From: an uncultured Bacilli bacterium
GTDB taxonomy: Bacteria; Bacillota_I; Bacilli_A; RF39; UBA660
Length of the DNA: 43,783 nucleotides
Direction: 5' to 3'
Assembly: GCA_944329355.1 (NCBI GenBank)
Contig: CALVID010000005.1
Coordinates: forward strand, 1-43,783
The notes beneath the pieces were generated by a model, which did not search any database, was not told where the DNA came from, and was given only the letters and a program-made list of their open reading frames with translations. Each line of letters starts with the position of its first letter. The stretch's first letter is position 1. The translations under genes and the position numbers were made by a program. Positions 1 through 43,783 of this stretch are shown here, one piece after another.

Positions 1-103
1 TTTACAAGTTTGATAATTGAAACACTAAATACACCATTACTATGTTTATTGGTGCGTTTAGAATTTCATTTAAATTTTTTATAAAAAATCAAAATATAAA
101 GGG

Positions 104-133
104 TTGACAACATGTGATAAATAATGTTATACT
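104..133 (+). promoter_or_regulatory. SigA-type promoter upstream of tRNA-Ala
   Basis: TTGACA (104-109), an 18-nt spacer with TG at 125-126 (extended -10), and TATACT (128-133). The tRNA 5' end lies 23 nt downstream. Confidence 0.5.
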
Positions 134-155
134 TTATAAGTAATTTGTCTTATGT

Positions 156-232
156 GGGGAATTAGCTCAGTTGGCTAGAGCACCTGCTTTGCACGCAGGG
201 GGTCAGGAGTTCGAGTCTCCTATTCTCCACCA
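156..232 (+). tRNA. tRNA-Ala (anticodon UGC), CCA encoded
   Basis: Cloverleaf readable by eye: acceptor GGGGAAT/ATTCTCC with the G3:U70 pair, anticodon stem CCTGC/GCAGG with loop TTTGCAC, T arm AGGAG-TTCGAGT-CTCCT, and 3' ACCA. Confidence 0.93.
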
Positions 233-246
233 ATTTGATAGTTTAG

Positions 247-270
247 CCCTTATTTTATAAGGGTTTTTAT
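247..270 (+). terminator. stem-loop plus T-run downstream of tRNA-Ala
   Basis: CCCTTAT-TTT-ATAAGGG (247-263) followed by TTTTTATTTT. The same palindrome recurs at mobile-element junctions (see findings). Confidence 0.45.
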
Positions 271-355
271 TTTGCAATATCATATTTATATCATATTTTG
301 TTTTTTTACCATTGTTTTCAACATTATTTTTTCATTACTAAAAAGAATACATATA

Positions 356-949
356 TTAATGTATTCTTTTTAGTTTTTTTATTTTACCATAATTAGAATA
401 TTGTTCTCTTGTATCTTGGATTTCTTCTATACTCATGGGTTCAAAACCAGGATATTCTTTATATGCAATACTTATCATAGAATCCAAATCATGGCTTTTG
501 TTGATATCAAACATTGCAACCCAATTATCCTTTTGTTCTATTTCATGGAAATTATGTCCCAAAATATCAAAACCAATTTTATCAAACATATGTACAACAG
601 CATTATTATGGAGTCTTGTTTGAATTAATGCATACTGCTTACCAGTTAAAGACTGTTCTTCAATCATCTGTGTAATTGCCTTGCTTGCGTATCCATTTTT
701 TTCAAATTCCGGAAATACATAAATTCCGTTTATTTTAAAATAATCTGGTGTACAATTATGTATCATTGCATAGCCTACAATAATATTTTTTTCAATTAAT
801 GCTAATACTTCTTTTTCAAAAGTATCAATTTCTTCTGCTTTCTTTTTAATCCATTCACTATAATATGGATATTCATCAATGAAAATAGAAGTTAAAGCAT
901 TAATGCCTTCTTGAATTTCTTCTTTATTTCTTAAATGTTTTAATTCCAT
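356..949 (-). CDS. GNAT-family N-acetyltransferase
   Basis: 197-aa ORF with a GNAT core pattern (VGYAMIH...INGIYVFPEFEKNGYASKAI...). Confidence 0.8.
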   Translation of the reverse strand: MELKHLRNKEEIQEGINALTSIFIDEYPYYSEWIKKKAEEIDTFEKEVLALIEKNIIVGYAMIHNCTPDYFKINGIYVFPEFEKNGYASKAITQMIEEQSLTGKQYALIQTRLHNNAVVHMFDKIGFDILGHNFHEIEQKDNWVAMFDINKSHDLDSMISIAYKEYPGFEPMSIEEIQDTREQYSNYGKIKKLKRIH

Positions 950-1031
950 CTATATAACCTCCAAAATTGTTATTATATTAACATACAATCATTACTATTG
1001 CAAGAAATATTTAATAACCGATTATATTTAT

Positions 1032-1469
1032 TCATTTTTCAAATAATGACAATTGCTTCACATGATTAGAACTTTCAGGATATGTCCATATATTAAGCTT
1101 ACCCTTTGCATGGATTTTTTGATCTATCTCTTGTACATTTTGTAAAATCCAAGCATATCTTCCCACGGCATACTCTCCTAAAATATATTCATAATTATTT
1201 TCGCTTTTTACTTTGTCTATAAAATCTTTTGTCATGTATACACAGTCAATTAATTCTGCTTTACATATGATGTTTCCATAATTTAGGTCTATATTTTCTA
1301 ACAATTTTAAGACTTTATTATTATGTATTCTTTTTAAGAATTTTTTTGATTTTCCCGCATGTATATATATTTCTCCTCTATATTTTGTTTTCCAACTACG
1401 GGTTTCTATTTTTTTCATTCCTTGCATTATAAATGTTGCATACGGCTCTTGAATTGTTAATACCTTCAT
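1032..1469 (-). CDS. ASCH (PUA-like) domain protein
   Basis: 145-aa ORF. The N-terminus MKVLTIQEPYATFIMQGMKKIETRSW...IYIHAGK is typical of ASCH domains. Confidence 0.7.
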   Translation of the reverse strand: MKVLTIQEPYATFIMQGMKKIETRSWKTKYRGEIYIHAGKSKKFLKRIHNNKVLKLLENIDLNYGNIICKAELIDCVYMTKDFIDKVKSENNYEYILGEYAVGRYAWILQNVQEIDQKIHAKGKLNIWTYPESSNHVKQLSLFEK

Positions 1470-1560
1470 AAAATCACTTCCCTATAGAGATTATATCATA
1501 TTTATCATATTTTTAATGATTTCTATAAAAAAATGTGCTATATTAATAACGGTGATTATA

Positions 1561-2301
1561 ATGAAATATTTTGATACACATACACATTATGATTGGGCAG
1601 AATTTGATGAAGATAGAAAACTTTTGTTAAAAAAATTAGAAAATACTATTATTGTAAATATAGGTGTGAATGGTAGTTCAAATATAGAAACTATAAAGTA
1701 TACTAATGAATATAAAAATGTTTATGCCTGTCTTGGATTACATCCCATGAATGTTAGCACTATGGAAGATTTAAATAATATTAAAGAAATTATGAATGAT
1801 AAAGTTGTAGCTATTGGTGAAACCGGTATTGATTATAAATTTCCAAATATTGAGCTTCAGAAAGAATATTTTATCAAACACATTAATCTTGCTAACGATC
1901 TTAATTTGCCTATTGTTATTCATTGCCGTAAAGCGCACGAAGAAGTATATAATATTTTAATAAATAACCCTGTTAATAAAAAGGGGATTATGCATTGTTA
2001 CTCTGGCAATTTAGAATACGCAAAAAAATTTTTGAAATTAGGATTTTATTTTGGATTTGATGGACCTGTTACAAGAGATAATAAATATGATGAAATAATA
2101 AAATTTTTACCACTCGATAAAATTATAGTAGAAACTGATGCTCCATTAATGCCACCATTTCCTTTAGATGAAAATAGTAGATGTGATTCCTCATCATTAA
2201 AATATATAATTGAAAAAATCGCGAAAGTTAAAAAGATGGATATTGATGTTGTAACTAATCAAATATTTTTAAATTCTAAACGAGTATATAATATAAAATA
2301 A
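1561..2301 (+). CDS. TatD-family metal-dependent hydrolase/DNase
   Basis: Contains MKYFDTHTHYD (the TatD H-x-H motif), IGETGIDY, IHCR and ETDAP. The start is moved from the ORF-track 1516 to the ATG at 1561. Confidence 0.85.
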   Translation: MKYFDTHTHYDWAEFDEDRKLLLKKLENTIIVNIGVNGSSNIETIKYTNEYKNVYACLGLHPMNVSTMEDLNNIKEIMNDKVVAIGETGIDYKFPNIELQKEYFIKHINLANDLNLPIVIHCRKAHEEVYNILINNPVNKKGIMHCYSGNLEYAKKFLKLGFYFGFDGPVTRDNKYDEIIKFLPLDKIIVETDAPLMPPFPLDENSRCDSSSLKYIIEKIAKVKKMDIDVVTNQIFLNSKRVYNIK

Positions 2302-2440
2302 TTAATATATCATTGTTATATCATTTTTTTCTTAATTTTTATGAATTTATTATAAATTATTTTAAATATAAATAAACTAAAAAGGTTGAAATTAAAAGAA
2401 AAGCAAGCTTTTTAAAACTATTTAAAACTAATAAATAAAA

Positions 2441-2507
2441 CTCCTATTCTCCACCAAAATGATAGTTAATTTCTTATTTTATAAGTCTTTTTATTTTGCA
2501 ATATCAT
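2441..2507 (+). repeat. duplicate of the tRNA-Ala 3' end plus its downstream flank (att-like direct repeat)
   Basis: 67 nt align to 217-283 with 59/67 identities. The first 17 nt (CTCCTATTCTCCACCAA) are identical to the tRNA-Ala 3' end. Confidence 0.8.
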
Positions 2508-2770
2508 TATGCTTTCAAAAAATTTTAGGATTTACTTTCATAGCTACTAGCTTTTGTTATAAATCCTTTAATTCTTCGACCACATTGTAAATCATTAAAA
2601 ACACATTGAAGTTTATAACAAAAAGTGCTAATATAGTTTATAAATTATTAGGAAGCAGAAAGTTTGCTACTAAAACAATTTATTTACTTACTTACATTTT
2701 TATTTCATTTTTTGGTGGCAAATATATATTTTTGTCGCCTTTTAATTTATAAGTAAGAAAGGAGAGAAAC

Positions 2771-3115
2771 ATGAATAATAATCAATATACTTTTACTTAT
2801 GAAAATGAACCGAATGATAAGAATATTTATTATATGTTTCAACGTTTAATATTACCGACTATTATTTCTTCACAATATAAGCCTTATAAAAAGTATTGGG
2901 AAGATTATAAACGTTTATTATCAATTTTTACAAAATGGATAAATATCTATTATAATGGTAATAGCTTAAAACTTATAAATGAAGATGATTTTAAGGAAAC
3001 TGATTCTTTAATCACTGATCTTAAATTCAATTGTTTAGAAATAGAAACAGAATACATTGAAGAAATAGATATTTGGTATAATGAGTTTTTAGAATTATGG
3101 AAAAATCAGAGTTGA
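2771..3115 (+). CDS. hypothetical small protein, paralog 1 of a 4-member tandem family
   Basis: Has the RBS AAGGAGAG. The C-terminal motif EEIDIWYNEFLELWKN is shared with the next two ORFs. Confidence 0.65.
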   Translation: MNNNQYTFTYENEPNDKNIYYMFQRLILPTIISSQYKPYKKYWEDYKRLLSIFTKWINIYYNGNSLKLINEDDFKETDSLITDLKFNCLEIETEYIEEIDIWYNEFLELWKNQS

Positions 3116-3136
3116 TTAAAGGAAGGAAAAATTAAT

Positions 3137-3460
3137 ATGTCGAAAGAATTAGAACAAGCTTTTGAAAAATTATTGTATAATTTATCTATAGCAATTTATT
3201 ATCAACCATATAATGATGACAGGTCAGAATATATGGAAATGTTAGATTTGATTGCTAAACAAAAAATAAAGTATGATGAATATAAAGATTTTAATATACT
3301 ATCTTTAAATATATTAAATGATGTCCATCTTAGGTCATTACCTTTACTTGAAAAATATGCTATAGAAAATGGAAATTATGCAGAACAAATTGAAATATGG
3401 AGTGATTATTTATTAAATATAAAGAAAAACGAAGAAAGAAATACAGTTAAAAATAATTGA
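3137..3460 (+). CDS. hypothetical small protein, paralog 2
   Basis: Has the RBS AAGGAAGG and the C-terminal motif EQIEIWSDYLLNIKKN. Confidence 0.65.
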   Translation: MSKELEQAFEKLLYNLSIAIYYQPYNDDRSEYMEMLDLIAKQKIKYDEYKDFNILSLNILNDVHLRSLPLLEKYAIENGNYAEQIEIWSDYLLNIKKNEERNTVKNN

Positions 3461-3567
3461 AGAAAGAATAATAATATTGCTACCTATAATAAAAAGTAAT
3501 AATATTATTTATAATTGGATATAATAATTATTATTTTATTCTTTCTTTAAAAGATTGGGGGTTAACA

Positions 3568-3951
3568 TTGGGAAATAATAATAATTTGCAGAAAAACTTA
3601 TATGAAGTAGAAAGTAAATTATATGTTGCATTCGCAAGATTAATCGGACCATTGTCTATGATGGCAAATTTAAAAACTTATCAAAATGACCATAAAGAAA
3701 TTAAACAAATACTAGATAAGATAGTTGAGTGGAGTACAAAATTTCAAACTATTAGAAATTTAGATTTTATTATGCCTAGTGAATTATTAGATACCTATAA
3801 TAAATTAGATAAGCTAAAGGAAAAGTATATTTTTGAGATTGATACAGGCAATGAGGATGAACTTTCTGATGAAGCCATTATATGGTTGTCTGAAATAATG
3901 CAGTTAAGAAAAAAATTAATTTATATGAGAGGGAGGAGATTAACATTATAG
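3568..3951 (+). CDS. hypothetical small protein, paralog 3 (TTG start)
   Basis: Has the RBS GGGGGT and the C-terminal motif DEAIIWLSEIMQLRKK. Confidence 0.6.
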   Translation: MGNNNNLQKNLYEVESKLYVAFARLIGPLSMMANLKTYQNDHKEIKQILDKIVEWSTKFQTIRNLDFIMPSELLDTYNKLDKLKEKYIFEIDTGNEDELSDEAIIWLSEIMQLRKKLIYMRGRRLTL

Positions 3952-4043
3952 AAAAAGATTTAAACAAAATATTAGAGATTTTAAATGTCATAGTAAAAGA
4001 TCAGCAGTATTATGATGATTTAACTTTAATAAAAGATTTAATT

Positions 4044-4295
4044 GTGAAAATAAATCAAATGTTAAATAGTGAGATTAATATTACTGATGATTTTCTTGAT
4101 AGGATGGAGAAAGATTTAAATTATTTAGATCAGAAATATTTTGCTCAATTAGTATATTCAAAAAATGAATATGTAGAACTAAATGATATTGTAAGGATAT
4201 TTGCTCCAATACAAAATTATTATAAAAAGAAAAATCATGAGATGTATGTAGAAAAATTAAGAGAAGAAAACCGAAAAAAAAAGAGAGGAGACTAA
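4044..4295 (+). CDS. hypothetical small protein, probable paralog 4; true start uncertain
   Basis: The frame is open from 3894. The first canonical start is GTG 4044, but a strong RBS GGGAGGAG at 3931-3938 precedes an ATT at 3945. Confidence 0.5.
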   Translation: MKINQMLNSEINITDDFLDRMEKDLNYLDQKYFAQLVYSKNEYVELNDIVRIFAPIQNYYKKKNHEMYVEKLREENRKKKRGD

Positions 4296-4297
4296 AA

Positions 4298-4936
4298 ATG
4301 ACTGATGATGAAATCAAAGCAAAAATTAAAAATATGAGATATGATACAGATAGAAAAAGATATGTTGGAGATGATGGTAGCGAATTACAAATTACACCTT
4401 ATTCTAATGGTAGAGGTTATAAAGTTGATTATTATGAAAGCACAACTTATGGAAATGCTCCACATAATTCTACACATATACAAACAGATATTAGTGGAAA
4501 TTGGGAGCGTACTGATAATGATAGAACCAACGGAACTCAAACCCACTCATCAGGTTCTGGATGCTATATAACTTCTGCTTGTATGGAACATTTTCAAGAC
4601 GAATTTGATGATAATTGCCATGAACTAACTGTCTTAAGATGGTTTAGAGATAATTTTGTTTCTGATGAAGATGTTGAACTTTACTATTCACTAGCTCCTA
4701 CAATAGTTGAAAATATTAACTTACTTGCAGATAATGAGGAGATATATAAATACATATATGAAAATGTTGAAGCATGTGTTAAAGCTATTGAAAATAAAGA
4801 TTATGATTTTGCATACAATAGATATAAAAGTATCGTATTAGCTTTAAATGAACAATTTGGCGAAAAAGGAAAAGAGCAAGAAACCGGTTTTGTAAAGAAA
4901 CTTGGTGCTTTACATAATAAACCTGCTCTAGCTTAA
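4298..4936 (+). CDS. hypothetical protein with a Cys-containing C-terminal module
   Basis: 212 aa with the RBS GAGAGGAG. The N-terminal segment DGSELQITPYSNGRGYKVDYYE...GNAPHNSTH resembles the N-terminus of the 127-aa island protein at 15658. The C-terminal segment is GCYITSAC...DDNCHELTVLRWFRDNF...YYSLAPTIV...ACVKAIE. Confidence 0.65.
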   Translation: MTDDEIKAKIKNMRYDTDRKRYVGDDGSELQITPYSNGRGYKVDYYESTTYGNAPHNSTHIQTDISGNWERTDNDRTNGTQTHSSGSGCYITSACMEHFQDEFDDNCHELTVLRWFRDNFVSDEDVELYYSLAPTIVENINLLADNEEIYKYIYENVEACVKAIENKDYDFAYNRYKSIVLALNEQFGEKGKEQETGFVKKLGALHNKPALA

Positions 4937-5020
4937 TATCATTTTTTTTTATTATTTTATTTTTCACTTCTATAAAAGATTTTCTTTTTCTTAAATTATA
5001 TTATTTATTAATAAGCAAGG

Positions 5021-5800
5021 TTAGTTTATATTATTTTTTAGATGATTTTGTAATAATTCTTTGACATCAAAAAAATCATTATTGTTATCATATACAACAT
5101 CAAAATATTGTTGAAATTTTTTTAATTTCAAGTTATCATCATAATTTAAAAAACCTATTTTAAACACCTTTTGATTATCCTTGGTTTTCATTAAAATATC
5201 TCCTATATTATCTCCTAACAAAATAATTTCATTTTTGTTTTTTAATACTTCTTTGACTTTATAAGGAATATCTATATTATCTTTATTTAGAGAATGAATT
5301 ATTTTATTTCTTAATGAACTGATTTTACCTTGTTTAAATTTTAAAATGTTTGAGATTATATAAATGTTGCTAAAAAAGCATTTATTTTTTTGTAATACTC
5401 CTTCAATAATTTGGGATATTCCAGCTGATATGATTATAACTGGAATATCATTTTTATATGTGTAAGTTAAAAACTCTACCACTCCTTTTCTTAGAATAAT
5501 GTCATTACTATGACTAATAGTAATGATATCTTTTTCTGTAAATTTATATTTTATGAGCATTTTTAAATGATTTTCATACCATTTATGCATAATCGCATTT
5601 TTGATATTATATTTTAAAGAATCGTCTTGTTCTATTGGCAAATAGTAATCATTATTTTTTTTACTTTCCTTAATATAATTTGGTGATATATCAGAAATTT
5701 GCGACAAGATTCCCCAACAATTTTGACTGTTTTTAGTTGTTAAAGTATGATCAAAATCAGCTATAATATATAATTTTTCCTTATGAAAAGGTATATTCAT
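5021..5800 (-). CDS. HAD-superfamily phosphatase, cytosolic pyrimidine 5'-nucleotidase (cN-III/UMPH-1)-like
   Basis: Contains IIADFDHTLT (the DxDxT nucleophile motif), IISAGI, and LLGDNIGDILM (the HAD motif IV arrangement typical of the UMPH-1 family). Confidence 0.6.
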   Translation of the reverse strand: MNIPFHKEKLYIIADFDHTLTTKNSQNCWGILSQISDISPNYIKESKKNNDYYLPIEQDDSLKYNIKNAIMHKWYENHLKMLIKYKFTEKDIITISHSNDIILRKGVVEFLTYTYKNDIPVIIISAGISQIIEGVLQKNKCFFSNIYIISNILKFKQGKISSLRNKIIHSLNKDNIDIPYKVKEVLKNKNEIILLGDNIGDILMKTKDNQKVFKIGFLNYDDNLKLKKFQQYFDVVYDNNNDFFDVKELLQNHLKNNIN

Positions 5801-6004
5801 ATGAATTCTCTTTCCTTTCGCTTCATTCGAGGCTTAAATTAAAATAAAATCCTCGAACTAAATTTATTTTTCAAATTAATGACTTTGATTCATTATATGA
5901 AAATATAATTTCAAATAGGACATATAACCATTCACTGAATAAATGAGTGTTGCTTTATTCTAAAATTATTGCTATATTGGATAAGTATAGTATGGGGCGA
6001 TAAC

Positions 6005-6736
6005 ATGATTAATTTTATCATCTGTGATGACAGCGAATTATTTTTGATGAAAATTTGCGATATTGTCAGCACTTTTTGTATAAAAAAACATATTAATTAT
6101 AAAATTCATGCTTTTAAAAGGTATGATTCGGAATTTTTAAATATTATGCATAGCGAATTAGACAACAAAATATATATTTTAGATATTGAAACTCCAAGTG
6201 GCAACGGAATTGATATTGCTAAAAAAATAAGAAATAAAGATTTAAATTCGTTTTTAATATTTATAAGTTCTTATACCTCTAAATATATTGAAAAAGCTGT
6301 ATATAGCGACACTTCATTTTATGGTTATATTTCCAAAGATGAAAATTATTGTGATAAGTTATTAAAAAAATTAAAAAAAATTTTTAGATTAGGTTTTCAA
6401 AAAAATATTATTAGATTTAAGGATCAAGGAATCATTTACACTTGTGATATGCGCCATATTGTGTATATTGAGGTTGATAGCAAAAAACGCAGAAGTATTA
6501 TTCATACTTTAGATGGTGATATTGAAGTTAGACTGACTTTAAAAAAACTAAAGCAAATTTTAGATTATAGATTTGAATATTCTCATAGGGGATGTATTAT
6601 AAATCATGAACAAATTTTTTATATTGATACTATTGTAAAGGTAATTAAATTTAAAAATGGAATGGTCAGTTATTTGCTTTCTAATAATTTTATAAAAAAA
6701 ACAAAGATACAAGAAGCACACATACATTTCATGTAA
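6005..6736 (+). CDS. LytTR-family response regulator (AgrA/ComE-like)
   Basis: The receiver domain has MINFIICDD...ILDIETPSGNGIDIAKKIR. The C-terminal LytTR domain has IRFKDQGIIYTCDMRHIVYIEV...SHRGCIIN. The start is set at ATG 6005. Confidence 0.75.
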   Translation: MINFIICDDSELFLMKICDIVSTFCIKKHINYKIHAFKRYDSEFLNIMHSELDNKIYILDIETPSGNGIDIAKKIRNKDLNSFLIFISSYTSKYIEKAVYSDTSFYGYISKDENYCDKLLKKLKKIFRLGFQKNIIRFKDQGIIYTCDMRHIVYIEVDSKKRRSIIHTLDGDIEVRLTLKKLKQILDYRFEYSHRGCIINHEQIFYIDTIVKVIKFKNGMVSYLLSNNFIKKTKIQEAHIHFM

Positions 6737-6874
6737 TATTTTTAGCGTTTCATGTATTTTTTTATTATGTGCTAACAAATAAAGCGCTTATTGTGCTACA
6801 ATTTTTATTGTAGTAAAGGGTGTGATAGCGTCAGTAAAAACAAATATAATTTATGAGTAGAAAGGTAGTACGAA

Positions 6875-7219
6875 ATGTTAGTAAAACTTATTGTGTCAGA
6901 AAAAAATAATAAAACATTAAATGATATATATAAAGAAATGATAAATAAATATAAAAGTAAAAAATATTATGATAAACTTTACAATAGATTTATTAAAGAT
7001 ATATTTGGTGAAAAATCTATTAAAGATTTTACTAGCAATGATATAGATTACTTTTATATGTATTTAGTGAAAAAAACTTATAATGGACACTTATATAGTC
7101 AAAAATATATAAAACAAATAATGAATTTATTAAAAAATATATTTGATTATGCAATATATAAAAAATATATTAAAATTAATTTGGTTCAAATTAAACTTTA
7201 TTTTACAAATAATCATTGA
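6875..7219 (+). pseudogene. tyrosine-integrase N-terminal (core-binding, SAM-like) fragment
   Basis: 114 aa with the pattern SIKDFTSNDIDYFYMYL...YSQKYIKQIMNLLKNIFDYAIYKKYI and no catalytic domain. A short ORF from ATG 6853 (MSRKVVRNVSKTYCVRKK) in another frame may be the displaced arm-binding N-terminus. Confidence 0.6.
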
Positions 7220-7260
7220 TTTATCCGAAAAATGTCGTTATACTTATTTTAGGTGATAAT

Positions 7261-7692
7261 ATGACTAGAAAAAAACTGTTAATAGTATTTTGGTTTTGTA
7301 TATTATTTCTTACTGGGTGTGGGACTCAAACTTTAACTTGTACAAAACATGAGGATACAGAGGCCGGAAAAGCTAGTGAAAAACAAGTGATTACTTTCAA
7401 CAATGATAAAATAAAATTATATACTGCTGAAATGAAAATTAATTTAAATAATGATTATAAAGAATATTCTAAAGCATTATTAAAAAGTATTCAAGATCCT
7501 TTTGAAGAATATAAAAATGCAGATGGGGTTAAATATACTACATCTGAAAAAAACGGTAATATTTTATTTTCTGTTTCTGGGGATTATACAAAAATGGATG
7601 ATGAAGCAAAAAAAAGTTTTGGTATCGACAAAAATTTATCTTTTAATGATATTAAAGAAAATTTGGAAAATGATGGATATACTTGCCAATAA
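7261..7692 (+). CDS. lipoprotein (DUF1307/YehR-like, tentative)
   Basis: Signal peptide plus lipobox in MTRKKLLIVFWFCILFLTGC. The RBS AGGTGA lies upstream of ATG 7261. Confidence 0.7.
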   Translation: MTRKKLLIVFWFCILFLTGCGTQTLTCTKHEDTEAGKASEKQVITFNNDKIKLYTAEMKINLNNDYKEYSKALLKSIQDPFEEYKNADGVKYTTSEKNGNILFSVSGDYTKMDDEAKKSFGIDKNLSFNDIKENLENDGYTCQ

Positions 7693-7763
7693 CAATTATA
7701 TTAATAGAACAAGATTAAAAACTTGTTTTTTTTTACCAAAAAAACAATGAGTTATCAAACTCA

Positions 7764-8618
7764 TTATTTTAAACCTATTTCTTTAAATAAATTGTCAATA
7801 GATGTTGTATCATCTGTATAACCGCTAAGTTCAGTAACAACTTCTTTATCTTTGATTGCTAAGGTAAGTGGTGTGCCCCATCCTGAATTTTCGCTAAAGT
7901 AAGTTAATGTTGAGAATATATTTTGTGCGTCTGTTTGATCCATAGTATCAATTTCTAAGAAATAAACAGGGAGATCATTCTTGGCAGCATAATCATTAAT
8001 AACAGGTAAAAATTGCTCACAGTAATGACATGTAGATTGAGTTACAACCATAACAAAAGGTTCATCACTGTTATATAAACAATCATATTGATCATATGTT
8101 AATTTTGCTAGATTTTCATATTCAGAATCATTAGTAGTGTTACAAGCAAATTTAACAAAATCCACATCTTTTAAGAATTGATTAATTTCTTTGTATTTGT
8201 TTAAATTTTTATCTATTCCTGCAATAACTTTAGCATTTTCAACAACTACTAAACTACTATTATCATAAGATATTTTATCAAATTTTAAATCTTTTTTTAT
8301 ACTATTTAAATCACTATTTGAAACCTCATCACTAATATAGTAAATTCCTTTTCCTATTTCTTCGGCTACTTTATTTAAATTTTCTTTTTCTTCATCACTT
8401 AAACCATCTGAAATAGCAATTGCATTTTTATTGTCTTGTTCCATTAAACATTCATATTGTTGATAATTGATAGCACCTAATTTACTGTAATCCTTATCAG
8501 ATTTTACCCCGCAAGCAAAAGTTGTATCTGGTTCTGGCCAAAAAGCAATAATCAAAATAACGGCTATTACTAGAATTATTGAAACAAAAAATATTAACAT
8601 TCTTTTATTCTCATTCAT
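7764..8618 (-). CDS. membrane-anchored thioredoxin-fold protein (bacteriocin-transport-accessory-like)
   Basis: Has an N-terminal TM helix, two similar halves, and a CxxC motif in TQSTCHYCEQFLPV. The start is set at ATG 8618, which has a GAGGT RBS. Confidence 0.65.
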   Translation of the reverse strand: MNENKRMLIFFVSIILVIAVILIIAFWPEPDTTFACGVKSDKDYSKLGAINYQQYECLMEQDNKNAIAISDGLSDEEKENLNKVAEEIGKGIYYISDEVSNSDLNSIKKDLKFDKISYDNSSLVVVENAKVIAGIDKNLNKYKEINQFLKDVDFVKFACNTTNDSEYENLAKLTYDQYDCLYNSDEPFVMVVTQSTCHYCEQFLPVINDYAAKNDLPVYFLEIDTMDQTDAQNIFSTLTYFSENSGWGTPLTLAIKDKEVVTELSGYTDDTTSIDNLFKEIGLK

Positions 8619-8798
8619 ATTATGTACCTCTTCTTTCCTTTTATATAATAACATATTTGCTCTTTTTTAATCAATATTATGACATGATATTTTAGTGAAA
8701 ACGCTTATTTTTTTGCAAATATTTTGTGTTTTTACTTATAGAAAAGCTGTTCGCAAACAAAAAAATATTTTGTTATTTTTATATAACAAAATATCTTT

Positions 8799-9416
8799 TT
8801 AAACTGAAACATTAATATTGTTATTATTTTGATATTTCAATACTATATTGGTTATTCTTTTTATTTGTCTTTTCATGTTATGATGATGATAATAATTTAA
8901 AAGAACTATCATTTTATTTTCTTTATAAATTACAACATCTGGAAAGGCAACAATTTCTTTTTTTTTACTATTTATATATGTAAGGCATTTTAAATATGGG
9001 GATATTTTTTCTTTTATAATTTTTACTTGATGACTATTTATTTTAAAAACTATAATTTTTATTGGAATATTTAATTTGCAAATTTTTTCAAACTTTTCTT
9101 GATTAGTACTGTTTAAACCATAGGGAAGTATTTCTTTACAAGTTTTTTTTAAACGATAGTTTTTTTTCATATCATCTAGATAATAGGTAAAAGACCAAGT
9201 GTTACTTTCACAACATATTTCTTTAGATATTTTATAAATAGATCCATGTTCACTGATTATTATATCCGCTTTATGATATCTATCTTTGAATAACCCTTCG
9301 GCTCTACTTTTGCTTACTTGGTCTATCGGAAAAATAATATCTTTTTCTCCTTTTACACTTGTATACCAATAGGCAATGTGTTTACTTAGTGATGATAACA
9401 GTTTATCATTATCCAT
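8799..9416 (-). CDS. hypothetical protein
   Basis: 205-aa ORF with no motif I can name. Confidence 0.5.
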   Translation of the reverse strand: MDNDKLLSSLSKHIAYWYTSVKGEKDIIFPIDQVSKSRAEGLFKDRYHKADIIISEHGSIYKISKEICCESNTWSFTYYLDDMKKNYRLKKTCKEILPYGLNSTNQEKFEKICKLNIPIKIIVFKINSHQVKIIKEKISPYLKCLTYINSKKKEIVAFPDVVIYKENKMIVLLNYYHHHNMKRQIKRITNIVLKYQNNNNINVSV

Positions 9417-9612
9417 AATATTTTCCTTTCTATTGATACTACCTACTGCATGAAAAGTATATCATATTATGATTTGGGTTCTTTTTTTTTTGTTCTAGTG
9501 AGGTGTTTTGAATTATAAATATTTGTAAAGAGGGTTTAACGCATATTTATTCTGATTATATGATTTTATTTATTGTTGTAATATTACATGTATTTTGGTT
9601 ATATATTTTAGT

Positions 9613-10431
9613 ATGAAATATTTAATATTAATGTGTAAAGGATTTATTGTTGGTATTGCCAAAATTATTCCAGGTGTAAGTGGAGCAATTATAGCTATTT
9701 CTTTTGGCATTTATGAAAGATTAATTAATATTTTGTCAAAACCACTTAAAATTAAAAAAGATGATTTAAAATTTTTATTCTTTCTCTTGATAGGTGCAGC
9801 TTTAGGAATTGCTTTATTATGTAAAGGTGTAAAATGGTGTCTAAATGTTTATTATCTTTCGACTATGTTACTGTTTGTTGGGTTAATTATAGGCGGTGTA
9901 CCAGAAGTGGTGAAAATAGTTAAAAAAGAACGTATTGGATTTATACATGTTATAATATTTATAATTACTTTCTTTATTCTTTATTACTTTATTAATTTGA
10001 GCAATCAAAATAGTGCTGATATAAACAATAATTATATACCATTTTTTATTGGCATTGTTGAATCAGCTACTACTATTATTCCTGGTATTAGTGGTACAGC
10101 AATTTTCATGGCATTAGGATGGTATGATAGTTTACTAACCATATTTGAAAATCTTGCAATGTTTCAAATAAACATGTCTATATTCTTATTTTTAGGTGGT
10201 TATATCTTAAGCACAATTATAATTTCTAAATTAATTTCTTTTTTGTTTAAACATTATAAATCTTTTGCTTATACCGGGGTATTGGGTTTTATGTGTTCAT
10301 CTATTTTTGTTATGTTAAATGATGCATTTAATTACAACTTTTCTTTATTAGAATTAAATATTGGTATATGTCTATTAGTGATAGGAATGGTGATCACAAA
10401 CAAAATAAATTTATTTTTTAGCAAGTTATAG
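9613..10431 (+). CDS. DUF368-family polytopic membrane protein (undecaprenyl-phosphate translocase family)
   Basis: Contains the repeated IIPGVSGAIIA and IIPGISGTAIF half-motifs typical of DUF368. The start could be 9595 or 9613. Confidence 0.7.
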   Translation: MKYLILMCKGFIVGIAKIIPGVSGAIIAISFGIYERLINILSKPLKIKKDDLKFLFFLLIGAALGIALLCKGVKWCLNVYYLSTMLLFVGLIIGGVPEVVKIVKKERIGFIHVIIFIITFFILYYFINLSNQNSADINNNYIPFFIGIVESATTIIPGISGTAIFMALGWYDSLLTIFENLAMFQINMSIFLFLGGYILSTIIISKLISFLFKHYKSFAYTGVLGFMCSSIFVMLNDAFNYNFSLLELNIGICLLVIGMVITNKINLFFSKL

Positions 10432-10465
10432 TTTTTGTTTCATATGATTATTTAGGAGGATGATT

Positions 10466-10786
10466 ATGGATAAAAAATTACCAAAGGTTTTTGCAAATAA
10501 AGTAAATGAAAATTCTGGAAATAATGAATATGTATATTACTCTTCTGGAAATAAATCTGAAGAGCGAGATATAAAATCTACTAAACAAAATGTGAAAAAT
10601 GTAAATCAAAAAATTAATGAAATTTTTAATTCTGCTAACTATATTTATAAAGCTGATGTAAAAATTACTTTAAGAAACGGTTCTACTACTAAACGAATTG
10701 TTGGTAGAAACACTACACATTTAATCACTATTGATAACGAGCTAATTCCATTAACTGATATTATTGATATTGAAAAAGCTAACTAA
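10466..10786 (+). CDS. hypothetical protein
   Basis: The RBS AGGAGG lies 6 nt upstream of ATG 10466. About 106 aa. Confidence 0.55.
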   Translation: MDKKLPKVFANKVNENSGNNEYVYYSSGNKSEERDIKSTKQNVKNVNQKINEIFNSANYIYKADVKITLRNGSTTKRIVGRNTTHLITIDNELIPLTDIIDIEKAN

Positions 10787-10851
10787 TAGCTTTTTTTTAT
10801 GTTTGACACTACAAAAAAACAAATGATAAAATATTTTTGGTTGTGATAATA

Positions 10852-11679
10852 ATGTTGAGTAAATTTGAATATAGTAAACAGTTTCTTGAAAATGATAAAA
10901 TCTTAATATGTCCGATATGTAAAAAAAAATTATATTTTAAGGAACATTCATTAGTATGTGAAAACACTCATAATTTTAATATTTCAAAAAAAGGAATTAC
11001 TACTCTTGTTTCACATGGTCATATTAAAGAAAGCAAAATATATAATTATGATTTGTTTTTCAATAGAAGATGTTTCATTCAAAAAATGTTTTATCAAAAA
11101 TTATATGATAAAATTGTCAGTATTATAAATGAACATTTTGATAAAAATATAAATATTTTAGATTTAGGCTGTGGAGAAGGAGCTCATACAATTAATATAC
11201 TAAATAATTTAAAACAAAATTATAAGTACTATGGTTTTGATTATTCTAAAACAGCTATTCAAATGGCAAGTGATTATAATTCTGACAATAGGTTTTATTT
11301 CGTTGGTGATGTTAATAATATTCCTATTATGGACAATTCTACTCATTTAATTATTGATCTTCTTTCCCCTTATAACCAATTAGAAGTCAAAAGAATTTTA
11401 AAAAATGAGGGAATATTTATCAAAGTATCTCCTGGCAAAAACTATTTAAACGAATTAAGAGGGGCGGCTGGTTTGCCCATTTATAAAAAAGAACTAGAAA
11501 TAGAGCAAAAATTGAAATCAAATTTTAAAATATTACAGAAAAAAAGAATATTATATACTTGTCATATTACTAGTGATGATTTTATGTTGCTTTTAAAAAT
11601 GTCCCCTATATACAGTGATAATATATTTAAAGTACCTAAAATTATCACAATTGATTTGATCATATATATTATGAAATAA
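10852..11679 (+). CDS. RlmA-type 23S rRNA (guanine-N1)-methyltransferase
   Basis: Has an N-terminal Zn-ribbon (CPICKKKL...LVCENTHNFNISKKG) and the SAM motif ILDLGCGEG. Confidence 0.7.
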   Translation: MLSKFEYSKQFLENDKILICPICKKKLYFKEHSLVCENTHNFNISKKGITTLVSHGHIKESKIYNYDLFFNRRCFIQKMFYQKLYDKIVSIINEHFDKNINILDLGCGEGAHTINILNNLKQNYKYYGFDYSKTAIQMASDYNSDNRFYFVGDVNNIPIMDNSTHLIIDLLSPYNQLEVKRILKNEGIFIKVSPGKNYLNELRGAAGLPIYKKELEIEQKLKSNFKILQKKRILYTCHITSDDFMLLLKMSPIYSDNIFKVPKIITIDLIIYIMK

Positions 11680-11689
11680 TTAGGAAAAT

Positions 11690-11906
11690 ATCTATTTTAG
11701 GAACAGAAGAACTATCTGATGAAGATTTATATGGAACTAATAATGACAAAGATAATATAATTTTAAAAATCAATGATGTTTTATTAGGAAATATAAAACT
11801 CGAAGATTTACTAAAAGATACCAAAACATCTATTAATAGTTGCCAAGATAAGAGACTAATTAAGAGGAAAATGAACGGTTTACTTTACTTAAAAATCAAT
11901 ATATAA
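11690..11906 (+). pseudogene. 3' remnant of a paralog of the 299-aa HExxH protein
   Basis: The nucleotide sequence aligns with 14781-14988 (...LYGTNNDKDNIIL.INDVLLGNIKLEDLLKDT...). No 5' part is present, and the remnant starts 11 nt after the rlmA-like stop. Confidence 0.75.
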
Positions 11907-11928
11907 TCAAAATAAAGGAGATGGTTAT

Positions 11929-12201
11929 ATGTATAGGTTTAAATTTTATTATAATGATGGTACAAGTGGTTTAAGTGGCGGATATGCTATGCGACCAACG
12001 GCACTTTACTTTGAGTTTGATGGTCTGTTAGACTTGGATGAATTTAATAATTTATCTGAGAAAAATATGACAACAAAAAAACTATTAAAATTAGCTGTAA
12101 GAGCATATAAAGATTTTGAGCCTGATTTTTATCGAATAGAAATAATTAACGATAAAACAAATGAAATCGTTGATTATATAGAATTAAAGGAGGTGAAATA
12201 G
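11929..12201 (+). CDS. hypothetical protein, single YRFKFYY-type domain
   Basis: 90 aa, clearly homologous to the second half of the 209-aa protein at 15029-15658 (...FYRIEIINDKTNEIVDYIELKEVK). Confidence 0.6.
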   Translation: MYRFKFYYNDGTSGLSGGYAMRPTALYFEFDGLLDLDEFNNLSEKNMTTKKLLKLAVRAYKDFEPDFYRIEIINDKTNEIVDYIELKEVK

Positions 12202-12203
12202 AT

Positions 12204-12344
12204 TGGGGAAAAATTATTGGTTTAGTGCAGATGAAGATACTGGTAATGTAGTTGCAAAAACTGAAATTAAATCTGATGGTTCTGTTAAGCGTTATGAATA
12301 CACCGATCCAGATAATATTAAAGGTGGACTTTTGGACTTATGAA
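12204..12344 (+). pseudogene. truncated paralog of the 127-aa MGKWGWF protein
   Basis: The ATG is replaced by ATT/TTG. The translation (G)KNYWFSADEDTGNVVAKTEIKSDGSVKRYEYT matches the N-terminus of the 15658 ORF, then breaks at the junction with the integrase fragment. Confidence 0.7.
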
Positions 12345-12932
12345 GAATTTAAAAACTTTATTCAAGTTGTCAAAGAAAAACATTATCAAATATTCTTTGA
12401 AACATTATATTTTACAGGCTTAAGGCAAGGCGAATGTTTAGCATTAACTTGGAAAGATTTTAAAGATAATTATCTAGATATATATAAAACTATATCAAAA
12501 GAACAAGAAAACGGTCAATATATCATTAATACACCTAAAACAAAAAATTCCATTAGGAAAATTAAAATTGATAGTCATTTGGTAGGTTTACTTAATGAAT
12601 TAAAAGAAAGTTACCAAAAATATGAGGGTTTTAATGATGACTGGTACATATTTGGTGGTATTAAACCTTTTGCTCCTACAACAATAGGTAGGAAAAAAGA
12701 TAAATATTGTGCGTTAGCAGGTGTAAAAAAAATAAGAATACACGATTTCAGACATAGTCATGCATCCTTATTACTGTCATTTGGAGTTCCAATAACAGTC
12801 ATATCCCAACGACTTGGACACTCCGATATAAATATGACACTAAACACCTACTCACACTTAATGCCTCGTGATGAAGACAAAGCCATCAATATGATTAATA
12901 ATCTAATTGATTGTAACCCTTTAATAAATTAA
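12330..12932 (+). pseudogene. tyrosine-integrase catalytic-domain fragment (N-terminally truncated)
   Basis: Contains FWTYEEF...TGLRQGE, HDFRHSHAS and LGHSDINMTLNTYSH (the R, H-x-x-R and H/Y catalytic residues). The N-terminal 26 aa of the ORF-track ORF (12252-12329) are not integrase sequence. Confidence 0.8.
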
Positions 12933-13025
12933 AATAAGGGATTTTTAAGGGCTTTAGTATCATTAATATTATAAAACCCTTATAAAATAAGGGATTATAA
13001 ACAAAAATGGTCGGGAAAACAGGAT
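12933..13025. repeat. att-like flank with an 18-nt duplicate of the tRNA-Pro 3' end
   Basis: The flank aligns with 17382-17474. It contains repeated AAGGGATT motifs and the hairpin at 12977-12993. Positions 13008-13025 (TGGTCGGGAAAACAGGAT) equal 17457-17474. Confidence 0.8.
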
Positions 13026-13318
13026 AACGTACCATTTTATATATGTTTCATTTTCCTTTATTTTTCAAGGAGTTAAATGTACTTGAATGCTACAAAATGC
13101 TAATGATTTGCCTTATTTTCAAAATTTTTAAGGGGAAAATAAGAGAGGTAATAAAATGTCAGTATTCAGAATAAATAAGAACGACAATTATACGATAATA
13201 ATATTTATGATATTGCTAAAGATACTGATAGTGAAAAAGAATTGTTTGATTATGCAGATATTAGTTATTATAATCAAATGAATATGGAATATGATAAAGA
13301 TGATTTTAGTTTATAAGA

Positions 13319-13561
13319 TTAAAGCCAGTAAAATAATTCTACTGGCTTTGATATTGTTGATAAGTCTTGACCAAGAGCTTTAGCTACTTTGGATACTGTA
13401 TCTATTGTCGCATTTCTTTTAGCAAGTTGTAGATCGCTAATATATTTATCTGTTGAGTTAGATTCAAAGGCTAATTGTTCTTGCGTCCACCCTTTACTTT
13501 TCCTATAATGCAAAATGTTACGAGCTATATATATTCTGTCTTGATTTGTTAATTTTGCCAT
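13319..13561 (-). CDS. XRE/cI-type HTH transcriptional regulator
   Basis: The HTH is read from KGWTQEQLAFESNSTDKYISDLQLAKRNATIDTVSKVAKAL. The start is set at ATG 13561. Confidence 0.7.
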   Translation of the reverse strand: MAKLTNQDRIYIARNILHYRKSKGWTQEQLAFESNSTDKYISDLQLAKRNATIDTVSKVAKALGQDLSTISKPVELFYWL

Positions 13562-13652
13562 GTAAAAATACCTACCTTTCACATTATTTCGTGCGTTATT
13601 TTAGTCTTATATAATTAGTTAAATTGTACTTTTTAATTTGCGTTGCGTCGAT

Positions 13653-13664
13653 GTCATATATGAC
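13653..13664. promoter_or_regulatory. perfect 12-bp palindrome, candidate operator
   Basis: GTCATATATGAC lies in the 170-bp divergent intergenic region between the cI-like and cro-like genes. Confidence 0.3.
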
Positions 13665-13731
13665 TAATAACTACTTTTTTAGAAAGAAGGAAAACTGATT
13701 GAATGTTAATTTTTAATTATTAAAATCTATT

Positions 13732-13977
13732 ATGAAAGAAAAGGAATACAACTATGAATATATAGCAAATGCTTTAGGTTGTTCTAAACCTTTTGTATGG
13801 CAGATTATAAATAATAAAAGATGATTATCATACAAAAATGCTTTATTAATTGCTCGTGCTTTTAATATGAAACCTGATGAGTTGTTTTATGATAGTTATA
13901 TTGATAATGAAGATATAAGAAAAAGACTGTTACAAGTTGATAAGGTGCGTAATCAATTTTACAAAGTAAAGCTGTAA
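13732..13977 (+). pseudogene. cro/XRE-type HTH gene interrupted by an in-frame TGA
   Basis: The translation is MKEKEYNYEYIANALGCSKPFVWQIINNKR*LSYKNALLIARAFNMKPDELFYD..., with the TGA at 13822-13824 inside the HTH domain. Confidence 0.65.
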
Positions 13978-14088
13978 TACTCTCATAAAATATAATTATT
14001 TTGGTACAAATCAAAAAAAACCATTGAAAAAAATAACTTATAGTGATAGTATATAAAGCAAAATTTTAATAAATGGGAGAATAGTGCT

Positions 14089-14988
14089 ATGAAAAAGGGT
14101 TTTAAAAGTAAATCATATTATGAAGTTCAGCCAATATCTTTAACTTCAGATTTGTTAGATATTGCTGATATGTTACAAGATTTAAAACAATCTAGACTAT
14201 CACAGTTATCTGATGATGATTTTAACGAGCTAATATACAAAGGAAAACTCCCGTTTTTGAATAATTCTTTCAATTTAATATCAATACCTTTTATACCTTA
14301 TGATTTATTACAAAAACTTGAAATAATTAGTAAATACAAAGAAATGGATTTTAATTCATTTATAGATTTAATTAATAATTATTTGACTACTCTTGACCCA
14401 TTTAATATTCCAATACTATCTGATGATACATTAGGATTTGAAGGTGGTTATTGTAACCCTATGTTTTTTGGAGTTAACGGAGAAATAGAAAAACTTATAT
14501 TTACTGAATTTGTAATTACTAATAAATTATCTATATTAACACCAGGAATATATGCTCATGAAATTGTACATTCCCAACTAGAATTTAATAATGGAGTAAA
14601 TAATTATATTCACAGTGAAGTGTTACCTATATTTTTTGATAAATTAACTGCTTTATACGTAGATAATAATTATGAAACTTTAAAGATTAATGAGAAATTA
14701 AGATTTATTAAATTATTTAAAGCGATAGATTGGCTTAAAAGTAATAACTTATCTTTATACCAGGAAACTAAATTATCTATGGGTATTATTTCTATTTTAG
14801 AAGCGGAAAAACTATTTGATAGATATTTATATGGAACTAATAATGATAAGGATAATATAATTTTAAGAATCAATGATGTTTTATTAGGAAATATAAAACT
14901 AGAAGATTTATTGAAAGATACCGAAATATCTGTTGATAGTTGCCAAGATAAGAAATTAATTAAAAGGAAAGTGAACGGTTTACTTTAA
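14089..14988 (+). CDS. hypothetical protein with an HExxH motif (putative metallopeptidase)
   Basis: 299 aa. GIYAHEIVHSQLE is the only recognisable motif. Confidence 0.55.
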   Translation: MKKGFKSKSYYEVQPISLTSDLLDIADMLQDLKQSRLSQLSDDDFNELIYKGKLPFLNNSFNLISIPFIPYDLLQKLEIISKYKEMDFNSFIDLINNYLTTLDPFNIPILSDDTLGFEGGYCNPMFFGVNGEIEKLIFTEFVITNKLSILTPGIYAHEIVHSQLEFNNGVNNYIHSEVLPIFFDKLTALYVDNNYETLKINEKLRFIKLFKAIDWLKSNNLSLYQETKLSMGIISILEAEKLFDRYLYGTNNDKDNIILRINDVLLGNIKLEDLLKDTEISVDSCQDKKLIKRKVNGLL

Positions 14989-15028
14989 ATAAAAATAAAT
15001 ATATAATCAAATTAAAGGAGAGGGTTAT

Positions 15029-15658
15029 ATGTATAGATTTAAGTATTATTATAAAGATGGTAGTACAAAATTAAGTGATAATGTTTACAATGATGTTAAA
15101 AACTTTGATGGTGAAATTCAAAAGCTAACTAAAAACAAAGATTTTAAAACTACTCATGCTGAAAAACAAGATTTGAATAAATTCTTAAAGTTAGCAATAA
15201 ATGAATATGAAAAAAAGTTTAATGATATCTACCGTATAGATATTATTGATAATGGTACTAGTGAAATACTAGGCTATGTAGACAAAAGTGAGTGTCTAGT
15301 TGATGGAAAAAAAGGACATTTATTGTATGATCCACTAAGTGGTGAAGCTATAAATGCAAGAATTGAAGATAATTATGATAATTGTATTTATAGATTTAAG
15401 TTCTATTACAGTGATGGAAACACAAAATTGAGTGATATTAGAACAGAAAAACCAGAAGAATTATATAATGACTTTGATGGTTTAATAGATTGGGATGAAT
15501 TTGATAGTTTTATTGAAAGAAAGGTAACAACTAAAGAAATACTAGAAACTGCTGTGAGGGCTTATAAAGGCTTTCTTCCTGATTTTTACAAAATCGAGAT
15601 AATCAATGATAAAACAAATGAAATCGTTGATTATATAGATGTAAAGGAGGTGAAATAA
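15029..15658 (+). CDS. hypothetical protein, internal tandem duplication of a YRFKFYY-type domain
   Basis: Residues 1-88 and about 120-209 are homologous (MYRFKYYYKDGSTKLSD... versus IYRFKFYYSDGNTKLSD...). Confidence 0.65.
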   Translation: MYRFKYYYKDGSTKLSDNVYNDVKNFDGEIQKLTKNKDFKTTHAEKQDLNKFLKLAINEYEKKFNDIYRIDIIDNGTSEILGYVDKSECLVDGKKGHLLYDPLSGEAINARIEDNYDNCIYRFKFYYSDGNTKLSDIRTEKPEELYNDFDGLIDWDEFDSFIERKVTTKEILETAVRAYKGFLPDFYKIEIINDKTNEIVDYIDVKEVK

Positions 15659-16041
15659 TGGGCAAATGGGGATGGTTTAGTTCTGATGATGATGGTAATG
15701 TCATTGCCAAAACAGAAGTCCAAAGTGATGGAAGTGTTGATAGATATGATTATACCAAAGCAGATGACATTTCAGCTGGACACGGTCATAAAAAATGGAA
15801 AAGTATGGACAGTTATTTACATGATGATGAACACCCTGATAGAAAGTTTAGGGATAAAAATGATCCTGAAAGTATTAATCGTCGTTGGAGAGGACCTGGT
15901 TATGATTTAACATTAGAAATGCTAAATGATTTATCTTTAGAAGAATTACAAGAGCTTTTAGAAGTATCATCAGAAAATTATGTCCACACTTCTGAAGAAA
16001 TGTTAGTAAGAGGTACTCATAAGCAATTAGTGCTTAAATAA
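15658..16041 (+). CDS. hypothetical protein (MGKWGWF family)
   Basis: 127 aa. The ATG overlaps the upstream stop (TAATG). Confidence 0.6.
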   Translation: MGKWGWFSSDDDGNVIAKTEVQSDGSVDRYDYTKADDISAGHGHKKWKSMDSYLHDDEHPDRKFRDKNDPESINRRWRGPGYDLTLEMLNDLSLEELQELLEVSSENYVHTSEEMLVRGTHKQLVLK

Positions 16042-16255
16042 TCAAATTTATTACTTAAAAACTTATTTGATGACAAATAAGTAACACACTACGATATTGG
16101 CAAAGCCAATAACGAGGTGTGCCAAAGGAATTACCCTTTGGCAACCCAAAACAACGCATTTATCTATTAAGGTAATGTGTTGTTTTTATATTGTAAAAAA
16201 AGACTATCGCCACTTTCATTGAAATATACTTTCAACAAAACGTGCCATGTCTTTT

Positions 16256-16588
16256 TTATTTAATATTATGCTGTTTTTGAAGTAATTTTATAGTTTCTTT
16301 TCTAGCACCATTAATACTAACATTGATAAATTTTTCAGCAATTATTGTAAAACCAACCATAACATATAAATTATTTATAATACCTTTTTCAACACTATTA
16401 AAAAACATAACAATTAAAAATATAAGTCCAAATATTACTACAATTATAGTTGTAATATCTGAAAATGATCTATTAATAATTTTTGATTTATTAATATCGG
16501 AGTTTAGTCCTTCTTTACTCCATTCATTTATAATTAATACTGAAAATATTAAAATTAACGGTGTTGTAAACCAATAATAATCAAACAT
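16256..16588 (-). CDS. small membrane protein
   Basis: 110 aa with three hydrophobic segments. Confidence 0.5.
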   Translation of the reverse strand: MFDYYWFTTPLILIFSVLIINEWSKEGLNSDINKSKIINRSFSDITTIIVVIFGLIFLIVMFFNSVEKGIINNLYVMVGFTIIAEKFINVSINGARKETIKLLQKQHNIK

Positions 16589-16955
16589 ATTATTGTTATC
16601 AGCAATTCCACTTAAAATTAAAAATAGTATATTTAGAATATAGTAATTATTAATAAAATATTTAAATCTTTAGTTTTTCACATTTTTATTTTTCTCCTTT
16701 ACTTTGACACTTTGTATTAATTTAATTATTTCATTTGAAGTATTAATTTGGTATTTTGTATCTTCTATGGTATTTAATAATAGTTCTTTTTCTTTATCCA
16801 TTATATTTTTTTAAATTTGTTTCACATGATTTAATTAATTTTTTCGTTGTTTTCTATACTACCTAACACATTTATTTTAAGCTAATTTAATTCTTCCCCA
16901 TTTAATTTAGAATATAAACTTTTAATAAAATTATTTAATGGACTTACTTGAAATC

Positions 16956-17115
16956 TTAATCTGCAACATACATTATATTATTATAATTAACATCAATGTA
17001 TTGGCTTATTTTTCGGAGTGTTTTAGGATTTGGCATTTCACGTTTTCCACTTTCAATTCTTGCTAATTCAGTATCACTAATATTAGCTAATCTTGATAAT
17101 TCCCTTTTTGATAAA
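16956..17115 (-). pseudogene. 5'-truncated XRE-type HTH gene
   Basis: The sequence LSKRELSRLANISDTELARIESGKREMPNPKTLRKISQYIDV is HTH. The N-terminal 26 aa of the ORF-track ORF are antisense to the integrase fragment, so the junction is near 17115. Confidence 0.6.
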
Positions 17116-17381
17116 CCTTTTACTCCTACAACAATAGGTAGGAAAAAAGATAGATACTCTGCGTTAGCAGGTGTAAAAAAATAAGAATACATGATTTAAG
17201 ACATAGCCATGCATCCTTATTACTGTCATTTGGAGTTCCAATTACAGTCATTTCCCAAAGACTTGGACACTCCGATATAAATATGACACTTAACACTTAC
17301 TCACATTTAATGCCTCGTGATGAGGACAAAGCCATCAATATGATTAATGACTTAATAAAATGTAACCCCTTAACAATATAG
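17116..17381 (+). pseudogene. tyrosine-integrase C-terminal fragment, frameshifted
   Basis: Aligns with 12666-12932. It has an A7 tract versus A8 in the other copy and new stops (KK*EYMI*). Confidence 0.8.
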
Positions 17382-17456
17382 AAATAAGGGCATTTTAAGG
17401 GATTAAGTATCATTTATATTATAAAACCCTTGATAAACAAGGGATTATAAACTAAA

Positions 17457-17533
17457 TGGTCGGGAAAACAGGATTTGAACCTGCAACCCCCTGGTCCCAA
17501 ACCAGGTGCTCTACCAAGTTGAACTATTTCCCG
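17457..17533 (-). tRNA. tRNA-Pro (UGG)
   Basis: Reverse complement CGGGAAA...CCTGG-TTTGGGA-CCAGG...TTTCCCGACCA. Confidence 0.9.
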
Positions 17534-17539
17534 ATATAA

Positions 17540-17616
17540 TGGCGCGCCCAGTAGGAGTCGAACCCGCAACCTTTTGATCCGTAGTCAAACGCTCTATCCA
17601 ATTGAGCTATGGGCGC
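17540..17616 (-). tRNA. tRNA-Arg (ACG)
   Basis: Reverse complement GCGCCCA...TTTGA-CTACGGA-TCAAA...TGGGCGCGCCA. Confidence 0.9.
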
Positions 17617-17634
17617 ACTTCTAAATACATATAA

Positions 17635-17663
17635 ATATTATCACAAACAAATATTATAGTCAA
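17635..17663 (-). promoter_or_regulatory. SigA-type promoter for tRNA-Arg/tRNA-Pro
   Basis: On the minus strand: TTGACT (17658-17663), a 17-nt spacer ending in TGA, and TAATAT (17635-17640). Confidence 0.5.
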
Positions 17664-17735
17664 GCTCAATTGTCTATTCAATATTATGTTAATATTAAAT
17701 AAAATATAATTTTAATTCATAATTGTTTTTTAAAA

Positions 17736-17752
17736 CCGTTGAATTTCAACGG
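17736..17752. terminator. palindromic stem-loop between tRNA-Phe and the Arg/Pro promoter
   Basis: CCGTTGAA-T-TTCAACGG flanked by A and T runs on both sides. Confidence 0.4.
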
Positions 17753-17764
17753 TGATTTTTTTAA

Positions 17765-17840
<76 letters not shown>

Positions 17841-17845
17841 ATAAA

Positions 17846-17921
17846 TGGCGGTTCCGACGGGAATTGAACCCGCGATCTTCTGCGTGACAGGCAGACGTGA
17901 TAACCGCTACACTACGGAACC
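17846..17921 (-). tRNA. tRNA-Asp (GUC)
   Basis: Reverse complement GGTTCCG...TCTGC-CTGTCAC-GCAGA...CGGAACCGCCA. Confidence 0.9.
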
Positions 17922-17922
17922 A

Positions 17923-17999
<77 letters not shown>

Positions 18000-18012
18000 A
18001 TATAAATTTAAA

Positions 18013-18103
18013 TGGCGGAGAAAGAGGGATTCGAACCCCCGCGCCGTTTCCGACCTCCCGGTTTTCAAGACCGGTCCCTTCAACCAGACTTGGGTATTTC
18101 TCC
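18013..18103 (-). tRNA. tRNA-Ser (UGA), long variable arm
   Basis: Reverse complement GGAGAAA...CCGGT-CTTGAAA-ACCGG plus an extra arm; 91 nt. Confidence 0.88.
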
Positions 18104-18107
18104 ATGT

Positions 18108-18196
18108 TGGTGCCTGAGGCCGGACTTGAACCGGCACGGGATTTGACTCCCGCAGGATTTTAAGTCCTGTGCGTCTACCTATTTCGCCACTCAGGC
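18108..18196 (-). tRNA. tRNA-Leu (UAA), long variable arm
   Basis: Reverse complement GCCTGAG...CAGGA-CTTAAAA-TCCTG plus an extra arm; 89 nt. Confidence 0.88.
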
Positions 18197-18234
18197 ATTT
18201 AAAAGTCTTAAAGTAGACTTTAGTAACAATAAAA

Positions 18235-18310
18235 TGGTGGCCTGTCCGGGATTCGAACCCGGGACCCTTTGATTAAAAGTCAAATGCTCTACCGACTGAG
18301 CTAACAGACC
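18235..18310 (-). tRNA. tRNA-Lys (UUU)
   Basis: Reverse complement GGTCTGT...TTTGA-CTTTTAA-TCAAA...ACAGGCCACCA. Confidence 0.9.
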
Positions 18311-18312
18311 AT

Positions 18313-18387
18313 TGGTTGCCTCGGCTAGATTCGAACTAGCGAATGCCACAGTCAAAGTGTGGTGCCTTACCGCTTGGCTACGAGGCA
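18313..18387 (-). tRNA. tRNA-Gln (UUG)
   Basis: Reverse complement TGCCTCG...CCACA-CTTTGAC-TGTGG...CGAGGCAACCA. Confidence 0.88.
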
Positions 18388-18394
18388 ATAAAAG

Positions 18395-18478
18395 TGGTGG
18401 AGAGAGATGGATTCGAACCATCGAACCCGAAGGAACAGATTTACAGTCTGCCGCGTTTAACCACTTCGCTACCTCTCC
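18395..18478 (-). tRNA. tRNA-Tyr (GUA), long variable arm
   Basis: Reverse complement GGAGAGG...GCAGA-CTGTAAA-TCTGT...; 84 nt. Confidence 0.88.
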
Positions 18479-18511
18479 AAGTAACTTATTTAATTTTATT
18501 ATTTCTTATTT

Positions 18512-18586
18512 TGGTTGCCTCGGCTGGATTCGAACTAGCGCATGTCGCATTCAGAGTGCGATGCCTTACCACTTGGCTACGAGGCA
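18512..18586 (-). tRNA. tRNA-Gln (CUG)
   Basis: Reverse complement TGCCTCG...TCGCA-CTCTGAA-TGCGA...CGAGGCAACCA. It has the same acceptor stem as the UUG copy and an A:C mismatch in the T stem. Confidence 0.82.
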
Positions 18587-18594
18587 ATATAAAA

Positions 18595-18670
<76 letters not shown>

Positions 18671-18677
18671 AAAAAAA

Positions 18678-18754
18678 TGGTGGGCGCTATAGGACTCGAA
18701 CCTATGACCCCCTGCTTGTAAGGCAGGTGCTCTAACCAACTGAGCTAAGCGCCC
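18678..18754 (-). tRNA. tRNA-Val (UAC)
   Basis: Reverse complement GGGCGCT...CCTGC-CTTACAA-GCAGG...AGCGCCCACCA. Confidence 0.9.
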
Positions 18755-18778
18755 AAATTAACTCCCTAGACAAATATG

Positions 18779-18807
18779 ATTATATTATTTATAAGGTTAT
18801 TTGTCAA
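18779..18807 (-). promoter_or_regulatory. consensus SigA promoter of the tRNA array
   Basis: On the minus strand: TTGACA (18802-18807), a 17-nt spacer, and TATAAT (18779-18784), 24 nt upstream of tRNA-Val. The -35 element overlaps the 3' end of the S1-domain gene. Confidence 0.6.
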
Positions 18808-19174
18808 TAGTATTTTTTTGTTTTTTTTGTTTTTTTAATTGTTTGTCTATCCAAATCGGTAATTTTTTGTTTAAAGTGCTAAAACCATGTGGTGTTTCAA
18901 TTATTTTTCGACGTTTTGGTTTTCCATTTATTTTATAATTGATGTTTTTTATACTTAATTTTAGATGAGCTTCTTCATTATCAATATCTAATATTTCTAC
19001 ATATATGTGATCTCCAACATTTAAAAAATCGTGTATATCTTTTACATATCCTTTTGATATTTCAGATATATGTATTAACCCTGTATAATATTCATCAAAA
19101 GACATGAAAGCACCATAAGGTTCTATACATGTAACTGTTCCTTTTACTACTTTTCCTTTCGTATATTTGGTCAT
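18797..19174 (-). CDS. S1 RNA-binding domain protein (YugI/general-stress-protein-13-like)
   Basis: Contains GKVVKGTVTCIEPYGAFMSF...GLIHISEIS..YVKDIHDFLNVGD. The start is set at ATG 19174, which has a GAGGTG RBS. Confidence 0.8.
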   Translation of the reverse strand: MTKYTKGKVVKGTVTCIEPYGAFMSFDEYYTGLIHISEISKGYVKDIHDFLNVGDHIYVEILDIDNEEAHLKLSIKNINYKINGKPKRRKIIETPHGFSTLNKKLPIWIDKQLKKQKKQKNTIDK

Positions 19175-19267
19175 AAAACACACCTCTTTTTCATTATATC
19201 ACATTTTTATGTGATGAAAAAGTTTACCTATTAAACTATTTGGTATATAATAACATTGGTGATTTGA

Positions 19268-19495
19268 ATGAATGATGAAGAAAAAATTATAGAGATTATA
19301 AATAAACTTAGACCTTACCTACTTGGTGATGGTGGTGATATCGAGTTTGTTAAATATGAAAATAATATTGTTTATATAAAAATGCTTGGAGCTTGTGCTG
19401 GATGTGCACTTATTGATTATACTTTAAAAGATGGTATTGAAACAGCTATTAAAGAGGAAGTGCCGGATGTTAAAGAGGTTATTAATATTGCTTAA
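19268..19495 (+). CDS. NifU/Nfu-type Fe-S cluster assembly domain protein
   Basis: 75 aa with LRPYLLGDGGDIEFVKYENNIVYIKMLGACAGC. Confidence 0.8.
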   Translation: MNDEEKIIEIINKLRPYLLGDGGDIEFVKYENNIVYIKMLGACAGCALIDYTLKDGIETAIKEEVPDVKEVINIA

Positions 19496-19496
19496 A

Positions 19497-20390
19497 TTAT
19501 TCTAACCATTCTATTTTATTTATAGGTAGAAATGTTTTGTAATATTGATATATTTTTTTTATTATATTTTCAAAATCATCAGCTTTTGAGATGATTTTTT
19601 CTATTGCTTTATCATCTTTTCTATCAGTTATGATTTCTTCATATAAATCGAAATAATAAGTCGGATATATTAATCTAGCTAAAAATAAATAATATTCATA
19701 TGTACTTAATTTTTCATTATTGAAGTAATTGGCCAAATCTAATGTTATATTTTCGCCATTAAAAAATTTGCTTTTTAAATATTCGGCTATATCTCTTACT
19801 TTATAATCAACCATTATGTTTAATGGGTTATATAAATCATACTGTGTATCATCACTATTTATTCTTTTATGACTATAGAATATATTAACATTTGTTTTTT
19901 CTATCGAATTAACCATTTGAATAGCAGTTTCGCCTAGACCTATATAATAACTGAAACTTTCTGTAATTACAGGGTGACTTTTTCCAAGCTGGCTTATTTG
20001 ATATTCTAAATAATCACTTTTGTTGGACCATAGTTCACCCCAATTTGTGGTTGTTTTTATATTACTAATTTTATTTGTAAAAAATAAAACATCATTTAAT
20101 GTTATTTTATTTTTATAATAAATAGTGTTCATTAATATATAAGGTTCGTTATTTATAAATGTAAGTATTTGATTTTGAGTATTTAGAATTATAGGATGAA
20201 CATAAAAATTTTGATTTAAAAGGTACATATGAGTATCATATATTGTTTGAATGTTTTTAGGATCATCAAGGTATTTTGTTAAGAAATATCTTCTTTGATT
20301 AACTGTGAAATAATAACCTTTGTCGTTTTGATAAATATTGTCAGGATACAAATTATAATAATAATTAATGGCATTTTTCATGGTATGCAC
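19497..20390 (-). CDS. CotS/YutH-like spore-coat kinase-fold protein (tentative)
   Basis: 297 aa. The N-terminal pattern YYYNLYPDNIY..DKGYYFTVNQRRYFLTKY and its position next to a CotZ/CotY-like gene support the call. This is a weak, memory-based call. Confidence 0.35.
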   Translation of the reverse strand: MHTMKNAINYYYNLYPDNIYQNDKGYYFTVNQRRYFLTKYLDDPKNIQTIYDTHMYLLNQNFYVHPIILNTQNQILTFINNEPYILMNTIYYKNKITLNDVLFFTNKISNIKTTTNWGELWSNKSDYLEYQISQLGKSHPVITESFSYYIGLGETAIQMVNSIEKTNVNIFYSHKRINSDDTQYDLYNPLNIMVDYKVRDIAEYLKSKFFNGENITLDLANYFNNEKLSTYEYYLFLARLIYPTYYFDLYEEIITDRKDDKAIEKIISKADDFENIIKKIYQYYKTFLPINKIEWLE

Positions 20391-20514
20391 CTCAATTAAT
20401 TTTATGAAAATAGTTTTTAGACAATTACTTTAAATTTAATATTTGGGTTTTTGATGTGTACCTTATTTTATTTTTAGAATATGTTATATTGAGAATAAAG
20501 AAGGGGTGGATTAT

Positions 20515-20952
20515 ATGTGTAATAATTCTAATGATAGTTCATGCATTGCAGAAATACTTACAGTGATTAATATTTTACAATGTAATGCACAATGCCCAGA
20601 TCCTTGTTTAGATACTTGTGATCGTGGTTTTTTAGGCAATACTGTCTCTACGTTAGGCCTTAATACACGTCCTGTTATGCTTTATACTTGTGCAGGAAAT
20701 GGTACTCCATGGAGTATGCCAACAACTAAAGAAAATATTGATTGTTCAAGTGTAGGAGCAACATGTTCAAATGTATTTAGGGTTGAAAAAGTTGATGGTG
20801 AATGTGCTACATTTAGAGTACTTGCCACAAATACAGATCCAACAACATCTGGAACAAATCCTTATGTAGCTACTAATTCATTTTTCACAATGAATTTGGA
20901 CTGTGTATGTGCATTAAAATGTTTAAACGATACAACTGTTGAAGGAGTTTAA
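20515..20952 (+). CDS. CotZ/CotY-family Cys-rich spore coat/exosporium protein
   Basis: Contains SSCIAEIL..I..LQ, NTRPVMLYT and FRVEKVDGECATFRVL, plus 15 Cys residues. The start is ATG 20515 after an AAGGGGTGG RBS. Confidence 0.7.
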   Translation: MCNNSNDSSCIAEILTVINILQCNAQCPDPCLDTCDRGFLGNTVSTLGLNTRPVMLYTCAGNGTPWSMPTTKENIDCSSVGATCSNVFRVEKVDGECATFRVLATNTDPTTSGTNPYVATNSFFTMNLDCVCALKCLNDTTVEGV

Positions 20953-20963
20953 CATTGCTTTTT

Positions 20964-21001
20964 AAAATCCCGTCTTTTTATAATAAAGGCGGGATTTTTT
21001 T
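20964..21001. terminator. bidirectional stem-loop between the convergent cotZ-like and trpS genes
   Basis: ATCCCGTC...GGCGGGAT, flanked by an A-run upstream and a T-run downstream. Confidence 0.55.
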
Positions 21002-22019
21002 AATCAAAATAATTAATTTTCATATTTGTTTTTACTTCTTTTATTGTTTCTTCTGCTACCTTTTTAGCTCTTTCAGACCCTTCTTTCAATATACTTTCAA
21101 CAATTTCTGGATGTGCTTCATAATATTGTCGTTTTTCAGCAATTGGTTTTAAAAACTCTACCATTTTTTTTATTAATTCTTTTTTACAAGCAACACACCC
21201 TCTTTTTCCTTCTTTACATTCTTGGCACACCGTTTTTAAATTTTCATTTTTTATTAGTTTATGATAATAATAAACCATACAGATTTCTGGATTAGCTGGA
21301 TCATCTATTTTAATTTTATTTGGATCAGTGATTGCACTCATAATTTTTTTCTGGATAGTTGATAAATCATCAGCTAGAAAAATAGCGTTTCCCAAACTTT
21401 TACCCATCTTTTCATTACCATCTAAACCTTTAATTCTTGGAATTTCGCTTAAGTAAGCTTCGGGTTCAACTAATGTGTTACCATAAATACTATTGAATTT
21501 ATGGACTATTTCACGACATTGTTCTAACAAAGGCAATTGATCTTCTCCTACTGGAACTAAATTTCCTTTAAATGCCGTTATATCGGCTGCTTGGCTGACA
21601 GGATAACCTAAAAAACCATAAGTTATACTTTCGCCTGACTCACCAAATAACTCTTTTTTTTGCTTAATTTCATTTTTTACCGTTGGGTTTCTTTGCAATC
21701 TAGCTATAGTTACCAAGTTAGAATAAAAAACAGTTAATTCAGCAATTTCAGGAATGGTTGATTGGATAAATAAAGTTGCTTTATTAGGGTCAATCCCTAT
21801 TGATAATAAGTCAATGACTAAATCTTTAACACTTTTTCTAACCTTATCTGGATTATTGAAATTATCGGTTAAAGCTTGAACATCCGCAATTTCAATATAC
21901 GTGTCAAATTTATCTTGTAATTTAACCCAGTTTTGTCCTGCCCCAAAATAATGACCCAAGTGTAAGTGCCCAGTTGGTCTAATACCTGTTAAAATTGTTT
22001 GTTTTTTCATTTTCATCAC
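21000..22019 (-). CDS. trpS: tryptophan--tRNA ligase
   Basis: 339 aa with the HIGH-type motif TGHLHLGHY and the KMSKS-type motif KMGKS. It also has the Cys cluster C-x17-C-x2-C-x6-C-x2-C. Confidence 0.88.
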   Translation of the reverse strand: MMKMKKQTILTGIRPTGHLHLGHYFGAGQNWVKLQDKFDTYIEIADVQALTDNFNNPDKVRKSVKDLVIDLLSIGIDPNKATLFIQSTIPEIAELTVFYSNLVTIARLQRNPTVKNEIKQKKELFGESGESITYGFLGYPVSQAADITAFKGNLVPVGEDQLPLLEQCREIVHKFNSIYGNTLVEPEAYLSEIPRIKGLDGNEKMGKSLGNAIFLADDLSTIQKKIMSAITDPNKIKIDDPANPEICMVYYYHKLIKNENLKTVCQECKEGKRGCVACKKELIKKMVEFLKPIAEKRQYYEAHPEIVESILKEGSERAKKVAEETIKEVKTNMKINYFD

Positions 22020-22090
22020 CTTTTTTACATTATACTATATTATGTTTTGTACAACAAGTAAAACTAAAAAGCAACATATTTTGGTTGCTC

Positions 22091-22657
22091 TTAGTAAAGA
22101 TTTTCTTTGTTATAACTAATAATTTCTCCTGAATTACTGTTAATTTCATAACTATATTCTTGATTATTATAAATAAATTCTAAATCATATATTAATTTTC
22201 TATCATCATAATCTTTTTTTATTTCAGTAAATATTACATCTGAATCATTTAGTTTAGAATGTTCTAAAGCAATTTTTTTTGCATCATCTATAGTAATATT
22301 TGAAGATCCATCTGTATTAGTGTTAGTTTTTGAATCATTATTATTTTCAAAATTTTCTTTATTATTCAATAATTTAAAGTCATTATAAATTATTTGTCCA
22401 GTTTTAGCATTTATTTTGTATTCATATTCGGTATTTTGGTTAATATAATAAAATTCGACTTCATAAAGATTTTCCTCAATTTCTAATTCAACCTTTGTAA
22501 AATGAATCTTATTTCTATCAATTCCAATATCTTTGAGAACAATTTCTCTGACTTCTTCTTTACTTAAATAAGTTAATTTATAGTAAACAAAAATACCTAA
22601 TCCAATTAATAGTAATATACCTAAAACACTTAAAATAATTATAAATGGTTTTTTCAT
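22091..22657 (-). CDS. membrane-anchored protein with two PepSY domains
   Basis: An N-terminal TM helix followed by two repeats ending in YEYKINAKTGQII and YSYEINSNSGEII. Confidence 0.7.
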   Translation of the reverse strand: MKKPFIIILSVLGILLLIGLGIFVYYKLTYLSKEEVREIVLKDIGIDRNKIHFTKVELEIEENLYEVEFYYINQNTEYEYKINAKTGQIIYNDFKLLNNKENFENNNDSKTNTNTDGSSNITIDDAKKIALEHSKLNDSDVIFTEIKKDYDDRKLIYDLEFIYNNQEYSYEINSNSGEIISYNKENLY

Positions 22658-22703
22658 AATATACCTCCAATTTTATTTTATCATAAATAGTGTTAATATA
22701 AAC

Positions 22704-23957
22704 TCAGTAAATACTACGTGGGGTTTTAATTATATAAATATATAGTGCGATCAAAAATTCATTGCTGAATGGCAAGACATATTTAAAAGATATTTCATTT
22801 TTTTCTATTTGGTTATAAAAATATTTAACTATTTTTCGGCGATCAATAAGATTTTCTAATTTTTTATTTTTTAATCCATTAGCAATTTCTTCTAATTCTA
22901 CGGCTGGAGTATTAGATAAAGCTGTTAATAGTCCTTTATTGTAACTTTTAATATTATATATATTTGATTCATCAAAATTGAATGTTTTTCCGGCAATTTC
23001 AACTAAATTATTAAAATTATTATATAAAATTTTATTATTTAAAATCTCTTTAAATACATCTGAATGAAAAACTTTGTTTAATAATTTGCTGTCTGTATTT
23101 TTAAATATATTTGTTAGTTTTTCTTCGTATTTATTGATATATTTATTGTAGTTTTTTATTAAATTGTATTTTCGGAAAGTGAATTTGTTTCCTTCTAATT
23201 TTCCAAAGGTTTTCATAGTATCATTATAACCAAATTTTATAGCTCTTCTAGCCTGGTTTTTATCAAATACTAAAAATGATCCAATTTTATTTCTTGGAGA
23301 AATATAAGTAACTTCGACATCTTTATTTTTAATGGTTTTTTTAAATCCAATAGCCCTTAAGTCAACAGCAATTATTTCCGTAGCTCCTAAATCTATGGCC
23401 AAGTTTATTGGTAAGTTATCATAATATCCGCCATCTATATACATTTCATTATTAATAACATAAGGTTTAAAAGCTGGATAACAGGAAGCTGAAGATAACA
23501 CATAATCTTTTATATTCTTTGTAGTTAATTCTTTTTTTGTTATGAGTAAGGGCTTTCTTTTACTCAGGTTATAAGTAACAAGACCATAATCTATATTTGA
23601 GTGAAAAAATGTATAAGGTTTAAAGTAGTCGTCAAATATATTTTTCATTTTATAAATATCTAAGCCACCTTCATTGATAAATCCCTTAGCATATTGCAGA
23701 TATATTTTGGATAATTTTTCGTCTTCTATTGGGGGAAATTCGTTTTCATCATATATTGTTTTAAAGTTGACGTGGTCCCAAAAACTGAGTGCTCCTTTTA
23801 AATCTTTTTGGGCGATAAAAACTCCATTAATAGCCCCTATTGAAGTGCCGGTTACAATATTAATATCTTTTTTTAATTGCTTTAACGCTTTATATACGCC
23901 TATTTCATAAGCTCCTTTAGATCCCCCTCCTGAAAGGACTAATCCTAGCTTGCTCAT
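22704..23957 (-). CDS. patatin-like phospholipase
   Basis: Contains GLVLSGGGSKGAYEIGV (oxyanion hole), GTSIGA (GxSxG) and IDGGYYDN (the DGG motif). Confidence 0.85.
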   Translation of the reverse strand: MSKLGLVLSGGGSKGAYEIGVYKALKQLKKDINIVTGTSIGAINGVFIAQKDLKGALSFWDHVNFKTIYDENEFPPIEDEKLSKIYLQYAKGFINEGGLDIYKMKNIFDDYFKPYTFFHSNIDYGLVTYNLSKRKPLLITKKELTTKNIKDYVLSSASCYPAFKPYVINNEMYIDGGYYDNLPINLAIDLGATEIIAVDLRAIGFKKTIKNKDVEVTYISPRNKIGSFLVFDKNQARRAIKFGYNDTMKTFGKLEGNKFTFRKYNLIKNYNKYINKYEEKLTNIFKNTDSKLLNKVFHSDVFKEILNNKILYNNFNNLVEIAGKTFNFDESNIYNIKSYNKGLLTALSNTPAVELEEIANGLKNKKLENLIDRRKIVKYFYNQIEKNEISFKYVLPFSNEFLIALYIYIIKTPRSIY

Positions 23958-24065
23958 AATCACACTTCCTTTTGCTTATATTATACTACAAAGATCTAAA
24001 TTTTCATAATCTATAACTAGACTTTAAATAACAAATAAGGTAAAATGTTTCTTAGGTGAAGAAGT

Positions 24066-24722
24066 ATGATGGAATTTTACGATTTTATAACTTTATGTGC
24101 TTTATTTTTAGTGTATTCATTTTTAGGTTGGATTATTGAGGTTATTTTTACTTTTTTTGTCGAAGGGAAACTGGTTAATAGGGGGTTTTTGGTTGGTCCT
24201 TTAGTTCCTATTTGGGGAACTGGGGCAATTTTGATTACTTTAGTTTTAAAACCTGATGACAGTATATTTAGTTTAATTATTTCTTCAGCAGTTATCGGTA
24301 CTATTTTAGAATATATAGTAAATTATGTGATGGAAAAAATCTTTAAAGTTAGATGGTGGGATTATTCTCAATTCCCTTTTAATATTAATGGAAGAGTTTG
24401 TTTAATTACTTCATGTATGTTTGGTATTAGTGGTTTATTAGTAATAAAAGTGTTTAATCCTGTGTTTTTACATTTGTTCTTAATGATTAATAAATCGGTT
24501 TTTTATATATTAGTTTCTGTACTAGTGTTGCTAGTTTGTATAGATTTCGGAGTTTCATTTAATATTATTCAAAAGCTTAAATTTTCTTTTGATTCTGTTC
24601 ACAAGGATTATACCGAGGAAATTTCCAAACGAGTTAGGAATACATTAATGCATAAATCTATAGGTTTTAAAAGATTGTTGAAAGCTTTTCCGAATATAAA
24701 ATTTGGTATAAAGAAAAAATAG
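24066..24722 (+). CDS. polytopic membrane protein (DUF1113 / putative ABC-transporter type IV family)
   Basis: Contains YSFLGWIIEVIF and several TM segments. Confidence 0.6.
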   Translation: MMEFYDFITLCALFLVYSFLGWIIEVIFTFFVEGKLVNRGFLVGPLVPIWGTGAILITLVLKPDDSIFSLIISSAVIGTILEYIVNYVMEKIFKVRWWDYSQFPFNINGRVCLITSCMFGISGLLVIKVFNPVFLHLFLMINKSVFYILVSVLVLLVCIDFGVSFNIIQKLKFSFDSVHKDYTEEISKRVRNTLMHKSIGFKRLLKAFPNIKFGIKKK

Positions 24723-24730
24723 ATGTTGAT

Positions 24731-25942
24731 CTATTTTTTATATACACCAAATGATAAATCATTATTAAATTCTAGTTCAGTATTGGTAATTACCTTTCTT
24801 TCACCATATCTACTATAATAATAAAGGGTATTCCCGTTTAAGTAATAAATTGTATCATCTACATAAATTATACTGTTTAAATCTGTCGTTTGAAATAAAT
24901 ATGTTTTTAGTTTTTTATTTTGTATATTTATGCGATATACATTGTAAAAATTATTTTCTTTTTCATATACATAATAATTGTTATTTACTTTATCTACTTT
25001 ATCATAACCTTTTATATCATCTGTATAATATTTATTAAATTTTTTCTCGTTTAATGCTTCACTCAAACTAATATTTTCCCATTTTCCGTTATAAGTTTGA
25101 AGGTTGTTTTTATCATGGAATAATTCTACACTTTCGTTTTTTATGCTTATTTTATATTGCTTGGTAGCATCCTTATCAAATAAATATATATCACTACCTA
25201 GTGATCCAGCTATATATGAATCAAATGAAATGTCATCATAACTTCGTATGTCTATTTGATTTCCATTTATGATATTGATAACATGAAATATTTTAAAGGT
25301 ATAATTTTCTGTATAATCAGCTACAATATAATATTTGTCGGCAAAATAACTGATAGGTTTAGTGTATACATCATTATCAAAAATTTGAACATTGCTCTTT
25401 TTACCATTAAATAAATTTAGCCCTTTATAGGTTTCCATTGCTAGATAATGATTTTCCAAAAAATTATCTTCATATACTGTTTGTGTGTTTGAAAGTTTAA
25501 TTGGATCGGCTTTATCTTTATAATTGTTAGGGTCATAGTTGTATTTTTTTAATGTTTTTAAATAATCTTTTATTTTTTTATTATTCAATTTATAAGCATA
25601 GGTTATTGTATTATCTTTTAGGCACATTACATCTGTTAATAGTTTTCCGTTTTTAAATATTGGCAATATACATTGATAACCATCTATTTTTTTATAGTCT
25701 ATTTTACTGATTATTTTTTCAGCTTTATTATAATTTTGATTTATACTAAAATTCATTTTAAATTTTTCATGGGTTAATTCAAAATAATAGTTATTATTTT
25801 GTTTTGTTTTTAATTCTTCTTTTACTTTAAAATTACCTACATTATAAGTTATAGTATGTCCGTCATCAAATAAGAATAGAATAAATTTTAGAGCAAAGAA
25901 AACTACTGTAAATATTATTAATGTTTTAAATAAATACTTCAT
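24731..25942 (-). CDS. membrane-anchored hypothetical protein, beta-propeller-like (DUF5050-like, tentative)
   Basis: An N-terminal TM helix followed by Tyr/Asn-rich repeats (IYYLNGNTLYYY). Confidence 0.5.
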   Translation of the reverse strand: MKYLFKTLIIFTVVFFALKFILFLFDDGHTITYNVGNFKVKEELKTKQNNNYYFELTHEKFKMNFSINQNYNKAEKIISKIDYKKIDGYQCILPIFKNGKLLTDVMCLKDNTITYAYKLNNKKIKDYLKTLKKYNYDPNNYKDKADPIKLSNTQTVYEDNFLENHYLAMETYKGLNLFNGKKSNVQIFDNDVYTKPISYFADKYYIVADYTENYTFKIFHVINIINGNQIDIRSYDDISFDSYIAGSLGSDIYLFDKDATKQYKISIKNESVELFHDKNNLQTYNGKWENISLSEALNEKKFNKYYTDDIKGYDKVDKVNNNYYVYEKENNFYNVYRINIQNKKLKTYLFQTTDLNSIIYVDDTIYYLNGNTLYYYSRYGERKVITNTELEFNNDLSFGVYKK

Positions 25943-26005
25943 AGGACTTCCTCCTACTCATAATTATAAAGCATAGGGATATTTTTGTCCACAATAAAAC
26001 GGAGG

Positions 26006-26507
26006 TTATTTTTCTCCGTTTTCAGATATCTCTTTTAATTCTTTTTTTAATTTATCATGTTCTTCATAAGTTAATTCACTTTCATATTGTCTTTTTTCTT
26101 GCATCATATATTTTGATAAAACTGTTTCTATTTCTCTTAAAGCTTTTTTTGAAATAAATGTTAATGTAACTGTTTCTTTAACAGTATCAATGACTACTTT
26201 ACCCCAAAATAGGCCCATTTTTAAGGTTAAATCATTGAACATATCTGGGGTGATAGTATAGTAAAAATAGCCAAATATTAATCGTTTTTGGGCGAGGAGA
26301 ATTCTTTTGTCAGTTACCACTATAGCATACGTAGAGGTTATATTAAAAACACTAGGTAACTTTTGGGCAGCAAAAGCATATAAAACTTCTTCGTCGTCGT
26401 TGACGTGTTCAGCAGCAACTTTGCAGTGAGCTTTTAATCTCCAAGAGATAGTCATTGGAAATCTATTTTTAAAATCTCTTACTTTATTATAAATTGTTTT
26501 TAACATA
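26006..26507 (-). CDS. hypothetical protein (bacterial PH-domain-like, tentative)
   Basis: The start is set at ATG 26507, which has an AAGGAAG RBS. Contains EEVLYAF...VVTDKRILLAQKR. Confidence 0.5.
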
Positions 26508-26510
26508 TTA

Positions 26511-26768
26511 TTACTTCCTTTTCTTTGTTTTAACACTTTCTACTTTTACATCTTCAAAACGGTAGTGCTGTTCTATGTCTGGATATTTTTTGTGGTCTAT
26601 TTCTGATAAAAACATATCTAGTGGTCTTATCCATAGTTCATTATTACCATATAAAGCTCTATATACGACATATTCTTCATTGGTTTCTGATGATTTAGCG
26701 ACATCTAAAACTAAATAGTAATCACCTTTGAAATGTTTATAGATATGATTTTTTTTGATTTTTCTCAT
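26511..26768 (-). CDS. DUF1653-family protein
   Basis: Contains YKHFKGDYYLVLDVAKSSETNEEYVVYRALYG...LWIRPLDMF. Confidence 0.7.
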   Translation of the reverse strand: MRKIKKNHIYKHFKGDYYLVLDVAKSSETNEEYVVYRALYGNNELWIRPLDMFLSEIDHKKYPDIEQHYRFEDVKVESVKTKKRK

Positions 26769-26911
26769 TTGTTTTCCTCATTTCATTTATATTATACATT
26801 GTTTTATATATTAAAACAAGGTTTATAAGCCTTATTCAATTATGTTTATTTTCATATCAAAAAAATTACGCTGTAACGTAATTTTTTAATATATTTTCTA
26901 TTTTCTGCTGT

Positions 26912-27652
26912 TTATTCTTTTAGGAAGCTTACGGTTTCTTCAATTACCTCTTTATTTGAATCATCATAGAAACAGTGGGTAGCTTTTTCAATCAATTTGA
27001 TATCAATGTTTTTTGATTTAAGTTCTAAAGACTGTTTATATGGGACAACTAGGTCTAAGGTACCATGAAATATTTTTACTTTTCCTTTAAAATTTTGAAT
27101 TACTTTTTTTGCATCATATTTTTCGGCATCATTAAAGGTATTCATGTTAAATTTAACATTAGTATTACCAAAGGTCGCATAGCCTTTTTCTCTTATTTGT
27201 TTTAAAGCTTCTTCACCTAAAAAGTCTTTACAAAAATGATTTTGGGGATGGATAACATTGTTTTTAGCATCTATTAATGGACTCCATAAAACTAATTTAT
27301 CTACATCTATATGTTCGGTAAGTAAGGTAGCTAATCCACCACCATAGGAAGTTCCAACGATACTGATTTTTTTATGGGGATATTTTTTTAACAAGGTTAA
27401 AGCTTCATTTATGGCAATTTCCATAGTTAAATCTTCAGTATGACCATCTGAGTTTCCATGACCTAAATAGTCAAATCTTAATGAATCTACGTTACTTTGT
27501 AATAATTTTTCAGATAAAGTATCAAAGTTCCCTTTTTCATGCATATTTGAACCAAATCCATGAAGTAATAGAGCTAAGTGAGAATTATTTTCATGGGTAT
27601 ATATATAAGATATATAATTACCATTTATTTTTATTTTACTTTTTACAATCAT
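26912..27652 (-). CDS. alpha/beta-fold hydrolase
   Basis: Contains LLLHGFGSN and the nucleophile elbow GTSYGG. Confidence 0.75.
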   Translation of the reverse strand: MIVKSKIKINGNYISYIYTHENNSHLALLLHGFGSNMHEKGNFDTLSEKLLQSNVDSLRFDYLGHGNSDGHTEDLTMEIAINEALTLLKKYPHKKISIVGTSYGGGLATLLTEHIDVDKLVLWSPLIDAKNNVIHPQNHFCKDFLGEEALKQIREKGYATFGNTNVKFNMNTFNDAEKYDAKKVIQNFKGKVKIFHGTLDLVVPYKQSLELKSKNIDIKLIEKATHCFYDDSNKEVIEETVSFLKE

Positions 27653-28782
27653 TTTAAATCTTCCTTTTTAATTGGGTTTAACAAGAAATGTATTATGGTT
27701 ACTATTAACATAAAGATACCTGATACGGTAAAAGTGGTTACAATATTTGAATTAAATAGGTTACTAATAAAGTTGATAATGTATGGTGATAAGAAAGCAC
27801 CTAACTGACCAGCACCATTAAATATAGCTATGGCTAAAGCACTTTTCGCAGCAATTACCATATTAGCTGAGAAGGTTATTCCAGCAGGGTTTCTGGTAGC
27901 AAAGGCAAAGCCTAATAAAGCAGAGCCTATAAAGATTAAAATTATTTGTTTAGTGGCGATTAAAAAGAATCCAATGGTAGCTATGGCACAAGCAAAGGTT
28001 AAAGTATTTGTTTTAAATATTTTAACTACTTTATTTAAGATAAAGCCAGCAAATAGACCTATTAGAGTATATATAGCTGTAACTAGGCCACTGATATCTG
28101 ATTTATAGCCTAGGTTTTCTAGTAATAAGGCAATACTGGTATTAAAGACGTTGATACTTATAAAGAATAGTATAGAAATTACGCCGAGAAGATAAATTCT
28201 TTTGGGTAACTTTTCTTTAGTTTGGCTTTCACTTTCGAGTTTATCATTTGGTAAAAAAGCTATATTTATTACAATGACTATAAGAGCTAGAAAGAAACAT
28301 AGATATGAATATGGCCAGTTTATTTTGGCTAGTAAGCCACTTAGGTATGAAAATAAGGTTCCACCAATACTGACAAATATTGATTGATAACCCATGACTT
28401 TCATTTTTTCTTCGCCATCAAAATAATAAGATATCATGGATGAACTGATAACATTTATTAGGCCAATTCCTAAACCGAGTAATATACTTGATACATATAA
28501 CTGCCATATATATCTATGGAATATATAGGTAAAGGCTCCACATAATGTAATTAATATTAAACCTATAATGCCAATATTTTTCATACTAATTTTTTTAGAT
28601 AAGGGGTTACATAAAAACATTGTTATTACGGAAAATAATGGTATTAAGGTAACTATTATTTGAATATTTTCTAATTTTTCATTTGGAAAACTATTATAGA
28701 TGTTTGCTACTATGGGGGTTAGGGCCATATATGATAATAAGAACATGCTTAAGGTCATAATGGCAATTAATTTTTTATTCAT
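27649..28782 (-). CDS. MFS-type transporter
   Basis: 377 aa with about 11-12 hydrophobic segments. It overlaps the downstream hydrolase gene by 4 nt. Confidence 0.7.
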   Translation of the reverse strand: MNKKLIAIMTLSMFLLSYMALTPIVANIYNSFPNEKLENIQIIVTLIPLFSVITMFLCNPLSKKISMKNIGIIGLILITLCGAFTYIFHRYIWQLYVSSILLGLGIGLINVISSSMISYYFDGEEKMKVMGYQSIFVSIGGTLFSYLSGLLAKINWPYSYLCFFLALIVIVINIAFLPNDKLESESQTKEKLPKRIYLLGVISILFFISINVFNTSIALLLENLGYKSDISGLVTAIYTLIGLFAGFILNKVVKIFKTNTLTFACAIATIGFFLIATKQIILIFIGSALLGFAFATRNPAGITFSANMVIAAKSALAIAIFNGAGQLGAFLSPYIINFISNLFNSNIVTTFTVSGIFMLIVTIIHFLLNPIKKEDLK

Positions 28783-28813
28783 ATTTTCAAAATAAAAAGC
28801 TTTAATAAGCCTT

Positions 28814-29257
28814 TTATTTTTCCCTTCTTGTATATTTTACTGATTTTTCATAACTTTTTAAAGCTACGTATGCTAATAAAGTAGAAACGATTACTCCTAA
28901 TGTAGCAAATATCAATGTGTTTTCCATTGTTTCTAAGGTTCTTAAATCAATATTTAATCCATTTATTAATACTCCAAAAGCGAATAAGAATCCTAAGATG
29001 GCAGCTACTAACACGTATGGTAAGTTTCTAATGAATGCTTTACCAATTGATAGTTTTCTATCTAATACTTTAGCTGTTCCTTTTAATACTATTACACCGT
29101 TTAATAAGGTTGGAATAGCGCAGCTCATGACACCACCTATTATATTAGGAATTTCGTTTTCGGGGTCAACTCCAACGACAGTAGTTAATACAAAGCCGAG
29201 AATAAATCCAACAACTACTCCAGGAAGTAATTGTTTTATAATATCTTTACCTTTCAT
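28814..29257 (-). CDS. small integral membrane protein
   Basis: 147 aa with 4 predicted TM segments. Confidence 0.55.
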   Translation of the reverse strand: MKGKDIIKQLLPGVVVGFILGFVLTTVVGVDPENEIPNIIGGVMSCAIPTLLNGVIVLKGTAKVLDRKLSIGKAFIRNLPYVLVAAILGFLFAFGVLINGLNIDLRTLETMENTLIFATLGVIVSTLLAYVALKSYEKSVKYTRREK

Positions 29258-29265
29258 AAGTCCTC

Positions 29266-30369
29266 CTAAAGTGATTTGAATACAGGTTTTCCTGTATAAA
29301 TCATCGGTTTTTCAAGGCCACTTAATACACGAATCGCGCCTGCAGATAGGGCTTCTAGTTCAAATTCTCCTGGCATAGATACGATTTTGGCCATGGTTTT
29401 ACAATATGATTTTATTTTATCTCTAACGTATTTATCGTTAGCTATTCCGCCAGTTAATATGATGGCTGAACAATTGCCTTTTAATGATGCATACATTGCA
29501 CCTATTTGTTTAATTATTTGATATATCATGGCATCTAAAATGATTTTAGCTTTTTGGTTGCCTTTATCAATCATTTTATGAACTTTTCTGATATCGTTGG
29601 TTCCAAGCCATGCGGTAAGACCTCCATTTTTACCGATAAAGCCTTTTATTTGTTCTAATGAATATTTATCATTCATACACATTTTTAAGACGGCTTTTGC
29701 TGGCAAGAAGCCACTTCTATTTGGAGTCATTGGGCCATCACCATTAACGATATCATTACAATCTATCATTTTACCTTTTCTATGGGCAGCTATGCTTATG
29801 CCACCACCTAAATGGCAAATGATAAGGTTTAAATCTTTATAGTTTTTGTCTATTTTTTTAGCATACCTAATAGCTATTTCTTTTTGGTTTAAAGCGTGAA
29901 TTCTAGATTCTCTATATACTCCAGGAATTCCAGTTATTCTAGCTTCAGTTATAAATTCGTCGACATCTGGTGGATTGACACAAAATGATGGTTTACCATA
30001 TTTATCACCTAAGTTTTTGGCTAAAACGATACCTAGAGCAGATGGATGTTTAACTATTTTCATCTCACTGGCACTTTTATACATTAACTGATTTATAATG
30101 TAAGTTCCACCTTGACATGGTTCTAGTGAGCCACCTCTACCTGAGAAGGCATCAATAGAATTTATGTCAATATTTTCTTTGTTTAAGGTGTCAATGACAG
30201 CTTTTAATCGGAATTCATACTGATCTTTAATGTCTGGATATGGTTTTAAATCTTCAGGGGTATGTTCGATTGATGTTTTGAAAATTACTTTTTCATTTTC
30301 AAACAAACCTATTTTAGTACTAGTACTTCCTGGGTTAATGGCTAAAACTATATATTTAGTTTTTGGCAT
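29266..30369 (-). CDS. buk: butyrate (short-chain acyl) kinase
   Basis: 367 aa. The N-terminus VLAINPGSTSTKIGLFE and its length fit the ASKHA acetate/butyrate kinase family. Confidence 0.85.
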   Translation of the reverse strand: MPKTKYIVLAINPGSTSTKIGLFENEKVIFKTSIEHTPEDLKPYPDIKDQYEFRLKAVIDTLNKENIDINSIDAFSGRGGSLEPCQGGTYIINQLMYKSASEMKIVKHPSALGIVLAKNLGDKYGKPSFCVNPPDVDEFITEARITGIPGVYRESRIHALNQKEIAIRYAKKIDKNYKDLNLIICHLGGGISIAAHRKGKMIDCNDIVNGDGPMTPNRSGFLPAKAVLKMCMNDKYSLEQIKGFIGKNGGLTAWLGTNDIRKVHKMIDKGNQKAKIILDAMIYQIIKQIGAMYASLKGNCSAIILTGGIANDKYVRDKIKSYCKTMAKIVSMPGEFELEALSAGAIRVLSGLEKPMIYTGKPVFKSL

Positions 30370-31378
30370 TTTCTTTATCTCCAGCTCTAACTACGGAAAT
30401 GGCTATATTTCCAACCATTTCAGATACTGGGGCACCTCTTGAACAATCACAGCAGATTTTTTTGAAACCTTGAAGTAATGGTCCGTAGGCATCGGCTCCA
30501 GCAAATCTTTGAATTAGTTTTACGCCAATATTTCCAGCGTTTAAATCTGGGAATATTAAAACGTTAGCCTCTCCAGCGACTTCGCTTTCTCTTTTTACTT
30601 TTTTAGCAGCAACTTCTGGTACTATAGCACTATCTAATTGAAATTCACCATCAATTTTTAAATCTGGTCTTTTTTCTTTGGCTATTTTAACAGCGTTTAC
30701 TACTTTATCTACAAGTTCACCACTTCCTGAACCACAGGTTGAATATGATAACATGGCACATTTTGGTTCAAAGCCAGTTACAGCTTTCATGGTATCACAG
30801 GCAGCTATAGCAATACTAGCTAGTTCGCTTGATGATGGATTTGGACATACGGCACAGTCGCCAACGGCTATTATATTTGATCCGTTTGCGAAGGTATAGT
30901 TTGGCATTTCAGCAATACCAATACTTGAGATAGTATCTAGGTTATCTTCTAGGCCGATTATAGTTTGAGCGGCATAGATAATTTCACCTGTACTACTATT
31001 GATACCAGCAAAGGTTACATCAACATCACCTACTGCTTCCATCATTAAAGCAAAGTTTAATGGGTCTTTCATTCTTCTAGTTAAAGATTTTTCTCCATAA
31101 ATGATATTAGGCAATTTTAGATATCTTTGTAAGACATCATTACTATATGTTTCATCTAAATTATCAACATATTTGAATTTAGAATCATCAATTTTATTTT
31201 CTTTGACTAAGGTTTTGACTTCTTCTATGTTTCCAACCACGATTGCTTCGGCATAGCCTTTATCTGATACTTCTTGCATAGCCGCAAGCATTTTTAGGTT
31301 ATTTGCTTCAGGAAAGGCTACCTTTTTAGGGTTAGCCTTCGCTTTAGCAAATATTTCATTCATTAATGTTTTTTCCAT
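30356..31378 (-). CDS. phosphate acetyl/butyryl-transferase (PTA_PTB family)
   Basis: 340 aa with AKANPKKVAFPEANNLKMLAA... It overlaps buk by 14 nt. Confidence 0.8.
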   Translation of the reverse strand: MEKTLMNEIFAKAKANPKKVAFPEANNLKMLAAMQEVSDKGYAEAIVVGNIEEVKTLVKENKIDDSKFKYVDNLDETYSNDVLQRYLKLPNIIYGEKSLTRRMKDPLNFALMMEAVGDVDVTFAGINSSTGEIIYAAQTIIGLEDNLDTISSIGIAEMPNYTFANGSNIIAVGDCAVCPNPSSSELASIAIAACDTMKAVTGFEPKCAMLSYSTCGSGSGELVDKVVNAVKIAKEKRPDLKIDGEFQLDSAIVPEVAAKKVKRESEVAGEANVLIFPDLNAGNIGVKLIQRFAGADAYGPLLQGFKKICCDCSRGAPVSEMVGNIAISVVRAGDKENAKN

Positions 31379-33174
31379 TATCTATAAATGTAATCTCCAT
31401 CTTCATAGCGTGGTGGAATTTCAGGTACTAATAGGTATGAGTCGTATTTTCCTCCTGTGTGGATAACGTGCTCACCCTTATTATCTGGGAACCATACTAA
31501 TGGTTCAAACCATTCATCTCTGATGTATCTTCCAGCTACTTGAACACGTAATTTTTGTCCTTTATGCCAGAATCTACTTAATGGCCAGATTTCAATATCG
31601 ACTGGAACGATTTCCCCTGGTTTTAGTTTTTCAGTTCTATCATGAGTATGAACTGGTTGATATTCGGTTGATTTTTCTTCATCTAGGTGTCTAGCAGATA
31701 CTCTAAGTTTACCCCAAGCACCTGGATGTCTTTCGGTACCAAATATTGTTACTGGAAGTTCTTCATCTTTAGTAGATAGTTTTTTGATGGTAATGAATAA
31801 ATCCATGTCATCATGACCTCTAGCTTCAACCCACATACGTAATTTCATATAACCTGTTAGTTCAGTATCTTTCCTAAAGGTATAATCGAATGTGGTTAGG
31901 CCAGTAGCTCCATCGTAACTTACTTCGGCTTCATTTTTAACTGGAGCGTCACCCAATTTACCAGTTGCGGCATTTAAGTATAGTTTTTTATACTGGGTTC
32001 TAGCAAGTGGAAACTCGTCTTCTGGTCTACCTGTTTGATATGGATATTCAAAGGCATCCATAACTTCCATTCTGATTTTTGGAGTTAATTCCCAGCCGTT
32101 ATAAATATCTTTTAGATAACGGTCAAAGAATAATTTTAAATCTAATAACCATTTTGGATTATAAGTGTCTGGCCATTCAAATACTTGGTGACATCTCATC
32201 CATTTTTTTCTAGATTTAATTTTATTGAATCCTTCCCAAGCTCCTCTTAGGTGGAAGTGATTCCAGTTACAAGTAGCATAGGTTGGTACAGTTATTTTTT
32301 CAAATTGTGGAATTTTATCTTGCCAGTATGGGCTTGTAACATATGGTTCTTTTTTAGCCATGGCTAAGGTATTATCAATGAATCCTTTACCTTGAGCGGC
32401 AACGACTATTGATCCACCAAATAGTCCTGGAATTCCACCCTCCATTATACTTTCTCTATATTGGTCGCCTGTTGCTTCCCATGGAGCAATACAAGTTAGG
32501 TGTGGTGGATTTTCAGCGGCGATTCTCCATTGACTCATGGCTACACCAGAGTTTCCGAATAATCCTACTTTACCTGTACACCATTTTTGCTGTGCGGCCC
32601 ATTCAACAAAGTCATAACCATCTCTACCTTCTTGGGTACCAAATTGAATTTGGTCGCCCTCTGAGTTTCCAATTCCTCTTGGGTCAACGTTAGCGACAGC
32701 GTATCCTTGGTAACACCAGAATAATGGGTCTGATGATTCAAATTTACATACTTTAGATACGGCACCTGTTGGTACGCCCATTGGTCTAAAGATTTGAACT
32801 GGTTGATGCCATGGTTGTTTTCCAAAGAATGACCAACTTATAATAAGTGGAACTGGTTCTTCCATGGCTGTTTTTGGCATATAAATATCAGCATAGATAG
32901 TTACACCATCACGCATTTTAACCGGTTGGTCTTGCAAGCATAATATTTTTTCTTCTTCATCAACAAAATATTCAGTGGTGTTTACTGGTACTTCTATGCA
33001 GTAGTTAGCCATTTCTTCACGAGGTAATTTCATATATTCCTCTTTTGGAATTGGCTGAGTTAGTTTTGAGAAGATTACGTCGCAAGATGTTCCATTTGGA
33101 TAAGTTACTTTGACAATTTTTTCTTCTCTTTTTGGCAATTCTTTTGGTAATGCCATATTGTTTTCTTCGTTCAT
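31378..33174 (-). CDS. CocE/NonD-family (S15 X-Pro dipeptidyl-peptidase-like) hydrolase
   Basis: 598 aa with YADIYMPK...PVPLII, VDPRGIGNSEG and FGNSGVAMSQW (nucleophile region), plus a large C-terminal beta domain. Confidence 0.75.
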   Translation of the reverse strand: MNEENNMALPKELPKREEKIVKVTYPNGTSCDVIFSKLTQPIPKEEYMKLPREEMANYCIEVPVNTTEYFVDEEEKILCLQDQPVKMRDGVTIYADIYMPKTAMEEPVPLIISWSFFGKQPWHQPVQIFRPMGVPTGAVSKVCKFESSDPLFWCYQGYAVANVDPRGIGNSEGDQIQFGTQEGRDGYDFVEWAAQQKWCTGKVGLFGNSGVAMSQWRIAAENPPHLTCIAPWEATGDQYRESIMEGGIPGLFGGSIVVAAQGKGFIDNTLAMAKKEPYVTSPYWQDKIPQFEKITVPTYATCNWNHFHLRGAWEGFNKIKSRKKWMRCHQVFEWPDTYNPKWLLDLKLFFDRYLKDIYNGWELTPKIRMEVMDAFEYPYQTGRPEDEFPLARTQYKKLYLNAATGKLGDAPVKNEAEVSYDGATGLTTFDYTFRKDTELTGYMKLRMWVEARGHDDMDLFITIKKLSTKDEELPVTIFGTERHPGAWGKLRVSARHLDEEKSTEYQPVHTHDRTEKLKPGEIVPVDIEIWPLSRFWHKGQKLRVQVAGRYIRDEWFEPLVWFPDNKGEHVIHTGGKYDSYLLVPEIPPRYEDGDYIYR

Positions 33175-33189
33175 ATAACCCCTTCTTTC

Positions 33190-33429
33190 TTATTCTACCA
33201 TTTTAGCGATTGCATCAGCAGCTTGGCCAATTGTTTCTGCGTGCATTAATTCTGTGTATTTGATATAGCAGTCGTATTCTTCTTCAAATTCAGAAATAAT
33301 ACCAGCAAGTTCAATGCTTTTAAGGTTTAAGTCTGTTTTGATGTTAGTATTTTCTGAAAGTGTTGATGGGTCGACACGCATTACTTTGGCAGTTTTTTCG
33401 ATAAGTTTTTTTAATATTTCATCACGCAT
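33190..33429 (-). CDS. acyl carrier protein-like
   Basis: 79 aa. TDLNLKSIELAGIISEFEEEYD aligns to the ACP pattern LGxDSLxxVELVxxxEEEF, with Ser in a KS context rather than DS. Confidence 0.7.
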   Translation of the reverse strand: MRDEILKKLIEKTAKVMRVDPSTLSENTNIKTDLNLKSIELAGIISEFEEEYDCYIKYTELMHAETIGQAADAIAKMVE

Positions 33430-33479
33430 AGTCTTTCTCCTTTCTTTAGAAGTGTGATATACTTAAGTAGGTGTTGTTT

Positions 33480-33824
33480 ATGATTAAAGGAATCGGATGT
33501 GATATTTTATCTATTTCTAGATTTAAAAATGTTCTTGAGACGACTCCTGCTTTACTTAAACGCTGCTTCAGTGAACGAGAAATAGATGAGTATCATAAAA
33601 GGAATGATATTGCCTATTTGGCTTCACGGTTTGCAGCTAAGGAAGCTATTGTTAAGTCTTTTACTAAGTATGATCACGATTTAAATTCTATTGAGATACT
33701 AAATGATGATTGTGGGAAACCGTATGTGGTTATCCAAAGTGAGATTAAGCCTGAGATATTTGTTTCAATTTCTTATGAAACAGAATATGTGATGGCTTAC
33801 GCGGTATTATCTAGTATCTTATAA
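33480..33824 (+). CDS. acpS: holo-[acyl-carrier-protein] synthase (4'-phosphopantetheinyl transferase)
   Basis: Contains MIKGIGCDILSISRF...FAAKEAIVKS...GKPY. It is divergent from the ACP gene. Confidence 0.85.
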   Translation: MIKGIGCDILSISRFKNVLETTPALLKRCFSEREIDEYHKRNDIAYLASRFAAKEAIVKSFTKYDHDLNSIEILNDDCGKPYVVIQSEIKPEIFVSISYETEYVMAYAVLSSIL

Positions 33825-34428
33825 TAATTATAACTTATTATGGGATTATCTTCAATCTATTTATGCATAAGAGTGCAAAAAAAATAAGCTACCTGTCAAA
33901 TAGCCTATTTTTTTGTGGATAAATTTAACTATATTTATACTGACAGATATAATTATAGTTATTATCAAGATTCCACATGTACGTACATTACTTAATAGCT
34001 TGATAACGATAGAAAAGTGAACAAAATAGTCATATTATAACCATAACTATTTGTAATTTGCTTCGTAAATTACTAAAAATTTACTGAAAAATAATTTTTA
34101 ATAAGTATACACAGATTAGAAATTATTAGTGCTGTTTTGTGACTATCCTATTAAGTACTTTCAATATATCATGGTTTTTGGAATAAAGCAAGTGATTTTG
34201 AATAATTTTATTTTTTATATGTAAAGTTTACTTGTTGAGATTAAATTTTTTGTTCCTTTGAACATACATATTGATAATTTTGTTAGTTGAAAGGAACATA
34301 GAAACACAATATAATTTAATTATAAAAAGAATGTTTACATATTTTTGTGCAAGCATTCTCTTATTTTTAAGGTGTTTTGCAGTATTTCAATTTTTTTATT
34401 TTCTGTTTTTTCTAAAATACCTTTATTA

Positions 34429-34655
34429 CCTTATTTTATAAGGCTTTATGCGTTCTTTCCGCAACATTTTTTATACTTCTTACCAGAGCCGCATGTTCAA
34501 GAAATCCAAGTATTTATGGTATTATTAGCATTTATGTAATTATTGGTATTTCAAGGCTTTATGGCACTGGTAACAAAAATATTTGTGGTATTTATAGTAC
34601 TAATAGTACTATGTTTATTTTATAATTTGAAAACAAATCGGAAATATTGTGTGCA
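34429..34655. repeat. att-like direct repeat, copy A
   Basis: Aligns with 36236-36453. It contains three TGGTATT motifs (34517, 34544, 34586), the palindrome AGTACTAATAGTACT (34596-34610), and a minus-strand 16-codon SEC-C-motif remnant (34446-34496). Confidence 0.8.
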
Positions 34656-34817
34656 AAACAAATTATATACAATGATTCTGTTTTGCACGCAAAAAAGATA
34701 TTACTGCAAACTCATGGTGCTATTGTATTAGGAAAGTTAGATTTATATTTTTAAATAATTACTTAGTTTTCCCTTTTGTTAAATTATTTTTTATAATATA
34801 TATATCAAATGTAAAAT

Positions 34818-35843
34818 TTACATTTTTTCTATATCTTTAGTCTCTTTTAACAATTTATCAAAATCAGAAACATAATTTTTATCTTGAATAATTTTGTATT
34901 TATCATACTCACCTTCAGCTTTTTTTACTGCCATTTTATGGGATATTTTACCTTTACCATCTAATACTTCATAATGAAATAATGTCAAAGCATTTTCTAC
35001 TTCTTTTTTCCAATCATTCATATACATTGGAATATTTCTTTCTGCATTATTTTCAGCAATATCAAGAAATAAGTTTACTAAATTATTTAAATTCTTAATT
35101 TCTTTTTCATCCAAGTAATTTTTAGCAATAGTAACATCAGATTTTAGTATCTTACCATTAGGAGAATTTTCCCATGTTGTAAGTCCCATGTTATCTTTTT
35201 TAGCATCCACCCTATTATAAATAATTTCGGCTGCTGTTTGGCCTGTGATAGCAAAATGAAACTTATTTTGAACCGTTTTATAAAATGTTATAGCTTCATC
35301 ACTATTCTTATCATAATCAATAGAACATTCAGCAAATATATCGGTAATCTTTTGATAAAACATCCTTTCACTTGTACGAATTAATTTAATTCTTTCAAGT
35401 AATCTTTGAAAATATTCTTGATCAGTTCTCCTTGCTTTCATAAATCTTTCATCATTTAAAGCAAAACCTTGAACCATATAATCTTTAATAATTTTATTAG
35501 CCCATGTTCTAAACTTAATTGCTTTTTTAGAATTAACTCTAAAACCAATAGAGATAATCATATCAAGATTATAATATGGATAAACTCTCTTAACCTCACG
35601 GTTACCTTCTTTTTGAACTTGTGCAATTTTTGCACAAGTTAAATTTTTTTCTAATTCTTTATCATTATAGATATTTTTAATATGACGAACAATACCACTT
35701 CTATCAATATTGAAAAGAGTTGCTAATGCTTCAGTATTTAACCAAACATCTTCATTTTTTAAAAGAACTTCAATTTTTATATTTCCTTCTTTATCGTTAT
35801 AAAACAAAATATTTTTTTCATTTCCTACTAATTTATCATTCAT
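34818..35843 (-). CDS. RhuM-family virulence/Fic-associated protein
   Basis: 341 aa with ILFYNDKEGNIKIEVLLKNEDVWLNTEALATLFNIDRSGIVRHIKNIY and YYNLDMIISIGFRVNSKKAIKFRTWA. Confidence 0.8.
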   Translation of the reverse strand: MNDKLVGNEKNILFYNDKEGNIKIEVLLKNEDVWLNTEALATLFNIDRSGIVRHIKNIYNDKELEKNLTCAKIAQVQKEGNREVKRVYPYYNLDMIISIGFRVNSKKAIKFRTWANKIIKDYMVQGFALNDERFMKARRTDQEYFQRLLERIKLIRTSERMFYQKITDIFAECSIDYDKNSDEAITFYKTVQNKFHFAITGQTAAEIIYNRVDAKKDNMGLTTWENSPNGKILKSDVTIAKNYLDEKEIKNLNNLVNLFLDIAENNAERNIPMYMNDWKKEVENALTLFHYEVLDGKGKISHKMAVKKAEGEYDKYKIIQDKNYVSDFDKLLKETKDIEKM

Positions 35844-35928
35844 TTTTTACACCCCCTTAACTTTTTTTAGTAATTAACTAATGATATTATACTATTTTTT
35901 ATTTTGTTTAACAATAATGATAATCAAT

Positions 35929-36018
35929 TTATATTGGTTTCCTTTTCCCATCTTGTGATGCTATTTCAAATTTGTACTGAAACACCTTTCCTCTTTTTAC
36001 TACATTTACTTTTCTCAT
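35929..36018 (-). pseudogene. 29-codon remnant of an integrase arm-binding N-terminus
   Basis: MRKVNVVKRGKVFQYKFEIASQDGKRKPI* has the KRGK..QY......DGKRK pattern of phage/ICE tyrosine-integrase N-termini. Confidence 0.55.
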
Positions 36019-36235
36019 TACACAATTCCTTACTCTATGTAAACGGAGTTATTTTAATAAAAAAAGCTAGCAAATGAATGCTAACTTTTTTGTTTCCAAA
36101 ATTATTTCCAAAATTTTTCCCTTATTTTATAAGGCTTTCCAGAGGTTTTGGTAACATCTTTTTTAATTTTGGAAACAAAACGGAAACAAATCGACGATTT
36201 TTTGTGATTTTTTGATTTTTAAAACCTTCGCAAAC

Positions 36236-36453
36236 CCTTATTTTATAAGCTATTTGCCACAACAATTTTTATATTTTTTTCCACTCCCACATGTTCAAGC
36301 AATCCAAGTATTTATAGTATTATCAGTATTTACGTAATTATTGGTATTTCAAGGCTTTGTGGCACTGGTAATAAAAATATTTGCGGTATTTATAGTACTA
36401 TGAGTACTATGTTTATTTTACTATTTGAAAACATTTTGGAAACATTGTGTGCA
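36236..36453. repeat. att-like direct repeat, copy B
   Basis: See copy A. The minus-strand remnant here reads TCGSGKKYKNCCGK*. Confidence 0.8.
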
Positions 36454-36703
36454 TCTGTTTACGTAATCTATTATAGCACATTTTTATTTAAAATCACTTC
36501 ATATTTAATTTTCTTATAATTGTTAGTCAAAAAAAGCATAACATAAATATTTTACTACGTTTTGAACATTTATATTTGTATCACATAAAAATATACTTGG
36601 TATACCATGTATATTAGCAATCTTCTTTTTATTAAAAAGTCGTAAAAAAAAAAGAAGATGTAATATTTGGACTTGTCAATAAAAAGTAGACAGTAAAAAA
36701 GAG

Positions 36704-37561
36704 TTATTTAAACCCTAGTTGAGTTCTATACTCAATTGGGGTTTTATAATTTAATGCATAACTTGGTCGATAATTATTGTTATCGTATATAATATCATCA
36801 ATAAATTCTTGAACTGTGTTATAATTATTAATGTCAAAGTCAATATACATTTCCTTTTTAATCCAGCCGTTTTTGGATTCGATTACTGGATTATCTGTAG
36901 GTGTGCCAGCTCTAGACATTGATCTGGTTATATTATAGGAATCAAATATATTGTTAAATGACGCTGAGGAATATATAATGCCTTGATCTGTGTGAACAAT
37001 GGTTTCTAGGTCTTTATATCCTCTTTTTATTTTGTTGTTTAACATATTCTTTACTGCTTTTTCATGATTCAACACTCCATTTCCGTACATTGTTTCTCTA
37101 ACATCCGAGCCAACTATTTCATTATTAAATACATCCAGATAAAATGTCCAATCATATTTTTTTCTTTTAAACCAAAATGAAGTAGTATCTGAAACTATTT
37201 TTTCAAATGGCCTTTTTGTTTTCCAATTATACCCAATTATATTTTCATATTTAACAGATTCTTCACCCGGTTTCTTATATTTATAATGTTTTGCTTTTGA
37301 TTTTATATTTAATATCTTACATACTTTATGTACTAAGTTATCTGATACAATCCATCCAGTTTCATCAACTATTATTTTTCTTATTCTATGATATCCATAA
37401 CTTGGTTTTCTTTTATGAATATTTTTTATTAATTCTCCTAAGTCTCTACGGTTAATCTCATATCTATTTAAAATGTTTCTTGTCTTAAGCCATTTATAAT
37501 AACCACTTCTTGAAATATTCATAATTTTACATAAAGATTTTATATTATACTCCTTACTCAA
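36704..37561 (-). CDS. IS3 transposase OrfB (rve/DDE integrase core)
   Basis: 285 aa from the first in-frame start (TTG, 37559-37561). The frame is open upstream to the slippery site at 37639-37645, so it is probably made as an OrfAB fusion by a -1 frameshift. Confidence 0.85.
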   Translation of the reverse strand: MSKEYNIKSLCKIMNISRSGYYKWLKTRNILNRYEINRRDLGELIKNIHKRKPSYGYHRIRKIIVDETGWIVSDNLVHKVCKILNIKSKAKHYKYKKPGEESVKYENIIGYNWKTKRPFEKIVSDTTSFWFKRKKYDWTFYLDVFNNEIVGSDVRETMYGNGVLNHEKAVKNMLNNKIKRGYKDLETIVHTDQGIIYSSASFNNIFDSYNITRSMSRAGTPTDNPVIESKNGWIKKEMYIDFDINNYNTVQEFIDDIIYDNNNYRPSYALNYKTPIEYRTQLGFK

Positions 37562-37590
37562 TATTTCGACTATTTCAAATTCCTTTTGTT

Positions 37591-37950
37591 TTATTTCTTG
37601 AATACTACAATTGAACCATCTCCTTTCACAAGGTATCCTTTTTTTAATCGTTCATTCTCGATTCTTAATTTCATATTTTCATATTCTAATTCTTCTTCTC
37701 GATTCTTAAAGTGCTTTTTAGCGTATATTTTAGCTAATGGATTCCCAGGCTTTTTTTGGTTTTTTAATCCTTCTATTCCATGCTCTTTATATTTTCTGAC
37801 CCATGTACTTAACATTCCATTACTAATTCCAGTTCTTCTTGTTACTTCACCAGAAGTTAATTCATAATCTAATATTGGTTTAATTATTTTATACTTTTCT
37901 TCTGCGGACCAATATTTGTTTTTTCCTCCTTTAGGTCTTCCTTTTGCCAT
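37591..37950 (-). CDS. IS3 transposase OrfA (HTH)
   Basis: 119 aa with MAKGRPKGGKNKYWSAEEKYKII...GISNGMLSTWVRKYKEHGIEGL and a leucine-zipper-like C-terminus. Confidence 0.85.
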   Translation of the reverse strand: MAKGRPKGGKNKYWSAEEKYKIIKPILDYELTSGEVTRRTGISNGMLSTWVRKYKEHGIEGLKNQKKPGNPLAKIYAKKHFKNREEELEYENMKLRIENERLKKGYLVKGDGSIVVFKK

Positions 37951-38046
37951 CTTATCATCTCCTTAATCTAATTTTACCAAAAGAAAAAGTAAACACATCT
38001 TTTTTTGTGTCTACTTTTATCTTATAAGTTCAATGTAATATTCTTC

Positions 38047-38346
38047 TCAATCACTTACTCTAATATTTGTACCATCAACATTTTTATATACACGTTTCTC
38101 ATTTTTAGAAACTTTTTTCATAATTTCATCTTCTAAATCAAAGCCTAACATTTCAGATAAGCCAAGCAAATAAATTGCAATGTCAGCCAATTCTTCATTT
38201 AGATCATCTTTTTTCTTTCTGTAAGCATCAAAGGCTTCTGCTACTTCCCCATACAAAAAGCAAAACTCTTTTTCTACATTTGTGGTATTAAATCCTTTAT
38301 TTAATTTGTTTTGCCAAACTTCTTTTTGAATTTGTTTTAAATTCAT
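38047..38346 (-). CDS. MazG-like all-alpha nucleoside-triphosphate pyrophosphohydrolase
   Basis: 99 aa with the metal-binding pattern GEVAEAFDAYRK...NEELADIAIYLLGL (E-x2-E...E-x2-D). Confidence 0.75.
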   Translation of the reverse strand: MNLKQIQKEVWQNKLNKGFNTTNVEKEFCFLYGEVAEAFDAYRKKKDDLNEELADIAIYLLGLSEMLGFDLEDEIMKKVSKNEKRVYKNVDGTNIRVSD

Positions 38347-39910
38347 ATTCTACCTCCCTATTAAATTCATTATAGTAATTTACTACTCTTTCTAAATTAT
38401 AATATAAAAATGAATCAAGTTCAATGGGACTTAGAGTTTTGTCATTACAAATTGTAATTACAGGATACTTTTGTTTTTTTATTTCTATATACCCTATATT
38501 ATCTGTTGTTTCAATATATGAAAAATAATCTTTATTATAAACATTGTCCATTGTAGTTTCAGAAACGAAATGTCCACCATTTTCATATCTTTTAGTATTT
38601 CTCTCTTTTCTAATAGTTAATGGTGATACTAAATTAACTATAACAGTATTTTCTTTATGTGGTAAATAATCAAGTATAGAATCAATACTTCTTTTATAAA
38701 CATTCTTACCAAACTCATGTTCATACAATTCATCTTTACCACGAGAAAATTGAATTATATTATTTTTAGAATGTAAAACAGATACTGCTTTTTCTAAAAT
38801 CATATCCCATAAAATAGGTCTAATAATATCATGTCCATTTCCATCAAGAGATTTTTTTGTATAGTGATTAATATTATCATAGTTTGCAATATACTCATTA
38901 TAAATATTATCCATAAATTTTAATTTATCTTTTAATTTAGTAAATTGGTCTTTACTTAAAACTAATGATTCATCATCCAACATAAATGTTTCTAATAATG
39001 GTTCTAAATCATCTACATCAGTATAAATATCATAATATTTTTTTAGATAATTAATAAATGTTGTTTTTCCAGAACACGAATTACCAATTACAATTATATT
39101 ATTAGGTAAACGTTTAGGTGTTATTATATTAAATGAATCAATATTTCTATCTATGTTTGTTAATGCTCCAACTCTTTCTAAAGAAATATAACTATTTTGT
39201 ATTCCAAAAGAAACGGATTCATTTATAGATTTCCCATCTATGTATTGAGATAAAAATCCTCCTATAAAAGTATCACCTGCACCTGTGGATGAAACAATAT
39301 TATCTTTTGGTTGTATTGGAAAACATAAATTTCCTGTTGGGGTGATCACAATCACAGGCTTATCCTCATTAGTAATAATTTTATAAGGAATCTTATTTAT
39401 ATAATTTTTTATTAGAGAATATTCCTTCATATTACAAAATAACAATTTTATTTTCTCTTGATACTTTATAATATATGGCAACATATCTTCAACACTATGA
39501 ATCATTACATCCACAGATAGTGTTTGAAATTTTATATTAGGATTATCCAATATAGATTCTATATTTACGCCTTTTCTAAATGAAATATTCAAATGATTAA
39601 TATTAATTTGTTTAGAAAACGTAAAAGGCTTATTATAATATTTTAATCCTTCACAACTTCCATCGTTTTCATTTAATTTAAAAGTTGTAATATTGTCATT
39701 TACATTACCTAAATTTATAATATCACAATGTTGTAATAAATCATTCAATTCCTTATTTACATTACTTATAATCGCAATGTTTTTATCAGAACAAGTTCTA
39801 CATGATAATGAGCTATATATAGCACTTCCACCATAAGTTTTATATTGTTCTTTACCAGCCATAATATAATCAATAGAACTATTACCAACAAAACAAATAT
39901 TAATCATCAA
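38297..39910 (-). CDS. fusion of a PfkB-family (ribokinase-like) sugar/nucleoside kinase and a P-loop kinase-like domain
   Basis: The N-terminal half carries the PfkB signature SSTGAGDTFIGGF. The C-terminal half has the Walker A motif IVIGNSCSGKTTF. Confidence 0.7.
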   Translation of the reverse strand: MMINICFVGNSSIDYIMAGKEQYKTYGGSAIYSSLSCRTCSDKNIAIISNVNKELNDLLQHCDIINLGNVNDNITTFKLNENDGSCEGLKYYNKPFTFSKQININHLNISFRKGVNIESILDNPNIKFQTLSVDVMIHSVEDMLPYIIKYQEKIKLLFCNMKEYSLIKNYINKIPYKIITNEDKPVIVITPTGNLCFPIQPKDNIVSSTGAGDTFIGGFLSQYIDGKSINESVSFGIQNSYISLERVGALTNIDRNIDSFNIITPKRLPNNIIVIGNSCSGKTTFINYLKKYYDIYTDVDDLEPLLETFMLDDESLVLSKDQFTKLKDKLKFMDNIYNEYIANYDNINHYTKKSLDGNGHDIIRPILWDMILEKAVSVLHSKNNIIQFSRGKDELYEHEFGKNVYKRSIDSILDYLPHKENTVIVNLVSPLTIRKERNTKRYENGGHFVSETTMDNVYNKDYFSYIETTDNIGYIEIKKQKYPVITICNDKTLSPIELDSFLYYNLERVVNYYNEFNREVEYEFKTNSKRSLAKQIK

Positions 39911-40398
39911 ACTAACCTCTTAACCTTTGCTTGAATTTGTGATTTATTTTCTAAACTCGTATTATATTGGTAAACATCAATATAATCTTCACTATATCGC
40001 ATTATAGAATCATATTGTTTATCAAGCAAATCATAATATTGCATAATTGTATTGTAGTCACCAATATCAGACAATCTTCTGGCTAATAAAGTTTCTTTTG
40101 AAGCCGTTAAATATATAATAGATGTATCTACTTGTTTATATGCCATTAAAAGTTTTGTATATTCTTCTAAATTAATTTTACTTTTTCCTCTCAAAATTGG
40201 TCCATATACCATTTCACTAATAAATGAGCGATCTAGTACTAAACTGCCAGTATCTTCCTTTAATATTCGCATATACTTAGTCATTAAGTCCATATTTCTG
40301 ACATCATAATCGAAATGATATTTTTTCATACCATTAGATACAAAATAATCTACTAAAGTCGTTTTCCCTACTCCATCCATTCCTTCAACTATCAGCAT
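39907..40398 (-). CDS. thymidylate-kinase-like (d)NMP kinase
   Basis: Contains MLIVEGMDGVGKTTLV (the Tmk-type P-loop EGxDGxGKTT) and LDRSFISEMVYG (the DR[YF] region). At 163 aa it is shorter than a housekeeping Tmk. Confidence 0.7.
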   Translation of the reverse strand: MLIVEGMDGVGKTTLVDYFVSNGMKKYHFDYDVRNMDLMTKYMRILKEDTGSLVLDRSFISEMVYGPILRGKSKINLEEYTKLLMAYKQVDTSIIYLTASKETLLARRLSDIGDYNTIMQYYDLLDKQYDSIMRYSEDYIDVYQYNTSLENKSQIQAKVKRLV

Positions 40399-40417
40399 TT
40401 TATCACCCCATTACTAT

Positions 40418-41185
40418 TTACTTTTTACATTTGCATAAAACCTTTACTCCTGCTTTAGCAAGAGGACATTCTTCAGGTCTATGTTTATTACAAAAATGTC
40501 TTTTATAATAAATTAATACTAAATGACTCCACCAGGTAGCATTAGAGGTATCAGGAATATTTAAATTACTATATCCATTTTTTTCTATAATATCTTTTAA
40601 ATCTAAATTTCTAGTTAACTCCTCGAGTTCTTTCCTTAAATAATCGTGTCCAATAGCAGTTTTATATGTAGAAAAACCTAAACAAGGTAATTCTATATCT
40701 TTCATTCCACTATCTACTGGCATAATTCCAGACTCATAATATCCACGCATATAAAGAACACAACATTGAGCCACTTTATAAGATGCTCCAGAAACATTTT
40801 TAGCAATTAACTCAATTAATTCTTCATTTGATAATTTTAGCAAATCATTTGAACGCTCTTCGATAAAATGAATCATTGAGTGAATATACTTATATCTTGT
40901 GTTTGATAAACCTAATCCTTTAATAATTTCTTTTATCTGCTGTTCTGACAAATTTTTTATTTCATCATAACTAAAACTATCTAGATTATCTATTACTTTC
41001 TGATAACTATGAATCATATTATAAGATATTCTGGTGGAAAGACCTGCGATTAATAATCTTTTGCGATAATCTGTTACTTTTAATGGCCACCACATATTAT
41101 CATCATGGTTTTTAAATATATCTTCACGAACACAATCTTGACTACTACATATATCAAGTATGTTTTTATATTCTTTCTTTTCCAT
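40418..41185 (-). CDS. HhH-GPD (endonuclease III/glycosylase-fold) superfamily protein, divergent
   Basis: Contains LLIAGLSTRISY..., the HhH-like segment VSGASYKVAQCCVLYMRGY followed by MPVDSG (Asp at the GPD position), and the C-terminal Cys pattern C-x8-C-x10-C-x-C. Confidence 0.55.
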   Translation of the reverse strand: MEKKEYKNILDICSSQDCVREDIFKNHDDNMWWPLKVTDYRKRLLIAGLSTRISYNMIHSYQKVIDNLDSFSYDEIKNLSEQQIKEIIKGLGLSNTRYKYIHSMIHFIEERSNDLLKLSNEELIELIAKNVSGASYKVAQCCVLYMRGYYESGIMPVDSGMKDIELPCLGFSTYKTAIGHDYLRKELEELTRNLDLKDIIEKNGYSNLNIPDTSNATWWSHLVLIYYKRHFCNKHRPEECPLAKAGVKVLCKCKK

Positions 41186-41195
41186 ACACTTCTCC

Positions 41196-41840
41196 TTATA
41201 AATTTTCTCTAATTATTTTTGAAAATAAACTTGAATTACTAGAAATTACCTTCACGTTTAGTTTTCTTTCAACATTGCTAATAAAATGCAAAGTAGGAAG
41301 ATTTGTGCAAGAAATAATAATATCTCCATCATCACTTTGATAATTATTAATGATAAATTTCTCAAGTTTATTTTTTCCAAAGTCAAAATAATCTTTAGTA
41401 TTAATTAGATTTAAATTAATTATTCTATTTACATTAATATAATTGCCTTCAAGTTCTTTTTTAACTTTACTGCCAAGCTCATCATTATATGGGGTAATTA
41501 GCAAGCATTTCTTTATATTTTTTAACTTTGCTTCTTCGACTAATGCTCCAGCTGGATTATTTGAAATGTTTAAATTTTCACTAACAATGGCAGATGATGT
41601 ACAAAAATATCCAACATAATAAACATCTAAGTATGTTAAATTCTCTGTTTTGTTGTTACTGTCTTCCGCTAACTCTTTTAAATACTGCTCTTTATTTTCC
41701 TTATAACTAGTCTTATAATCTAACTTTGCAGTATAAAAAATATAATCATTACAATCTAAAATATTCTTATTAAATAAATACTGTAGCTCATGTTCAACTG
41801 TTAAATTAGTCTTTGGAATTAGTAACCCTATTTTTCTCAT
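41196..41840 (-). CDS. Asp/Glu/hydantoin-racemase superfamily protein (maleate-isomerase/arylmalonate-decarboxylase-like)
   Basis: Contains KIGLLIPKTNLTVEHE and two candidate catalytic Cys motifs, YFCTSS and ISCTNLPT. The protein ends with VISSNSS. Confidence 0.6.
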   Translation of the reverse strand: MRKIGLLIPKTNLTVEHELQYLFNKNILDCNDYIFYTAKLDYKTSYKENKEQYLKELAEDSNNKTENLTYLDVYYVGYFCTSSAIVSENLNISNNPAGALVEEAKLKNIKKCLLITPYNDELGSKVKKELEGNYINVNRIINLNLINTKDYFDFGKNKLEKFIINNYQSDDGDIIISCTNLPTLHFISNVERKLNVKVISSNSSLFSKIIRENL

Positions 41841-43363
41841 AAAAGTTCTCCTAAAATTGTTCTATTTCCAACATATCCAATTACTCTAATTTTATAAAAA
41901 TGATCTAATTCTAACTTTTTATTTTTAATAACAATCCTAACTGGACAAGTTGCCATTTGTCTTAAAATTGAATTGCCATCTTTATACATTTCCATTCTTA
42001 ATTCTGAAATAACTAGACCAATCGGAAAAACTTGTTTTAACATTGGTACACTAAATTCCTTTTCAATAGTATCACTCCATACATGAAATTCTTTCAATTC
42101 TTCTTCATTATAATGATCAAATTGTTCCCCATACGGTGAAGTTAATTTACGTACAAAAACTCTACGAACCCAATTTCCAGAATCTAATATTTTTTTAAAA
42201 TTATCTAAATTATATTGTAAAGTTTTTTCTGTTTGTCCATCCAAACCATAAATAATATTTATACCAGGTAATAGTTTAGGTAAACCTGTTTTTCCACGCT
42301 CTTTACCAAATTTATTAATTATAGCTATTGATTTATGAATATCATTTATAGTCCCATTTAAATTACATTTTTCTCTAACAACTGGATCAAATGACTCAAC
42401 GCCAAAAGGTGTGATATTACCATCAGTTGTATATTTAGCAACTACTCTAGTAATCTCTTTACCTTCTTTGGTATCAACATTATGAGGGCTAACATTATCT
42501 ATATGGAGTGTTTTAATATTTGGACATTTTTCCCATATTTCCTTAAAAAGTAATTCAATTTCTTTAGCATTACAGTCCTTATATGCATAAAAATTTGGTT
42601 GTCTTCCTAATCTAAAATATAAAGCTCCCTCTTGATACAAACTATAAATTTCATTTACAATATCTTCTCTTTCTCTAAATTGTAACGGTAACCCTCTCAT
42701 TCCTTCTATACAAAATGTACATCCAGGATTTCTGTTACATCCTGTAGCTGTTTCTATTTCGATAACTAATGGTCTTTCTAATTGTTTTAAAACGTCACTA
42801 GAAGCAATTGCTATGTCCTTTAGTTTATCATAATTTGGATTAAATCTATTTCCTGAATTGTCAATAAAATAATTATATGTATTACCAAAAACAATATCAT
42901 TAAACAAATTTTCTGGAACGGTCTTTTTGATATGTCTTCTTGTCAATTCATTACCACCAAGTGAGTAAAATAAAACCTTGTTACTTTCTTTTAGACTATA
43001 TTTGTTAAGTAATTTTTCCATTTCTAAAAAAGTCGGTGGCTCTGCTGAAACATATTCATATTTTACAAAACATCCCATAACTACATATATATTATTTGCA
43101 CTTTTTAAAATATCTTTTACATTATCTTTGTTCTTAGTTGTATTTAAAATTCTCTTATTAAATGAATTTTCAAAATGTGTTTCACCATCACAATATCTTA
43201 AATCATCTATTGTTAAATAATAATATTTCCTTTTCAGTTGTGATAATGCTCCTGCAATATATCTTGAATGAACACTAAAAAATGGTGGTACACCTAATCC
43301 TGAAGGTTCATCTGTATATCCATCAATAATAACATCATAATTCATAAAATTCCTCCTAGTCAA
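41837..43363 (-). CDS. radical-SAM-like enzyme with an atypical C-x5-C-x2-C cluster motif
   Basis: 508 aa with an N-terminal IIDGYTDEPSGLGVPPF module, the core motif ETATGCNRNPGCTFCIEG, and a later GINIIYGLDGQT. The C-terminal beta-rich tail (YKIRVIGYVGNRTILGE) is reminiscent of TRAM-type tails. Confidence 0.65.
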   Translation of the reverse strand: MTRRNFMNYDVIIDGYTDEPSGLGVPPFFSVHSRYIAGALSQLKRKYYYLTIDDLRYCDGETHFENSFNKRILNTTKNKDNVKDILKSANNIYVVMGCFVKYEYVSAEPPTFLEMEKLLNKYSLKESNKVLFYSLGGNELTRRHIKKTVPENLFNDIVFGNTYNYFIDNSGNRFNPNYDKLKDIAIASSDVLKQLERPLVIEIETATGCNRNPGCTFCIEGMRGLPLQFREREDIVNEIYSLYQEGALYFRLGRQPNFYAYKDCNAKEIELLFKEIWEKCPNIKTLHIDNVSPHNVDTKEGKEITRVVAKYTTDGNITPFGVESFDPVVREKCNLNGTINDIHKSIAIINKFGKERGKTGLPKLLPGINIIYGLDGQTEKTLQYNLDNFKKILDSGNWVRRVFVRKLTSPYGEQFDHYNEEELKEFHVWSDTIEKEFSVPMLKQVFPIGLVISELRMEMYKDGNSILRQMATCPVRIVIKNKKLELDHFYKIRVIGYVGNRTILGELL

Positions 43364-43783
43364 TTAACGTACTTACGTGAAATGGTAAAAATTTATTTCC
43401 AAGTTCTTTAATTCCTTTAAATAAAATGTCGTGAGTATCATCTATTAATACTGCATACTCATATTTTTTTGATTCCAATTTTTTCTTAATAACTTGAATT
43501 TTAGCATCTTTTCGTGATTCAAAATTAGCATTATAAGTAAAAATTCTATTTTCTTTTTTTATAAAATCAGCATACTTATCAAGCCACTCATCCTTTTCAT
43601 CTGCCTGTTCTTTAAAAAAGCAAGAGCTTAAAATATAAACATCAAATCCTTCTTCATCATTAATTTTTTTCAAATTATTAATTGTAGTATATATAGGCCG
43701 TTTCTTTAGATACGTTCCTTGTACATTATTTTTTATATTTTCTTCTTTACCAAACCTATTATCTGCAATGACTTTTTCTTTTT
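43356..43783 (-). CDS. HAD-type 5'(3')-deoxyribonucleotidase (NT5C)-like protein, 5' end outside the window
   Basis: The frame stays open from 43673 to the window edge (...KEKVIADNRFGKEEN...). Contains DVYILSS, EKDEWLDKY and VLIDDTHD. The ORF-track TTG start is probably internal. Confidence 0.55.
   Translation of the reverse strand, partial: KEKVIADNRFGKEENIKNNVQGTYLKKRPIYTTINNLKKINDEEGFDVYILSSCFFKEQADEKDEWLDKYADFIKKENRIFTYNANFESRKDAKIQVIKKKLESKKYEYAVLIDDTHDILFKGIKELGNKFLPFHVSTLID

Follow-up and report, generated by a model that had tools for sequence, protein, structure and literature searches.

What is a stand-alone acyl carrier protein (ACP) doing beside genes for a phosphopantetheinyl transferase (AcpS), a CocE/NonD-type enzyme, a phosphate acyltransferase and a butyrate kinase? 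This question is raised by a locus in the window, the whole analyzed stretch of 43,783 nt from an uncultured Bacilli bacterium (contig CALVID010000005.1). An earlier note had read the locus as an energy-conserving cleavage route. All eight genes that it had called are present as open reading frames of the matching families:

26912-27652, (-) strand: alpha/beta hydrolase, 246 aa (Hydrolase_4 / Abhydrolase_1)
27649-28782, (-) strand: MFS transporter, 377 aa (PF07690, 128 bits)
28814-29257, (-) strand: predicted membrane protein outside known families, 147 aa
29266-30369, (-) strand: butyrate kinase (Buk-like acyl kinase), 367 aa (NF002834, 445 bits)
30356-31378, (-) strand: PTA_PTB phosphate acyltransferase (Pta-like), 340 aa (PF01515, 299 bits)
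31378-33174, (-) strand: CocE/NonD-family enzyme, 598 aa (TIGR00976, 188 bits)
33190-33429, (-) strand: ACP, 79 aa (PF00550, 27.7 bits)
33471-33824, (+) strand: AcpS, 117 aa (PF01648, 56 bits)

The overlaps that had been described follow from these coordinates: 1 nt between the CocE-type gene and pta, shared by the stop codon of the former and the start codon of the latter, 14 nt between pta and buk, and 4 nt between the MFS and hydrolase genes. The AcpS gene, starting with GTG at 33471 or ATG at 33480, is divergent from the ACP gene at a distance of about 41 nt.

The genes for AcpS, ACP, the CocE/NonD-type enzyme, the Pta-like and the Buk-like enzyme form a unit (the module) that was found at 131 loci, hosted by uncultured Bacilli, Clostridia, Desulfobacteraceae, Syntrophorhabdales, Dehalococcoidia and one gammaproteobacterium. 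Carriers include Oscillospiraceae and a Thalassolituus MAG, and named species with the unit are Lactonifactor longoviformis and Clostridium boliviensis. The unit recurs across phyla, far outside the window genome, and the pta/buk pair, for which unrelated neighbors had been considered, travels with the ACP, AcpS and CocE-type genes. Well-flanked loci, in which the CocE-type gene has 5 kb or more on both sides, number 36 outside the Bacilli and 10 of the Bacilli type. Among the former, the CocE-type gene is accompanied by ACP at 30, pta at 29, buk at 26 and, within 10 kb, AcpS at 28 loci; all four partners are present at 24/36 and three or more at 29/36. The Bacilli-type loci contain ACP, pta and buk in 10/10 and AcpS within 10 kb in 9/10 cases. 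The gene order is variable while the membership is constant. Compact operons in cultured Clostridia have the order CocE-ACP-pta-buk-MFS-OYE and are devoid of ring-pathway genes. In a neighbor-joining tree the window clade is nested within the family, with the sisters L066/L067 (module plus OYE) and L058 (FLR, FAD_binding_2); genomes of the window lineage have a size of about 1.3 Mb. Seven well-flanked loci combine CocE-type and flavonoid-type genes with no more than two of the four partners, so some members of the CocE-type family may merely hydrolyze their substrate. No description of the five-gene unit was found in the literature accessible to search.

The ACP lies above the PF00550 cut-off (27.7 vs. 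20.8 bits) and under every NCBIfam AcpP cut-off (e.g., TIGR00517, 26.7 vs. 70.45). The serine of its LNLKSIE motif, Ser38, is invariant in 62/62 homologous ACPs, so that the predicted site for phosphopantetheinylation, which the earlier note had regarded as decisive, is present throughout; Lys37 is kept in 61/62, resulting in a "KS" where "DS" is usual. AcpS scores 73 bits against TIGR00556 (cut-off 45) and 59.7 bits against TIGR00516 acpS (cut-off 59.8), and it is presumed to be the 4'-phosphopantetheinyl transferase that turns the apo-ACP of the module into holo-ACP. It is fast-evolving: identities drop to 33-40% between loci whose CocE-type proteins are 85-86% identical. For the stand-alone ACP, a role as acceptor of an acyl group on its phosphopantetheine thiol is proposed.

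The CocE/NonD-type enzyme matches TIGR00976 with 188 bits (cut-off 66) and contains PF02129 plus PF08530. Its family comprises at least 2,804 cluster representatives at E<=1e-100 against a family member, and the relatives in other phyla are 52-68% identical. It was modeled with AlphaFold (pLDDT 82, pTM 0.83), and the closest solved structure is SACOL2612 from S. aureus (3IB3/3III; E 2e-87, Foldseek TM 0.72-0.78), with 31% identity in the structural alignment and no annotation beyond the deposited "CocE/NonD family hydrolase"; cocaine esterase (CocE) is reached with E 1e-15 only and TM ~0.6. Fold, domain order and nucleophilic-serine elbow are common to all three. The nucleophile, Ser209, is present in 114/114 members, but the canonical Asp position (W-x-D in CocE) is His306 in 109/114, and the canonical His loop (GPWSH) is replaced by an invariant R-x-H...E-W..D motif, with H308, R327, H329, E333 and D336 invariant in the family. 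The enzyme is no classical Ser-Asp-His hydrolase, which revises the original assignment as serine hydrolase/acyltransferase. It is proposed that the substrate is cleaved via an acyl-Ser209 intermediate and that the acyl group is passed to holo-ACP.

The phosphate acyltransferase is nearer to Pta than to Ptb and stays below the equivalog cut-offs (TIGR00651, 268 vs. 311). The equivalents of Ser309 and Arg310 (Methanosarcina thermophila Pta numbering), the catalytic Ser-Arg pair, are kept in 88/88 module Ptas. The equivalent of Arg133 is an Arg in 5/5 aligned Ptas from the PDB but never in the module enzymes, which have M/Y/L/F/I instead. At the equivalent of Arg87, Arg is found in 0/77 sequences of the listed residue classes (L/I/K/T/Q/V), the other 11 of 88 not being itemized. 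Both positions are those which we take to hold the arginines binding the nucleotide part of CoA, a role that has reportedly been established for Arg87 as well as for Arg133. The missing Arg at both would fit a substrate without the nucleotide part of CoA, and acyl-S-ACP + Pi -> acyl-phosphate + holo-ACP is proposed as the reaction. The Buk-like enzyme belongs to the butyrate kinases (TIGR02707, 421 bits vs. cut-off 289); its proposed reaction is acyl-phosphate + ADP -> acid + ATP.

The company of the module points to a substrate class. At 31/36 well-flanked non-Bacilli loci flavonoid-type genes are found (FLR-like, OYE+Pyr_redox_2, FAD_binding_2 or SnoaL_4), and the companions outside the Bacilli include flavone-reductase homologs, Fcr/EnoR-type reductases, C-glycoside deglycosidases and phloroglucinol-pathway genes. 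The FLR-like neighbor in L059 matches (E 5e-40) PDB entry 7D38, the crystallized flavone reductase of Flavonifractor plautii (PMC7862272). C-glycoside deglycosidase genes (CGDB, AP_endonuc_2, GFO) are present in L057, L059, L060, L141 and L142, and O-demethylase-type URO-D and B12-binding genes in 4-6 loci. The families SDR, Cyclase, 3HCDH and BKACE, by comparison with the anaerobic phloroglucinol pathway (PMC10470551), adjoin the CocE-type gene in L059, there together with a thiolase, and in L101; subsets are found in L071 and L076. The arrangement (FLR)-OYE-(SnoaL_4)-[AcpS-pta-buk-ACP-CocE] is shared by L101, L122, L098 and L131, and in L101 the phloroglucinol genes directly follow the module. 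The module of the non-Bacilli loci apparently occupies the slot that the phloretin hydrolase gene (phy) has in the flr-fcr-phy unit of C. butyricum (PMC11868195). A corresponding gap is known from certain MAGs of flavonoid degraders, in which FLR, Fcr and CHI are encoded but Phy is missing (PMC11170127).

We consider it about an even chance that the unit replaces Phy by a non-homologous, energy-conserving route, leading from an acylphloroglucinol via holo-ACP and acyl-phosphate to ATP. AcpS would add the phosphopantetheine arm to Ser38 of the dedicated ACP. Ser209 of the CocE/NonD-type enzyme would attack an energy-rich acyl compound with release of the leaving group, and the acyl group would be handed to the ACP thiol instead of water. 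The acyl-S-ACP would then be phosphorolyzed by the Pta-like enzyme, and the phosphate of the resulting acyl-phosphate moved to ADP by the butyrate-kinase-type enzyme. The substrate would be a C-acylated phloroglucinol, i.e., a dihydrochalcone such as phloretin or a related ring-opened flavanonol product, originating from dietary flavonoids by the action of flavone reductase and Fcr/EnoR-type reductases. Phloroglucinol would be released, and the arylpropionyl (or related) group would finally become the free acid, with a gain of one ATP. The central idea of the earlier note, transfer of the acyl group from the CocE/NonD enzyme to a thiol carrier and on to acyl-phosphate and ATP, fits the conservation, the ACP serine and the Pta substitutions; we infer all chemical steps, the direction of flux and the substrate from genomic context and sequence. 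The acids on which butyrate kinases and Pta enzymes are known to act are short-chain, which counts against an arylpropionyl substrate. At the 10 well-flanked Bacilli-type loci no flavonoid-type gene lies within 8-10 kb of the module. Near the operon, the window lineage has no more than the core, the membrane protein, the MFS and the hydrolase, so a ready-made substrate would need to be imported from other gut microbes. The substrate assignment in this lineage, the weakest point of the reading, would follow from the phylogenetic bracket at the identity to other phyla given above. If the reading is correct, a small gut bacterium gains ATP from a breakdown product of plant polyphenols, by substrate-level phosphorylation through a protein-bound thioester and not a CoA thioester.

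Several known systems are close to the module. Phy (DAPG-hydrolase family; flr-fcr-phy of Clostridium butyricum and C. ljungdahlii) is, like the module, located near FLR homologs and Fcr/EnoR-type reductases, upstream of phloroglucinol degradation. The same bond is proposed to be cleaved and both would end in phloroglucinol and an aryl acid. The enzymes show no homology, Phy having the DAPG-hydrolase fold and the CocE-type enzyme the CocE/NonD alpha/beta fold with a serine nucleophile. With water as acceptor, Phy wastes the bond energy, whereas the ACP, AcpS, phosphate acyltransferase and kinase of the module imply capture of the acyl group and its conversion to ATP. The first step resembles the reaction of PhlACB (PpATase), a CoA-independent Friedel-Crafts acyltransferase from Pseudomonas protegens, in passing the acyl group of a C-acylphloroglucinol to a thiol. 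It was seen in crystals that Cys88 of PhlC is acetylated by monoacetylphloroglucinol with release of phloroglucinol (PMC6392133), making the proposed first step chemically feasible; for the reverse direction, thioesters are described as acyl donors (PMC6686624). Unlike the module, PhlACB has a thiolase-like fold, uses its own cysteine, acts in biosynthesis and has neither a carrier protein nor phosphate/ATP coupling.

Pta-Ack and Ptb-Buk share the families of the module (PF01515, PF00871/butyrate kinase), the sequence thioester, acyl-phosphate, ATP and the Ser-Arg pair of Pta. They differ in their carrier, which is CoA and in the module apparently ACP, with the two presumed CoA-binding Pta positions lacking Arg. 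Moreover, the module pairs a Pta-type transferase with a Buk-type kinase, and its thioester would be formed by group-transfer cleavage and not by oxidation or a CoA transferase. A precedent for the Pta-like step is PlsX, the acyl-ACP:phosphate acyltransferase of phospholipid synthesis, which interconverts acyl-ACP and acyl-phosphate. PlsX serves lipid synthesis with long-chain acyl groups, while for the module enzyme ATP formation is proposed; its Pfam family, which we take to be FA_synthesis and thus another one than that of the Pta-like enzyme, is absent from the profile matches of the window genes. Finally, the triacetate acetoacetate-lyase (BKACE family) of the anaerobic phloroglucinol pathway performs a C-C cleavage of a 1,3-dicarbonyl that yields a thioester and no free acid (PMC10470551). 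Like the module as proposed, it conserves energy in polyphenol breakdown, and it is encoded beside it in L059 and L101; it belongs to another enzyme family, has acetyl-CoA as co-substrate and lacks a carrier protein.

The same mechanism could also act on another 1,3-dicarbonyl, which we regard as unlikely: an open-chain beta-diketo or beta-keto acid would undergo retro-Claisen cleavage by the CocE-type enzyme, and a short acyl group (acetyl or C4) would be loaded onto ACP for ATP formation. Examples of such an acid are triacetate (3,5-dioxohexanoate), derived from the phloroglucinol ring, and another 3-oxo acid formed by a neighboring 3-hydroxyacyl dehydrogenase. Short acyl groups suit the Pta-like and butyrate-kinase-type enzymes better than aryl acids, and phloroglucinol-pathway genes are adjacent in several loci. 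In Syntrophorhabdales, a 3-hydroxyacyl dehydrogenase (3HCDH), and neither FLR nor OYE, is the closest companion. In L054 and L055 its gene immediately precedes AcpS-ACP-CocE-pta-buk, and the related loci L080 and L084 carry 3HCDH, CocE, pta and buk in unchanged order; this suggests a different 1,3-dicarbonyl substrate at least in this branch. 3HCDH is found in 11/86 non-Bacilli loci. However, FLR-like (32/88) and OYE-type genes (27/88) are much commoner companions. The adjacent phloroglucinol pathway has its own C-C cleaving enzyme (BKACE) and thiolase, and the compact Clostridia operons hold an OYE-type reductase but no ring-pathway genes.

The ester or amide originally suggested as imported substrate, which would be cleaved by the CocE/NonD enzyme and feed the same route to ATP, is likewise improbable; phenolic or hydroxycinnamoyl esters, depsides and amino-acid esters would be examples. 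It would agree with the characterized CocE/NonD relatives, which are all ester/amide hydrolases or acyl-serine acyl transferases (cocaine esterase, alpha-amino-acid ester hydrolases, PepX), with the transporters and second alpha/beta hydrolase of the window operon, with the absence of flavonoid-type genes near the module in the Bacilli lineage, and with the polyphenol esters of the herbivore-gut habitats that yielded related MAGs. Yet the hydrolase triad is altered, and a thioester is richer in energy than an ordinary alkyl ester or amide, which would make the transfer to a thiol unfavorable except from activated esters. The FLR, Fcr/EnoR-type reductase, C-glycoside deglycosidase and phloroglucinol companions belong to a flavone/flavanone route free of ester intermediates, and the context in other lineages favors a flavonoid-derived C-acyl compound (e.g., acylphloroglucinol, dihydrochalcone). 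In the window lineage itself, an ester may still be the substrate.

Operation in reverse is judged quite improbable. Here, the Buk-like and Pta-like enzymes would consume ATP to convert a free acid via acyl-phosphate to acyl-ACP, from which the CocE-type enzyme would acylate an acceptor for detoxification, polyphenol or lipid modification or acylphloroglucinol synthesis. Pta/Ack-type reactions are reversible, carrier proteins are typical of biosynthesis, alpha-amino-acid ester hydrolases of the superfamily transfer acyl groups to nucleophiles, and PhlACB makes C-acylation of phloroglucinols from thioesters feasible. However, the neighbors are catabolic (reductases, deglycosidases, demethylases, phloroglucinol degradation, uptake systems), no synthase, acceptor-forming or export function recurs among the loci, and an ATP-consuming modification is hard to square with a unit kept in genomes as small as those of the window lineage. 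That there is no functional unit, and a fermentation pta-buk, a lipid ACP/AcpS and a CocE/NonD peptidase or esterase lie together by chance, is very improbable: each gene alone has an ordinary annotation and small-genome Bacilli taking up fatty acids keep ACP and AcpS, but this is already contradicted by the co-occurrence of the five genes across phyla despite changing order and flanks, and the sub-threshold ACP with its family-specific "KS" motif, the Pta without Arg at both presumed CoA-binding positions and the overlapping start and stop codons also speak against it.

The three genes downstream of buk differ from this core. The 147-aa membrane protein, without match in Pfam or NCBIfam and possibly a substrate or product transporter, follows buk directly at 35-40 loci, all of the Bacilli type; its earlier inclusion in the unit thus holds for the Bacilli type only. 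The MFS and the alpha/beta hydrolase (26912-27652; PF12146, 50 bits; PF00561, 47.5 bits; no NCBIfam cut-off passed) are each confined to the same nine closest loci and are lineage-specific additions outside the conserved core into which they had been drawn. With the MFS that the Clostridia operons encode between buk and the OYE-type reductase, the window MFS shares only ~25% identity.

The locus had further been described as a sharp compositional island from 26.9 to 33.8 kb beside att-like repeats. Its GC content is indeed raised, to 0.34-0.385 between 29,000 and 33,500 vs. ~0.22-0.29 elsewhere in the window (1-kb windows), a smaller rise than the hand counts had indicated. The genes from buk to AcpS have a GC of 0.33-0.38, while hydrolase (0.28) and MFS (0.29) are at background (~25%), so the shifted stretch covers ~29.2-33.8 kb. 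The shift is mostly in codon positions 1 and 2 (GC1 0.41-0.50, GC2 0.29-0.39), with GC3 rising only to 0.22-0.26 vs. a background of 0.09-0.23. Such a pattern is compatible with strong constraint on protein composition or with an old transfer that has since ameliorated, and not with a fresh island. A search for direct or inverted repeats flanking 26912-33824 gave none. What lies next to 33824 is a 200-nt direct repeat, with copies at 34456-34655 and 36254-36453 (87% identical) around a RhuM-family gene that has no counterpart in L001. An IS3-type element with 44-nt inverted repeats is located further on at 36667-38033; its transposase has no counterpart in any comparison locus retrieved. The left flank is syntenic in the close relatives L001, L003, L036 and L039, and the mobile island is rejected on codon-position GC, repeat search and this synteny. 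The GC content of the window peaks at 17.4-18.8 kb (0.45), where 13 tRNA genes form an array.

The five genes encoding AcpS, an acyl carrier protein (ACP), a CocE/NonD-type enzyme, a Pta-like transferase and a Buk-like kinase form a conserved unit, which in the window is embedded in the following genes:

26912-27652, minus strand: alpha/beta hydrolase (PF12146, 50 bits)
27649-28782, minus strand: MFS transporter (PF07690, 128 bits)
28814-29257, minus strand: 147-aa membrane protein, no family match
29266-30369, minus strand: butyrate-kinase-type kinase (TIGR02707, 421 bits, cut-off 289)
30356-31378, minus strand: PTA_PTB-family transferase (PF01515, 299 bits; under the Pta and Ptb equivalog cut-offs)
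31378-33174, minus strand: CocE/NonD-family protein (TIGR00976, 188 bits)
33190-33429, minus strand: ACP, 79 aa (PF00550, 27.7 bits)
33471-33824, plus strand: AcpS, divergent (PF01648, 56 bits)

All eight ORFs described in the earlier note were recovered at these coordinates and match the families it had named, and the overlaps it had reported (1 nt, 14 nt and 4 nt) agree with the gene boundaries. The window has a GC content of about 25%, and its CocE-type protein is 99% identical to the one encoded on OZ007025.1, an uncultured Bacilli MAG whose chromosome measures 1.34 Mb. When the operon was scanned for promoters and terminators, the sites were no more numerous than in shuffled sequence, and an Rfam scan found no riboswitch or leader near the operon. 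Upstream of the operon a patatin-like phospholipase (22704-23963) and a CmpB-type putative ABC-transporter membrane protein (24066-24722) are encoded, and no Pfam family matches the nearby ORFs 24731-25942 and 19497-20390.

The distribution of the unit was analyzed at 52 loci from a scan of species-representative genomes, 80 loci added by a profile-based scan of metagenome contigs and ten from look-ups of single homologues. The census used HMM searches of six-frame translations, after ORF calling and clustering, and 131 loci hold a member of the CocE-type family. The partner genes are present at most of the well-flanked loci.

Partner genes no more than 10 kb from the CocE-type gene; the loci counted extend 5 kb or more to either side of that gene
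Partner: Bacilli-type loci; other lineages
ACP: 10/10; 30/36
pta: 10/10; 29/36
buk: 10/10; 26/36
AcpS: 9/10; 28/36
All four partners: 9/10; 24/36
At least three partners: 10/10; 29/36

Seven well-flanked loci hold the CocE-type gene without most of the partners. The gene order depends on the lineage (AcpS-pta-buk-ACP-CocE, CocE-ACP-pta-buk or ACP-CocE-AcpS-pta-buk), which argues for a functional unit rather than inherited synteny. Carriers include Desulfobacteraceae, Syntrophorhabdales, Dehalococcoidia, Oscillospiraceae, Parasporobacterium and a Thalassolituus MAG, and among named species Lactonifactor longoviformis, Clostridium boliviensis, Lacrimispora defluvii and Anoxybacterium hadale. Only Bacilli-type loci encode the small membrane protein, and only the nine closest relatives the MFS transporter and the alpha/beta hydrolase. 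In the marine Thalassolituus MAG (L038, Gammaproteobacteria) ACP-CocE-AcpS-pta are found at 55% identity with no buk-type gene within the locus. The contig may be a contaminant, or the unit may be present there in a truncated version. Two CocE-type paralogues, in tandem or a few genes apart, are encoded at L056 (Dehalococcoidia), L106, L107, L110, L113 and L126; one set of paralogues, from the latter five loci, constitutes a separate deep branch in the tree, suggesting subfunctionalisation for different substrates.

The Pta-like protein scores 299 bits against PF01515 (cut-off 24) and stays below the equivalog models for Pta (TIGR00651, 268 vs. a cut-off of 311.2; NF007233, 286 vs. 310) and far below those for Ptb (66-69 bits vs. 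cut-offs of about 400). It was aligned to the Pta of M. thermophila (1QZT) and to four other solved Ptas. The equivalents of the catalytic Ser309 and Arg310 (M. thermophila numbering) are kept in 88/88 Ptas of the unit, and the acidic position 316 is Glu in 83 of the 88 and Asp in three. The two arginines Arg87 and Arg133, which reportedly bind the phosphates of CoA, are replaced. The position of Arg133, an arginine in all five solved Ptas aligned, is hydrophobic or aromatic (M/Y/L/F/I) in all 88, the window having Tyr135; at the Arg87 position, which is Leu89 in the window, L/I/K/T/Q/V stand in those 77 of the 88 sequences that were itemised. The loss of both arginines is expected if the substrate is a phosphopantetheine arm borne by a protein. 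The Buk-like protein reaches equivalog level, with 421 bits against TIGR02707 (cut-off 289) and 445 bits against NF002834 (cut-off 222).

The ACP matches PF00550 with 27.7 bits (cut-off 20.8). Its Ser38, the predicted phosphopantetheine site, is invariant in 62/62 homologues, so that a candidate for the modified serine on which the earlier note had made its reading depend is present. The surrounding motif is K-S-[LVI] and not the canonical D-S-L, with Lys preceding Ser38 in 61 of the 62, and every NCBIfam ACP/AcpP model scores under its cut-off (best 38.4 vs. 66), leaving the protein outside the AcpP equivalogs. Both features point to a probably distinct, dedicated carrier. AcpS is recognized by PF01648 (56 bits, cut-off 25) and TIGR00556 (73 bits, cut-off 45) and lies just under TIGR00516 (59.7 vs. 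59.8).

The CocE-type enzyme shows the two-domain architecture of its family (TIGR00976, 187.8 bits, cut-off 66.3; PF02129, 113.5 bits; PF08530, 118.1 bits). Its structural model (pLDDT 82) adopts the family fold, and the top Foldseek matches are all CocE/NonD-family structures, the closest being SACOL2612, which is deposited only as family hydrolase and for which a full-text literature search returned no published function. With at least 2,800 cluster representatives at E<=1e-100 the enzyme belongs to a very large and strongly conserved CocE/NonD branch, labelled in databases only as 'predicted acyl esterase' or 'CocE/NonD family hydrolase'. All 114 of the 114 members and all three outgroups have Ser209 (G-N-S-G/C/A-V), which the model places between strand 199-208 and helix 209-220, i.e., in the nucleophile elbow after strand beta5. 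The Asp and His sites were read from the sequence alignment to the CocE-like outgroup loci L051 and L052, as PDB alignments to cocaine esterase leave this region uncovered. Judged from this alignment, the position of the outgroup Asp (W-x-D after beta7) is taken by His306 in 109 of 114 members; the family members lack the GPW[SA]H loop and instead have an invariant R327-x-H329...E333-W..D336. The classical Ser-Asp-His triad is thus not seen in the alignment, and with its altered Asp and His positions the enzyme is a member of the fold family but apparently no textbook Ser-Asp-His hydrolase. The altered triad would be compatible with acyl-transfer chemistry.

In 31/36 well-flanked loci outside the Bacilli type the unit adjoins FMN_red, OYE+Pyr_redox_2, FAD_binding_2 or SnoaL_4 genes. 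The FMN_red proteins have about 320 aa, the FAD_binding_2 proteins are ene-reductase-like, and the OYE+Pyr_redox_2 reductases have about 655 aa and an architecture that is presumably also that of the enoate reductase EnoR. This architecture fits the published description of Fcr as FAD-dependent oxidoreductase with an alpha/beta-barrel domain (PMC11868195). The crystal structure of the Flavonifractor plautii flavone reductase (FLR; 7D38) is matched by the FMN_red neighbour at L059 with E 5e-40. Genes for C-glycoside deglycosidases (CGDB, AP_endonuc_2, GFO) are located at L057, L059, L060, L141 and L142, and URO-D-like and B12-binding O-demethylase components at four to six loci. The gene set of the anaerobic phloroglucinol pathway comprises the families SDR, Cyclase, 3HCDH and BKACE (PMC10470551); this set abuts the CocE-type gene at L059 (with a thiolase) and L101, and subsets are present at L071 and L076. 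Two of the loci, L057 and L142, have flavonoid-type clusters flanked by large AraC-type regulators (about 800 aa) fused to a Glyco_hydro_39 domain, an unusual architecture.

In Clostridium butyricum the genes are arranged as flr-fcr-phy (PMC11868195), phy encoding phloretin hydrolase (Phy). The order at L101 is FLR-OYE-[AcpS-pta-buk-ACP-CocE]-BKACE-Cyclase-SDR-3HCDH, that at L122, L098 and L131 is (FLR)-OYE-SnoaL_4 followed by the unit, and cultured Clostridia have a compact operon CocE-ACP-pta-buk-(Fe-ADH)-MFS-(2-hydroxyacid dehydrogenase)-OYE. Compared with the order in C. butyricum, the unit therefore occupies the place of phloretin hydrolase. None of the eight operon proteins matches Phy/PhlG (DAPG_hydrolase) in Pfam at E<=0.01, and the claim made here is that the CocE-type enzyme works in place of Phy without homology to it, not that it is itself a Phy. 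Human-gut Clostridia (L094, L095, L097, L105, L141) encode an Fe-alcohol dehydrogenase and a D-2-hydroxyacid dehydrogenase between the unit and the OYE-type reductase. The latter dehydrogenase would fit the reported aryl-lactate products of quercetin and taxifolin and also an arylpyruvate, which was hypothesised as intermediate (PMC11170127).

In the window's own lineage no flavonoid-type genes were found within 8-10 kb of the unit (0/10 well-flanked loci). For this lineage the substrate would be given by a phylogenetic bracket at 52-68% identity: in the neighbour-joining tree the window clade is nested inside the CocE-type family, and its sisters are L066 and L067, which hold the unit and OYE, and L058, which holds FLR and FAD_binding_2. 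The MFS transporters of the window and of the Clostridia operon fall into one single-linkage cluster but share only about 25% identity, and the link between them was taken as weak evidence.

From the above we infer a route in which AcpS would convert the dedicated ACP to holo-ACP and the CocE-type enzyme would load the acyl group of a C-acylphloroglucinol onto Ser209, freeing phloroglucinol, and then hand it to the ACP thiol. The substrate would be phloretin or another dihydrochalcone, or else the equivalent product from a flavanonol, and the window lineage would import it, perhaps via the small membrane protein or the MFS transporter. The Pta-like enzyme would yield the acyl-phosphate, and the Buk-type kinase ATP and the free aryl acid. 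The first step appears feasible, since Cys88 of PhlC is acetylated by monoacetylphloroglucinol under release of phloroglucinol (PMC6392133); in the reverse reaction thioesters act as donors (PMC6686624). The PhlACB system is thus a precedent for the transfer of a C-acyl group to a thiol, and the BKACE lyase of the phloroglucinol pathway is a parallel case of thioester-conserving C-C cleavage. PlsX sets the precedent for the conversion of acyl-ACP to acyl-phosphate, although it belongs to another family and acts in lipid synthesis, and the unit would work like Pta-Ack and Ptb-Buk but on a protein carrier. Substrate-level phosphorylation via an acyl-phosphate is rated as known, and the proposed carrier and thioester-forming enzyme as new. 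No description of this gene combination was found in full-text searches of the openly accessible literature.

The observation in the earlier note is confirmed in part, and its interpretation is supported in part: the idea that an acyl group passes via a carrier to ATP fits the data, whereas the framing as an island and the substrate class are not supported. We give even chances to the general mechanism with a flavonoid-derived acylphloroglucinol as substrate. The full scenario is offered more tentatively, and we consider it rather less probable than not: a rewired enzyme of the CocE/NonD fold would cleave the aryl-ketone C-C bond of dihydrochalcones onto the carrier, and a Pta switched from CoA to ACP would act with Buk to give one ATP per flavonoid C-ring for anaerobes of gut, sediment and peat, with the gut Bacilli of about 1.3 Mb being partly cross-feeders on dihydrochalcones released by others. 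For Syntrophorhabdales, in whose loci a 3-hydroxyacyl dehydrogenase accompanies the unit, the substrate could plausibly be an open-chain 1,3-dicarbonyl compound. An ester substrate, which the earlier note had proposed, is possible in the form of an activated ester. The reverse, ATP-consuming direction is less likely, as the catabolic genomic company speaks against it.

If the replacement of Phy by an energy-conserving unit is true, it would matter in several respects. In current descriptions, gut and soil anaerobes finish the breakdown of flavonoids with a hydrolytic C-C cleavage by Phy that wastes energy, and an ATP-yielding alternative would change the understanding of growth on polyphenols. 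We know of no earlier catabolic substrate-level phosphorylation via an acyl carrier protein instead of CoA, nor of a PTA_PTB-family enzyme acting on acyl-ACP, and the unit would be the first known case of both. It would provide a function for the very large, currently unannotated CocE/NonD branch, and it could account for flavonoid degraders without Phy; some MAGs hold FLR, Fcr and CHI but no Phy (PMC11170127). Retention of the unit by genomes of about 1.3 Mb from the guts of herbivores and humans suggests that it is important to how these uncultured Bacilli gain energy, and gives a hint of what they could be fed in culture. The finding deserves experimental follow-up.

The sharp GC island postulated in the earlier note is a real but modest compositional shift. 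In 1-kb windows the GC content is 0.34-0.385 at 29.0-33.5 kb vs. 0.22-0.29 elsewhere; per gene, the shift is limited to buk through AcpS (0.33-0.38), with the hydrolase and the MFS gene at background (0.28-0.29). It sits mainly at codon positions 1 and 2, the GC3 of the shifted genes being 0.22-0.26 vs. 0.09-0.23 in other genes. Compared with the near-identical genome L001 the CocE-type protein is 99% identical and the flanking genes 81-92%, and between Bacilli lineages it keeps 85-86% identity while AcpS drops to 33-40%. As the CocE-type protein is far better conserved than its neighbours, protein constraint suffices to explain a good part of the shift. Nothing points to a recent mobile island: a search for an integrase, for flanking repeats and for a break in synteny found no repeats flanking 26912-33824. 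The supposed att-like repeats bracket a neighbouring RhuM-family gene, the nearest transposase is part of a separate IS3-type element about 3 kb off, and close relatives have the unit as well as its left flank, which is syntenic in them. A candidate second island, the GC peak at 17-19 kb, is a tRNA array.

This array (17460-18754, minus strand) contains 13 tRNA genes in 1.3 kb and gives the window its GC maximum (0.45); one further tRNA gene is located at the left end (156-229, plus strand). The RhuM-family gene (34818-35843; PF13310, 344 bits) is set apart from AcpS by a stretch of about 1 kb that seems to be non-coding (33825-34817), and it is bracketed by a 200-nt direct repeat of 87% identity (34456-34655 and 36254-36453). 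It has no match in L001 and therefore looks like a small variable insertion. The IS3-type element (36667-38033) has 44-nt imperfect inverted repeats (36667-36710 and 37990-38033) and encodes an rve-domain transposase (36704-37561), without match in any locus fetched for comparison, and a small upstream ORF (37591-37950). The window further holds a run of five tightly packed genes (38297-43363, minus strand), including those for a 508-aa radical-SAM protein and a 537-aa protein with a C-terminal PfkB-kinase as its sole match.

Follow-up and report, generated by a model that had tools for sequence, protein, structure and literature searches.

A conserved seven-gene cassette of nucleotide and DNA-base enzymes in an uncultured Bacilli bacterium, with a possible role in making a non-canonical DNA nucleotide

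The analysis of a 43,783-nucleotide stretch of DNA from an uncultured Bacilli bacterium (the window) supports the conclusion that seven genes at its end belong together as one conserved functional unit composed entirely of nucleotide or DNA-base enzymes. We tentatively propose, with a probability of about 0.3, that this cassette makes a non-canonical pyrimidine deoxynucleotide and acts on that base in DNA. If this were true, the carrier's own DNA would contain a non-canonical base, a modification akin to phage DNA hypermodification but encoded by the cell. The observations on which the proposal draws are gene content, co-conservation, domain fusions, folds, and catalytic residues. The seven open reading frames (ORFs) at 38047-43783 were confirmed in the window, in the following order of transcription:

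43356-43783, minus strand: gene 1, NT5C-like HAD phosphatase (5'(3')-deoxyribonucleotidase family), 5' end beyond the window (Pfam NT5C 1e-4, NCBIfam HAD-IIIC 8e-4)
41837-43345 (alternative TTG start 43363), minus strand: gene 2, radical SAM enzyme of a small uncharacterised family (Pfam Radical_SAM 3.1e-8)
41196-41840, minus strand: gene 3, two-Cys maleate-isomerase/Asp-Glu-racemase-like protein, translationally coupled to gene 2 (Pfam Amdase 2.2e-7)
40418-41185, minus strand: gene 4, HhH-GPD DNA-glycosylase-fold protein with OGG1/EndoIII-type K137 and D158 (Pfam HhH-GPD 4.2e-6)
39907-40398, minus strand: gene 5, short Tmk-like P-loop (d)NMP kinase (motifs EGMDGVGKTT and DRSFISEMVYG)
38297-39910, minus strand: gene 6, PfkB/ribokinase-family kinase fused to a PNK/AAA_33-like P-loop kinase (Pfam PfkB 5e-15; AAA_18/AAA_33 weak)
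about 39125-39910, minus strand: N-terminal PfkB half of gene 6 (GAGD motif)
about 38297-39124, minus strand: C-terminal P-loop half of gene 6 (GNSCSGKTT)
38047-38346, minus strand: gene 7, small all-alpha MazG-like NTP pyrophosphohydrolase, last in the cassette (Pfam MazG-like 3.7e-9, PHROG pyrophosphatase 1.4e-15)

All motifs quoted in the initial annotation of this DNA were found in the translations, Pfam backs every assignment, and the re-measured junctions bear out its description of seven coupled ORFs. Overlaps of 4 nt join genes 2 and 3 (41840/41837) and genes 5 and 6 (39910/39907), a 50-nt overlap that is kept in relatives joins genes 6 and 7 (38346/38297), and gaps of 10 nt (41196/41185) and 19 nt (40418/40398) lie between genes 3 and 4 and genes 4 and 5, respectively. 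The reported overlap at 43363/43356 amounts to 8 nt and exists only with TTG 43363 as the start of gene 2; the ATG called in relatives, here 43345, gives a protein of 502 aa and a gap of 10 nt to gene 1. The dN/dS values calculated against three relatives were 0.06 to 0.36 for all seven genes (0.12 to 0.17 for gene 1), indicating purifying selection. The unit had been thought to extend further upstream, but in relatives it begins with a complete NT5C-like gene (165 aa with the DMDGV motif in the full-length orthologue of locus L010), preceded by ~320 to 410 nt of intergenic DNA and then by unrelated genes (e.g., SecA and a DNA methylase). Some 70 nt of gene 1 are all that falls outside the window, and this truncation explains why its Pfam NT5C match is under the cut-off. 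The final 12 bases of the window look like an A-rich contig-end error.

The radical SAM enzyme belongs to a small family (379 representatives in 1.84 billion) and consists of a flavodoxin-like N-terminal domain, a radical SAM core with the cluster motif CX5CX2C (C209/C215/C218), and a TRAM-like C-terminal domain. The top Foldseek matches of its AF2 model (pLDDT 91) were MiaB, MtaB, and RimO (E 1e-16); despite this MiaB/RimO fold, the enzyme has no auxiliary-cluster cysteines. A spore photoproduct lyase-like identity was excluded on the basis of the MiaB-like fold. Gene 3 matched best the maleate isomerase 2xec in the PDB (3e-7), and N12, E16, C80, P117-Y118, and C178-T179 are invariant among 14 orthologues. 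The gene 4 product scored 27.5 bits for HhH-GPD (cut-off, 26.2); its invariant K137 and D158 lie within 'GASYKVAQC...PVDSG', which aligns with the HhH-GPD motif of chain 4ejy, and its AF2 model (pLDDT 82) matched MagIII, EndoIII, MjOgg, and NTHL1 in Foldseek. Gene 5 was recognized by Pfam dNK (1.3e-5), NCBIfam dTMP kinase (8e-5), and PHROG 'thymidylate kinase' (1.2e-14), and the nearest PDB chains of gene 7 were archaeal MazG-like proteins, DCTPP1, and MazZ.

The cassette is rare and patchy (159 relatives among 185,579 species). The same gene set is carried by 60 bacterial loci from gut Bacilli/"Tenericutes" metagenome-assembled genomes, Patescibacteria, Gastranaerophilales, Alphaproteobacteria, and Chloroflexi. 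Co-conservation was counted in the 34 bacterial loci with sufficient flanking DNA. The initial annotation had suggested conservation of the radical SAM, two-Cys, and HhH-GPD genes as a check, and indeed the Amdase-like and HhH-GPD genes each accompany the radical SAM gene in 33 of these loci; Tmk-like, PfkB, and P-loop kinases were present in 34, 33, and 31, respectively. MazG occurs in 25 and Ham1 in others, as in alphaproteobacterial variants, where this ITPase takes its place; NT5C occurs in 24, and other loci have a HAD domain fused to Tmk. Gene order is shuffled, and the domains are linked by fusions (HhH-GPD::Tmk, Tmk::HAD, PfkB::Tmk, and PfkB::P-loop), the Tmk-like kinase being fused in other lineages to HhH-GPD, HAD, or PfkB. 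In Alphaproteobacteria, Patescibacteria, and mobile element variants, the PfkB and P-loop kinases are encoded separately. Co-conservation, the linking fusions, and a glycosylase fold with invariant Lys and Asp were counted in favor of the DNA nucleotide reading, as was the rare, patchy spread.

Substrate, order of steps, and product are our proposal. First, a pyrophosphatase (MazG-like here, Ham1 in other variants) and the NT5C/HAD phosphatase would convert a (d)NTP into a (d)NMP or nucleoside, supplying the substrate and holding the canonical pool low. The key chemistry on the base or an attached group may be the task of two coupled proteins, the radical SAM enzyme with its MiaB fold and the two-Cys protein, the latter possibly acting by thiol addition or proton shuffling beside a carbonyl or carboxylate. 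The Tmk-like, PfkB, and PNK-like P-loop kinases could re-phosphorylate the product or turn a hydroxyl into a phosphate leaving group, a form of activation that is a feature of HMP kinase and phage 5-HMUDK. Finally, the HhH-GPD protein, with its Lys/Asp pair and its fusion to Tmk in many lineages, would flip out and process the base in DNA.

The initial annotation had likened the gene set to phage thymidine hypermodification, which does employ a P-loop DNA kinase, an HhH glycosylase-like transferase, and a radical SAM isomerase (PMC8989533). The phage ViI cluster reads Pplase - 5-HMUDK - TS - dNMP kinase - dUTPase, and the ViI and M6 clusters hold Pplase, 5-HMUDK, TS, dNMP kinase, dUTPase, HD, and radical SAM genes. 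This parallel in composition is real and was counted for the proposal, but the parts are not orthologous, which counts against it. An identity of the HhH-GPD protein as an aGPT-Pplase orthologue was excluded (hhalign probability, <1%), whereas the P-loop half of gene 6 has a weak similarity to M6 5-HMUDK (hhalign, 80% and 56%) that was counted in favor. Additional base chemistry is suggested by TS-like, QueC-like (PP-loop ATPase), and ASCH-like genes inside variants. The TS-like gene that the initial annotation had proposed to look for occurs in the cassette of one Chloroflexi variant, where Asn177 is replaced by Asp, as in dCMP hydroxymethylase; its catalytic Cys is Ser, however, and no hydroxymethylase is conserved. 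Further points against the proposal are that the cassette was not found in IMG/VR viral contigs and contains no restriction partner or DNA-targeting subunit, and that the closest structural matches of the radical SAM enzyme are enzymes acting on RNA or protein.

In agreement with the initial annotation, no named system fits: cassette proteins had no NCBIfam family match at the curated cut-off, PHROGs returned generic pyrophosphatase and thymidylate kinase matches only, and the searchable literature contains no description of this gene set. The PADLOC search suggested earlier gave weak P-loop matches only, with no model matching six of the seven proteins. Tmk-like orthologues matched PADLOC VakA (16 of 18; best, 1.7e-9) and PDC-M51B (17 of 18), which was counted for an anti-phage module whose product is a toxic nucleotide analogue or which alters the nucleotide pool; we consider this reading possible but doubtful. 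The lack of a PADLOC model for six of the proteins counts against it. In that case, a polymerase poison would be made from a nucleotide by the radical SAM/two-Cys pair and then phosphorylated to the triphosphate by the three kinases, while MazG and NT5C would keep self-poisoning in check and the glycosylase would rid host DNA of the analogue. An archaeal homologue (46% identity) lies in an arrangement of HD, radical SAM, and viperin-like radical SAM genes (viperin-like protein, NF038283, 3.5e-23), and viperin with CMPK2 parallels a Tmk-like kinase beside a radical SAM enzyme. However, the adjacency to viperin was seen at one locus only, the radical SAM enzyme itself did not match the viperin family, and the operon shows no sensor or regulator. 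Nucleotide-modifying domains are predicted, unvalidated defence components (PMC13092281), which was counted for the anti-phage reading.

The neighborhoods point in several directions. Two variants adjoin TraG on high-GC mobile elements, and one of them is also next to a serine recombinase and type I restriction-modification genes; Mrr is found near the cassette in one context, a methylase and a Cas gene in another, and 178-nt direct repeats bracket the cassette. We regard the cassette as self-contained and horizontally spread. Such mobile and conflict contexts were counted for both the DNA nucleotide and the anti-phage readings, and the patchy distribution with horizontal transfer also for the latter; against the anti-phage reading, a census of 134 flanking proteins revealed no defence enrichment. 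The cassette of gut Bacilli is flanked by housekeeping genes rather than lying in islands, which was counted against the DNA nucleotide reading.

These flanks, to which small-genome lineages often add nucleotide hydrolases (HD, HD_3, NUDIX, and Ham1), fit nucleotide salvage, sanitation, or 'metabolite repair' in nucleotide-auxotrophic, reduced-genome organisms, an explanation that we regard as unlikely. The kinases would phosphorylate scavenged or damaged nucleosides, MazG/Ham1 would remove aberrant NTPs, and the fate of a nucleotide that is damaged or otherwise unusable would be either conversion by the radical SAM/two-Cys pair or cleavage by the glycosylase. Most hosts are indeed symbionts or fermenters with small genomes (RF39-like Bacilli, Patescibacteria, Gastranaerophilales, gut Alphaproteobacteria, and Rickettsiales), and PfkB is similar to ribokinase, nucleoside kinase, and ribose-1-phosphate kinase. 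Its N-terminus looks ribose-binding, which counts against the DNA nucleotide reading. The same is true of locus L057, which retains the radical SAM and two-Cys genes, Tmk::HAD, and Ham1 but lacks HhH-GPD, PfkB, and the P-loop kinase; the glycosylase is therefore dispensable for the core chemistry, in line with salvage. On the other hand, some 60 bacterial species, with just a handful of Patescibacteria, are too few for a general remedy of auxotrophy, the cassette also travels on the TraG elements, an enzyme acting on a free nucleotide would not be expected to have a DNA-glycosylase fold and a lyase-type Lys, and no transporter, phosphorylase, or PRTase is linked.

Repair and replication genes are frequent neighbors (RecR, RNase HII, Mfd, Fpg, UvrD, RecA, UDG, RuvA, RuvC, RadC, and Y-family polymerase). 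Together with the retained Lys and Asp, the PNK/AAA_33-like P-loop half, and a weak match of the HAD protein to a PHROG annotated 'polynucleotide kinase', they recall a DNA-repair operon, in which the radical SAM enzyme would handle a lesion, the OGG1/EndoIII-like glycosylase/lyase excise it, the PNK-like kinase and HAD 3'-phosphatase heal the ends, and MazG/Ham1 sanitise the dNTP pool. This is improbable: base-excision repair offers no role for PfkB and a Tmk-like NMP kinase, the two-Cys isomerase is left unexplained, the radical SAM enzyme is unlike spore photoproduct lyase, and rarity, horizontal transfer, and carriage on mobile elements are atypical of core repair. Biosynthesis of a nucleoside natural product (e.g., a peptidyl- or high-carbon nucleoside antibiotic) is the most remote of the explanations. 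Blasticidin, mildiomycin, and polyoxin pathways combine a radical SAM enzyme, an NMP glycosidase, a TS-like enzyme, and a phosphatase, and the radical SAM model is also similar in fold to AprD4 and OxsB, but the compact, invariant cassette of these minimal-genome symbionts has no glycosyltransferase, aminotransferase, ligase, exporter, or resistance gene.

The block had also been described as accessory DNA of about 20% GC beside an IS3 element and integrase debris. Its GC content is 24 to 28%, equal to that of most of the window, and its composition is not foreign. One IS3-family element (36667-38033, with 44-nt inverted repeats) is inserted 14 nt past the MazG stop codon, and the supposed debris is the orfB (rve) of this same element.

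The cassette consists of seven minus-strand ORFs at window positions 38047-43783, which encode, from gene 1 to gene 7, an NT5C-like phosphatase, a radical SAM enzyme, a two-Cys protein, an HhH-GPD protein, a Tmk-like kinase, a PfkB::P-loop kinase ("::" denoting a domain fusion) and MazG. The initial annotation had derived these assignments from motifs in the translations; all of the motifs it quoted were found, and each assignment was backed by Pfam (MazG-like, PfkB plus P-loop domain, dNK/Tmk-like, HhH-GPD, Amdase, Radical_SAM and NT5C), with Amdase being the Asp/Glu-racemase and maleate-isomerase superfamily. Adjacent genes overlap by 4 nt at 41840/41837 and at 39910/39907, and by 50 nt at 38346/38297, the last overlap being kept in the gene calls of relatives. 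A further overlap had been proposed at 43363/43356. It amounts to 8 nt only if TTG 43363 is the start codon, but relatives start at an ATG equivalent to 43345 (502 aa). The other junctions are gaps of 10 nt and 19 nt. For all seven genes, dN/dS ranged from 0.06 to 0.36 against three relatives with 79-87% nucleotide identity, and the genes are real and functional.

The operon had been thought to run on upstream beyond the window edge, which the relatives contradict. At loci with 85-96% identical proteins, NT5C comes first, and its 165-aa NT5C-like phosphatase is complete and includes DMDGV, the HAD motif. Between it and the next genes upstream lie 320-410 nt of non-coding DNA; those genes are unrelated to the cassette and differ between relatives, namely SecA in L001 and L010 and a DNA methylase in L003, so that an upstream continuation is ruled out. 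Only about 70 nt of gene 1 are missing from the window. Its copy, truncated before motif I, scores 22.7 bits against a cut-off of 24.8, and the L010 orthologue (96% identical) carries FVDMDGVIAD. The last 12 bases of the window (43772-43783) are A-rich and unlike those of all close relatives, mostly with A in place of G or T, and probably represent a sequencing or assembly error at the contig end rather than a broken NT5C gene.

The cassette is not compositionally foreign: it had been placed in accessory DNA of about 20% GC, but its own GC content is 24-28%, similar to the rest of the ~25% GC window. The IS3 element reported beside it is present, but the accompanying "integrase debris" is orfB of that single IS3-family element. 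The features on this side of the cassette are the following.

36667-38033, IS3-family element with 44-nt imperfect terminal inverted repeats, inserted 14 nt 3' of the MazG stop codon
37591-37950, orfA of the IS3 element
36704-37561, orfB (rve) of the IS3 element
34818-35843, RhuM-family gene, next beyond a copy of the SecA 3' end and intergenic DNA

A hairpin at 38018-37985 was considered as a terminator 3' of MazG; it falls within the IS3 inverted repeat and thus provides no evidence for an operon end. Matches in a promoter scan were no commoner than in shuffled sequences, and Rfam found no riboswitch upstream of the cassette in seven loci or in the window. Native sequence on the downstream side begins again at about 36492, and window positions 36386-36492 match the corresponding native flank in L001. 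Positions 35994-36293 are an 86-100% identical copy of the SecA 3' end and intergenic DNA found in front of the cassette in L010 and L001. The pattern at 35994-36492 suggests a duplication or rearrangement, and direct repeats may therefore flank the cassette in the genome of the window.

The radical SAM family of the cassette is small and sharply delimited. We retrieved 1808 relatives from a protein collection clustered at 90%, 379 relatives among 1.84 billion 50%-representatives (E <= 1e-3), and 159 relatives when a single genome of each GTDB species was scanned. The 60 bacterial loci belong to gut "Bacilli" and "Tenericutes" MAGs, to Dojkabacteria, Saccharibacteria and a Patescibacteria single-cell genome, to Gastranaerophilales, to gut Alphaproteobacteria, Rickettsiales and Kordiimonas, and to Chloroflexi, and the 28 archaeal loci to Woesearchaeota and Nanoarchaeota, Methanosarcinales and Thermococci. 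Partners of the radical SAM gene were counted over those 34 bacterial loci whose flanks were long enough.

Partners of the radical SAM gene at 34 bacterial loci
Two-Cys protein, 33/34 loci, with a divergent copy in the other (L052)
HhH-GPD protein, 33/34 loci
Tmk-like kinase, 34/34 loci
PfkB, 33/34 loci
P-loop kinase, 31/34 loci
MazG, 25/34 loci; the alphaproteobacterial type has a Ham1 ITPase
NT5C, 24/34 loci; a HAD domain is fused to the Tmk-like kinase in the others

The order of the genes varies by lineage, and the fusions HhH-GPD::Tmk, Tmk::HAD, PfkB::Tmk and PfkB::P-loop were found. Near-constant partners, shuffled order and domain fusions together are strong evidence for one functional system. 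In the reduced locus L057 the set shrinks to the radical SAM enzyme, the two-Cys protein, Ham1 and Tmk::HAD, which suggests that nucleotides are the level at which the core chemistry takes place, with a second stage made up of the glycosylase, PfkB and the P-loop kinase. Our functional readings draw on folds, conserved residues, fusions and context. We consider it somewhat more probable than the reverse that the cassette is dedicated to rewriting nucleotides or DNA bases and does not serve ordinary housekeeping salvage. As the specific reading ranked first, to which we assign a probability of roughly 30%, it would make a non-canonical pyrimidine deoxynucleotide and process it in the carrier's DNA.

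An archaeal version of the full cassette was sought and rejected: at the 28 archaeal loci the other six family HMMs matched nothing within 10 kb of the radical SAM gene, which stands alone amid housekeeping genes with Rpr2, Dph2 and helicases as neighbours. One exception is the archaeal contig L092, where an HD phosphohydrolase, a radical SAM homologue, a viperin-like radical SAM gene and a 215-aa ORF stand in a row (9427-13041). The homologue is 46% identical to the cassette enzyme, its viperin-like neighbour matches NF038283 at 3.5e-23, and the row could be a nucleotide-analogue module. In a comparison of L005 and L006 with the window, the radical SAM enzymes of gut Bacilli and of 'Candidatus Dojkabacteria' contigs are 73% identical and the seven genes stand in the same order, a likeness due either to recent transfer between phyla or to MAGs assigned to the wrong taxon.

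Overall, the cassette is rare, has a patchy distribution and has been transferred horizontally. Its flanks in gut Bacilli are ordinary and variable. In a census of 134 non-redundant flank proteins (156 Pfam families), the commonest families were additional nucleotide hydrolases (HD, HD_3, Ham1 and NUDIX), GNATs and DNA-metabolism genes; no enrichment of defence genes, as expected for defence islands, was observed. Distant variants are found on mobile or conflict-type DNA. One has a serine recombinase, HTH/M78, relaxase-like and RadC genes on its left side and TraG and a type I R-M system on its right side, with a QueC-like PP-loop ATPase added to the cassette, whereas in another the cassette lies between RuvC and TraG, and a four-gene version is located near Mrr and UvrD-like genes. 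In the high-GC, mobile-element-borne variant L089, which adjoins TraG and a type I R-M system, the QueC-like ATPase (9302-10075, SGGIDS motif) lies between the two-Cys gene and an HhH-GPD::Tmk fusion. The cassette in L007 lies between two direct repeats of 178 nt (9180-9357 and 14594-14771; 93% identical), both of them segments of an acylphosphatase gene, an arrangement that is a signature of insertion by recombination. The host spectrum and the housekeeping flanks favour salvage, sanitation or metabolite repair in nucleotide auxotrophs, but the rarity of the cassette and its carriage on mobile elements count against this reading, which is ranked third and which we regard as rather doubtful. 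A phage origin was ruled out, since IMG/VR viral contigs contained relatives of neither the radical SAM enzyme nor the HhH-GPD protein, and a tblastn search of the latter against 50,697 phage records gave no match.

The radical SAM enzyme falls within its superfamily (PF04055, 34.4 bits against a cut-off of 29.5). C209, C215 and C218 are invariant among 23 sequences, with the spacing CX5CX2C, or CX4CX2C in some. The structural model (pLDDT 91) has the three-domain architecture of MiaB, MtaB and RimO, namely a flavodoxin-like N-domain, a radical SAM core and a TRAM domain, and Foldseek matched it to these proteins with an E value of 1e-16 and TM scores of 0.6-0.7. The fold is common to both, but the cassette family is sharply separate, with the 379 representatives given above. 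The radical SAM triad contains its only invariant cysteines (23 sequences), with the cluster motif CX5CX2C, and the three N-terminal auxiliary-cluster cysteines are absent. The N-domain carries instead an invariant acidic/His motif, D-x-Y-T-D-E-P-S-G...H. These two features indicate that the enzyme is not a methylthiotransferase, and the scores are below the methylthiotransferase thresholds (TIGR00089, 23.8 bits against 251; TIGR01578, 22.5 against 314.7). C15 is present in at least 90% of the sequences and is Gly in the window protein. No NCBIfam model matched the radical SAM enzyme at its curated cut-off, and the identities RaSEA, QueE and viperin were rejected because none of those models was among its NCBIfam matches. 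Weaker structural likeness was observed to MgmA, TsrM, AprD4 and OxsB. That the cassette makes a nucleoside natural product is ranked fifth, and we hold it to be very improbable.

Its two-Cys partner belongs to the Amdase superfamily (PF17645, 31.2 against 25.9), and its nearest solved structure is a maleate cis-trans isomerase (3e-7). Both cysteines (C80 and C178, invariant) are retained, as are the Asn and Tyr positions of maleate isomerase. Its identity to maleate isomerase and the Asp/Glu/hydantoin racemases is low (E 3e-7), and it differs from them also in being always partnered with the radical SAM enzyme. From the conserved residues, its predicted activity is thiol or enolate chemistry at a position adjacent to a carbonyl or carboxylate.

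The HhH-GPD protein has the fold and motifs of the glycosylase superfamily (PF00730, 27.5 against 26.2). Foldseek matched its model (pLDDT 82) exclusively to DNA glycosylases (MagIII, EndoIII, MjOgg, NTHL1, MIG and MutY), and queuosine salvage by a Qng1-like glycosidase and a queuine lyase was rejected on this result and with no linked QueK or QueT. The invariant residues K137 and D158, in 'GASYKVAQC...PVDSG', occupy what we take to be the places of Lys249/Asp268 in OGG1 and Lys120/Asp138 in EndoIII; bifunctional glycosylase/lyase chemistry on DNA is therefore a plausible prediction. The protein shares with OGG1 and EndoIII the fold and a motif of Lys followed by Asp about 20 residues on, but only ~15% sequence identity. 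In contrast to these enzymes, it has N-terminal motifs of its own ('NHDNNxWWP' and 'AGLSTRxSY'), lies always inside the cassette, is often fused to the Tmk-like kinase, and has no conserved EndoIII-type Fe-S loop. The C-terminal four-Cys [4Fe-4S] loop of EndoIII and MutY is not conserved across its orthologues, of which those in L048 and L007 lack some of the cysteines. The reading of the whole cassette as a base-excision repair kit, ranked fourth, appears improbable to us.

The Tmk-like kinase is short (163 aa), with Tmk-type P-loop and DRxF motifs; EGxDGxGKT and DRSFxSExxYG are present and invariant, and TIGR00041 gives 22.4 bits against a cut-off of 83. PfkB belongs to its family (PF00294, 56 bits against 25.8), contains GAGDTFIGGF and has a ribokinase-like N-terminus; it reached none of the equivalog models. 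The P-loop half of gene 6 is a new PNK/AAA_33-like kinase. MazG was confirmed as a family member by PF12643 (37.2 against 27) and PF03819 (28.8 against 22) and is closest to archaeal MazG-like proteins, DCTPP1 and MazZ.

None of the NCBIfam models was matched at its curated cut-off by the cassette proteins, and PHROGs gave weak or generic matches only. PADLOC-DB 2.0 had no match for MazG, PfkB::P-loop, the two-Cys protein, the radical SAM enzyme or NT5C, one weak match to BrxA for the HhH-GPD protein (E 0.0033), and weak P-loop matches only (VakA and PDC-M51B) for the Tmk-like kinase. Prokaryotic viperins with adjacent nucleotide kinases resemble the cassette in having a radical SAM gene beside a Tmk-family kinase, but the cassette has five or six further enzymes, and the viperin model NF038283 is not among the matches of its radical SAM enzyme; only the neighbour gene in L092 matches it. 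That viperin-like neighbour, the VakA and PDC-M51B similarity and the patchy distribution point to an antiviral nucleotide-analogue or pool-reshaping module, which is ranked second and which we view as possible, though unlikely.

The closest analogy to the cassette is phage thymidine hypermodification, which employs a 5-hmU DNA kinase, the HhH glycosylase-like aGPT-Pplase, a radical SAM isomerase and a PLP enzyme (PMC8989533). The cluster of Salmonella phage ViI has the order Pplase - 5-HMUDK - TS - dNMP kinase - dUTPase, that of Pseudomonas phage M6 has an additional HD hydrolase, and a 636-aa protein of Bacillus phage Goe26 has the 5-HMUDK-like domain at its N-terminal end. The M6 and ViI clusters follow the same logic of repertoire as the cassette, which has functional counterparts for most of their parts: an NTP pyrophosphatase or dUTPase is combined with a dNMP kinase, a PNK-like P-loop kinase, a radical SAM enzyme and an enzyme of the HhH glycosylase fold, and an HD or other nucleotidase is nearby. 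However, the radical SAM enzyme of the cassette is of the MiaB fold and not SPL-like, a different fold subgroup; the cassette has no PLP enzyme, adds PfkB and the two-Cys isomerase, and is cellular, not viral. In hhalign comparisons, the HhH-GPD family (A2) had a probability of <1% against three candidate phage proteins, M6 gp51, M6 gp55 and ViI 062c, and no sequence relation to aGPT-Pplases was detected. The P-loop half of gene 6 (A5) gave a marginal match to M6 gp54 (80%, E 1.3e-5); with a profile built from three 5-HMUDK sequences the probability was just 56%, confined to the lid segment. This similarity is compatible with shared PNK/AAA_33-type ancestry only.

Phages also replace bases before replication, T4 with dCTPase, dCMP hydroxymethylase and dNMP kinase, SPO1 with dTMPase and dUMP hydroxymethylase, and Z-genome phages with MazZ. 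The combination of an NTP pyrophosphatase, a dNMP nucleotidase and a dedicated dNMP kinase recurs in the cassette, but these systems use a TS-like or PurZ enzyme, in place of which the cassette has the radical SAM enzyme and its two-Cys partner in a cellular setting. A TS-like gene inside the cassette was found in a single locus, that of Chloroflexi L052 (14574-15320), and its product has Ser in place of the catalytic Cys; no TS-like gene, which as a dUMP hydroxymethylase would supply 5-hydroxymethyl-dU, is present in the window or in 59/60 loci of the genome scan. The product also has Asp in place of Asn177, as does T4 dCMP hydroxymethylase, in which this residue sets dCMP specificity. Together with the QueC-like ATPase and an ASCH-like protein of variants and the DCTPP1-like MazG, the dCMP-type Asp of the TS-like protein loosely suggests pyrimidine, perhaps cytosine, chemistry.

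Spelled out in full, the first-ranked reading of a non-canonical pyrimidine would mean a previously unknown hypermodified or replaced pyrimidine in the own DNA of cellular organisms (uncultured gut Bacilli, Patescibacteria, Gastranaerophilales and Alphaproteobacteria) and of some conjugative elements. An uncharacterised radical SAM enzyme of the MiaB fold would make it together with its two-Cys partner, and an OGG1-like HhH-GPD protein fused to a kinase would install or process it; this complete version we put forward tentatively. If true, a cell-encoded hypermodified pyrimidine would be the first cellular counterpart of the hypermodification of phage DNA, and its parts would not be orthologous to those of phages. 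Should the cassette make a new DNA base or nucleotide, it would add a class of radical SAM reactions on nucleotides and a new role for the OGG1-like fold, and would represent unrecognised DNA chemistry in abundant uncultured human-gut and candidate-phyla bacteria. Such chemistry has a bearing on sequencing and restriction, on the conflict between phage and host, and on enzyme tools with which DNA is labelled. Even if the function is salvage or defence, the analysis defines a compact system of six to eight domains and a radical SAM family that is small and has sharp limits. The literature searched contained no description of this gene set, although an earlier in-silico mention elsewhere is possible.

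Elsewhere in the window, a local GC peak of 38-42% is due to a cluster of 13 tRNA genes on the minus strand (17457-18754), and a further tRNA-Ala is located at 156-232. The region 29000-33200, with 34-38% GC compared with ~25% for the window, may be a horizontal acquisition; its genes specify an acetate/butyrate-kinase-like protein, a phosphate acetyl/butyryl transferase and an S15 X-Pro dipeptidyl-peptidase.
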